Shown here in pieces: positions 1 to 64,000 of a DNA stretch of 64,000 nucleotides. Source of the DNA: Ophelia neglecta (lineage: Eukaryota); contig OZ260664.1 of NCBI GenBank assembly GCA_965285935.1, positions 80,786,001 to 80,850,000 on the forward strand, written 5' to 3'. Under the pieces are notes generated by a model. It saw only the letters and a program-made list of their open reading frames with translations, did no database searches and had not been told where the DNA came from. A program made the position numbers and the translations under genes. How positions within the stretch are numbered: position 1 is the first letter of the stretch; every line of letters starts with the position of its first letter.

Positions 1-1312
1 CTGAAATTCTGTGCTTGAAACTCCCCAACATGTAGATGGCAATAGCAGAGTGCAGAGTCAAATGCCCCTACCTATTCCAGTTGTACCTATAGTTTATACT
101 CTGATTAAACAACCAGGGACAGACCAGCAGGAGGGCTGTTCCCACCAATATTGGACTTTGCATCACTGGATGCGCCAAATAAAGCTTCTGCACTTCAAGT
201 TAAAATGTGGTTTCATGCGATAAGCCAAACCTTCTCAGTGAGGCATGAAAGTACAGTAATATCTCTGAACCAAATTCTGCTGCGGTGAATGTTCTTAGCT
301 AATGGTAACCATGTTTTTTTGGCAGAACTTACTATTCAAATTTTGGAATATTAGAGAAATTAAGAAGCAAAGGCTTGCCAGGTTTCAAAGGAATTAATTG
401 AACTACTTATACAAGGCTTAACAACATTGATTGGCTTTGTAAATTTTTGGAGCCTAATTTTGGCCAACATTTTGTAGCCTGATACGTTACATTTTCCTAT
501 ATAATGTCTTATGACTCGTAGATGTAGATTTTGGGCAATACTTTTTACTGTTTTTATAATTGTTCTGAAATTCAACTATACAATTTTTTAAACATGTGTG
601 CATGGGTGTTAATTTTTAACCTTGTATCTCTCATCCATTTCACTCAGTGTTATAACATGTGATTATAGATGTAGGTTTTTGGCAATACATTTAACTGTTT
701 TTATAATGTTGCTTACCAGTATATTCAATGTTGCAATACAGTTAGTTTCTCCTGTTTATTATTATTACATGATATATAAATATTTGCCCTTAGGAAGTCC
801 ATGTCAGCTTTAAAATGTTTTGACTGGACCAGTATTCTTGGTTTAAAACTATAAGTTGAATTAAAGACACATGCATATAATAATTTATATCTGGAGTAGT
901 CCCTTATATTATGCCGGTGATGTAACTCAAGTGAAAATTTGGCAACAATACTTGTGCCGAGACCTATTAAACCCCTGTTTTCTAAAAGTTTCAATGGAAA
1001 ATGAACCATATTTAAAAATGTGATGTTATATCACATATTCGGGGATCTTTGACACATGCATTTTTACCATATTGCAGTCTTATCTGATTTGCTCCATCAG
1101 AATTCTCGAATATCGGAAGTGTCTTCTAAAAGGTCATTATATTGGATTAGTAGGCATGTTCATAAACATTTGTAAATGGTGGCAAGGGAAGTGTTCACTG
1201 TAAGAATGATATATTTAAGAGGTTCATGTAAGGTATTTTTTCACCAAGGTATTTCCCTCGTAAAGCGGTTTAATGGTATATCTTTACAATTCTTGTAAAC
1301 CATAATGTACTT

Positions 1313-1318
1313 TTTATT
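1313..1318 (-). terminator. Candidate polyadenylation signal (AATAAA) of the mucin gene
   Basis: tttatt on the plus strand, in AT-rich sequence just beyond the end of the decayed mucin-like sequence. Confidence 0.3.
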
Positions 1319-1799
1319 GAAAATACAATTTGCACTATAAAAAACTTTAACAGTTATTCATGTAATGATATGCAATAAAACATTGTTGCAGTAGGTATAC
1401 TTTTTGATGTCATATACATGTACATGCATGATAGACATTCCTGTATAAAAAGGTCCTGCCAACAGCTGGCATAAATGTCAATCTCTCCCAAGCGTTATCG
1501 TGTCCCTTAATGTACCATCTTCATTCTCAGTTGATCACATACATTATCAACCAATATGTCAACTATTTGTGCTCTAGAAGAGGTTGACCTATGATGTGCT
1601 CTCCCAAGTAGAACTACAATTTGGATAAATTGTTCAGTGCTCATAGCAATTGATGCCAAAGGTGCAATTTGAAGTATTCTTTCTCATGAAAACCTGACCT
1701 CAATTCTAATGATTAGTTGATCATGTACTGTGCAGGTCTTGAGATTTGTGACTGTTTTATCATTGATTATCATGTTTAGTTGTGTAGGTAATCTTATTT

Positions 1800-3833
1800 C
1801 ATTACTCTTTGACCCCATTTGATTGATGCTGGCTTAGTTTGTTAGGGGGAAGGGGGTGGGGGGTGGGGGGTGGAGCTGGGCAAGCCACTTTTACTAAGGT
1901 GATAACTTGTTTCATTATTTCCATCTTTTGATTTTGATGTTACATGATTAAATGATGCTCCACTGTGTTTCTCTTTATTTTTGGGCTGACTGAATATGGG
2001 TTGGGTTTTGCCGTAGTTGGATTTTTTGTTCTTGTAACTGTAGAATCTTGATCTTACTTTGTTTTATTAATACTTTTCATTTCTTTGAGCTGTTGAACCT
2101 GTAGACACCTTCCAGTAGTACCTGGTAATCTTTGTACATGTAGAAGATCATTGATGATGATATAACTTGACAAGTGGATAGAAGGCTTGGTACATGTAAT
2201 GTGGTTGTTTGGATTATCATCCTTGTATTTTGTTGTTGTCCAGTGTTGTTGTTATGGGTACTGTTATCATATTAGATGTCCTGGGTTGTTTGATCAGTGT
2301 TAATGCCCCAGTTTGTCGGGTTTTTCTTTCATTATGGTAGAAGAATGGTCAATCCTTGCCATTAAGCAGAGTACCTAGTATTCTTTCCTAGAGGCTGGAA
2401 ATCCAATTGGGAAAGAGATTGACCACTGGAAGATACAAAGCCTGTGTAAGTGGATGATGCCCTAGCACATGTTGTGGATAATTCAGCTAGATGTTATTGG
2501 TCTAATATTAATAATACTATTAGATTCAATGCCGGCTGTTTTGTTGGTGTTTGTGCTCATGCTTGATACTGCTTAGGGTATAAAATATTAAATTGGTAAG
2601 TGAAGGGCCTCTTCTAGAAATAATAGTCAAATTCCACTAGTAAAATACTACCCGGTACCAGTTGTTGTGTGGAGCTGGGGATAGGTGTGTGCGGGCCTGT
2701 GACTGCAGGCTCTTGATGTTCTCAGGACCATTTGATGGTCTATTCTTGATCAATGATTTTGCAGTGTCTGCAAGGTATCCACTCTCGTTTCATTTTTGTA
2801 GGTCACTGGTTGGATGCATAAATCAGAAGGTGGAAAATTCAAAGGTGGTAGTTGAAGAACCTGGGGTTGAAGTCTGCAGGCCAATGCTTATGGCAGAATA
2901 CCCAACAGCAGTTAGAATTTTTTAAGCTGTTTGCTGGAAGAGAACAACCTGTGTTATTCACTTGGCTCCACAATGTTAGGTGTAGAAGCTTCAATATCGG
3001 TGGTGGTGAAATACACGCTACAAGTTGGTAGTCTTCTGGTGGTTGTAGAATATGTTCTAGTAGCGGGTAGCCCGATTCTGTCGGGAGAGTACTCTTCTGT
3101 CGGTGATTGTAGGTTCTATACTAGTGGTTGGACGCCTGGTGGTAGAAGATCCAAGCTTGTCTTTTGAAAAATCTGTGTTTGTGGTTGGTAGCTCACTACT
3201 TAAATTGGATGACTCAGTGCTGTTTGTTGTGGAAATGGTGCGAGTGATACTTGCTGTTGTACAATAAAAGCCCATGGTGGAAGACCCAACACTTGTTCTA
3301 GTATTTTTGATTGCTAACCAATTGCTAGAAGCGGAAGATCCTAATGCGTTATTGTTGAAATTAGCAAAGTGGTTGTCAGCTCAATTTTCGTGGGTGATTG
3401 ATTCGATGTTGGTGGTCGGGCTTAGAATTGCCGTAGCAGAAGATACTGTTTTTGTGACCCCCAGTTAGTACTAGTTGTGAGCGTATCATTGCTTGATGTA
3501 AAACCATTATAAATCATGGAAACCTATCAATTGAGGTGGGAGATCCACTTGTAGTGGTTTGTTATTTGGGGTTTGCATTGTTATTCCCGTGCCACTGGTT
3601 GGAAATGCACTATGGGTGGCAAATGACCACGTGCTAGACGTTTGCGATGTGGCTGAGCTCACAAGTGGTTCAGAGGTAAGGGCAGTTACTTAAACATTAA
3701 TGCTTGATAACTCCCAGCTGTTACTTGTAGTTCCAGCAGGAGGGGTCACAGATTCATTACTGGCTGTAGGAGCAGTTGTGGTAGAAGTTGAAATACCAAT
3801 AGTAGCGGCCAGAGAACCCGCACTTTTAGTTCG
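1800..3833 (-). pseudogene. Decayed mucin (PTS) coding sequence downstream of the current stop, probably now 3' UTR
   Basis: In-frame continuation after TGA: RTKSAGSLAATIGISTSTTTAPTASNESVTPPAGTTSNS...V*VTALTSEPLVSSATSQTSST. Further T/S-rich blocks separated by frameshifts and stops follow (e.g. 3275-3057 TTASITRTISTTNSTESSNLSSELPTT; ~2040-1850 DSTVTRTKNPTTAKP and SGLPSSTPTP). The distal boundary is approximate. Confidence 0.7.
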
Positions 3834-6800
3834 TCAATTATCGAATGTGGTTGGTGAACCAGTACGAGTGTTTGGAGATCCCACTTTCGTGGTTGTAGAT
3901 TCATGTTCAGTCAGTGGTTTAGCAATGGGGGTACTAATGTTATCAACGATCTTGGTTGGGAATCCACTAGTTAAGATCCAAGAGCCAAAGGTAGACCTCA
4001 GGCTGGTAGCTGAATCCCTGTTAGTTATAGTTGAAGATGAAATACTACTGGATGGGCCTTCATATGCTGTTGTCTGAAATCCGACGCTTGGAGTTAGAAT
4101 TACGGTGCTACTGGCTATATGCCCAATGCTTGCAGGCGGTGACACAGAGCCCAACATTGCCGACCCAGTGCTGGTGGTTGGGAACGAGCTTTCATTGCCC
4201 TGAGATTGAAACCACCTGGAAAGCAGCCCGGTACCAGTGGGTGTTGCTTCGTTGCTAGTGGTCGGTGATCCATTGTTAGTGTTTCGAGGAGTAACACTAG
4301 TGGCTTGCAGTTCAGGAGTGGGAGATGAAGACCCAATACCAATTGTTGAAAGTTCAGCACCAGTGGTTGATAATCCAGTGAAAGCAATTGAAGATGCAAA
4401 GGGAATGTTTAAATTTGCAATGATGGTGCTATATTCAATATTTTTGGTTGGAGATGTAGTAGTCGCCTTCGAAGATGCAAAAGCCGCGGCTGAGGATTCT
4501 GCACCACTCGTTAAAGACAAACTGGTACTAGTTTGAAAACGCGTGGGTGTGGTAGGAGATTCACCGATAGTTTTTGGGGGACCAGTACTAGTACTTTGAG
4601 ATTCAAAGTTAGTTAATAAAGATTTAAAGTTAGATGTTTGAGGTTCAACAGTGGTAGGCGAAAATCCAACGGTAGCAGATGGCGTTTCAGAGGCAGATGA
4701 CAGTGATCCAATGGAAGAAGATTGATATCCATTGGTTGTGGACGGAGTTGCCTTAGTAATAGTTGGAGAAAAGTTTATATTAGTTTGGGATCCATTGGTA
4801 GTGATTGGACTGGTAGCATTGGTAGTATAAGTCAGTCTAATGGGAGATTTTGAAGATCCGATAGAAATAATTTGAGATCCAATTGTAGTGGGTTGAGATT
4901 CAATTGTGACAGTGTGAGATCGCATGGTAGAAGTTGGTGGTCTTATGATTGCGGTTTGAGATCCATTTGTATTTGACTGAAATCTAATGTTAGTGGTTTG
5001 ATAGCCAAGAGTCGTAGATGAAAGAACATTCGTAATATTTGTCGGTCTAATTGGAGTTGTTAAATATCCAATGGAGCTTGATTGAGATCCAGTGGTAGTA
5101 GTTGGTGTTTCAGTGCTTCTCATCATAGATCCAATGGTAGTAGATGATTGCGATCTAATAATGGTAGTAGTTGGTAGGCTAGTAACGGTAGTGGGTTGAG
5201 ATTCAGTGGTAGTAGATTGAGATCCAATGTTAGTAGAAGGCCTCCTAAAGATAGTGTTTTGAGATCCAACGGTAGCATTTGGAGTTCCAAAGGTATTAGT
5301 AGATGGCGGTTTGAAAGTAGTGGTAAGAGATCTAATTGTAGTAGATTTAGATCCAATGGTTGTAGGTGGCGGCCTTAAGGTTGGGGTGTGAGACCCAATA
5401 TTGGTTAATGGAGATCCAGTTGTAGAAGATGAGGGTACAACAGAAGCAGTTTGAAATGCAATGGAAGTAGTCGGTGGTTTTCTGGTAGAGTCTCTATATT
5501 CGATGATAGTATATGGAGATCCAATGATAGTAGATGGCGATCTGAAAGTGGTGGTTTGAGATACAACAGTGGTAGATTGAGTTCCAATGTTCGGAGATAG
5601 CGATCCAGTGCTAGTAGTTGTTGGACTAATGGTGGAGCTTTTAGATTCGATGATAGTATATGGAGACCCAATGGTAGTAGATGTAGACCCAGTTGGAGTA
5701 AATGGAGATCTAATGGAAGTAGCTGGCAGTCTTACGGTAGTGATTTGGGATCCAATGGCAGTAGCTGGCAATCTAAATGTATTTGTATGAGATCCAGTGG
5801 CAGTCGGTTGAGATCCAGTCGTAGTAACTGCCGGTCTATTTGTTGTGATATGAGAGCCAGTGGTAGCAGAAGAAGATCCTATTGTACTAGGGGGCGACCT
5901 TAATGTGGAGGCTTGAGATCCAGATATAATGTTAGTGGTTTCATGGCCAAGAGTAGTAGATGAAGGTAAATTTGTTGTAGCTGTCTGTCTGCTCGGAGTT
6001 GTTACAAATTCACTAGTAGTTGATTGGGGTACAAAGGTAGATTGAGGTGCATTGGTAGTAGATTTAGTTTTAGCGGCAGTGGTCGCTGATTTAATGCTAG
6101 TGGTTTGAGATCCAATGTATGTCAATTGAGATCCAGTGGTAGTGGCTGGCTTTCTTATGGTACTCATGACAGATCCAATGGTAGTAGATTGTAATCCATT
6201 AATAGTTGTTGGCAGACTAGAAGTGGTTTGAGGTCCGAAGGTTATAGATGGAGATCCAATGGTAGTAGGTAGCAGTCTTAAGGTGGTATTTTTAGATCCA
6301 ATGGTAGCAGATGGAGATCCAATGGTATTACTAGATGGCCGTATTACAGATGTAGTTTGAGATCTAATGGTAGAAGGTGGCTGTCTAAAGTTAGTGGTTT
6401 CAGATGCAATGGTAGTAGGTAGCAGTCTTAAGGTGGTATTTTTAGATCCAATGGTAGCAGATGGAGATCCAATGGTATTACTAGATGGCCGTATTACAGA
6501 TGTAGTTTGAGATCTAATGGTAGAAGGTGGCTGTCTAAAGTTAGTGGTTTCAGATGCAATGGTAGTAGATTGAGATCCAACGGCAGTAGGTGTCCATTGA
6601 AAGGTAGTGGTTTGAGACTCAGTGGTAGTATAAAGAGATTGAATGGTAGTGGTTTCAGATCCTATCATAGTGATTTGAGAGTCAGTGCTAGTATATGGAG
6701 ACATTATGACAGTAAATGGGGTTCTAATAGTAGCGCTTTTAGAGCCAATGGTGTTGAATGGAGATCCAGTTATAGTAAATGGGGGTATTATCGAAGTGGT

Positions 6801-9800
6801 TTGAGATCCAATGGAAGTAGATTTAGATGGGGGTATAACAGAAGTGGTTTGAGATCCAATGGTAGAATTTGGTGGTCTAATGGGAGTGGTTTGAGATCCA
6901 ATGGAGGTAGGTTGCGATCTTATGGTAGAAGTTTGAGATGCAATGGTAGTAGATAGAGATCCAATGGCACTAGGCAGCGATCTTAACGGCATGGTCTCTG
7001 ATCCAAATATAGTAGTAGATGGAGAATTGTTGATAGTAGATGGTGGTGTAACCGATGTGGTTTGAGATCCAGTGGAAATAGATGATGATTTGAAGATACC
7101 AGTATATGGCAGTATTACGTAAGTGGTTTGAGATCCAATGGTACTAGATGGCGAACTTATGGTAGTAGTTGGAGATCCAATAGCAGTAGTAGATGGAGAT
7201 CCGATGATAGTAGATGGCGTTATTACAGAAGTGGTTTCAAATCCAGTGGAAATACTTGGCGGTCTAAGGGTAGTGGTTTGAGATCCAATGGTAGTAAATT
7301 GAGATCCACTGGTAGTAGTTGGATGTCTAAAGGCAGTGGTTTCGTATCCAGTGGTGGTGGTTTGAGATTCAATTGTAGTATGTGGCGGTCTAAATGTAGT
7401 GGTTGGAGATCCAATGGTAGTAGGTGGCGGTCTCAAGGTAGTGGTTTGAGATCCAGTAGTAGTAGGTGGCAGTCTAAGGGTAGTAGATTGAGATCCAGTG
7501 CTAGTAGGTGGCGGTTTAAAGGTAGTGGTTTGAGATCCTATGGTAGTAGATTGAGATCCAGTGGTAGTAGGTGGCGGTCTAAAGGTAGTGGTTTGAGATC
7601 CTATGGTAGTAGATTGAGATCCAGTGCTAGTAGGTGGCGGTCTAAAGGTAGTGGTTTGAGATCCTATGGTAGTAGATTGAGATCCAGTGCTAGTAGGTGG
7701 CGGTCTAAAGTTAGTGGTTTGAGATCCTTTGGTAGTAGTTTGAGATCCAGTGCTAGTAGGTGGCGGTCTAAAGGTAGTGGTTTGAGATCCTATGGTAGTA
7801 GATTGAGATCCAGTGCTAGTAGGTGGCGGTCTAAAGTAAGTGGTTTGAGATCCTTTGGTAGTAGTTTGAGATCCAGTGCTAGTAGGTGGCGGTCTAAAGG
7901 TAGTGGTTTGAGATCCAATGGTAGTAGTTTGAGATCCAGTGGTAGTAGTTTGAGATCCAGTAATAGTAGGTGGCAGTCTAAGGGTAGTAGTTTGAGATCC
8001 AGTGCTAGTAGGTGGTGGTCTAAAGGTAGTGGCTTGAGGTCCGATGATAGTAGATTGAGATCCAGTGCTAGTAGGTGGCGGTCTAAAGGTAGTGGTTTGA
8101 GATCCTTTGGTAGTAGATTGAGATCCAGTGCTAGTAGGTGGCGGTCTAAAGTTAGTGGTTTGAGATCCTTTGGTAGTATTTTGAGATCCAGTGCTAGTAG
8201 GTGGCGGTCTAAAGGTAGTGGTTTGAGATCCTATGGTAGTAGTTTGAGATCCAGTGGTAGTAGTTTGAGATCCAGTGCTAGTAGCTGGCGGTCTAAAGGT
8301 AATGGTTTGAGGTCCGATGGTAGTAGTTTGAGATCCAGTGCTAGTAGGTGGCGGTCTAAAGGTAATGGTTTGAGATCCAATGGTAGTAAATTGAGATCCA
8401 GTGCTAGTAGGTGTCGGTCTAAAGGTAATGGTTTGAGATCCAATGGTAGTAGTTTGAGATCCAGTGCTAGTAGGTGTCGGTCTAAAGGTAGTGGTTTGAG
8501 ATCCAATGGTAGTAGTTTGAGATCCAGTGCTAGTAGGTGGCGGTCTAAAGGTAATGGTTTGAGATCCTATGGTAGTAGATTGAGATCCAGTGCTAGTAGG
8601 TGGCGGTCTAAAGGTAGTGGTTTGAGATCCTTTGGTAGTAGTTTGAGATCCAGTGCTAGTAGGTGTCGGTCTAAAGGTAGTGGTTTGAGATCCAATGGTA
8701 GTAGTTTGAGATCCAGTGCTAGTAGGTGTCGGTCTAAAGGTAGTGGTTTGAGATCCAATGGTAGTAGTTTGAGATCCAGTGGTAGTAGTTAGAGATCCAG
8801 TGGTAGTAGTTTGAGATCCAGTGGTAGTAGTTTGAGATCCAGTAATAGTAGGTGGCAGTCTAAGGGTAGTAGTTTGAGATCCAATGGTAGTAGTTTGAGA
8901 TCCAGTGCTAGTAGGTGGCGGTCTAAAGGTAATGGTTTGAGATCCTATGGTAGTAGATTGAGATCCAGTGCTAGTAGGTGGCGGTCTAAAGGTAGTGGTT
9001 TGAGATCCTTTGGTAGTAGTTTGAGATCCAGTGCTAGTAGGTGTCGGTCTAAAGTTAGTGGTTTGAGATCCTTTGGTAGTAGTTAGAGATCCAGTGCTAG
9101 TAGGTGGCGGTCTAAAGGTAGTGGTTTGAGATCCAGTGGTAGTAGTTTGAGATCCAGTGGTAGTAGTTAGAGATCCAGTGCTAGTAGGTGGCGGTCTAAA
9201 GGTAGTGGTTTGAGATCCAGTGGTAGTAGTTTGAGATCCAATGGTAGTAGTTTGAGATCCAGTGGTAGTAGTTAGAGATCCAGTGGTAGTAGTTTGAGAT
9301 CCAGTGGTAGTAGTTTGAGATCCAGTAATAGTAGGTGGCAGTCTAAGGGTAGTAGTTTGAGATCCAATGGTAGTAGTTTGAGATCCAGTGCTAGTAGGTG
9401 GCGGTCTAAAGGTAATGGTTTGAGATCCTATGGTAGTAGATTGAGATCCAGTGCTAGTAGGTGGCGGTCTAAAGGTAGTGGTTTGAGATCCTTTGGTAGT
9501 AGTTTGAGATCCAGTGCTAGTAGGTGTCGGTCTAAAGTTAGTGGTTTGAGATCCTTTGGTAGTAGTTAGAGATCCAGTGCTAGTAGGTGGCGGTCTAAAG
9601 GTAGTGGCTTGAGGTCCGATGGTAGTAGTTTGAGATCCAGTGCTAGTAGGTGGCGGTCTAAAGGTAGTAGTTAGAGATCCAGTGGTAGTAGGTGGTAGTC
9701 TAAGGGTAGTAGTTTGAGATCCAGTGGTAGTAGGTGGCGGTATCAAGGTAGTGGCTTGAGGTCCAGTAATAGTAGGTGGTAGTCTAAGGGTAGTAGTTTG

Positions 9801-11922
9801 AGATCCAGTGGTAGTAGGTGGCGGTATCAAGGTAGTGGTTTGTGATCCACTGGTAGTATGTGGCGGTCTAAAGGTAGTGGATTGAGATCCTATGGTAATA
9901 AATTGAGATCCACTGGTAGTGGGTGGTGGTCTAAAGGTAGTGGATTGAGATCCTATGGTAGTAAATTGAGATCCACTGGTAGTGGGTGGTGGTCTAAAGG
10001 TAGTGGATTGAGATCCTATGGTAGTGGTTTGAGATCCAATGGTAGTATGTGGCGGTCTAAAGGTAGTGGATTGAGATCCTATGGTAGTAAATTGAGATCC
10101 ACTGGTAGTAGGTGGTGGTCTAAAGGTAATCGTTTTATATCCAGTGGTAGTGGTTTGAGATTCAATGATAGTAGGTGGTGGTCTAAAGGTATAGGTTTGA
10201 GATCCTATGGTAGTAGATTGAGATCCACTGGTAGTAGGTGGAAGTCTAAAGGTAGTGGTTTGAGATCCAGTGGTAGAAGGGGACAGTGTAAGGGAAGTGG
10301 CTTGAGATCCCGTGGTAGTAGATTGAGACCCACTGGTAGTGGGTGGCGGTCTAAAGGTAGTGGATTGAGATCTCGTGGTAGTAAGTGCTTTTCTTACTTT
10401 AGTGGTTTGAGACCCAATGGTAGTAGATGGTGGCCCAATGGTATTAGTAGATGGTGGTAAAACAGAAGTGGTATGAGAATCAATGGTACTAGGTGGTGGT
10501 CTAAATTCAGTGGTTTGAGATTCAATGGCAGTATATCTTTCATTGGATATGTCTGTAGATATAATTGTAGTGTTTAGAGATTCAAAGGTCGCAGTGAGTG
10601 CTTTGATGGTTGATATTGATGAATACGATGCAACGCTAAAATGTTTATTGTTAATGGTTCGGGATTCAATCAGTTTAGTTTGAGATCCTGTTGTAGTGGT
10701 TGTTGAATCAATATTTCTTGTTGGATATTCATGTTTTATTGTTGGAGATTCCATGATTAAAGTTGTTGATGCAATACTAGTAGTGGGAGTCTCGGGGATG
10801 GTGTTTGGAAATTCAGTCGTATATGATGTTGTTGATCCGATGGATGTTGATGGAGATGAAACATCAGTGGCTGGAAATTCACTGGACATAGTGGGATAAC
10901 CTTTTGTAGAGGTTGAAAACCCAATGTAAGAAGTAGGTGATTTGAATTGAGTGGATTGATATGCAGTGGCAGTGGTAGTGGTTGATGATCCAGCAGTTAG
11001 GGTCGTAGTAGGTGTTTTTGATCCAATAGACGTAGTTCTGGATTGAGTGCTTATAGGCGATCCCCCAAATGTAGAGGTTGGAGTAGTGGATTGAGAGCCA
11101 ACATCTGTGGTTTGGGGTTCAAATGCAGTAGGCGACTCATTTACAATTAACGGGGACACAGCTGTAGTTGTTACCAACCCAACGTTTGTGGGGGAATCGA
11201 AACTGGTGGTTTGTAGTTCTTTGGCAATGGTTGGAGAACCGCGTCTTGTGGTTGGAGACATTGGTGACGTTCCCTGAATAATGGTGGGGGCTTCCGTGGT
11301 TGAAGTGTCCTTCTTTGAAGCCGTCATTATGTCGTGTGTTAAAGCTGTGGACACTATGTCACTATCAGTGGTTGCCCCGGTCAGTTGAGCTGTACTCGGA
11401 CTCATTTTCTCTGTCGAAGTTAATATATCCTTGTTTGTTGAGCGGGATCTTCTAGAGAGTGTAGAAGTAGCACCATAAGTGTTCAATGACCTGCCAGCAG
11501 TGGATACTTGGTCGGTCGAGGTGAATGGGTACTCGCTACCGGTCCCTTTGGAAATCAATGAAGCTGGTACTGGTGTAAAAAGTTTGGTATTCAAATTAAG
11601 TGTTGTGATTGAAGACTGGGCCCAAGCTACCTCTGAAGTTGGGGACGCCGCCACCACCGATGATTGTGTAGAGAGCTGCAACATTGTGGTTAATATAATA
11701 CTTTCTGTTCGTGATGTGGTTACTCTAGCGATGGATGTTGTCCGATACCCCGTAGATTCCAAGACTCCGACAGAGATGCTTTTCTTGTCGATTTTATATA
11801 GTTTCAAAACTGATAGAAAGCCCTCGCTATTTCCTAATTTGGTTGTACTTTCTTTCACAACTCTAGATAGCGGTGTTGCTTGGTGAAAATGAATTTCCAT
11901 AACGACAATCACAGAACCGCGT
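3834..11922 (-). CDS. 8.1-kb terminal exon: SEA C-terminal half (GSVIV motif) plus Thr/Ser/Pro-rich mucin domain
   Basis: Part of the 2711-aa ORF. Acceptor ccatcatacag precedes 11922. Extreme T/S/P/G content; TGA stop at 3836-3834. Confidence 0.92.
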
Positions 11923-14900
11923 CTGTATGATGGAGAAAGTAATTTATCATAAAAGAAATTTAGCATCACGACTGGTACGAGAACACGGTAAAACTATAAA
12001 TGATTAAATGATTTAATAGCAATACTTCTCTACCTGAGGTTGCTGACCAAACTCTTGTGGAAAACATCGGAAAGGCTGCCACTGGAAAACACCAACGATA
12101 CCTGAAACAGTTTACTCATTAAAGACAGCGGTCAAAGAAAGCGTTGACATTCCGAAATCGAGTACGGTGCCTACACAACTCTGCACCAGTGTCTCAATTT
12201 ATTGGCACCAATTTTACTTACAATTTTCACCACATTCACTGTGAACATAACATAAGCATGTGAGGCTGTGTCATTGAGGTCCTCCGTGTATTCCAAGTTG
12301 AGCACCTTGAAAGAAAGGCTAAATACTCTACTCTCAGGATCTGAAAGGTTCATCATACAAGATGGATGTTGTCGTTAACTCCATCGTTAATATGCATACT
12401 CTTTAAAAAAAATCTGAATCGTTCGTTTAACCCAACACCTATTTCATTTTCCACACCCAACTATTAATTAGTAAGCTATTGATAAAGAACCTAAATGCCC
12501 TTGAAATACACCCTGACAACATATTACACGATTACCTGTGACTGGAGTAGTGCCATGATCGTCAGCCACGTCGGGTGGTGCTGCCACGGATGATTTGGCT
12601 GGAATGATGTGACGGATTGACTGACTGTGAAAAGCTATGAAAGAAGCAACTAGCAGCCATGACGCTGACTTACAGCGATCGGTTATTCTAAAATAAAAGT
12701 AGCTCAAATACATCGCTTAAGATTCGTTTTTCTTTCAAATTAGCAAGAATGTATTAGAAACATGCATAGGTTTCTTTTCTTCCATTTCCATTTATTATTT
12801 TTAAGTGAACATACCCACGTAGTACACAAAGTAGCCCAAAGAAGCAGCCGCTCCAATGACACACAACGCACACAGAGTGGCAAACAAAATCTGGGTATGA
12901 AAGAGAACATTTTATTTCTTATGAAAACAATTCAATTTTTCGAAAGTTGTTAATATTCTTAGGCAACAAAATAGACTGATTCTGTCGAAATAGGAATAAG
13001 GCCTTTGCACTTACTTGAAAGCCTAGCCTATTTCTGTTAAGTCGTCTTTCTTGTGGCCAGGCGCTTGCCCTGTACAGGAAGGGACCCCCAGAATACCGTT
13101 CTCGAGATCGAGTGTAAGATTCCGTGGAGGATGTGTGGTGCCAGGACTGGAGACCAAATGGGGGGCCAGTCTCCCAACGCCAAGGAACTGACCCAAACTG
13201 CCTCTCGTATATCGGCTACACACAAAAAATTATTATAGAGAACACAATTTGAAGCAAAAAGAAAATATCTGTAAACTGCATTTATAATATTTAGTGTACA
13301 TGAATGATAGTACAACAGAGTACCGATGTGTCGGTCTGCCAAACCTTCTATGAAGACGCACCGTTACTTATGGAGAAGGGGCCATTCCTTTCCAATAAAA
13401 GTTTGTTACGATAAACTTAAATCAAAAAGTCAACATTATCTTTTCCTACATTTGGTCCAAACAAACATTTTCTTCTTCAGAAATTGAGAAACAAACTTTT
13501 TAAAATCGAATATGTCCCGCAAGTGCTTTTTATCTTAACCCCCCCCCCCCCTTCCCCATTATCTACGGGTGCGTCCCCATGCAAGAACAGTTTTTGCAAA
13601 TATCAAAGATTGCCATTGTGATATCGTTCACTGAACAAAGTAACCAAAGAATAACTTTAGGAGACGTTATTAATAATTATGCGCAAGTCAAGGGGCTGAA
13701 GTTTAGAATAGGGCCTAGATAAATGTATGCCATACATATCAATCCCGACAAGGCAAGCATACCGCCCAAATAGGTCAAGCCCGTTTGTATATCGTAGATA
13801 GTAAAACTGGTAAATTTTCAGTCTGGATACAGGAGTATAAAAATTTATTTGCGATATTTCTAGCAGTTTATTTTACTTATGATATAATATTTCATATAGT
13901 CATATAAAAGGTATAAAGATGAATACCAAAGATCCACTCTCCACTGAAGTATAGACACACTCCCGCCAGTACTGTAACATCCTGGCGTCGTTGAACTGTC
14001 CAGCATATGCATCTTCGCCATTTTCTTGTGGCGACGCTGTAAATATATCACCGGAGAAATTCTGAATCGCACAGGTGTGATTACGAAAATTATCGACAAA
14101 AAGTTCATTTCCTTAGACAAGTGTATGTAGGACAGACCATTTAACATTTCCAAAGTGTTGGCCAAAATGATGACACCGATGTAATAACCAAAATGTCCTA
14201 GATTTTAATCCTTTGAGATTTGGCGATAAAACCCAGCTAGTAGACAATTCAAAATTATTAGTCTGGATGTATCCATCGGCCATAATTAATTAGGAACAGT
14301 CTTCTCCGAACCCACAATAGGCAAATACACCGCATATAAAAGTATCAGGGTAAAGAATATTATAGCAATTACGATTAGAAGAGTCAACATTTCCATAATG
14401 CGAGTCAAACTACTGAACTAACGAGTCAGTTGCAAACTCTAGTCCAAAACCAAGCCATATGAGAGTCTATGATAAACTAGGCCCTCTTTATGTCATTTAT
14501 TTTCTTTATGAATATAAAACTGCAGTTGCGCTTTAAATGATGTTAACCCTGTCAAGTGAACCATGCATGATTTTAAAGAGCTGCACACGTGCAACTGAAG
14601 ACGGCCTGCATGCAGAAGTCTGAAATCGAGCCTAGGCCTATGTTGGTCGAGGCATGTAAAATTGGCTGACGCGTTGCCTTCATGGTAATCTTTGACTATA
14701 CCTATGCCTATATTTAAAGTTTCAAAGATTTAAACCGATTGCAAACTAAACATCCGTCTAACTGTCTCAAATAGCGACATATGCAGCGGCCAAGTACAAT
14801 CTCTGATCAGTATCGAGTGTAAATTTGCATAGTTAATTCATTTTAATAAAGTTCTTTTAAAATCAATTTAAACGAATTCCAAGATTTTCTTGTTGGTTGG

Positions 14901-16125
14901 CCGTGTCATATTTTATACTGTCACAGAATCTCGTCAAAAGCAACTTAGGCATAAATAGTTTAAGGCATGAGTGATATTTTACGCTTAACCTAAGGCTTGG
15001 GGGCCACGTGCATGTCTTTCATAATGGTATACCATCTTATGTTGCAGATAAGTGTTCAGTCACAATCAAAGCGTAACTGGTTCACTTTGATATTTTACAT
15101 CTGGATTATCAAAGAGATTGAAAACCCCCCTCCTCTTTAATGAGAAAGGTCCTATCCTTCACTTGTCTTGTGGTTTTCGGAGTCCCGGTATCCGGCGCTG
15201 CGCTGTCTAAATATCGTGACTTATTACTTCCAACTAAAGGCAATTTTACATAATGGCAGTTTGCTTCCTCGGCCTTATAAACTCTCTTGTTTTCCTATGT
15301 ACATTATAAGTACACTCGTATCATTCATCCATCCGAGCCAGGTTCTTTCTTTACTCAATGTCAATGACATTCTCATTGATCCATTCATAAACCCGTCTGT
15401 CGCTGGTTCCTTCGCTCATGTTTTCTTTCAGGATCACTTGAAGAACACACTCACGCTCACTTCCACACTGTACCAATGCCCGCCTTAGATCCGTACACAA
15501 TCCTTCTCGCATCTTAAGGTCTACTGGGTTTAACTAATGTAGTTGACTTTACTTTGTTTCAATACTTACACCAAGAAAATTAAAAGCCGCCTTAAAATTT
15601 ACAAGTCAGTGAACAATTGCCTTGAATAAGTAAATCTACCTTTTAAACTTTTTCGGAGACTTCTTTCGAAAGTCATTTATACAAAATGTTACAAAGGAAA
15701 CTTTTGATGCTAAAAGGCAGCATCCGTTACAAGAAATCCCAAAATTAATATGATACCGATTATTTACAATAGTATTATAACCCAGATATTGGTCTTTTGG
15801 CTTTTTAAACCTATACTTAGCATTCTTAGCTGTCTGGTTCTAGTTGTATACAAAAGTAAACGTTTCGGTACCTACCGTAACCAAAAGTAGGCCGAGAGGG
15901 TCTTCGACTAAATCCTTTTGGTAAGTTCAGAGAAGTTCCTCCGAGTCCCGCGCTGGCGCTCTGTTCATGGGTCCTTTGTGGGAATTGGGGATTGGGGGTA
16001 TGCGATGGTGCTTGGCTACTCGGGGGAGCACTCATCGGCATGTAGTGGCCAGGCCAACCCCTGAACCAAAAACGACCGGAGTTACTCAGTGGGCTGGAGC
16101 TGATAGAGGGCAACTCCATCGACAT
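3834..16125 (-). CDS. Type II transmembrane SEA-domain mucin-like protein (~3,000 aa), multi-exon
   Basis: Phase-compatible exons: 16125-15876 (MSMELPS...TFGY), optional 15523-15455, 14036-13927, 13215-13015 (ends ERRLNRNRLGFQ), 12890-12815 (TM helix ILFATLCALCVIGAAASLGYFVYYV), 12634-12536, 12340-12222 and 12101-12034 (SEA: RVFSLSFKVLNLEYTEDLNDTASHAY...SLVSNL), 11922-3834 (RGSVIVVMEIHF then the PTS tail). Without the optional exon the sum is 9012 nt, a multiple of 3. All introns are GT-AG. The 5' exons are less certain than the TM, SEA and PTS exons. Confidence 0.8.
6257..6566. repeat. 150-nt (50-codon) tandem duplication in the diverged mucin flank
   Basis: ggtagtaggtagcagtcttaaggtggtatttttagatcca at 6261 and 6411; the peptide TTIASETTNFRQPPSTIRSQTTSVIRPSSNTIGSPSATIGSKNTTLRLLP occurs twice. 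Confidence 0.9.
7250..10400 (-). repeat. Coding VNTR of the mucin: mosaic of 21-nt (TTTGSQT-type) and 36-nt (TTFRPPPTSTGS-type) modules, commonly as a 57-nt unit
   Basis: Near-identical recurrence of gagatccagtgctagtaggtggcggtctaaaggtagtggtttga and gagatcc(a/t)atggtagtagtttga. Higher-order duplication with 483-nt offset (identical plus-strand ORFs 8811-9086 and 9294-9569). Confidence 0.95.
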
Positions 16126-18265
16126 GGCTTACATCCACTTAGATTGCCTTCTTCACAGATGCATTTTTGCAGTCTTAAAATTCTTAAAAGTAGTTTTAAA
16201 AACTACCAATTCTTTCCATTTATCTTCCCGCGCATCTTGGACATACATATTCCTAAAGATTAATCTGTGTAGCTACGTCCAACTGCATTCTGACAATAAT
16301 TATATATATTTTCTCCCGAAATACAACCACTTAAGATCTTGATGAGCTCAATTGATGAATGATAGTCTGAGTAGTCTAAATCTTGACTGTCTTCACGCAG
16401 TGACAATGAACATCAACGCAGTAAATGTAAGTGACAATCTTGAGCTGAGCAGCCAATTCGGAGTCATGCAACATCCGTCAACAAGCTAGCTGAGCGTTCA
16501 GTCGGAGACTTCATGGCTTTCTATTGCAACACGCCAAATAGATAGCGACTGAGAAGATTGACTGTAATGTTGTATTATGCAGATAGGTATTGGCGTCCTG
16601 GCACCCTGGGTTATTGATTGGAATTGAATAACGGTAGATCACATTCGTCGAATAAGCGGACGGGCTAATTAAGTTTGTCAATAATTGATGGTACGAAGAT
16701 TTTAAAGTCTTGCCAAGATCATAAGAAACAGACGAGGTTTACCGCAATATCGAATGACAGTAGCCTAATCGTTTATTTGATTGAAAAAGTTTGACTGATA
16801 AGGCGTGCCGACAAAGATAGGTGTTGATCTTTTCTTTGACCTATTGAACTCTGACCTAGAGCGCCATGTTTCCATGCCGATTAATATTGGCACGTGATTA
16901 TGTTGGCATACAAGTTAGTTTCATGGCATTTAGGTATTTTCGGCCATTAAACTTAGATTAGTTACTGACAGCTGTTTGTTGTTTATGTGTATGGTAACTT
17001 TTAAATCATTAACTTTTCATTTCACCGTCCATTTTCGTATGTAAGTTGTACTATCGGAGCTGTCATTATTCTAGAGATGGCTTCGTGACCATTACTCCAT
17101 TTATCTATCAACTTACTAAATACTGGTAATGAGCAGTGATAATATCCTTCTTAATTATTTTATATTATAACATTAATTGTGCATGTAGGGTTTATTTCCA
17201 TTTCAATGTTTCAATTTTCACTTTTAGTATAAATTTCGTCCACCTATACCAAGTATTTGATTGAACATTATGACGTGTATCCACTTCCGTTTTTTAAAGA
17301 ATTCGTAACAATGCCGCACATTAGTGAAACCTATAGCTCAGCTACTGCGTCACGCTCAGTTTGCATCGAGACTTGAAGATAGAATTCCCAGGTCACACAG
17401 AAAGGAATTACGTACAAACCAAACGTGTCATTGTATTATCAACGTCTTCCTTTGCGAGCGATGTGCTACAACACCTGTGGGGTTCCGGTGTTACCGCCTA
17501 GAAAACTTTATCAAACCTTAAATGATTTCCTTTTTTAAGTCCTAATAGATTGTACAGCTTTTAAGCGGATCAGAACCATAAAACGTAAGATTTTCGAATG
17601 TCATAGACTTCATTTTAAAAGTACATTTGGTACGCCTACATTTCACCCGAAAATTAACAAGCATATCGCCGCCACTCTTATGAACATACATGTACTTTAG
17701 TATAAAATACGAAAACAACAAGCCAAGTAAACTACCTATGAATGATACTAATGGCTTTGAATATAGTTTTCACGGAAATAATAATTGTATAAAATAATGT
17801 TTTGTTCCTCTAATAATGATAGTTTATGTCGGTGGTGTTTGATAGCCAATTTTCAGCGGTGGAGCGCGGTAATTTATCACTGCATTGCTGCTATACTAGT
17901 CAGACGCAGTAATTCAACAAAATTATGATATAAATAAGTCTTCCAACGAACGAGTTCGGGTCGGGTCTGCGGACCAGTTCATCTTTAGTTGCGCCACTTT
18001 ATTTCAGATGTGATGAATATATTCAATGAGACCTATTTTACAATGACCAACTATTAATTTTACGCGGGAAGGCATAGCATAATTGTACACATTTACGTCT
18101 AGGTATAGTTATTATTGCTTAGGTTAATAAAAACGCCCGAGTCTGTAGGTTGTATGGAAACGTTTCTTCTAGGCAATTTTTTACTTGTATTACTAAACAT
18201 GCTTCCCATTTCTACGACCGTTGTGCCTCACCTGTAGAGTTCCCGTTCCTTTGGATTTTTAATAT

Positions 18266-18300
18266 ATGAATGAATGAATGAATGAATGTTTTATTAGTTT
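18266..18300 (-). repeat. (TGAA)n microsatellite preceded on the minus strand by AATAAA; probable LINE 3' tail
   Basis: Minus strand reads ...aataaaacattcattcattcattc, typical of L2/CR1-type tails. It may belong to the L2 remnant ~1 kb away. Confidence 0.45.
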
Positions 18301-19214
18301 AAGTAAATCAGTTATACATGATTAATAACCATTAGTTTTATAAGAGAATGCCCTGCGAATATAGTTTAAGACCTAACAGTAGTACACGTTCAAGCTTTGT
18401 AACGTGATCAGAAAAACAAAAATAACAAGCAAAACGTAACAAATTCAGATGGCAAAGACTTCTTTAATAAGTAAGCGTCATTTCGTGCAATTCCACCGAA
18501 ACTAAAATAACCCGCCTACATTGACGGTCACCATACTTTGGCATTAAATACGGAAATCAACAATATAAATACATAATTATAGCCAATCATAATTGTTTAA
18601 AACATTGTTTTTCTCGACAATTAGCCTATAACTATATATAACATTAAATGCTTAAAGTTCCTTTACAGGGATGGACCAACAATAACATTCAGCTATTAGC
18701 TCTTTAGTTTAAATATAATAAATGCTTTTATCGCCGTAAGTATGAATTAATATGTATGAAGATTAACAATAGGAAAACTGGCTTGTATTCAGACAAGGCC
18801 ATGGTAAGTTAAATTATCCAGTCAGTAAAGGACTTGAAGAAGAATATGTTGTTTTGAATAGCTTCCTATATAGTTTTGAGAACATAGCGACTAACGTTAC
18901 ACTTGACGACTTTCTCCGAGTAGCAATATTACCAATGAATATGCTGATGATCTTCAATGTTTTTTAGTTAGAGCAAGCTTTAGGCCTAGTGTATCTATAG
19001 ACAATGTAGGCCTGCTACTCAGGGTATTAGGGCCTACTATAATGACTATACATATTAACGAAAACTGATCTATAGATGATTACACATGTGCACCGGACCT
19101 TTTTGTGTAATAAAGGGACAACGAGTCAGACATGAAAATAAAATCAACATTAATCCTCAATGCCGAATTATTTCACGAAAATACAATATGAATGAAAATA
19201 TGTTATTGGCATTC

Positions 19215-20215
19215 CTAAAATAAGAAACTTTAAATTACGGTTAAAGTGTCCACTGATTTAGTATGGCGTATATTGTCCGGCAGTGCATTCCAGACTCGTT
19301 AAGCAGCATTCTGGAAAGCCATGTCTCCATCTCTTTTAGTTCTTGAATTTGACACTGAGGACGTTTAGGATGTGAAACGGAGTGACTGTGAGGGCGCTGA
19401 CGGTGTGATCAACTCCCCAATGTAGATGGGAGAAGTATCTTACACTAAAATACACAACATAAACCGCACCCTCCAAGCCACATGTAGCCAGCTGGTGGAG
19501 TTCGGTCAGAAAGTGTGCGAATTGGTCCCATTCCCTGCCCCCGACATGGCTTTGCGGCTGAATGGTGGATCCGCTGGAGCTGACCTATTTTGGAATTTGG
19601 CGATTAAAAGAGAAGGGAGTTCAAGTTGTCTAGGCGTGACGTGACAAATGCATGCACCAGTGTCTCAGTGGTCTCTTGCGTCAGGTATCTTAGAATGCGG
19701 GATATCTTGTGAAAAAGGCAGTGGGCTGAGTGACACACATGAGACAGGAGAATAACAAAATACATAACCGATTCAAAACATCAGTCGGGGGACAGAAACA
19801 GAGTGACATAGTAAATGGTGAAGAGTATGGGTCCAAGGACTGTATCCAGGGGAACACACTACTTGAGGCAGGCACTTTCTGATGTTGTACCAACCAGGCT
19901 TCCAGACTGAGTTCGCCCCGATAAATACGATCGGAACCACCTTATCGCCACTCCGGCTGTTTCTAGCCGGCCGGTAAGAAGTTCATGGTTCACAGTATCG
20001 AATGCGTCGCATAAATCCGGCCACAAGGCAAAAAAGCACATATTTTTTCTGATTGAACGCCTCCAAAACATCATTCTGGACTCCCAATAGGGCTGTTTCT
20101 GTCCCGTGAAAGTGCTTACAAGCCGACTGGAATGTTTCTCCCAGGGAAAACTCAACAATCCTCTCGATCAACTTTGAAAGAAAGGGTAAGATTAAAGACG
20201 TGTCGATGATTTGAT
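19215..20215 (-). mobile_element. Degenerate non-LTR retrotransposon (L2/CR1 group) ORF2 RT and C-terminal fragment
   Basis: Frame-broken motifs: LSKLIERIV, FQSACKHFHGTETALLGVQNDVL, DLCDAFDTVNHELL, AIRWFRSYLSGRTQ, VLGPILFTIY, ETLVHAFVTSRLDN, GDMAFQNAA*RVWNALPDNIR. Internally deleted, with stops. Confidence 0.88.
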
Positions 20216-20456
20216 TTCAAATATACATGAATGTTGAAACGTCATTCCATATACACACTGGGATAGAAGAATAGATGTTCTTAAATTCCAGACTGCGCTC
20301 TCAAGGAGTTTGCGGCCAGTTGGTTATATAGCCTCATACAAATTTAACGGCGATTGTCTTTCTGACACGGAATTAGTGGGAGTGACCAAAGTTCGTGATA
20401 TCTCCTCCTAGCTAAGATTTCTTACTCTGGGTCCGTTTTTGCTATCAATGGGGATG

Positions 20457-21746
20457 TTAAATCGTAGCAGTGGATACACTATCTGGAACCTCTGAAGTAA
20501 CAGATGGGGTGGGCGTTCTTGTGGTAAATGACGTTCCACTGCTTCCTCCATAATTGCTATCATATTTCAAATTCTTCCCCTGACTACATCCCAATACTCT
20601 CCTGGCGTCGCTGCGGAACTTGGAGCCGCCGATGCAGTAGAGAAAAAAGTTGACACTGCTATTAGTGATAAACATTTTCTGGGTGAAGTGGTAGGTAAAG
20701 AAGTAGGTAGCGAACGGTTCTGGCTCGACCGGAGGCATATAGATAGAATAGATGAAGTCCATGATCCAGGCTGGGACGGTCAGTAACAGAAAACCAATAC
20801 AGGTGGCCAACAGCAACACCATCATCTGGGCTTCTCGAGGGTCTTTTTTTACATCGAAAGGGTTCTTACTGGTGCTGTCCGCCCCGCTGCCGATTTTTTC
20901 ACGGCGTTTCCGATTTGCAACGACCACCGTACGGATGATGACGATGTTGGTGATCGAAAGGACTGAGTGTACAACAAGGAATATTAAGCAGAGTGTGACC
21001 CAGGAGTAGACGATGGAGAACATATCAGTAGGGTCCGACCAGATTAGACAGATGTTCTCTGGTTCTACCACGTCCATGGTGTACCATATTGGAGTGTGAA
21101 ACAAGACGGAAAACAGAAAGCCGAGAGCCACTACCAGCTTCGTGCGAGACATGGTCACCCAGACTCGAGCCTTGAGGGGTTTAGCTACAGCTAACAATCG
21201 ATCAATGGTCAGCGCTACTATCAAATATTCACCAAATGTTGAAAATGTTGTAAAAAACACGCCAGGAATTTTACATGTCCACGTGCTCATGTAGTTCTCG
21301 TGTACCGTCAAAGCCCAGTAGAGGACACTTACAGTGAGGACAATATTGTCCGAGAAAGCTAAAGCCGCCAAATACAAGGAACAGGGGAGTCTCTTGTTAG
21401 CTTTTAATGTCATCACTCTGAATGATATGCTGTTTCCGACCCAACCAATAACGATGACCACTGGCAGATAATATTTCTGCATATTCACCCCGATCTTAAA
21501 CCTCAATGTGCCTGCTACTTTATTTAAAAACTCTAACTGGGGATCTTCAGTTAAAGCATCATTCCTGGTTTTGAGGGTTGCGTCTTCATTTTCCGACCCA
21601 GCCGTGATCTCCAATCTCACAGTCATGGATGTTGGTGAACCATCAAAGCTACCGCTGGTACTGTTGGAATTATCATATAAGCCAAAAGTTGGCCTTACCA
21701 TCACTTGAAATAAGAATAGAATGAGGTACCACTGAGATTTTTCCAT
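20457..21746 (-). CDS. Class A (rhodopsin-like) peptide GPCR, FMRFamide/sex-peptide receptor-like (GPR139/142-type) family; coding region intronless
   Basis: Seven hydrophobic helices: TM1 GWVGN, TM2 LAALAFSD, TM3 LTIDRLLAVAKPL, TM7 NSSVNFFLYCIGGSKFR. The first ATG in the ORF is at 21746 (MEKSQWYLILFLFQV). Probable 5' UTR intron with acceptor near 21848 and donor gtaagt near 22140. Confidence 0.9.
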   Translation of the reverse strand: MEKSQWYLILFLFQVMVRPTFGLYDNSNSTSGSFDGSPTSMTVRLEITAGSENEDATLKTRNDALTEDPQLEFLNKVAGTLRFKIGVNMQKYYLPVVIVIGWVGNSISFRVMTLKANKRLPCSLYLAALAFSDNIVLTVSVLYWALTVHENYMSTWTCKIPGVFFTTFSTFGEYLIVALTIDRLLAVAKPLKARVWVTMSRTKLVVALGFLFSVLFHTPIWYTMDVVEPENICLIWSDPTDMFSIVYSWVTLCLIFLVVHSVLSITNIVIIRTVVVANRKRREKIGSGADSTSKNPFDVKKDPREAQMMVLLLATCIGFLLLTVPAWIMDFIYSIYMPPVEPEPFATYFFTYHFTQKMFITNSSVNFFLYCIGGSKFRSDARRVLGCSQGKNLKYDSNYGGSSGTSFTTRTPTPSVTSEVPDSVSTATI

Positions 21747-24352
21747 GGTCTTCAACAACAACGTAAAGCTCGTTCTGTTACATTTACGTCTAAATGTAAT
21801 GCCCTGGTCGGCCTTGGTCCAACAGTACGAGAGTTCGATTCTATCACCTGAATCAGATACACCAAATTTTAGTCCTGGTTTGACCACACTTTCACTAAAA
21901 GCATAATTAAATTAGTGAATCTATCAGCAGACCTGCCATAAATTATAATAGGCATAATTATAGCGAATCATTCCATTTGGTATTATGTACAGGTACTAAC
22001 GTATTCTGCTACTGGGAGTTTTACTCATCGTTATAGTGGTTATAGACACCATCGATCAGGGCGAAAATCAAATGAAACCCTTGGTGGCCATGGTCTAGGT
22101 CTATACAAAGTTATCAGAATCAAGCAAAAAATTGACTTACATGTATCCTTGGCTCTCACTCTTAATGCTCTGGAAATGACAGTCGGTGTGTTATGAGAAA
22201 ATCAGCAGACGAGACGGGCGTCGCCGTGTGAATGATGGTGCCAAGCCCAAGATGATGACACGCTGCTCCGCTGACGTTCTTATATTGCTTGACATTTGAT
22301 GTGTTGTAAACTCATGTCGTTTGCTTGCACTTTGATTTGTTAATTTGATATTATCACATCGTATAGTAATAATCACCAGGTTTTGTGAGTAGCAAAATAT
22401 TACATATAAAAACGTATTGGTGAACATTTGAGAGACTAACTTTAATAGTTATAATGAAAATAACTATATGGCCTGACAAAGGTTGCAACAGAAATACTAT
22501 AATTGGGGGCTACAAACATGAAGAGTTTACTACCTGTAATTTCATCACGCACCCCATAAAAGCGGCGGGTGGCCGAATTTAAGCATTATAAGCCTACACA
22601 ATCACCATATTTAGGGCATGGTATACATTGTACCTTTAGTGCGTGCATATGATCTATAGCCATTATGTGCATGGCAACGGATTGCACTGAAGACCTAGGA
22701 ATGTACTTACTCTTATAATCAAGCCTGCAATTTAAGGTTTCTAAATTTATTACATGGATTAACCTATATTTTCCAGAACACCCGCCTTTGTGACTATATG
22801 TTTACTTTGTCATAGCCTACCAATTCAGCCCCTGTAATGTTTCTTTGTCAATGATTTGTATCTGAGACGGTCAGTTGAATAAATCACGCGAACTGCTCAA
22901 AGAGAATTTACTCTTTTGTTATCCATTTGTCATGGTAACAAATAAAACGGTGAACTTTGAACGTTAATAATTGCTCTATATGACGTTTTTTTCTGAACAA
23001 TTTATTGTCACCTATAGTTCTTCACATCATCATAGATTATTCGGTTATTGCCGAATGAAATAGGCCTAAGATTAACTTTATTAACAACAATTTGAACAAC
23101 ATAGATCTATTATGTTGTCAAATTTGCCAACCAATGTGCCAATGCCCTTTTGGTAATTGGGCAGAAGTTTGGCCCTTATGTTGTACATAGGTAGATCAAA
23201 GTGAGAACCAACTACACTTGTTTCATGAACAAATGTATTCAATATCACTCGATACCGACACCGATTCATGTGCCCAGTCATTCAAAAGCCGCAAACCCTC
23301 GTAGATTGGGAATCGAAACAAGGCTTCGGAACTTTTCAGGTATTCAAGCCCGACAAATTCCAGCATCTTCCCAATATTAACTCCGAGAATTGTATAGACT
23401 AGCCATCCGTCTCCAAATCGATATCAATAATTAATAAACTGCATACGCCCGACAACTTTCAGGTATGGGGTCAATATCATGAATCTGCCCCATCTTCAAG
23501 CTTCTTCACAATAAATATATCTAATAGTTCGGACAAATCTAACGAACTTAACACCGCCTATTTGCCCATACCCCAGGCGACTTCACACTGGTAAACCCCG
23601 TTAGTCCGACAATGACCGGCCTGCCCATCCAGCTCCATCCATTCAACGTATATCCAGTCCGATAAATCAAGAACTATGTGTTGGGGGTAAAAGCTCAATT
23701 GTCGTCTGTTAATGAACTCTCCAATCTGCTAGTTACTTGCCGCCCCCGATAGAAGTATACTGCATGGGAGGGGGTATGCAGTGGAGAAAATACGCAGGGG
23801 GGGGGGGGAGTACCCAGGGGAGGAAGTAACACGTGAAGGGTGTACCCAGGGGCGGGGGTACGCAGGCTTAGTCATAACTATAGTCATATTAATACATTAT
23901 GTTTTTAGGGTGTCGGGAATTTATTAGCGCCCTTCCAACAACAATGAGCAGCCCTTTGCTGCATAAGCAGCCTCAGCTATGCTGGATATATCTGGCTCCT
24001 GTATTCAGGGCTGGGGTGTTTAACACTGGGCTGCGAGGGAACAATAGAATAACCCAGTGAGAATAACCCAAACCTAGTCTATGTGACAACCTGCTCTCAG
24101 TGCAGAGCCAGAGCAGCAGGGTGGTATCATACAGAGCGGTGGCACTTATCATACTGTTGCACTCTCTAGATTTGAGCAATGCCTATTAACTCTTTAGACA
24201 CAGTCGTGTAGACCTACTAGAAGATATTTTTTAAATCTGACAACATTTGACATTCTAAACAAATTATTAAGTCAAGGAACGCAACATTGAAGGGTTAAGC
24301 TTTTGCTTTTGAAAGTCAGTGGAAGGTATTCCCGGAAAGTTCCCTATTAAAC

Positions 24353-24504
24353 TACTGTAAAACCACTAGTATTTTTGCGAAAATTCAGGGCCTGTGAGTA
24401 CATATTGTAGGAAGTTCAAAAACACAAAATTTAAGGGGAAAATATAAGATGAGTGTCAAAACTACGAATATTAAAGGGCTGCTAAATATAAGGGTTTTAC
24501 AGTA
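24353..24504. mobile_element. 152-bp Tc1/mariner-type MITE
   Basis: Perfect inverted ends tactgtaaaacc ... ggttttacagta, including the TA duplication. Confidence 0.75.
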
Positions 24505-24708
24505 AGTGTCAGGAATAAATTATCATGTGTCCACATATTTTAGCTCCATGGAATACCACCCATGATATTAAGCAATTGATGAAATAGGGATAAATAACAA
24601 TTCATATTCAATTTTATTCATAAATAAATATGCATTCAATGTTTATGCAAATCACGATTATTACACAAACAATGCTAAATGAATTATGGAAGAAATGTCA
24701 ACTCTATT

Positions 24709-27700
24709 CTAGTGGCCTTCGACCTTTTGTAGAACAGAGTTGAGTATCCCCATCCCATCCAGTTCTCTCAGTCTTTCCAAGTGCCTGCAATAAAATGTAA
24801 ACAATTATAAAACCATTAATGGATGTATGTTAGGCAGATGAAATCATCTATCAAGAATATTACATAAGGGATAGCAGGGAGGATTACCCAATAAAAAACA
24901 CACCTTAATTTTTGAGAGCCGATTGTTAAATGTACAGCATGTGGTAGCAAAGATGATTGAAAATGGAATTTGAAAACTAGGCCAAGGCTGTCGGGGGGCC
25001 GACAGCAAGGGGTATATCCGCGATTGCGTGCAATAATCGAATGGGGAACATGGCATAAGGCGTGGTAGTGAATATGGTAGTTTTTAGTTGGCACAAAATA
25101 TAACGACCTTAACTGATTTATGTTCAGGTCATTAATAAAGTTAAACTAGTTAACTTATTACACAGTACAAGTTAACTTATTACACAGATTGTAGTATAGG
25201 TTCTATTTGACCTCAATAATAATGCAGGTCATTCTTATTAAAGTTGGTGTCATATGACCTCAATAATAATGCAAAACGACCCTAACTAATTTTTTTTCAG
25301 GTCATTAATAAAGTGAACTAGTGAACTTATTAGTAGGTTCCATAAGACCTCAATAATAATGCAAAACGACCTTAACTAAAAAGTTTTCAGGTCATTAATA
25401 AAGTTAAGTAGTTAACTTATTACACACATTGTAGTAGGTTCCATATGACCTCAATAATAATGAAAAACTGCCTTAACTAATTTTGTTTCAGGTCATTAAT
25501 AAAGTTAACTTGTTAACTTATTACACAGTACTAGTTAACTTGTTACACAGATTGTAGTAGCTTCCATATAACCTCAATAATAAGGCAGATCATTAATCAA
25601 GTTGGTTCCATATGACCTCAAGAATAATGCAAAACCACCTTAACTAATTTTTTTTCAGGCCATTAATAAAGTTAACTAGTTAACTTATTACACAGATTGT
25701 ATATAGTTATTACATGAATCATGACAGAAAACTTCAAGCCAATATCATCCATACTTTGGAATATATGATAGATAATGTGTTTTTGACATAATTAATTAAT
25801 TATTTTAACTAATTAATAATTATCAGAAATTCACCAAAATAAATACAGGTCTTCCTCTCAATAAAGTCTATGGCTGTGTCAAATGAGAAAAAGATGTATC
25901 AAATATTTTTTGTGTTATTGCAGAAAATGCGTTTCTGACGTAATTAATTAATTGTTTTAACTAATTAATAATTATTGGATTTTCACCAGAATCTAATCAG
26001 TTCCTCCTCTCATTAAGGTCTATGGCTGTGTTGAATTTGAAAAAGATGTACGAAATGGTTTTTGAGTTATCGCGTTAACGACTAAAATCTGCGGCGGCGG
26101 CGGCGCTACTGAAAACATAATATCCGCATTTCGCGGATATAATAAGCCCAATAAAGAGCCACACACTAGGTGCCTGCCCTTCAAGAATCAACCTATTCTA
26201 TATAAGCAAACATGATACTGTGAGTCTTTAATGATTCATTTAGGCTTACCTAGCATCCATTTGGGCAAGCTTGGCTATAAGTATTGCACAGTTGTGTTGC
26301 AGTCCTTTCTTTTGTCCATCCCTCGCCAGCACCAGCAGATCCATAATTATATTTGTCTTGGTTAGGGCTTTACAAACCTGTTAAGTAAATAATCAATGAA
26401 TGTGAATTGTCTCATATGTCAATGTGATTATGAATATCATTAGGAGTTTAAGTGAAAAAAATACCATAATTATATTGCCAGAATACGGTAATACTTGAAG
26501 ATATATCAAAAAAGGAAATATAGTACCAGTAGTGTTACAAAAGATTATACCAAGGTAGAACTATAACTCAAAATGAGTTGGGCTTTATAACATAGACCGG
26601 CGTTCCCACAAAAAGAACATTTTTACTTTGTGAATAGGGAGTACACATCCTAAAATTTCTCTATTACGCAGGTGTAAAGTTTAGGTTGCCCCTTCTGGAG
26701 CATGCATCAGCCTTCACACTTGACCAGATTTTAAATAAAAGAAAGTACTTGTTCTTAGGCCATTCATACAAAAAGACTTGGCCTGGCGGCCTCAACTTTT
26801 CTATGTTATAAAAAATCGATTTGTACTCTCTCCTTAATATAATTGTAGTTCCAGCTCCAAATGTTAAGTGGTGGCTAGGGTAAGTTTCAGTAGGGATACC
26901 TGTGAACAACATACTTTATTGTCACATTCTGGATTACCTTTGGGAGTTGTGAGCAGTGACTGAGACACAGAGCAGCGTTTCCTATGGTCACTTCATCTTC
27001 TGACTTGACACAGTCCACCACTGCCTTAAGACCTGCAGCAAATACATGCCAGTGATAACATTGTAACAATTATTAGTATACACAACTTTTCATGTTTCTT
27101 ACTAATCAACTCTCATTTAACTCAAGGACTTTATCACAAAACACATTTTGTGCAGATTTCTTTTGTTTCTTTATACAGTCATTTATATAAAGTCACCATT
27201 TTTACCCATTCTGATGCTTTGCCTATGGAAATTATACTATTACCAAAAGCTCACTGATTGGACTTAACAAGTGCATTTGTCTACTTTATGTGCTATTGCT
27301 GTCAAGAGTTATATCCAAATATGTTTCTGTCACAGAGCCTTTAATCAAGGCATGACCAGGACATGTTTTTTGAAAGTTAATTACTTTCCTTCTGCTCTTC
27401 ATAAACTTGAAAACAACTAATATTAAAATGTTTAGTGCAAACACTACCTATATGATAAAGACCCAAGGTATTGTTTCCACATAATAATGCTGAGCCTGTT
27501 GTTTGTTTCCCAGCTTGCATGAGTGCATCCATATCTCGATCTGTCACAGTGAATGCCTAGGTCTAATTAAGGCTGGCCAGGGTGAAGAATGGGATGTGCT
27601 GTTTATTAGGATATCTGATAGTCTAAATGAATCCCTGAGACCAGGAATCCCCAATGGAATGATGGTGGTGGTGGTGGTGGGGAGGGGGGGGGGTTCGATG

Positions 27701-30700
27701 GGGGAAGGGTGTCAGCGACTGATCTACAATAATTTTAACACCCTTTGCGTTTCTTATTTGTCATCCAAAGAGAACGGCATTCATAAGACTACTGGTTACC
27801 TTTGTCATGGTCTACTATCTGTGATCTGGCCTCAGTGTTATGTTGGGTACAGGCAGTTAGACACTTCATGGCAGCTTTAGTCATGGCTTGGTCATTTTTC
27901 TGTCAAAAATATTAAACATAAAAATAAAACGATGGGATTGAAACCCAACAATATTATTAGTACATACATATCATTGACCTGAATTATGCACTTAAGGTTG
28001 TAAGATAAATAACCTTTTTCTTATTTATCAGTACCTTAGCTTTTTAAAGGTTAAATGAAGATAACATTAATTTACAAGCTTTTCACATGTTTAATGAAAG
28101 TCAAATTAATTACAAAGTGTTTTAAGAGAGACTCACTTTAATGATTTCAATCAGCTGGGCCACAATGCCTTTATCACACAGTAAGTTGGTAGTCTCTAAA
28201 CTCTGTGGCATCATGTGACTAAGAACCCCACAGCTCCTTTGTTCTATGTCTGCTTTACCACAGTCTAGTAACCTACATGAAGAAAGGACTTTTAGGGCTA
28301 CATGATAATTTGTGTTAAATTGCAGAGAAGGTATTTAGCGAAGATTTTGATTAATTGCACAATGGTATTTTTCACTACATGTAATCGCATACATGATTTC
28401 AGTTCTTTAATTGTGATACAAACTTGCCTGTGACAGTTGCAGCAGACGTCAGTAGCATGCTTCTGAGCGTTTTCACTGTTTTCAAAAGTCATATTACTCA
28501 GTAATCCAAGAGCAGCGAATACTACTTCTTGGTTTAATGCTGTATCTAAGTTTTCTCCATGAGTAGTCTGAAAGAAGATGAAATACAAGATTCATGAATA
28601 ATCACCTATTTGAAATAGATTCCAACATAAAACAAAATAAGAAAATAATGTCCAATTCATTAAAGGAGAGATATCTGTAATAAAGACATATGTTTAGGAT
28701 ATGATAAAGTCATTAGTAGACTAATTTTAAGACTTTGTGAACTTACCAGCACTCTTGAACATGCTTGCCATGTTTCCTCTCTGGTCACAGTTTTATGCCT
28801 TATAGCCGGGTCACCACACATGTTGGTCATAGTTGAGATACACGAAGGTAGCACTGATTGGTTACCTGCCCCACCAACCTACCATAAATTATGTTATTTA
28901 TAATGCACAAAATAGAAAGAGCTTTTAATGCATAAATGACATTTATTAAAATATCACATAAAGCACTTTTACAACACATGTCCATGTAATCATATTACCA
29001 TGAGAGCTTCAAAAGCCGGCAGGACGGTTTCTTCCAAGTTCCCTCTCAGTTGGGCCTTAAATCTGAAAATTCAGAAAACAGTGGTATTTAGGCTTTACAT
29101 ACAGATATGAGAAGCCACTTAAAAAATGTAAATATGTGCTAAACTATTTGTTGGTAAAAAGTGGTTTTAGGTAATAACGTTTAGGATCATTTATAAAGGC
29201 CACCCCTACATCCAAGGAAAAGTGGTCCTACATTGCAGGTGGCCCTCTATAGAGGTACTTTAACAGGGAAAATATACAGCATGGGGTTTCAAAAAACTGT
29301 CTTGCCATTACAGGTAGCCCGACATTGGAAGGGCCCTACACCACAGGGACCACTGTATATTGTAATGATTCTCTGTCTTACTCACTTTTTATCCAGGGCC
29401 AAGTTGTTGAGAAGTCCCACTGAATTCAACCCTAGGAGCCCCTTGGTCTTCATCAGGGTGAACAACACTGTGAGTAACCTGAAAATTGTTATCAAATTTA
29501 ATACCACTGTATTTTTATAAAGTTGAAATTATGGTAATGATGAAAAAAATTCCAGATTGTAATCGAGTTCAAGCCTCACACTGTATTAACCAGGTTATGT
29601 TTATGTGGGCAGCACAAGCAGTGAAAGCTGGCTCACCTTTTACAAGGCATTTTTTGCAAATAAACCACATGAAAAACAGTGTTAACATAAATGCATGTTA
29701 AGCATCTCAGTTTAACATAGATTTAATATAAATGTCCAAGTTGATAAAAAGTCAGTGACAACATATTGTAACACTACCTGGTTAGGTCAAATCTTGAAAG
29801 AATGTTACTGCGCCCTAATTCTGAATGTGAGATCTGGCAAAGGAGGTCAACTGAGGCCCCTTCCAGCCACCGACTGTGCTTCACCTTGGTCTCCATGAAC
29901 CTCAGCATCTGGCCAGGGAGGTCAGGAAGCTCCAATACCTGCTTAATGCTCTCATCTGGAATGACAAATAAGAAAAATGGCACAATCATGGACTGTCAAT
30001 AAGGTCTGTGCCACTTTATTGTATTAGATTTATTGCAGTGCATTATATCAAAAAATGTTTTTGGCAAAATTTGGTGTTTTGTAAAAATAACATTTTAGAA
30101 TAAAAATTTATCCCCACAGGTAACTGGCTATTCCTTTCGAACATCACAATTTTTCTCCTTTACATCATGATGCACTAGGAGATTTAAATGAGATTAAGAA
30201 AAATGAACTTCAGCCAAGCCTAGTCTAGGTGCACATTTTTCACTTTTAATTTATACATATTGTACGCCTGTGGGGAGCTCCGATATACTCTTACTAGTTC
30301 ACCTAACGTTACTCAGGGATGTTGGGGTTTGATAAAGAAATGGCAGTATAACAGACATCAAATTGATTAACTAATCAAAATCATATCCTACACTATAATA
30401 TACAGTTGGAAAAAAGATCAGACCTATCCCCACATTTGTTTTAAGTATATATCTCACCACAATTAATGCAAGCTGCTTGTAAGACATCAAGCATGGATGC
30501 ACACATATCCAGCTCCTCTTTCGACAGACTCCGGGGACTGGCAGCAAAACACTTGTAAACAAACTGGTGAGTCACCGGCCACTGGAGGCCTCCTTTCGTC
30601 CGGAATATGGTCCTTTCATTGGCTGAAAAATGTCAAATGAATCAATATACTGTAGCACAAAGAGAGCCTTCTGGCTTAGCAACATTGATCTTTCTCCCGT

Positions 30701-33700
30701 GAAAAGAAGGGCTTTAGTTTTTTCTGTAAGTTTTATCTGCATTAAATGTATATACCAAACTTATAAACACTTAAACATTGCATGCCAGCATGCTATAACA
30801 TACAGTTTATGTTAAATAATAATATCGTCCTATTTCAAAGTGCCCTGAATAAAAGACACATACTGTTTGAGAGTGCTGTCTTCACCAATCGTAGCCCTCC
30901 ACAGTAGTACACAGGTAACTGATCAGCTTTATTCACTCTAGTCATAAGATCCACAAGCCCAGTGGCCTCCACTGCACCGGTCTCAAAGAGGCTTTGTGCT
31001 GTGGCTTCCTCTTCTTCAGTCCTTCTTGCCAGCTCCACTTCTGACATGTACCCTGGTAAATCACATTAAATAAAGATGACTCAGTAACTAGCATTGACAA
31101 TTAACATGAACCTTCAGATACATCAGATGAATCTTTTTAAACATCTCTTACCCCGAATCAGAGATTCCTTTTTGGGATCAATTTGCAGGGCTCTGTTGTA
31201 ACTTTCAATGGCCTTTTCATAGTCTTTCAATCCAAGATAAGCCTTGCCTTCGAGCACGCATGCCTTCAAACAATTATCAAATGTCTGAAAAAGAGTCAAC
31301 CAACATTGATCAAATCCCTGAAACTCTGCATGAAAATGTTTTAATTACAAAACACAAAAAGAAAACGGTTTTATTTTTGGTGAATGTTACGCACCCTGAA
31401 AGCCCAATCACAAGCTTCTAGGGCCTTCTCATACTGGTGAAGTTTCAATCGAGCTTGTGCAAGGTTAGTCCACAAGGCAGTCATGTCTTTAAAATGTGTT
31501 GATGCCTGGTAGTTGGAAGTAAAATAACAATTGTGTTAACAGGTTCATGGAATAAAATCAAATCACTGATAATATACTGGTACATCCCCTTCTAGAATCA
31601 GTTTAGAGTTTGATCATTTGGTTGCGCCAGTAACAGTTTGGGGGAAAAATACGTTGGACAGGCCAACAAAATAGATACCACATTTTTCTCCAAAATGGCA
31701 GGCCGATAAATTATATTGCCAACCTGAATTTTACTAAACTGTCTGTAAGGGATATGTGACTAGCAGAACTTACCTCTATGTAAAAGTCTACAGCCTTTTC
31801 AAAATTTCCAGCTTTGAACTCTTCATTTCCCGTATCCTTCAGTTTTGTTGCTTTCTCCTTTGATATTTTTCTCCGAGCTGTCCTTTGATTTACATCATCC
31901 TCGACAACCTTCATAAATGCCTCTATAAAAATAAAGAAGTAAAGTTTATCTGTGACTGAACAGTGACTAGTCAATAGTCCACACCAATTGTTCTCAGAAG
32001 TCAATGAAAAACTCCATGACTGATACATTACCTGTTTCCATTTGTTCTGTATTTTGAGGCTGAGATGGATTCTCGTGAAATTTATCAAATGCCTGCTGGT
32101 TTATCACAGTCCGATTTACACCTATAGATATAAACATAACAAAAATACAACTTTAATTATTGTCAGTGATTTGCACTTTCAAGGGGCATCAAGAGAAACA
32201 GGTTTCAAGTGCAGGCAGTCCTGAATGTTGGCATTTATTGGCCTGCTATTTTAGTAAAATTAGATGTAAAATAAAAAGATGGTAACAAAGACCTGCTATA
32301 CTATACAACTTAAAATGATAGTGACATAAAGACATTAAAGTAAAAGTTTTGGTTAGCATCCACACACGCCATGTTTTTGCCTCAAAGTCCCTTAACACAC
32401 ATTAATTTTTTGACTTGTTTCTCAGTCAAGATTCATGCTTAATTTTAATTCATAAATATTGTGGATATCATTGATATTATGTTTCCTGTGTCAAATTGGC
32501 CAAGTTAGTCTAATGGAACATATACGTAAATGCTACCTTTGCCTTGTTTTGAAAGCGACAAAATAATATGTCCCTTTATGGGACCTCTGTGTGTGTGTGT
32601 TAACTTTCCTCCCTTCTCGTTTTCTGACACTGGTGAGACGATAACCGAAGTTCCTATTTTTCACAGTTAAAGAATAACAAGCAAATAATCTTTGAAAAAA
32701 ACTATATAAATATAGTTTAGTACCCCATACGGATCTGTTAAAGTGCACCTTGTATTATAACTTTTGTTTATACACTCATAAGCACTTTCGTTTAATAAAA
32801 ATCCTATATTTTACCTGTGTTATCTCTTGGGGGATATTTCTTCTTCGTGTCTTTATTTCCAACTGTTGCCACCTGACTGGCATCACTTTTGAGTTGAGTT
32901 GGTAGATCTCCAAACTGTTTAAGAAAGCCATCTGCCTTCTTTATAGCATCCTTGGCAGTTGACTCATCAGTAGAGTTTAATGCCTTCACAATGGATTCTG
33001 AAAATGAAATCTGTACTGTTTCTATTCTGGGTTTGTTTAAATCTGTATAAGATTGGAAACTCACTGAACACAGACCAATTAACCATTCACTGGCAGCCAT
33101 TTTCCCTCATTCAGCAGGTCATGTTAACTACCTACGCCCTCCTCCTGACTGAAGCAATTGCAAAGACGGAGGATAGGAGATCATCACTGTATAAAATTAT
33201 TCTTGGCTCATGCAAGGTGGGAGGGGGGGGGGGGGAATATAGACACCTTAAAATGTTCCAGCATGCGGATATCTACACATGAATATTAATTTTCCACTTG
33301 TAATCAACTCATTCATTCCTAAGCTAGGCGACATCTTTCAGCCCAGGTTTTTTGACATCTCCCTATTGGCTAAGATTAACAAGTGACTTTGTGTTTCAAT
33401 TTTGAATTTAGAACAAATCATTTAAAAATTGAATGAAGAAATGCATATTTTTGAAGTGAACTTTTTTTCCAAATGGAAATTGTCTTCATTGGTACTGATA
33501 AGAAATACCCTTTTCTCATGGCCGATACAAAGACCATTATCAAATATGCCACAAAAATATTGAAATTCACCTTAACCCAACATGACAGTGATAATCCAGC
33601 AGCAACGTCCATGTGCGCTCCCAAACAAAACACAAATGACAGTTGTTCAGGTTTTGCCCTTATTTTGGAAGGACAAAAATTGGCTTGTAAGAATAATATT

Positions 33701-34909
33701 CATGCAGTCAGACATGGTGGTCAGCCAATCACAAATGCCTGTGACCATCACTTCATTGTTCAGCACTCTGTGAGGTTGTCCTGAAGATGGAATCTTTTCT
33801 TGAGTATAAGAGTCTAATAAAAATTGCTCTGTAAGCTTTCAACTTAACGAAAAACAAATTTGCTTTCACCTGTTTCATTCATTTATAATGCAGAATCAGA
33901 ATCCCACAAAACTCCCCTTTAATGTATAGATAACTTAATAACCAAGCATTGAAAATGTTGAATTTAGCATGTTTCAGTGGAGTCTGTTCAGTTTAACTGA
34001 GTGAAGTTACAACCCAAATGCATCATTGCAGTTGGTTTGTTGCTGGTTCCGGAGTCGGAAAATCTCTCTGACTATATTGGTATATGTAGGTCCAATGTAA
34101 ATGGCAAATAGTCCACACCAATCAAGCATATTCATCAGAAAATATATCAAAAGCCATTTATCTTCAGGGGTTCTAGGACTAGGGGGGGGGGGGTTAGTTG
34201 GGGGGGGGGGGGGCAGAGGAGTAGGGTTAGGAGGTTGGGTAGCTTTCAATTAAGCTACTTATCTTGCTTAAAAGCAATCCCCCCCTTCTCGGACGGGGAC
34301 TCCGTAATGGGTACCTTTTGGTAGTTACATATATAAAAGGGGGGGGGGGGGGGTAGGGGTATTTCCGACCATCAGGAATCTGCTTTTTTAATTAATCCTG
34401 AACTGGGAATTTAAGGTTTAATTTCTTTTGAATCTGGATTTGACAATTAATTTGGGATCAAGGATTTGAATTTACTGGGACCCGGGAATTTCCTGTTTCA
34501 TTTCCCATGACTAGGGAATCACTATACAATTTATCGGTAAGTGGGAAATATCTTATCCCCAATGGCAGGAAAAATACAGACTTCAAACATCCGTGATTCG
34601 GCCTTTTTTTTTTATCAAACTGGGAACTGGGAACGCGGTCCCGCTTATCCCCGATCTGCCCCCTTATAGGGCCTGTATTATTTATAATAGCTGCCTGAGC
34701 AGGTTGAACGACAAATATGTAAACAATGAACAAAAAAACCCCATATTCTAACGACCGCGAATAATATGTTGTCATGATTAAAACCTAGGTGTGACTTTTA
34801 TCACATATGTGTAATTTTTAACCAGAGTAGGTCAATCAGGGATAAACAACATACCAATCTCATCTACTTTTCCCAGAAATGAATCCAAACCGCCTGCTTC
34901 GTCCGCCAT
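24709..34909 (-). CDS. TTC12: Tetratricopeptide repeat protein 12 (TPR + ARM repeats; axonemal dynein assembly factor), ~18 exons
   Basis: Exon 1 34909-34855 MADEAGGLDSFLGKVDEI; 32997-32815 ESIVKALNS; TPRs ATKLKDTGNEEFKAGNFEKAVDFY, LWTNLAQARLKLHQYEKALEACDWA and EGKAYLGLKDYEKAIESYNRALQIDPK; ARM region ...EVTIGNAALCLSHC and QHNCAILIAKLA; last exon 24785-24709 HLERLRELDGMGILNSVLQKVEGH*. These match the recalled TTC12 layout (N-terminal FLxxVDEI, C-terminal LRxLxGxxILNS). Confidence 0.9.
25100..25705. repeat. Imperfect tandem repeat (~100-175-nt units) inside the HINE
   Basis: About five copies of aaacgaccttaactaa...caggtcattaataaagtt...tagttaacttattacaca...gttccatatgacctcaataataatgc. Confidence 0.85.
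25787..26076. repeat. Two ~150-nt core repeats inside the HINE
   Basis: taattaattaatt.ttttaactaattaataattat...ttcacca.aat...cctctca.taa.gtctatggctgtgt...gaaaaagatgta...tgttatcgc occurs twice. Confidence 0.8.
29195..29357. mobile_element. Pogo/Tc1-like MITE remnant (same family as 36116-36290)
   Basis: Ends gggccctacaccacagggaccactgta; shares aaaagtggtcctacattgcag.tggccctc with the copy in IFT57 intron 1. Confidence 0.65.
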
Positions 34910-34926
34910 TTTGAAGCTTAATGCCG

Positions 34927-34939
34927 GTCGCATGGAAAC
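34927..34939. promoter_or_regulatory. RFX X-box-like motif in the TTC12/IFT57 bidirectional promoter
   Basis: gtcgcatggaaac (reverse GTTTCCATGCGAC) resembles GTTNCCATGGNAAC. It lies 18 bp upstream of the TTC12 ATG, between two ciliary genes. Confidence 0.6.
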
Positions 34940-35801
34940 GAGGCTTTCAAGCACAAGAATATCTGGAACATTCCTCCAATATTTGTCAATAAAAAAATAT
35001 ATAATAGCAACGAGTGTAAAGTTATTATTCTATTTCAATTAATTTGAACATAACAAATTATTCTACGCTTTGGTTTATTTGTTGTTGTGTCAAAAGAAGA
35101 AAACAGGTGCGCGGAAAATGTGGTGCGATATGTATTTCCGGTACAAATATTTTGACGACAACCAGTGACAGACAGAAGCCTCCAGCCTTGTATATTCGAA
35201 CGTATGTATTTCTGGCAGAGTGTCATTGTTCCTCGATTTTTTATGATTAAGAAATCAGTCACAAGTTTCAACCACCCATGTTTCACATATGTGCTTCAAT
35301 AATATGTAAATTATCTCTGGCTTAATTCGATATCCATTTAATAATGGCAATATATTCTGATTCAATTGTTGAACAGAAAAAATAAATAGAATCCAAAAAT
35401 TGATAAAACCAATATGTACCTCCATTCGTTCAATATCAAAAGTTTATCATTATGATAGTGCTATTTAAATGGCTGCCATCTAGTCAAATAATGGCTTTCG
35501 TTAATTAATATTTATTTAAATATTGGTCACTATGGTACGTCACATGTATTTAAACCCCATTTAGGGTAGTTAGGTTAACCGCATGAATGAGGAGGACCTT
35601 GGTTGAAATCCTATCATATTCATAAAAAAATGTGACAACAGTTCTGGGTCCACATTGGTTTGTCACATGAGACTTAAAAATATAAGTCATATGGTAATGG
35701 TAGAGCACAGAACGTACAAGTTTGTTAACATCCCAATTGGTGCAATAAAACAAAGGTTATCTTATTTCGTTTACAGATATGAAGTATAGACATCAGTAAC
35801 C

Positions 35802-38800
35802 ATGGCAGATGAAAAGCGGAGGGGAGAGGATGGTGTGGAGGAAGGAGGGCCGGGATCTGCTTTTGCAGTATTTGTCATCATGGAAGAATTACTAGACAAA
35901 TTCAAGTTGTTACACTATGAAGAAACGTTTTGCAAACAACTAGGTTTTAAGCCATTCTCTAGGTAAATAAAGTATCAATTTCATATCTTTCTTATTGAGG
36001 CCTATTTCTGGTTTTCAGGATTTAAGTGTCTGTCATTGGAGCCATTAAAATCATTAAAATCTGTAAAAATTGCTCCAAATTAACCACCCTGTGGACTGGG
36101 ATCTATTGTATACAACAGCGGTCCCTGTGATGTAGGGCCCCCCTAAATCAGATAAAAAGTGGTCCTACATTGCAGCTGGCCCTCCATCAGAGGCACTTTA
36201 GCATGGAAAAGATAGGACATTGGATTTTAAAATCTGTCAAGCCATAGCAGGTGGACCTTCATCAGAGGGACCCTACATGATGTACAAATGTACTATATAA
36301 ATGGTTGTTAATTTATATTATAGTGGAATGATGCTCCACATGTCTTAATGGGAAGTTGTTTTCTGAAAAACTGCATTAGATATTTTACAGGGTCTCTTAA
36401 TTTCTTATATTTTCTATTATCAAGGGCTATATGAATTGTGATAACCAGTTGATAAAGTTTGTCCTTTTACTAGAACTCTCTTGTCAATTTTTATCTCTTT
36501 ATTGCAGACACTACTTCGCCCTGCCCACAAACTCAGGAGAGCAGTTCTTCTCATTCACATCGATATCAGCCTGGTTACTACAGATGTGTGGAAAGCACTT
36601 TGAGCAACCACAAGAAGTAAGAAAATGATCAAACACTAGAATGTGTTTAGGATCTGCCAAGTCATCAAGATTTTCATTAGTGTTTGCTTATTCCCCGTCA
36701 ATTTACAGAGTAACAATAATTCTCAATATGCATTTCTGCATGATTTTAAAAATTTGAAACTGATAAGTGAAGGGTAAATGATTTTTCTTTGTAAGTGATT
36801 TGTGAAGAAGTCATGACAGTGTTTTAATACAGTTGTTAATTTGTGTCCTTCCAGTATGATGACCCAAATGCTACCATTTCAAGTATATTGGATGAAGTTA
36901 GGAAATTGGTAAGTCCTTTATTCATTCGAAATGAACATGATGAGTGAATTGAAGTAGTGTATCTCTTGTATTAAACATAATTAATAATTCTGGTGTACGT
37001 CTGCCTTTAAGAACCACACTCCTGACTTTGCACCTAACAAGTTGAAGACCGGGTGTGGTGAGCAGTGTGTTTGGGTGTTAGACAGACTGGCTGATGAGGC
37101 CCTAAAGGCAAAGGGTTTTGCATGGAAAGCGTAAGGACCTTAAACTCATCTGGGGATAAAGCAAAATTAATAAATACATAGATATTATGGCAACTAAAAA
37201 TGCATATCATACATTTAAAGGATAACTGAGACTATTAAATGGCCAAAAGGCATAGAATTTCATAGTTGAAAAAATCCGGTGTTTCTTAGATAATTGCACA
37301 ATTGTTGAAAAAAAATTAACATAGATATATTGTTGAAAATATCGAACCCCTTGGTAAAAGTTATTGCAGGACAATAAATGCCTTTAATGTGAGGATATAT
37401 TGTGGTTGTAGACCAATTTACCCTGAGGAAGAAATGGATGAAGAGAATATCATAGAGGACGACGCTGAGCTGACCCTGAACAAAGCTGAAGAAGAGATTC
37501 CTGAAGACGACGAGGAGGAGTTTGAGGAAGAAGAAAACATACTGGGATTAGATGATCTGAAAAAATTAGGGACTAAAATGGTAATCACAGTGTTAAACAT
37601 GAGCCTGTAATCATACTGCTAGGTGTAGGCAAGAAATCACAGTGTTATTTGTAGACCAATATTCATAGTGTTAGATGGAGGCTGTATTCTATATGGCACT
37701 TATTCAAAGATAGAGGTCCTTCACCATAGTATTAGATAGAGACCCTTCACAATAGTGTTACATGTAGCTCACGTATCTTAGTGCGAGATGGAGGTCCTTC
37801 GCCATAGTTTTCGAAAGAAATTTTAACATAGAGATCATGTTGTATGAAGTCTCTTAAATTATTTGTTAAAAAGTACTGATGTTACAAAATTTTCTTCTAA
37901 AATCAACAGCCTCACATATAGGGATACCTGAAGTTTCAGTATTGAATTTCAATCTTAGAAACTATCCCAGTTCCCTGTCTTTTTCATTGTATATTTGTGT
38001 GGTTTTGTTTCCAGGACAGTAGTGATGGTAACAAGCCTGAGGAGATCCTGGAATCAAACCAGGATGCTGCCGAGTGGAAACTGGAGGTGGAGAGAGTGTT
38101 ACCGCAACTTAAAGTCACCATCAGAACGGACAATAAGGTAACTAGTGCAATTCTATCTGCTAAAATTGTATATTAATAAAGGTTTTTCTGTAAAAAAAAA
38201 ATAGTTCTACAATGAATTTTGTCATTCCCACTTTTTAGAATTTAAATACTTATTTAGATTAGGGTGATTGTGCAGCATCTGTGAAATTCATATTTCCCTT
38301 CCCTATTTACATATTTATATGTATATATTTATAAAACATATGTTACAACCATAAAACTATAGAAGTTTTCATTGTACAGTTTTAGGGTACACGCTACATT
38401 TACTAATCTTTGCATTTCTTTCATCATAGGACTGGCGAGTTCATGTGGAGCAGATGCATCAGCATCAAGATGGCATTGAAAATATCCTGAAGGATACTAA
38501 AGTACAACTTGACAAACTGTATGATGAAATCACACGCACCCTAGAGAAGATCGGCAGTCGAGAAAAATTCATCAACAATCAACTGGAACCCCATCTACAG
38601 GTAATCTATATTGTAAGGTTTAGGGTATACCATTTAATAAAGAACAAGGATAGGAAGGACTGCTTAGGCTCTGACTCACCTGATTTGATAATTATGAGAC
38701 CCTTACCTAATTCTGAATTGTTCATTTCCCACCACTTACTGCATGCCCCGTTCACCCATGCAGAGATATGTTGTTTTATATTTGACAGGAGTTCCGTGCC

Positions 38801-39845
38801 ATGCAGGACCAGCTGGCTGAGACCAAGGAGAGGTACAGGCAGGCCAGTGGAGGTGTCACAGAGAGAACCAGAGTACTAGCTGAAGTAAGCCATCACACCT
38901 GATATGTTATAGATGTGATTGGATAAGTCTCAGAGCTTTTGTATGATAATAGGTTTATATGTGCCAAACAGAATTGTAATGAATGTGATGGCTATATTTT
39001 AAAAATGCTTTGTCTTAATGATCTAATTAAAATGCATAGCTAATAAAGGAAACCCCTTAGTCTTAGAATAAATATATAGCTTTTTTTTGGATCCTTATAC
39101 TTAAAAAAGGGGACTTTGAAATTACAATGCAAGACGCTTCCAAAATTTGGCACAAAATTTACTTATTTTATTGATTTATAAAGGATGAATCTTGACTTTA
39201 TGCATTTATTCACATCATAATATAGCAGTGCACCTTACTACTCGCAGGTAACTGAGGAACTCGAAGGGATCAAGCACCAGATGGACGACCGAGGAACCAG
39301 CATGACTGATGGAGGTACGTGATGGCTTTTATGCTGTAGATATTCTTAAAAACTAGAATTTTAACTTCTATTTTGTCTCAAAAACCATCTCGCTCTGTGG
39401 CCTCAGTCGCATAGGGCAGTCACAGAGGGTAGGTTCAGATGGTACAGTAAAACCTGCCTTTAAGACAACCTCTATATTCAGAGCACTTGGCAATTCAGAC
39501 CACTTGCATGAAGACCATACAGCATTCTTTCTTTCAATATAGTCCCAGAAGGGGAGTCTCTAAGGCCAGTCCCCAAGGGACAGTTCTTTAGAAACACTGT
39601 ACAATGTATTAATTATTGTATATTCTGATTTTTAAAAAAACTAATTAATAATTCCAGCTCCATTGGTAAAGATAAAACAATCCATTCAGAAGATTAAAAC
39701 AGAGATAAACCAGATGGACATCAGAATAGGAGTACTCCAGCATGTACTACTACAGGCCAAATTAAAAGACAAAAACGACCAGAATAGAACGATAGCATGC
39801 GGCGACGACATGGATGACGACTACAACAATTTTAAGGGATTCTAG
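35802..39845 (+). CDS. IFT57: Intraflagellar transport protein 57 (HIPPI), 10 coding exons
   Basis: Exons approx. 35802-35962, 36508-36616, 36855-36908, 37012-37130, 37412-37580, 38015-38137, 38430-38600, 38789-38884, 39248-39314, 39658-39845. Diagnostic peptides [105 protein letters not shown]. Likely non-coding first exon with donor gtatgt at ~35202. Confidence 0.95.
36116..36290. mobile_element. Pogo/Tc1-like MITE remnant
   Basis: Starts cagcggtccctgtgatgtagggccc, the inverted counterpart of the 29331-29355 end; shared internal sequence. Confidence 0.65.
37585..37835. repeat. Degenerate ~25-nt minisatellite in an IFT57 intron
   Basis: Recurring (ttca)ca(c/t)agtgtta(g/a)at(g/a)gag motif. 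Confidence 0.55.
39443..39601. mobile_element. Old pogo/Tc1-like MITE
   Basis: tacagtaaaacctgcc ... acactgta ends (TA-CAG...CTG-TA). Confidence 0.5.
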
Positions 39846-41224
39846 TGATGATGAAATGTCTGCAACAATATAAATGTGTTTATCTAGAAATCTCAACTCT
39901 TATCACTGGTCTCAAATTTATATATTTTATTTATTTATCCAAATAAAGACAATTTGATATGAAAAATATTACCCTGCAGTGAAGTTATACCATGATCCCC
40001 AGCCCAGACATTTAAATCACTGTTGTACATTTGTATATTTTGTATATTATGTACATGTTGTTGTAAAACTTATAATTCTAGCTGTGATAATCATTAATAT
40101 TGTTCAATTATTATTGGTAGATTAAAGAGGTGAAATATTTTGAATTGCACCATGAGCATTCCCTTTATTTTTGGTAGTTTATCCTTCTTGCTGACTTTTG
40201 AATATTATTAAAGATCTATAGAAATCCGTCCAATAAGTGTAAATCACCCAAGCTACAATACTTATTATTTAGCATGGGATCCATTGTCACCTTACTTGCT
40301 GAATAAATGATATGTTTTGAAATAGCATAAAAGTTTTTCATTAATTTCATTAACTATGGAAGCAGATATACTGGGAACAGCTGTGCAATGCTGTTGAGTA
40401 AGCCAAAATGCATGTTGAGCAATTACCTATCAGTACCCAGTCACGTGACAGAAAATTACCTGTACAAGTAATGTATTTAGTGGTTTACCAGTCTTTGTTC
40501 ATTAATACCCATACAGTGTACTAGTATGCTCCCATACAGTGTCGCAATCATGCTGTAGGCCCACTGGTAACTCATAATGTAAAACTGTATAATATTCCCT
40601 TATTGTTTGTGATTCGTTTAGAGCAAAAATTATATCGCTGCCCTCTAATTCTTCATTTTAGTGGCATCCTCAATAGGTCCTCATCGCGCCTCTAAAGTCA
40701 TGAGCATAATTTTAAGGTTTTGACCCTACTCGCAAATTTTCAGAATATATTGATTAAGTAATATACAGGTCTTACAGTAATTAAATAATGTAGCTTACTT
40801 AGTATATTGAAACTGTGATTTATCGCTCATGAAATGTAAAAACATTGCATTATTATGGTACCCAGCTCTAGGCATGCACCTCAATGTCAGCTTGTGAGTC
40901 ATGGTTGTCTTTACAAACTAACTTGCAAGGTTTTCTCGCCGAGTGTATGAACTATTCTCTACTTATAGATAACATATTTTATCATTATCATTACAGATAG
41001 CATATTTTATCAGTAACATAATTGGAAAAAATTACCTATTTAATAATAAATCAAATTATGATATAATTATAATTTGCATTTTAGACTGTTATTAAATAGA
41101 GTCTACAGCTATGCGAAAAAATTGTATGTCTTGCGAATTCAAAAGATGATTTTTATTCACTACCATACTACTAAAAGGAGCTAACACGTCAATACGGGTA
41201 CTACTTTTAAACAATCTTTAGTGT

Positions 41225-41290
41225 GTAATGACGTAAACAAGGGGTTATTTTTAGGACCGGAAGAGGAATTCCTGACCTGTTAAAAATGGC
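41225..41290 (+). promoter_or_regulatory. Probable sacsin core promoter
   Basis: tgacgtaaacaa (CRE/forkhead-like), ccggaag (ETS) and aaaatggc (YY1/Kozak-like) clustered before an ATG at 41286. Confidence 0.45.
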
Positions 41291-44200
41291 TGATCAAAAC
41301 ATTCAGGGTCAGCTGTCATATATATTCTTTCAGACGAAAAGGTACGAACTAACTAAAGTGTTGACTTTATCATCAGTGATATCGATTGGCGATAATGATG
41401 GGATCTTAACCGATCAGTCAAACAAATAGCTTTAATTTGTAAAGTGATATTATTTCGCTTTCAATAATCACAACTGTCTCTATGGTATTATAAAACTTGA
41501 ATAGCCTATCAATATTGCTGGTGTGACTATGCAGTTGTTAGAGTCATGCTCAAATGTGTCATGTCATCAGTGAAGTATGTCGATGTAATGTCTGTTGAAC
41601 GGTCATTAATGACGCTCTTGGAAGTATTTAGCACATATTGAATGATAATGACTCTTTCAGGATGTGGTTGAACATAATATTTGACGCCGAAGACTTCCGT
41701 GACTCCCTGGTTTAGGAAGCGGAGAGAAAGAGTTGAATTGCATGAAGTTTTGATTGGTTTCATGTGAAGAATATGGATAAAGTACAAGTGAAATCTCAAG
41801 CTGCTGTGGCAGGTATGTCGTGTAATAAACATCTTGTTTGTGAAATTGGACCAGATTGTCTCAATATGCTATGGTTTATCCTACTCGATACTTTTGTATG
41901 TAAGTGTAGCGAGGAAATAAAGTAGTAGTAGTTCTCAGCTGTCAGTATGTACTTTGTTGTCACTCAGTACTCAGCATAAACCGATACACATACACAACTT
42001 GAAACATGGTGGCAGCGGTTTGTCTTATTGCATAATTGGCATAAGATACCACGGCTTCGTTCCTCATCAATCGGTGGACATAAAAACTCCGACATTTCTC
42101 AGGAACGTCATTCTCAAAACGGCAAGTTGTGTCATCTCACTGGTCGCCATATGTAAAAATCTGGCGCCAATCGGCACTAGTACTAACTCTCAATACCGTA
42201 TAAATTCTCACTCGTAGACGCTCAGACCTTAATTCTAAAGTGAATCTCAGTCCTCAATCGCAGCTATATATCAGTGTAACTCGCTGTTTTGCTGACATTA
42301 TAACTGTCATCTCGCTCGTAGTAAATCTGTAGCGAAATACACTGCTCGACAAAAGTTATGGCTGCTGCAATCACTATAGGACCTCCACCACCTCTCTCCC
42401 TTCGGGAACAAGATAATTCGGAGGAATGGAAGATGTTTAAGCAACTTTTTACCAATTACACGACTATAACTGAACTGGACAACAAGCCAAAAGCATACCA
42501 ACAGGCTGTATTTCTCAACTCAACTGGCCAAGCAGGGATAAAAATCTTCAATAGCCTTCAGTTTGGTGAAGGTGAAGATAAAGAAGATGTAAAAACAATA
42601 ATAAAGAAATTTGATGATTATATAATTGGAGAAAAGAATGAAACATACGAAAGGTATAAATTCAACTCCAGAAGTCAAAATATTTCTGAGCCAGTTGAGG
42701 ATTATGTGTCGTCACTCATCACACTCGCAAAATCATGTAATTTTTGCGACTGCTTGAAAGAAACTCTCATAAGGGACCAAATTGTCTTCGGTATACGGGG
42801 TGACAATGTCCGCAAAACTCTACTTCAGAAACGTGACCTTACTCTCAAAAAAGCAATAGATATTTGTAGATCCTCTGAGGCAACGGACAGACATCTTAAA
42901 GACATGGGTCGAGTGTCCCAAGATGAAGTAAATAAAGTCTATAGAAGGAGACAGAAAAATCCATCACAGAACTCACAATCTTTACCAATGCTGGACAACT
43001 GCAAGTACTGTGGTAAAAGCCACAGAAGAAAGAAAGAAGATTGCCCAGCATGGGGTAAAAACTGCAAAAATTGTAATGAATTAAATCACTTCAGCATCAG
43101 ATGTCCTAAGAAGAAGAAAAAAGTCCACACGGTAGAAACGGGCAACAAAGAAGAAAGTGACTCGGATGTAGAATCTATCTCATGTGTCTCTGGAAATCAC
43201 TCCTCAAAGGGAGGAATCTATGCAGAAATGCTCATCTCTGGGCAAAAGTCTCCGGTTAGGTTTCAGATAGACTCGGGTGCAACTGTAAACGTACTGCCAA
43301 AACAATACTTACCTCACTCTGATCTGGAAAGCACATCAACTACTCTCCGCATGTATGACGGGTTGATTCTAGTGCCTGAAGGAAAGGCCAAAGTGGTTGT
43401 GATAAATCCTCAGAACAACAAGAAGTACAACGTTGAGTTCACGGTTGTAAAAGGTGCCTCATTCACACCACTACTCAGCAGAAACGCAGCCGAGAAAATG
43501 AAACTAATCACTGTGAACTATAACAACTTCAAGGTCTTGAACACTATCAGCGAATCTGCTCAAACAATACTCGATGAATATCAGGACGTCTTCTCAGGAA
43601 CTCTCCCAGGTACCCTACCTGGTAAGGTACATCTCCACATCGAAGAAGGTGCACATTCAGTTCAGTGCATACCAAGAAAAATACCTGTCTCAATGAAAAA
43701 GAAAGTTAAGCAAACGATTGATGAAATGGTAGAAAGTGACATTCTCATTCCGGTGGATGAACCGACTGACTGGTGCAGTGGCATGTCTGTTCAGCAGAAA
43801 AGTAATGGCAAGGATGTGCGCATCTGCATTGATCCAAGACCGCTCAACTTAGTGCTGCAACGAGAACTTTATGAACTACCAGTCATCGATGATGTTCTTC
43901 CGGAACTGGCAAAAGCCAAAGTCTTCTCAAAATTCGATCTCCGCTCAGGGTATCTTCACTGTACCTTAGACGATGAAAGTAGCTACCTAACCACGATGAT
44001 CACCCCATACGGACGGTATAGATGGAAAAGACTTCCATTCGGACTCAAGGTTAGTAGTGAAATCTTTCAGAAGAAACTGCATCAAGCTCTCTGCGCTTTG
44101 GACGGCGTTGAATGCATTGCAGATGATCTCATTCTCTGTGGTATTGGCGAAACAATGGAAGAGGCCATCAAGAACCACGACAAACGACTCAATGACCTAC

Positions 44201-47200
44201 TGAAAAGATGTAGATCAGAGAAGATCAAACTCAATAGGGACAAATGCATCGTACAAACTACAAGTCTCCCATTCGTCGGTCACCTGGTGACTAACGAAGG
44301 TCTCAAGCCTGACATGAAAAAAATCGAGGCAATTCTAAAGATGCCAAACCCTACCAACTACACCGAAGTGCAAAGACTCCAAGGCAGTGTTACTTACCTT
44401 GCTAAATTTCTGCCTCACCTCTCAACTGTAATGGAACCTATTAGAAAGCTGACTCACAAAGTAAAAGAGTGGGAATGGACAGATGAACATGATAAAGCCA
44501 TGTCCCAAGTGAAGCAGCTACTGACCTCAACTCCAGTCCTAGCATTCTACGATCCTGCAAAGGAGCTACGCATTCAAGCCGACGCTTCCCAAACAGGACT
44601 CGGAGCGGTACTCCTCCAAGACCAGCATCCAATTTGTTATGCTAGTCGGGCGCTTACACCCACAGAAGAACGTTACGCCCAAATAGAGAAGGAGGCTCTA
44701 TCCATCGCTTATGCTTTGGAACGATTTCATCAGTACACATTCGGGAGAAAAACAATAATTGAAAACGATCATAAACCAATTGAAGCAATTGTGAAAAAGC
44801 CTCTCCACAGAGCCCCGAAACGTCTTCAAAACATGCTGATGAGAATCTTGAACTATGACACCGAAATTATATGGAAACCGGGAAAGGAAATGCATATCCC
44901 AGACATGCTATCGAGAGCATATTATAAGGAGAATACAACCACTGATGAATCGGAAAACATCAAAATGATAGATTTTGTCGCCATAGGAAAATCCAGACTC
45001 GCGAACATCAAACAAGCCACACGGGAAGATGAGTCACTTCAGCAACTCAAGAACATTATTCAGAATGGCTGGCCGGATTCCAAAAATGAACTGCCAAACC
45101 TTGTGACTCCTTACTACAACATCCGTGATGAACTGTCCATACAGGATGGAATTATATTCCGTGGAGAACGCATCGTTATTCCAGAGTCCATGCGCGGTGA
45201 AATGAAAAAAGCCCTTCACACATCACACTTGGGAATTGAAAGTACCCTTAGACGTGCTCGTGACTGTCTATTTTGGCCTGGAATGTCTGCAGAAATCAAG
45301 CTGATGATCCAAAGATGTGAAGCCTGTAGATCTTTCGATACCACACAGAACCCCAAAGAACCTTTGATGCCCCACGAGGTACCATCTAGACCATGGGAAA
45401 AAGTTGGCGTAGATCTATTCCAGTGGCAAGGAAAGGACTATCTGGTGACTGTGTGCTATTTTTCCAATTTTTGGGAAATCGACAGACTTTATTCACTTGA
45501 TTCAAAAACAACAATCAAGAAACTCAAAGGACACTTTGCGAGATATGGTATTCCCAATGAGGTCGTCAGTGACAACGCCAAGCAGTTTACCTCATCAGAA
45601 TTCCAAAATTTTGCAAAGGAATGGGATTTTGATCACTACACTATCTCTCCGAAACACAGTCAGGCCAATGGCAAAGTCGAATCCGCAGTAAAGTCAGCCA
45701 AGAAACTGCTAAACAAATCCAAAAAGTCCAAGTCGGACCCATATCTGGCACTACTGGAAACCAGAAATACACCATCGCAAGGAGTTTGGAAGCAGCCCAG
45801 CACAAAGGCTTCATAGCCGCAGGACAAGAACTCTCATACCCATATCAAACACATTGCTTATTCCCCGTGGGAGCGATATTGTATCTAGTGAACGAGAAAA
45901 ACTGAAGGACCTCCAGAAAAAACAGGAGGGTGTGTTCAACAAACGCGCCAAGGCGCTGCCTGAACTTAATGAAGGAGATATGATTAGGATGAAGCCATAT
46001 CGCATGAATGATAAAGAATGGCTTAAAGGAACAGTCTCGAAGCAATTGGACTCTCGGTCATATGAGGTTGAGACCATGCAGGGTCTATTCAGGCGAAATC
46101 GTGTCGACTTAAAGAAAAGTTATGAAATCCCCTTGGACCTCGGGGGAGATAACATAGCAGAGGACAGGGTGAAAGATCAAGTTGCGGTTCTTCCTAAAAG
46201 CCAAGATCAAGTGTTAACAAAACATGACACTACAAAAACTATACTGGGAGCAAACGCAAACTCTCCAAAATCACCAAAAAGTGCTCCATCTTTGGCTAAT
46301 CCACCAACTTCACTCACTAGTGTTAAAACAAGGTCCGGCAGACAAATTAAAAGCCCAAAAAATCTGGAAGATTATGTGAAATAGTTCCATTTAGTAACGT
46401 TCATCTAATAGTGGCAAATAATAAGACACTTCAACCTTTAAGTTTTGATTAAAAGTAGTTTTGTGGAGTTTAAGTTACTCGCTAATTAAAGAAGGGAGGA
46501 TGTCTCAATATGCTATGGTTTATCCTACTCGATACTTTTGTATGTAAGTGTAGCGAGGAAATAAAGTAGTAGTAGTTCTCAGCTGTCAGTATGTACTTTG
46601 TTGTCACTCAGTACTCAGCATAAACCGATACACATACACAACTTGAAACACAGATCCCTAGATCCCCTGCTCCGGCCACACCTCCAACTCAACATTTTTT
46701 GATTGACAACAAGATATTATATGAATTAAATAATTGATATGCGTTAAGCATAGACATCATAAAAACAATTGCTTCAGACTTCAGTAAACCAGCAATATCA
46801 CATTTTAAAGTAACAACATGCGGCAAAATTTATATGGTGTTTATTAAACACTAAATTTATTTATTATGTGTGTATTAAAAACTAAATTTATTTATTATAT
46901 TTAGTATTGTGTATTTTTCTTCACTTGTAATCACTTAAAATTTGATTTGTTCCCTCCTACATTCAGACAATGAAGAAGACTATGGATTGATAAGACCAAA
47001 CCTAATTCGTCAGCTGAGGTCCATTTTAGATCAGTACCCTGATGATGGTCAAATATTGAAGGTAATGAATATCCCTGGGGCCTGCACTCCAGATATAATC
47101 AAGGACAAAAAGTTCCCTTCTTTGTAAAGTACCTCCTTTTCACCCTAATTTTCTTCAGAAACTGCCGCTTTTCATCTTAAAAAGCACCTAATTTTTCAAA

Positions 47201-50200
47201 AAACACTGACTTTTTCAAAAGTGACTCATTTTAGGTAAGGAAAGGAAATGCTTAATAATTCCTCTTGACTTGGTCATTTGGCCAGAGAAAACTCTTACTA
47301 GCATTAAGATAACAACCATGGACACCTTCTGGCACCCTATTGGCTGTTGGAGTCAGGCTGAAAAAAGTCCCCCTTTTTGAATTTTGCAAAGACCTGTTTT
47401 CAGGTTTTTGCAGACATGCAAAATGGAGAAAAAAATATCCCATTTTGGTAAAATTGGAAATTATAATGCCTGTCAATTTGCTCAGGAAGCAAAGGACCCT
47501 GTGAAATATTTCTATTTACTAGATATATATGGCGTAAAAATTTTGTTTCTTTCCGGCTCCCGACTGACCCTAGAATTTACCCGCGACCCTAAACTTTTTT
47601 CAGAACTTCATTCAATTTTCACCCGTGTTCTACTGGTAAAAACCTCAATGGACAGCAGATCTAAACATTCAAACAATTTCTGCCACTTTCATCTAAGTAC
47701 AATATGGTCCTCTGTTATAAACCAAAGAAATTTAAAAGACATTTATAACTCTTCCCACTGTGCCTTTTAGGAGTTGATACAGAATGCTGAAGATGCAGGT
47801 GCCTCCGAAGTAAGACTTCTATACGATGAACACAGTCATGGGACTCAAACTTTACACCATCCAGAGCTGGCAAAGTTTCAGGTGATGAATATATAAATTT
47901 GTTTCATATATCATTTAATGTCAAAGTGTTTTGGGATACACTTTATTAACATAATTATTTGAAGTTATTCCATGAAGTTAAATTTCACAGTTAAAGTCTT
48001 ATTGTCATAATGTCATTTTTTGCTGTTATGGTTCAGGGAAATATTTAAAGCACAGAGTTTGTTAGGGGTATTATTTTTCATGAGATAAATACATTTATTT
48101 TTGTGACCCTGTTATTATCCACAAGTCTAGTGAACCCAAATTTTAGCCTGTAGCCCAGGACTGGTTTTGTCCCCAAGCTTCACTTATGGAATCAAAATGT
48201 AACCCCTTACGACAACAAAAATCCCTTTATTGCATTTATGTGAAAGCATGATTATGTCTGCTATTAAAAAAAGGGCATCTTTTATTTATTCACATGTCAT
48301 GTCTTTGATGGCAGCAATTGCTGCTGGATGATACATTGCAAAGTAGTAACTTGCAGAAGGCCTACTGTCTTCGACAATGCCTTGAACATAAATACTTGAC
48401 TTATATATTAACATTCTCACTTCTCACTACCGAAACTTCTATGGGCGAGTTCAACAATAAGTTTGCTCTACTTGTTACAACTAGCATGTATTATATATTA
48501 GAGAGTTCTTCTTGAACACTGGTTTGCTCAGCATTTATTTCAAATTGGTTGAGGTCTGTGGCCTTAATGGCCTATGAACACTGGCTTGGTCATCATCTTT
48601 TTTTAAAGTGGGTTGAGCTTGGTGGCCTAGAGGACTTTTAATGATGATTGGGATGGAAGCCAAGAGGGCAAGGGCTTTGACTATTTGATTTTTGTTTACT
48701 GTTTTTTTAGGTATAAAAAAGTTGTAACAAGAAGAGTTTTGACATTTTCTTAGGAAGATTGCCATGCTTCAGAGCTCCATGGTAGTTACTATATTCTATT
48801 ATTCCTTTCCCAGGGACCAGCCTTGTATTCCTACAACAATGCCCTGTTCACTGAGAAAGACTGGACAGGGATCAGGATGCTCCAAGACAGTGTTAAAGAG
48901 AAGGACCCGATGAAAGTTGGGCGTTTCGGGCTTGGCTTTAAGTCAGTGTTACACATGACAGGTGTGCTTACCTTTTATGTACATATTCCAAATAAATTTT
49001 CTGCATCCTAAATCAATCTGAAAGTTAAGATGCCCATGATAAAGAGGTGATTATGTGTTCATCTTTTAAAGTGATAAAATGCTTTTACCTACCTTATAAT
49101 CATACACTGGCCATATGACCATATAAGTGTTGAAAGCCACATAAAACTCCTAACAACCAACCAACCAACATTTTACCTACCTTATAACAGGCGACACAGC
49201 ATAATGTATATTTTCTACCCTTCAAAATACATTTCAGACCTGCCAAGTGTTTTAAGTGGAGACAGAATTTTTGTGATAGACCCCCACGAGAAATATTTCC
49301 AGTTTCGTGGAGACAAAACCTCAGGATATAGCTGGCATCTTGGTCAGAAAAAGTCTGAGATACGCCGTCTTCCAGACCAGTTCAGTACTTTCAAAGGCAT
49401 ATTCAACAGCACAGATGAAACATTATACAATGGATATTACAAAGGAACATTATTCAGATTTCCTTTGAGACAATCGCCATCAGAATTATCATCGACGGTT
49501 TATAAGGGATCTCGCATGGAAGATTTGTTTTCTTCATTTGAGGCAGATGCACACTTGATATTAATTTTCCTGAAGAACCTAGAACGAGTAGAGACTAGTG
49601 TTAGGAGGCTTGGAAGCAAGGAGCAACTCAAGAGATTTGAAGTAAGGATTGCAGATCAATATTTGGACTATGTGAGAAGCAAGAGGAAAGAATTCACAGA
49701 GAAAGTGGAGCAAAGCTGTGTCTCGGGGACATCAGTCACTGTCACTTACCCTATTCACATCGAAACTGTCAGGTACAATGGGAATAAAGCAGACATTAAA
49801 ATATACAAATACTTGGTGAATGCATATTTTGCAGGGCAGCAAATGACAATTGAGCTTTCGACACTAGCCAAAGATCCTATATTGTCATTGGTTCCAATGG
49901 TTGGCACTGCAATGGAAATGGAAGGTGTAACCAAGAATAATGCAACAAAGGAATCAACAGAATCATTAAATGCTATTTCCCCAGAAGAAGAAGTACCCAA
50001 AGGACAGGTTTTCTGTTTTTTGCCACTGCCCGTAGAACAGAAAAGTTCCTCAGGGCTCCCAATCCATGTCAATGGATATTTTGCTGTGAGTCAGAATCGT
50101 AGGCACTTAAAATGGCCGTCTGCTGGCCAGAACACCAAAAGTGACAAATCTGTGTTATGGAACCAGTGCCTTTTGAAAGAAGTGGTCCCAAAGTCATATT

Positions 50201-53200
50201 TAGAACTACTCAGACAGGCAATTCATTTGTCAACCCGCAACCCTCAGCTCCTTGGCCCTGCAGATATATATGGAGCTATTCCCAACCTAGTTTTGGTAGA
50301 CGAGAAATGGCAAGGAGTTTTGGCACCACTCTTCACTCCACTGTTCTGCCTGCCCATGTTCTACACACCACTAGATCATGGAAAGTGGATTCCTATAGAA
50401 ATGTGCATATTTGATTGTCTAAAAGAAGATGAGTCAACCAAAAAGGCAAGTACTGATACAATAATAGGTTATCAATCTGATCATTGGTCAACAGGGACAG
50501 GTGTGGCATGATGAGGTAGGGGTCCCAGGTGTTGGGGATGCCAGGGCGGTAGTGGATCCCATCAAAGCAAGACCCCAAGAATATTAAATAGAGGTCTGTA
50601 GTAACAGACCTGTACTGTGCATCTGGCTGATTATGTCTAAATACTTATAGCATTCACGAGTTTTGGCCTTGTCTATTTGATATTGGACTCCTGTTTCAGT
50701 AAAAATACTTCTTAGAGGCTTAATGGTACCAGTAAAGGTTCAAAAAAATCCTAAACAAGAAAACCAATTTTGAACTTCAGTTTGACCCTGGCTTTCATAT
50801 TTTTGTATCTCATCGTCCTTGGTATTTAGGATACCGGTATACATGATCTATTTTATGATTTCACTGTAAGTATGTTTTATTCTGAGTGCTTGGATCCTAA
50901 GTAAGCCTGCAAATGCCAAAGTGTGTACTATCACATGTTAAATACCTGAACAGGTTTGAATAAGGGAATATGTCGGAAATTTAATGAAGTATAGGGTGGA
51001 ATAAAAGTATAGGCTGGAAATCTTGCAATGCTTATAGAATAATATAAGGTGGAATAATAGTATAGGGGAACTTTGTAATGTCTTGTTAAATGTTTTTTTA
51101 TACTTAAATGACAAGGCTGAAAGAAGATTATTTCATGGTTCTAATTTCTTTCCTGCCTCCTTACCGTTTACTGACCCAAAAACAGATTACATAAGCATTT
51201 TGCCTAGGCATGACCAGTAACTGGTCAATCTAGGACTACAGGTGCTGCTGTCGTCAGTAGGTTCTGGTGTCTAATAAGTTAAATTAGCTGATGTAAGCAC
51301 TATAAATTTAATAGCTCTACCTACTACTTAATTATTTCAGTTTTGCATATATAAGCTTACTGTATGTACTAGTGATAAATGGCAAAGAGGGTTAATAAAA
51401 GTAGAAGTGGGGGTAGGTTTGGGAAGAGATGGGGGGGGGGGGCAGGGGAGGGCAGGGAGGGGTTTAGAGGGATTGTTAGAGAATATATATATATACAGTG
51501 AAATCTGTGAGACCACCCTAGGCACTGGTAAATACTGGTCTGATTTTGGAGGTGACAGGTTATTACATTCCATGATTTCCACTGTTGTTGTCAAATAAAA
51601 TATTTTGGCAAGGGGAGGGGGGTCTCAGACTTTTGCAAAAAATTTGAGCAAACACTTTTTTTTGCTTTTCTCACCATTTCGTATGATTTCAAGTGTGTTT
51701 TGGCAAAAGTTTTTTGTGGTCTTTGGCGGGGGGGGGGGGGGGGGGTCTGTTTTGAGCAAATACATATTTTGGTGGGTGTTTGGGGGGGGGGGGTACCTAA
51801 CCTTGCTTTGAGTTTGCCAAAAGTGATTTCTTGACAGACATGGTACTATCCGTTTAAATTGGTGTGAGGCTTGTGTTTCTAAATGCCTTGATGGTTTTCT
51901 TCTGATGCTATCTAAATCAGATTCAGACACTATCAGTTCAGCTGCAATTTTACAGAACTTTTAATATAATGTATTTCAGGGTAATAACTAATGTGAGTGT
52001 GTGTTTCATTGATAGGTGATAACTCAGTGTCTACTGTCCAGTAGAGTTAATGTGGTATCGACTCCGGTCCACCTGCTCCATGCCCTGGGTGCATTCAGTC
52101 AATACTCACCAGAGATCATCAGTCCGAGCATTGTCAGGACTTCCCTCAGGTAAGACGGTCATTATCTACTTCCACATTACTGTTGATGTTCTTGGTGTTA
52201 TGGAAGACCAATTTGTTACATTTATTGCACATTTCTAACATATTAATATAAATATGTTTCAGGCAGATGGGTTAGAATCTTTATCCATTGTGTTTGTTGT
52301 TTGGGTGTTTAATAACATATATTGTTGTTGTGTTACATGTATATGTAATTAAAGATGTTCAAACCCACTTTCAGCTCCCATCCCCTGGTGTACTCCAGCC
52401 TACCACACTGTGACAAGCTGAACCTACTAAGATACATCCTGAAAGATGAGGATTTCAGGGAAATGCAGGGTATTAAACTATTGCCTTCAGCCAACAAGTC
52501 TTACCAAACTTTTCATCCAACCGCTGCCGGTGTTTACATTCCAACCCAAGACTGCCCGAGGTGTCTTCTATCAAATCTAGGAGAGTGTCTGGTTGCTGAT
52601 GACTTAGATGACCTACTTATGCTCAAGTTGTGCAGGCTAGCTGATGAAGGTAAGTTGGCCATCAACGGACAAAGGCAAAAATTGATTCAATTTACTTTTT
52701 GTATGCCAGGTTACTGTAATTTAACAATACAGCTGATGATGATGGCATGGCCTGGGGCTATACAGCAAGCAGTACAGTCTGGGGCATGCTTTTTTCATGA
52801 TATGGGAAAAAATGTTTTTATTCGTAATCAAGGTTATCACTTTACAGTTGATTTAATTTAACAGACCAAAAATTGAAATCCTGCAGAGCAGTGATAAATA
52901 GCAAATGCAACATAATTCATAGAATTGGGGGTTTTAATAAGAATCACATGTTTGCTTCAAAATTTGATACATGTAACTTTTTTGGTAATATTCGAATTTT
53001 AAATAAGTTTTGATTTTCTTTTTTGAAGCCATCTTCAATGATAATATATCACAATTGTTGTAATTTGTCACCAGGTTGTATGCAAGTACGACATCTGACA
53101 CCCCCAATTGTGGCTCAGTTGTTGCAAAGAATGATTCCTCAAGCTTGGCGAGGTCTAGAAATAGTAGAATGGGACCTCAGCCAATCAGATGACTCCTTGC

Positions 53201-56200
53201 CTCCAGTGGATTGGCTTGAACATTTATGGGACTTTCTACGCAAAGAGTACCCCTGTGACCTGTCTCTATTCCATGGCCTGCCAATCCTACCTCTGAACTC
53301 AGAGACTACGTTGAAGCTGATTCCTTTAACTGGTACCACACCCGCAGTATTAAAAAGTGCTATGGGAACTGATCTTGAAAAGGGATCACAGGAAATGCTA
53401 CAGCTCATTGGAGTATACATTGTTGAAGATTTGCCACAATATGCTAGAAATCATGCTGCAGTGCTAGGAAGTTATGTCAAGCTGCCTCTATCAGAAGATG
53501 TGTTGGATGTGATGCACTGTGTCTATTTAAGAAAGGGAAAGTCAGTCATAGACAGAATCAGAGCTCAGGCCTCAAGTGAGCAGAGATCATCTATATTGTC
53601 TGTGCTTTCGAAACTCAACCAAAGGCAGCTCACACAGCAGTATATCAAATTTCTTAGACAGCTGCCATTATTCAAATCATCTGGCAGTGAGGAGAACCAT
53701 CATGTATCGGTGAATGAGGTGAACGAGTCTGCTCCAGTTGAAGAACTACCATTTGCACCAGATAAAAAATTCTTAGATACCACAAATCCTGATCCAAAGA
53801 GAGTGGCTCAGATGTTAGGAGTTACATTTCTGAATGTGACCACACTGCTAAAAACTAACATTTTGAATGAAATACGACAAAGCAGATTAGGAAAAGACAA
53901 GGTTGAAATTGTTGCCAGTCATATATTTAACAACTTTCAACAGTACTCAAAAGAAGACCCTGAATTCTCTAGTCATCTGAGTAATGTGACCTTCATCAGC
54001 ACAGAGAAAGGTCGCCTGGAGAAGCCAAAGGAACTATGTGATCCTGAGAGTGAAATCATGATGAGAGTGTTCCAGAATGAAGATGTTTTCCCTGCAGAAC
54101 ATCATCGTGAACCTGATCGTCTGCTGATCTTAAGGAAGCTAGGTCTGAAATCAGAGAAGACATTAACACCAAAAGATCTCCTACAAAGTATAGTTCATAT
54201 TGAAGATATGGTTATGGCACAAGAGGATTATGAACAAATTGAAAGGAAGTCTATAGCTATTCTGAAGTTCTTGAGTTACAAACCAGATATGCTATTTGAA
54301 GAAGTGAATGGACAATTGCTGATGGAATGGGCTAACAATGTTACATGGATTCCGACCATGAGGGAGAGATGTCCGGCTTATCCAGAATCCTTACCGTGGG
54401 TATCAACTGATGCATTCAAGAAGGCCTCAGAAGTAAAGTCACAAGACCTGATTCCTCTGCTTGGCTCAGTGTACCCTGTCATTAAAGCGGATACGGGTCA
54501 GAAAATATCCGAGATTTTTGGTTGGGATAGTCCTCCCGATGTCAAAACAGTATTGAAACAGTTGCTCTGCATCGTACAAAGCTATACTTCTGAAGAGAAG
54601 CCTAAATTCCTTGCTCTTGTATTTGCTGTATATGATCATTTGTTCAAACTAGATCTTGGTGAAGTGGTAAAGGTGACACAACATGAAAAGTTGAATGAAT
54701 TTCTATGGCATGGTGACGGGTTCACGTCAGTAACTAAAATGGTATTGAAAAGACCTCTAGTTCACCTCCATCCATACCTGTATACACTGCCAACGGAAAT
54801 GAGACCCTTTGCAAAATTATATCATGCATTGGGAATTCCTGTGGAGTGTACACCCAAAATGATGATTAATGTTATCCATGAAATAAGTGAAAAGTATCTT
54901 AGAAAAGAAAAAGCTAACCAAGCTGGTGAACAAAGAAAACCAAAACCTGAATTGACTGATGACAATGTAGAGAGCAAACAAGATATGCAGTTGGTGATTG
55001 ATATTCTCAATCACCTTGTCGATTTCATCGATAGCATGCCTGCAGATTGTAGGCAGCATATATTAGTTCCAACCCAGGAGTCACCCGACATTGAATTGCG
55101 TCTGCTACCTGTGATAGAATGCACCTACTGTGATGTGGAATGGGTGAGGCAAGGTTTTGACCTCATGTCATTTGATGAACAAGATGGGATCACTTTCATC
55201 CATCCAAACCTGCCCACTGCCACCGCTGAGGCCTTAGAAGTGCCTACCCTAATGAGCAGGATGCTAAATGCTGAAGAGCTGGCTATTACAGGATTTGGCC
55301 AGTCTGAACCATTGACAAACAGATTGCACAGATTGCTAGAAGACTATACTGATGGTTTGGCAATTCCCAAAGAGATAATACAAAATGCGGATGATGCTTG
55401 TGCAACTGAAGTCAGATTTCTTTATGATGAAAGAACAAACTTGGATTGCATGAAATATCTGATTGATGTTGGCATGAAAGAGTGCCAAGGCCCTGCACTC
55501 TGGGCATATAACAACTCTGTTTTCACTGATGAAGACTTTGAAAACATAACCAAACTGGGAGGAGCAACCAAAGAACAAGATACTGAAAAAATTGGCAAGT
55601 TTGGACTGGGATTCAATGCAGTTTACAATGTCACAGATGTTCCAAGTTTTATTAGCAGAAACAACATTGTTTTCTTCGACCCTCATACAACTCATCTTGG
55701 GAAAGGAATTAAAGATCGAAGCAAACCAGGTATCAAAATAGACATGAGGCGTAATAGGACATTACTAAGAAAGCTACCCGACCAGTTTAAGCCATATGAT
55801 GGTGTTTTTGGCTGTTGTATTAACTCAGAGAATGAAGGATACTTTGATGGCACACTTTTCAGGTTGCCTCTGAGGACACAAAACCAGGCTAAAAAGAGTG
55901 AAATAAGCAGTATTCACTATAACAGACCTGAAGTAATGGAGCTGGTACAGATGCTGGCTCGCAGTGCTCACCAACTGCTACTCTTTACACAGAGTGTGCA
56001 AAAGATCACAGTAAACTACCTACCACCAGGGGGCGACCCAGCCAACTCTGTGGAGATTCTACTGGTGGAAAAGAAGGCAGAGAGAGTTCTTCGAGAGTTG
56101 AACTGTAAAATTCCCATGAAAAAGTCAATGGAAAAAAGTGAAGTCAAGCTCGTCCAGAATGCCGGAATTTTGAAAGCAGCAACAGCTTATATGAGAAAAA

Positions 56201-59200
56201 GAACACCAACCAAAAAAGCACGCAATACAGAGATTTTAGAATCACCAAAGAGTTCAATGATATTGGGAACACGAGTCATCACACCTGAGACTGCATCTGT
56301 GCTGGGCCTTCCTCCATCTGGAGGAGAGAAATATTGGCTTGTGAGCGCCTGCTTAGGTGAAGATGTGTCAATGTCTATTGCAAGTACCTCCAGAGAAGGG
56401 CTTGTGCCTGCAGCAGCCGTGGCAGTGGCACTTACTAAGTCTGATGATGGCTTTATTCCAGTCCCATTGTCAGACTCTGGCTGGAGTGGTCATGCATATT
56501 GCTACCTTCCTTTGCCAGTCACTACAGGCCTGCCTGTACATGTCAATGCACCATTTGCTATTCAGTCAAATAGGAGACAACTAAGTGAACTCACGGAGGA
56601 TGACAAACAGAATTCTCGTGTTGAATGGAATAATGCTCTAATGGATGACGCAGTTACCAAGGCCTACATACTCATGCTGCAAGACATGCGAGGCCTATTA
56701 CCTCCAGGTGTGGAGGTGAAGTTTTACAATGTATGGCCTGAGTATGACAGTACCGTAGAGTATTTTCACACATTAGTAGAGAGCTTCTACCGTGGGGTCG
56801 CTTCTCTGTTAGCCATACCCCTCTACCATGATGGTCAAAATTCAGTGTCTTTGGCCAATGCCGTTTTCCTGGATCCTGCCATGACCCAGTCCATCAAAAT
56901 AGGTCCCAAAGCAATGAAAGCGTTCACTTCAGTCAATCCCGAGCAAGCTGTGGTGGCTGTTCCCGCGGCAATTCTAAAAAGTTTTAAAGCAGCAGGCCTG
57001 GAAGAAGTCATCAGACACAAAACGTACAATATTGAGAGGTTTTATAAAGAAATATTCTTCCCGAATGTAAAATGTTTTGAAGATGAAGTGCGAGACTCTT
57101 TGCTTCTATATGCACTCTCCAAAAACAACCAAGAACTGGACAATATGTTGATGAATAGTAATTGTATCCCAACAACTCCTGATGGCAAAGTTTTGTCCAA
57201 GCCGGAAGACTTGATACATCCGACTGCACTAACATCAAAATTGTATTCACCAGAAGATGGACGGTTTCCTTATGGGAATGGGTTTAATAACGGAAATGTC
57301 CTGGGCGCACTACACAAACTTGGATTAAAAGTTAATGAGGTATCATGGTTTGATCTTGTAGAGAGAACAAACACAGTGGAAATACTGTACCAATTAGACA
57401 CAGCAGTGGGAAAAAAAAGACTGCTCAACATTCTTCTCTTCATGGACAGGAAACTTCTACAGAGCACCAAATATATGCAGAGCTATCAAGAGCTTAAGAA
57501 CGAGAGAGCTGATGATGGATATGATAATGCAAAGAAGGCTGTGCTGGAGGTACCGTTCTTAGCTGTTATGCCGAAGCCAGGAGAGTTTCCCCTTAAGTGG
57601 CGTGGAGATGATTTCCAAAGCAGCGAACTGATGTGCCCCAGCGAGTTGTATACAAAGGATATGCGGTATTTGGTGTCAGCAACGCAGCCTATTGTGGATG
57701 AAGAAAATATGACCGGGCGGGTTAAGGATTTCCTAGGTTTGTCCAAACACCAAGCTAGCATTGAGCAGGTAATGACGCAACTAGAACATGCCTTGAATGT
57801 CGACCCAGCTTCTCTGCCAGAAGAAAGCAAACAATTTGATGAGCTCCAAAGGATATTGTACGCTGTATACAATTTCATCCAAGATAGATGTGCCATTGAT
57901 CGGGAATTAGCGGAGACAGTTTCTGCTGTTTGGAGCACACGGCCTTGCATATTAGTTGGCAATGAATATCTGACAAGCAACAAGGTAGCACTCAATTTTC
58001 CCTATGAATGTGGTCCCTATTTATATGCTTTACCTCACGATTTAGCAAGACGATACAAAGCCCTAATGAAACTGCTTGGGGTAAAAGAGCAGTTTGATGT
58101 ACCAGATTATATGAATAGCATTCAGCAACTACAGAAGGAAAATGACAACCAACCTTTGCAAGGAAGGAACCTGGATCTTGGTGTACGGTTAGTTTCTCAG
58201 CTTAACAACCGCATGAAAATCAATAAACTGACTGCCGCTGAAGTGGAAGAACAGCACGGAACAATTTATGTGCCGAACACCAAGGGGGTGTTGAAGCCTT
58301 CTTCGTCTTTGTGCTACAATGATTGTCCATGGATTGGAGAAACTCAGACTATGAACTTCACCCATCCAGATTTGACTTTTCAGACGTCAGCATGTTTGGG
58401 AGTAAAGACAAAACGGCAAGAAGCCCTCAGCAAACATGCCATAGGCATTTCATTTGGCCAGAAGGAGAGGCTGACTAACAGTCTGAAAAGGATTCTGAAT
58501 AGCTACCCATGTGATCACGAGATATTGAAAGAGTTAATTCAGAATGCTGACGATGCAAAGGCAACACAAATCCATTTCATTCGTGACCCAAGACACCATT
58601 CTGAAACTCACGTGTTTGAAAATTCATGGAAACCACTTCAGGGCCCAGCACTGTGTGTCTACAATAACAGACCTTTTACCTTAAGCGACCTGGAAGGTAT
58701 TCAGCGACTAGGTGAGGGCAGCAAGACTCAAGACCCAAGCAAAACAGGGCAGTATGGTGTAGGGTTTAGTTCCGTTTATCATCTTACTGATGTGCCCTCT
58801 GTGCTAACCTCTGGCAAGGCTGTGGGGGGAAAGACGTTATGTGTCTTTGACCCTCATTGTCGGTATGTACCAGGCGCTACGCCATCAGAGCCAGGCATGA
58901 GATATCAAGATATTGATGACCTCAAGGCTGCTTTCCCAGATGTATTTGGTTGTTATCTGGAAGAACATCTCCAGGTCAAAGACTCCACTATATTTCGCTT
59001 CCCGCTACGGAACCAAGCCATGGCTGACTGCTCTCACATCTCCAAAACCCCTATCACATTGTCTAAAGTACAAGCGCTCCTAGACAATTTGAAAGATGAG
59101 CTGTTTGAGATTCTACTGTTCACCAACTACGTTGAAGAGATAAGTATTTCAGACATTGACCCAGGCACCGGAAAACTCTCAAAGACATATACTATCAAGG

Positions 59201-62200
59201 CGATGGTATCAGCAGAGCATCGAAAAATCAGGACGGAGATGGCAGAGATCATAAAAGGAGTGGCCCAAGATCTAAAAAATGGAGACGTAACCATTAACCA
59301 AGTCCCAGAAAAAGAAATCTCTTACACCGTGTTCATTACTGATACCAATGGTAACCAGGAAAAATGGGCAGTTTCTCAACGTCTTGGTTTTGTTGAAGAG
59401 CGTGCTGAATTACCAGAACAAGTCGTGAATGCCTTTAAGGATGGGGATCTGGCTCTGCTCCCACGAGGAGGTGCAGCTTGCCTTCTGGAAAGAAGAGTCC
59501 ATGGCAGGTTAGATTCGCCTGCAAGGCCTAGTAGAGTTTTCTGCTTTCTCCCACTTCCCATGCAGACAAACCTACCTGTTCACATCAACGGTCACTTTGC
59601 CCTAGGCTATGAGAATAGAAGACACCTGTGGTCAGATCTTAATAGTAGTGGGTACAAACGGGAATGGAACGACTTTTTGTGTCAGCATGTTATATCCCAG
59701 GCGTACATAGCATTGTTGAGATCAATTCGTATGCAAGGGATGGACACTGAAATGGAAAATGATGTTGCGAAAACGTCTTGCAGTCGACAAATTCTAGACA
59801 GCGCTCTCAAGGCATATGAAGCTTACTTTCCCGACTTCGGTGAGACCAATTTTGAGTGGGATCTCCTTGTCAAAGCCGTCTACAAAGTAATGGCGGTCCA
59901 GGAAGAGCCAGTGCTGCCAGCAGTACGTGAATGGCCAGCCGATCAAAAAAGTTCGCAACATTCAAATGCCATTCCCCAGTGGCAGGTCCTCTGGCTGCCA
60001 CCAAAAGGAGACGGTTCAAATAAAGCGTTCTTTAGTAAAATAGAAAAGGAAGACACAGATGAAACACATAGTTCTTTTCTTGGTAAATTTAAGAGCTGGT
60101 TTAAGACTGCACCTCAGTTATCTGAGAAATCAGATTCACAGATTCTCAAAGAGGTATTACTAGATTGTGGCTTTAAACTTCTGGAAGCAACACCTGTGAT
60201 TGTGGAAAACTTTCGTCGTTCTGGGGTAGATGTCGATTTTATGCAGCCAGAAGGTGTCGTTCTCTTTTTGCGCTCATATTCAACTGAAAAACCAATGTGT
60301 GATTTAGGAAAACTTCCTAGTTCTTTAGAATGTACTGTTTTCAAGGATGAGAAGACCCTTGGCATTGTTTTAAACTACTGCAAGTTGGACCCAGATTTCT
60401 TGCTCAAGTTAGATGGTCTTCCATTGTTGCTCACTCAAGATGGTATGGTGCGGGTGTTTGATAGTGAGAATCCTGTGTTCTACACAGAACATCACGATCT
60501 GGTTCCTGCCTGCTCCCACTCTTTTCTCGCAAGACCCATGATGCAAAGCATATTTAAAGAGGTTGAGCCTACTTCCTCAGTCGTATTCCAGCCTTTCACA
60601 ATCGAGAGTTTGGCTGCCATCATAGACCAAAAACTGCCTAGCAGTCAGTACTATCAAACAGGCGAAAGAGTCGAGTGGGTGAAGTCATTCAGCACTAATC
60701 CAAATGAAATCTGGATGAAAAGGTTGTGGACATTCCTAAAAGGTCAACTAAACAATGATCTTACCAACGACGAACTCGAGGGTGCCAGTAAAACAGCTGT
60801 CATTGGTGAGAGATTGAAACCACTACAAGATTGGTGTCTTATCCCTTGCCGTACGCCTACCAAGAGATATTTAGTACCAATTGGTGAAGGCTCCAATGTC
60901 ATTGATTTCCGCAATGGTGTTTCCAATTACAAATATTTTTCAATTCGAGATGTCCTTAGGAAGTTGAATTTAGCAGAAGTGGACACTGTTGTCATAAACA
61001 CTGATATTTCAACCAACACTGAAGCAGCAAGAGCATTGGTAACCACCCTGGATAAACCAGCTGCAGTCTTGAAGATGCTGCATGAAACGATCACAGCTGA
61101 AGGTTACAGCGTCAACTTAAACAAAGACGACTGTAGTAAGTTGTTGAAATACTTTGCTGAAAATGTTGATGGCTTGTTGCAATTTGAGGACAACATTGGT
61201 CGCCTGAGAGATCTTCCATTCTATGCAACCATCTATGGCGATATCATTAAACTCACTGATTGTTTGGTGTATATTCTGCCTGCCAAAATTCCGACGAATG
61301 GCATTGACGTATGGCAGAGCCGGGCTGGGACTGTGTTCTTGGAACGAAACGAATACTTGCAATCTCTGTATGATTATATGGGTTGTGCTAGTATCAGTAT
61401 CATCGATGTATACTGCAAATTCATATTCCAGCACTTTGAGTATTTTCCTCCAGAAGACCGAATGGTTCATTTACACCACGTTTATAGTCAGTATCTAAAA
61501 GATGGAGCAACAGACGGAAACATTTCTATGGAAGAAAGAGAGTCTCTAGTCGAGGCCCTAAAAGAACTCCCTTTTATAGAGGATGAAAATGGTGAGCTGC
61601 AGCCAGCTAGCAGCTTCTATGATCCTGAAAATGTAGTGTTTAGGATAATGCTTCCGGAAGACAAATTCCCACCAAGAGCCAATAAATTCTTCCGGGAGTC
61701 AGAGTGGTACACATTCCTAGGGAAGCTGGGGCTCATAAGGGAGGTTGGAAAGGACATGTATCTGCAATACACCAAACAAGTGGCCATGGAAGGCGTGGAC
61801 AGCAGAAGTGCCAGTGCCCTGACCAAATCCAAAGTCTTGGTGCAGCACTTGTATGGACTGACCAGTCAATCCAGAGATGCTATTTTGGCTGATATTGCAA
61901 CTGTGCCATTTATATCCCCGGAACCGGCCTCTAGAGAGCTAACTGAACTATACCCCCAACATGGAGACATAGGCAATGGCAAGCTGGCCTGTGTCTCTTT
62001 CAGGGAAAGCATCTCCAAAGAACACGAAAAATTAGTATGGACCAGGGCTAATCTACTGCCCAAATGGGCTGATCCTATGCAGCAAGACCGCCTGCCCTTG
62101 GATGAAAAAGTTTCCATTATGGAAAATCTTGAAATACAGAAAAGTCCCAGTCTCCACTTAGCGTCTGCACACTTTTTGACACTATGTGAACATTTGACAA

Positions 62201-63868
62201 GCGGGCCTCACGTACAAGGCGTGCACAACACAGGTACAAGATTAGACGTATTTAAAGCTAACTATCGATTCCTGCAGGAACATGGCCTAGAAAATGAGGA
62301 AGTGAAAGAAAAATTACAGAAAGCGAACTGCATTATAGTTGACGGTGGTAAGAAATTAGTGCAAGCTAAGCAGACTGCTTTAAACATGTACGATAGTGAA
62401 GAGATCAGGCCTTACCTTTACAAGGTTCCGATGGAACTGGGTGAGTTCCAACGACTGTTCCAGACTTTGGGGTCTACAGACAGGGCCTCTGTTGACCAAT
62501 ATGCGGGAGTACTGGACAGCATCAGAAAGTTAGTTGGCAGAGAAGCTCTGACTCCCAATGAGCTGAAACTTGCCTACAAGGCAGTCAGAGGGCTGCTGGA
62601 CACATTAGAAAACACGGCTTCCTCGCGCAATGTCAGTGTTGGCAGCCTGTATTTACCCAGCGAAGACGGCCGGCTGATGGAAGCAACAAGGCTGGTGTTT
62701 AATGATTCACCTTCATTCTACGACCGTGTGAAGGATTTCGGCTTGCACTTTGTTGTAGACCTGAAGGAATGCGGCTTCCAGTCCAGGACGGCAGAGGAGG
62801 TACTTCGGATACTGCCACAGCGTCTGAGACCCGGTATGCTCAGGTGAGTGACGAATTTTAACTCACCCATGCAAAAAAAAAGGTTCTCCCCGTATTGAAT
62901 ATTTTGGCTGGTTTGGTGCACCAGTTTATTTCAGTTTAGGCTACATCGGTCCTTTTTTTATGATTCAATAATGCTAAAACCCGTATTGTTGAGTAAAAAT
63001 AACAGATTTGTAGGATAGATTTGTTCTGCTTAAACAAAGTTGAAATCTGATATTTTGTAACATATTTTCACTTTTAGTGCATATGTTCGAGAAGTTTTGA
63101 TTGACCGTGCTAAAAGTGTAACAACTGAGGGACTGGCTGCTCATCTCAACAACAGACTGAAGTCCGAGAGCTTCTTGATAGCAGTTGCAAGGCTGATGAG
63201 GCATGAGGCTCACAGGTATTGACATAAAGTCTTTGTCAACAGAGACATGTATTAGCTATTTAATATAAAAAGTGTACTTGAACTGTTGTATACAGTAAAA
63301 GTTCATAAGCATTGTTTTGTGTAAAACAAAGGACACCATGTTAGCATTAAAAGCCTCTGTTTACCTACTTCAAATATTGTTTTCATCAGAAGTGGAAGAA
63401 GTGCAGAAGAGCCCAAGATGTATTCAGTTCTTGACAGGCTAAGCACAATCAATGTCTTTGGGGTAAAAGAAGTCATTACTCAACTGACGTTTAAGGACAA
63501 ATCAGTGGCTGGATCAGAGATGGAAAAAGTTTGCTTTGTTGAAAAGGTGAGTGTTTCCACGTTAGCTCTAAACTATTGCAGGTCTGAAGAGTATAGTTGA
63601 TGGATTTTGGATTAATGATAATGACAGTAGCAAGGACGATTTCATAATAACGGCTTAGTTTGTAATGCCCAACAATATTTTGTTTCAGGTGCCAGGCGCG
63701 CATGCGGACATATTCTTGTGGAGAGTTTACATTAAGAATGACTCAAGTCTCAGTCAGGACCTTTTGATTCCTCTAGCCGAGGTCATCAATACCATATTGT
63801 CAGGCTTGTTACGGGACTCCGTTTTGTACCTGCTACCCATTCTAGCCTGCAAGGAAACCGAGATACAG
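41286..63868 (+). CDS. SACS: Sacsin-like giant chaperone (three HSP90-like sacsin repeat regions), 3' end beyond the window
   Basis: First coding exon either 41286-41307 or 41773-41812 (both phase 1). Then 46967-47061, 47771-47881, 48814-48961, 49238-50445 (GC donor), 52016-52149, 52375-52649, 53075-62843, 63078-63215, 63390-63546, 63689-63868, all phase-compatible. Three copies of KE(L/I)IQNA(E/D)DA, GPAL..YNN..FT, G(R/K/Q)(F/Y)G(L/V)GF, T(L/I)FR.PLR and C(F/Y)LPLP...LP(I/V)H(V/I)N. Confidence 0.93.
41857..42006 (+). repeat. 5' LTR (150 bp)
   Basis: tgtctcaatatg...cttgaaaca, identical by eye to 46501-46650; contains aataaa. Confidence 0.97.
42007..42019 (+). other. Primer binding site, tRNA-Leu type
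   Basis: tggtggcagcggt directly after the 5' LTR, complementary to the 3' end of tRNA-Leu(AAG/UAG) (...ACCGCUGCCACCA). Confidence 0.85.
42358..46384 (+). CDS. Gag-Pol polyprotein with a +1 frameshift at ~45784-45787 in the integrase C-terminal region
   Basis: Mag-type double zinc knuckle CKYCGKSH...[21 protein letters not shown]; protease IDSGAT; [18 protein letters not shown]; RNase [13 protein letters not shown]; integrase H-H-C-C, GVDLF, SDN, NGKVE. Removing one T from ggagtttgga restores [25 protein letters not shown] into ORF 45854-46384 (ends [18 protein letters not shown]). Confidence 0.92.
46488..46500 (+). other. Polypurine tract
   Basis: aaagaagggagga immediately before the 3' LTR. 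Confidence 0.9.
46501..46650 (+). repeat. 3' LTR (150 bp)
   Basis: Identical to the 5' LTR; followed by TSD cagat. Confidence 0.97.
49100..49170 (+). mobile_element. 5'-truncated SINE/retroposon tail with 17-bp target-site duplication
   Basis: 71-nt insert ...atgaccatataagtgttgaaagccacataaaac...(aacc)n flanked by ttttacctaccttataa at 49083-49099 and 49171-49187. Confidence 0.8.
51494..51585. mobile_element. Short pogo/Tc1-like MITE remnant
   Basis: tacagtgaaatc ... gatttccactgt imperfect inverted ends next to a TA run. Confidence 0.45.
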
Positions 63869-64000
63869 GTATACAACCAATGCTTGGCCTAATATGGAAT
63901 AGAATATAAATCCTACAGAGTTGCTTTTGCAATTGTGATCAATTATATTTAAAAAAAAAAATAGCAAAATAGTAACCCAAACACTAGCAGTGTTTTCAAC

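What the first reader, a model, noticed from the sequence alone, without database searches (positions are those of the whole stretch)
1800..3836. Mucin tail dying from its end: ~2 kb of decayed PTS coding sequence past the stop
Seen: after TGA (3836-3834) the same frame gives 47 more T/S-rich codons, then TAA (3692-3690), ~40 more T/S-rich codons, and then a series of frameshifted T/S-rich blocks that get more degraded toward ~1800. Inference: because the anchor and SEA are N-terminal and nothing essential lies at the C-terminus, nonsense mutations in this last exon are tolerated and escape exon-junction-dependent NMD. The protein would then be ratcheted shorter while old coding sequence becomes 3' UTR, a length-control route that type I mucins lack. 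The first stop is in the leaky UGA-C context, so readthrough is also possible.
Basis: partly seen in the sequence, partly recalled or inferred. Interest (0 to 1): 0.7.

Follow-up and report, generated by a model that had tools for sequence, protein, structure and literature searches.

The report
Fossil mucin tail behind its stop
Behind the stop codon of a predicted 3,000-residue membrane mucin gene lie about 1,500 bases that still read like broken mucin code, likely the leftover of a longer tail that was cut off by a new stop codon and is now decaying as untranslated RNA.

Summary
Largely real, mechanism overstated. An 8-exon model gives a 3,003-aa protein: N-terminal anchor, SEA domain, then a cysteine-free 2,644-aa Pro/Thr/Ser tail in the last exon. 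After TGA 3836-3834 the frame runs 47 codons to TAA 3692-3690, then breaks into frameshifted blocks. Mucin-like codon structure is clear to about 2935 and probable to 2335; base skew lasts to about 1970; codon signal is absent by 1800. The TGA is no assembly error: both alleles of one sampled individual carry it. The second allele's listed indels are in frame inside the ORF (3 of 3) and not outside (0 of 8). A 120-bp dispersed repeat sits inside the tract. So this is former coding sequence, now untranslated. But one truncation fits the first 1.3 kb (p 0.11-0.18); a multi-step ratchet, NMD escape, length control and readthrough are unshown. No orthologue or RNA was available. Stop gains near C-termini are known; the long visible fossil and the inverted mucin layout are the unusual parts.

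The parts
15876..16125 (-). Predicted exon 1 with ATG; start of the predicted cytoplasmic N-terminus
   Evidence: GT-AG model with matching phases, no internal stop; no RNA support
13927..14036 (-). Predicted exon 2 (weak donor GTATTC)
13015..13215 (-). Predicted exon 3, ends in an Arg-rich stretch just before the membrane helix
12815..12890 (-). Predicted exon 4: the single strong hydrophobic helix (aa 188-206), type II signal-anchor
   Evidence: Kyte-Doolittle peak 2.26; basic residues on its N-terminal side
12536..12634 (-). Predicted exon 5, short linker
12222..12340 (-). Predicted exon 6, start of the SEA domain
   Evidence: Pfam PF01390 E 6.6e-5, 23.4 bits on this exon alone, cut-off 26.4
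12034..12101 (-). Predicted exon 7, middle of the SEA domain
   Evidence: phase fit; no Pfam hit alone
3834..11922 (-). Coding part of the last exon: SEA end with GSVIV (aa 310), then a 2,644-aa cysteine-free PTS tail (T 29%, S 17%, P 10%) to TGA
7122..10383 (-). Homogenised core tandem array, 21-bp base period with higher-order periods
6252..6568 (-). Recent in-frame 150-bp duplication (99% match)
3834..3836 (-). Present stop, TGA followed by C; carried by both alleles
   Evidence: X1 record 6 and X2 record 16 identical; X3 record 22 has 6 differences, none in the codon
3693..3833 (-). 47 in-frame PTS codons behind the stop (what readthrough would add)
3690..3692 (-). Second in-frame stop, TAA; state in the second allele unknown
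2791..3689 (-). Decayed PTS coding sequence with about 5 inferred frameshifts and several stops; second allele adds -5 (3259-3264) and -8 (3031)
2671..2790 (-). Dispersed repeat of about 120 bp inside the tract; at least 39 other scored copies, best 80-84% identical
2335..2670 (-). Distal decayed PTS sequence; codon z 3.6, TGGATCT-like motif still enriched
1973..2334 (-). Zone with mucin-like C-over-G skew but no significant codon signal: an older layer or the original short UTR
1974..2068 (-). Two AATAAA hexamers (2068, 1979) at the skew change point; candidate poly(A) signals
   Evidence: use not tested
1313..1318 (-). Distal AATAAA in T-rich context; candidate poly(A) signal
   Evidence: use not tested

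Best explanation
The 1.5 kb behind the TGA keeps mucin-type codon structure broken by stops, frameshifts and an inserted repeat, and is likely the former end of the protein's PTS tail, cut off by a stop codon gained in the last exon and since decaying neutrally as presumed 3' UTR. Shown: the stop, the frame continuity, the codon signal, the shared TGA, frame-keeping indels in the ORF and frame-breaking ones outside. Inferred: the protein is a type II membrane mucin whose anchor and SEA domain come first, so losing about 460 codons (up to about 580 if the skewed zone counts; 13-16% of the old length) removes only more unstructured glycosylated chain and costs little. Inferred: one main truncation roughly 0.06-0.12 substitutions per site ago explains most of the tract, possibly with one later step (the first 270 nt) or one earlier step (2335-1970). 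Untested: transcription of the tract, the poly(A) site and NMD.
For: Codon structure far above shuffles and above 664 control windows, on the gene's strand more than on the other. The first post-stop window scores like the ORF's own last 600 nt (23.0 bits against a mean of 18.5). Both alleles carry the TGA although they differ at 6 of 159 letters around it. Second-allele indels listed: +3, -3, -6 in the ORF; 8, 5, 5, 1, 1, 1, 13, 2 outside (Fisher p 0.006; p 0.10 with only the three nearest; 12 of 22 indels were shown). A dispersed repeat sits inside the tract and is 76-84% like six other copies, which fits the simulated age. A convergent BTBD17-like gene ends 1.7 kb beyond the window start, leaving little room for more exons. 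The ORF tail shows no amino-acid constraint between alleles: 6 synonymous, 24 non-synonymous, 0 nonsense of 30 listed, 26-29% synonymous expected. No cysteine in the tail.
Against: No orthologue, so direction and order of events have no outgroup; PMC4494051 (passages) shows that calls of subtraction without an outgroup can be wrong. The gene model has no RNA support. Read in the old frame, post-stop allele differences are more often synonymous than expected (12 of 27, p 0.02-0.05), which hints at late or residual constraint, although 9 of the 27 lie behind a frameshift of the second allele and 13 differences in this region were not displayed. DNA-level similarity of the tract to the ORF is weak (5 blastn hits, E 0.003-0.024). 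The age estimate uses the ORF's last 600 nt as a stand-in ancestor and an assumed indel spectrum.
Confidence: 0.8

Rival explanations
1. Serial ratchet or conveyor: repeats are born in the homogenised core, age as they are pushed outward, and are shed from the free C-terminus by successive stop gains, so several old stops lie in a row. (A stronger form of the best explanation, not exclusive of it.)
For: Motif density falls along the gene: 21.8, 11.7, 5.7, 6.7, 0 per kb; leave-out scores fall inside the ORF from 50-77 bits to 10 at the last window tested; first post-stop window younger at p 0.03-0.07 and six windows heterogeneous at p 0.054; skew outlasts codon signal by about 350 nt; core array and a 99% duplication show recent growth.
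Against: Five windows (3833-2415) fit one age, p 0.11-0.18, and the fitted ages are not in order (0, 0.15, 0.03, 0.06, 0.1). Both alleles share the first stop, so no step is seen segregating. Degenerate flanks around a homogenised core are usual for tandem arrays (own knowledge).
Confidence: 0.3
2. Functional stop-codon readthrough keeps the first 47 codons partly coding.
For: UGA-C in both alleles; UGA-C gives 3-4% basal readthrough in mammalian reporters (PMC4615788, passages); no frameshift in the first 270 nt; 5 of 9 listed differences there are synonymous (p 0.06-0.09).
Against: Context is TGA-CGA or TGA-CAA-ACC, none of the CUAG, CGG or CAAUYA motifs; C is 24% of local bases; gain is 47 residues of the same composition on 3,003; explains nothing beyond 3690.
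Confidence: 0.07
3. The blocks are alternative coding exons reached by splicing out of the giant exon.
For: A 107-codon open block (3380-3060) lies in the ORF's frame; a few donor-like words may exist in the exon (not scored in a usable way).
Against: The second allele breaks that block by a 5-nt deletion; other blocks are 13-50 codons; a simple consensus scan printed no donor-like or acceptor-like site.
Confidence: 0.05
4. The tract was never translated: repeat DNA spread past an old stop, or the signal is only base composition.
For: No outgroup; weak DNA similarity to the ORF.
Against: No tandem repeat is found below 4595; the signal survives dinucleotide shuffling and continues in the exact ORF frame.
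Confidence: 0.06
5. Stops and frameshifts are assembly errors.
For: The three runs may be the sample the assembly was made from.
Against: Separately assembled contigs match the window letter for letter over 3739-4070, 3641-3768, 3122-3381, 2990-3148 and 2269-2858, and the divergent second allele also has the TGA.
Confidence: 0.01

Closest known systems
Stop-codon gains ('subtractions', premature termination polymorphisms) in Drosophila and yeast (PMC3342867, abstract; PMC4494051, passages)
   Same: A new stop shortens the C-terminus and turns coding sequence into 3' UTR; such genes are weakly constrained.
   Different: Those are mostly young polymorphisms near the C-terminus; here about 460 codons are lost in both alleles and old enough to hold frameshifts and an inserted repeat.
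Vertebrate and cnidarian transmembrane mucins, MUC1 type (PMC9080433, passages)
   Same: PTS domain, SEA domain with a GSVxV-type motif (motif recalled), one membrane helix.
   Different: Order is inverted: anchor, SEA, PTS with a free C-terminus instead of signal peptide, PTS, SEA, anchor, tail. A stop in the PTS of MUC1-type mucins would remove the anchor; here it does not.
Type II transmembrane serine proteases (enteropeptidase, matriptase, TMPRSS11; recalled)
   Same: N-terminal cytoplasmic part, signal-anchor, SEA domain next to the membrane.
   Different: No LDLa, CUB or protease domain; the ectodomain is all PTS and free of cysteine.
Drosophila glue proteins Sgs4, Sgs5, Eig71Ee with premature stops (PMC6352337, passages)
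   Same: Repetitive glycoprotein genes that tolerate C-terminal nonsense alleles; the authors also raise readthrough.
   Different: Secreted, short, with a conserved C-terminal part that is lost; alleles are polymorphic and show no decay behind the stop.

Membership tests
MUC1-type transmembrane mucin | Long Pro/Thr/Ser domain with tandem repeats | tested here: met
   2,644 aa, T+S+P 56%; array 7122-10383
MUC1-type transmembrane mucin | SEA domain | tested here: inconclusive
   PF01390 E 6.6e-5, 23.4 bits on one of three exons, under the 26.4 cut-off; GSVIV in place; Atlas lead 0.76 only. The spliced domain was not scanned.
MUC1-type transmembrane mucin | Type I order: signal peptide, PTS, SEA, membrane helix, cytoplasmic tail | tested here: not met
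   Only strong helix at aa 188-206, before SEA and PTS; none at the C-terminus
MUC1-type transmembrane mucin | Dense O-glycosylation and SEA self-cleavage | not testable with these tools
   needs protein
Type II transmembrane serine protease | Signal-anchor followed by SEA | tested here: met
   (SEA below cut-off, see above)
Type II transmembrane serine protease | C-terminal trypsin-like domain | tested here: not met
   No Pfam hit in the last 788 aa; no cysteine in the tail; minus-strand ORFs of 70 aa or more in the next 50 kb, inspected by eye only, show none, and a convergent gene follows
Programmed stop-codon readthrough gene | Leaky UGA-C tetranucleotide | tested here: met
Programmed stop-codon readthrough gene | Extended motif (CUAG, CGG, CAAUYA) | tested here: not met
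   TGA-CGA-ACT and TGA-CAA-ACC; motifs from PMC4615788
Programmed stop-codon readthrough gene | Conserved coding signature between first and second stop | tested here: inconclusive
   3 synonymous of 5 listed differences in 3833-3693, up to 5 hidden; no orthologue
Pseudogene | Disabling lesions in the body of the gene | tested here: not met
   3,003 open codons over eight GT-AG exons; 3 of 3 listed ORF indels in frame

The most novel reading that the evidence does not exclude
An inverted (type II) SEA mucin works as a repeat conveyor: new repeats arise in the core array while the oldest units are shed from the free C-terminus by successive stop gains, and the 3' UTR keeps a dated, layered record of the shed tails. 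That would be a mode of mucin length turnover closed to type I and gel-forming mucins, and a natural clock for coding-to-UTR decay.
Probability: 0.3. Interest if true: 0.6.

Novelty: new variant of a known kind. Interest (0 to 1): 0.4.

Why it matters
Protein shortening by stop gain is known in bulk, but the lost piece is usually short or unrecognisable. Here about 460 codons remain readable, two alleles differing by about 6% allow the loss of frame constraint to be seen directly, and an inserted repeat gives an independent age bracket. With a few related species the locus would test whether mucin tails are trimmed once or repeatedly and whether a 1.8-2.5 kb UTR made this way triggers NMD. The anchor-first SEA mucin layout was not found described, but one key survey (Lang et al. 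2007) could not be read.

Tried and rejected
Orthologue searches found nothing: two word-based searches with the SEA half (33 and 17 candidates, none at E 10 or better; only proteins of 1482-4717 and 278-888 aa), phmmer against 1.84 billion representatives (0 at E 0.001), Atlas (best 0.83, SEA cluster 0.76, leads only). No paralogue in the own genome by protein, DNA or repeat pattern (9 of 9 matches in this gene); the PF01390 genome search also failed in its controls and says nothing. No RNA holder listed. The state of TAA 3692-3690 in the second allele could not be read: 14 of 54 differences were not displayed. The 8-nt deletion seen did not show, so a missing indel row is no proof of sharing. 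The 107-codon block as a constitutive exon: rejected, broken in the second allele. The 1800 boundary as coding signal: rejected (z -0.2 at 2033-1734; a poly-C run at about 1876-1840 inflates skew and was masked). Papers: ten searches listed no report of a decayed mucin PTS in a 3' UTR or of an anchor-SEA-PTS mucin; the library lacks most subscription papers. Lang et al. 2007 (PNAS mucin survey, recalled) was not held. PMC7556508 (passages) gave no close precedent. No supplements were read. Earlier findings of this scan: none near this place or on this topic.
Full report
The gene. The window is G000:C7:80786001-80850000, in a 762-Mb animal-type genome. On the minus strand eight exons with GT-AG borders and matching phases (16125-15876, 14036-13927, 13215-13015, 12890-12815, 12634-12536, 12340-12222, 12101-12034, 11922-3834) give 3,003 codons with no internal stop. 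This model is read from sequence; no RNA supports it. It has one strong hydrophobic helix at aa 188-206 with arginines on its N-terminal side, which points to type II topology (inference), a SEA domain split over three exons (PF01390 E 6.6e-5, 23.4 bits on one exon, cut-off 26.4; GSVIV at aa 310), and a 2,644-aa cysteine-free tail with 29% Thr, 17% Ser and 10% Pro. The tail has a homogenised core array at 7122-10383 and degenerate flanks. A BTBD17-like gene on the other strand ends 1.7 kb beyond the window start, so the giant exon is most likely the last one. The gene is single-copy by protein, DNA and pattern searches.

The observation. After TGA 3836-3834 the frame gives 47 codons (20 T/S), TAA 3692-3690, then 60 open codons of which about 42 are PTS-like. 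A codon model trained on 11741-10398 and 7100-4437 and run with frameshifts allowed finds blocks at 3833-3563, 3561-3516, 3514-3451, 3449-3089, 3088-2956 and onward. In non-overlapping 300-nt windows z against dinucleotide shuffles is 8.3, 3.8, 5.2, 2.8, 3.6, 2.0, -0.2, 1.8, 0.1 from 3833 to 1134; the opposite strand gives 2.4, 1.8, 2.9 for the first three and 1.2 or less after. Of 664 control windows 0 reached 4.9, 6 reached 3.8, 9 reached 3.6, 20 reached 2.9 and 68 reached 1.9. The ORF's TGGATCT word (one mismatch allowed) occurs at 21.8, 11.7, 5.7, 6.7 and 0 per kb in 7100-4437, 4436-3837, 3833-2785, 2784-2335 and 2334-1885. C-over-G skew stays near 0.2 to a change point at 1973 (2193-1552), next to AATAAA at 2068 and 1979; another AATAAA lies at 1318. 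So about 1.5 kb is recognisable old coding sequence, a further 350 nt keeps only the composition, and no codon signal reaches 1800.

2790-2671 is a dispersed repeat: 40 scored matches including the window's own, from 134 candidates, with sharp borders shared among copies. The window's copy is 76-84% like six other copies, which are 76-84% like each other apart from two close pairs. PTS signal resumes behind it. On a star-like family history this suggests about 10% divergence since insertion (inference).

Second allele. Three runs of one sample hold the stretch as contigs; they cover intergenic DNA and show two alleles, so they look like DNA (inference; kind not on record), and may be the assembly's own sample. 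Contigs identical to the window cover both stops, which excludes assembly error there. A contig of the other allele (X3 record 22, 3739-3897) differs at six places but not in the TGA; its context is TGA-CAA-ACC. The five differences around the TAA were among 14 of 54 not displayed. Of 22 indels in 1-6200, 12 were displayed: +3, -3 and -6 in the ORF, and 8, 1+4, 5, 1, 1, 1, 13 and 2 outside it; Fisher p 0.006, or 0.10 if only the three nearest are used. The contig tables also imply about 480 extra letters in the other allele at 2343/2349 and about 180 at 1451/1453 (derived from record lengths). Among 57 listed substitutions (40 of 54, 17 of the 40 shown of 256), the ORF tail has 6 synonymous, 24 non-synonymous and 0 nonsense against 26-29% synonymous expected: no amino-acid constraint, only frame. 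Against my reading, the post-stop region read in the old frame has 12 synonymous of 27 (p 0.02-0.05); 9 of these 27 lie behind the second allele's own frameshift, so they cannot reflect present coding in that frame.

One cut or a ratchet. I mutated the held-out last 600 nt of the ORF at set divergences and scored it like the real windows, with the repeat removed. Best ages for successive 260-nt windows are 0, 0.15, 0.03, 0.06, 0.1, 0.2, then noise. One age of 0.06 fits four or five windows (p 0.11, 0.18); with the sixth p is 0.054; the first window is higher than the rest at p 0.03-0.07. The decay gradient also begins inside the ORF (50-77 bits falling to 45 and 10 in the last two windows). 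The data therefore need one truncation, allow two or three, and do not show a ratchet. The stand-in ancestor and indel spectrum are assumptions.

Mechanism. Shown: stop, frame continuity, codon signal, shared TGA, loss of frame constraint, repeat insertion. Inferred: with anchor and SEA first and no terminal domain, a nonsense change in the last exon removes only 13-16% of an unstructured chain and can drift. No exon junction lies downstream in the model, so junction-dependent NMD would not be triggered, but a long-3'UTR mode is also described, with weak support in transcriptome-wide data (PMC6173133, passages), and the UTR would be 1.8-2.5 kb; this is untested here. UGA-C is the leakiest context, 3-4% in mammalian reporters (PMC4615788, passages), so some basal readthrough is plausible, but the extended motifs are absent and only 47 residues would be added. 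Nothing shows selection for length, and the 99%-identical 150-bp duplication at 6252-6568 shows that the tail also grows.

Known and new. Stop gains that shorten proteins are common: 438 genes in Drosophila (PMC3342867, abstract), 'subtractions' in yeast, with a warning that direction needs an outgroup (PMC4494051, passages), and premature stops in glue genes (PMC6352337, passages). Transmembrane mucins are described with PTS first and SEA plus anchor last (PMC9080433, passages); this gene inverts that order and is not a member of that family as defined, though it likely works like one. Ten paper searches listed no decayed PTS in a UTR and no anchor-SEA-PTS mucin, but Lang et al. 2007 was not held. 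No orthologue was found. Verdict: a real, unusually long and legible case of a known process in an unusual mucin layout; interest 0.4.

Noticed in passing
window 11922-16125 (-): Anchor-first (type II) SEA mucin layout with a 187-aa predicted cytoplasmic part holding several tyrosines; no homologue found.
   Followed up: partly
window 2349-2863 and 3122-4057: Very divergent alleles: 55 differences and 12 gap letters in 515 bases at 2349-2863; 15 in 260 and 13 in 190 bases nearer the stop. May be an old balanced polymorphism or just a very heterozygous species.
   Followed up: partly
window 2671-2790; L002-L008: Unclassified dispersed repeat of about 120 bp with a sharp start; L006 carries it in both orientations about 340 bp apart.
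   Followed up: partly
window 20457-21911 (-): Intronless rhodopsin-type GPCR (PF00001 E 1.8e-23) directly upstream of the mucin gene.
   Followed up: no
window 42325-46384 (+): Ty3/gypsy-type retroelement by eye: a 1,163-aa ORF with gag, protease, reverse transcriptase and integrase-like parts and an overlapping 223-aa ORF.
   Followed up: no
window 49078-62847 (+): Sacsin-like gene by eye, with a 3,277-aa single ORF.
   Followed up: no
window 38430-38879 (+); L010-L013: IFT57-like exon in the window and a WDR19/IFT144-like gene in the downstream 50 kb, both named from recall.
   Followed up: no
L009 2650-8312 (+): BTBD17-like gene (BTB and TRAF_BTBD17 hits) convergent with the mucin, with a broken LINE-type reverse transcriptase in an intron (by eye).
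   Followed up: partly
window 14279-14389 (-): Short ATG-started hydrophobic ORF of about 36 codons in predicted intron 1; could be chance or an alternative start.
   Followed up: no
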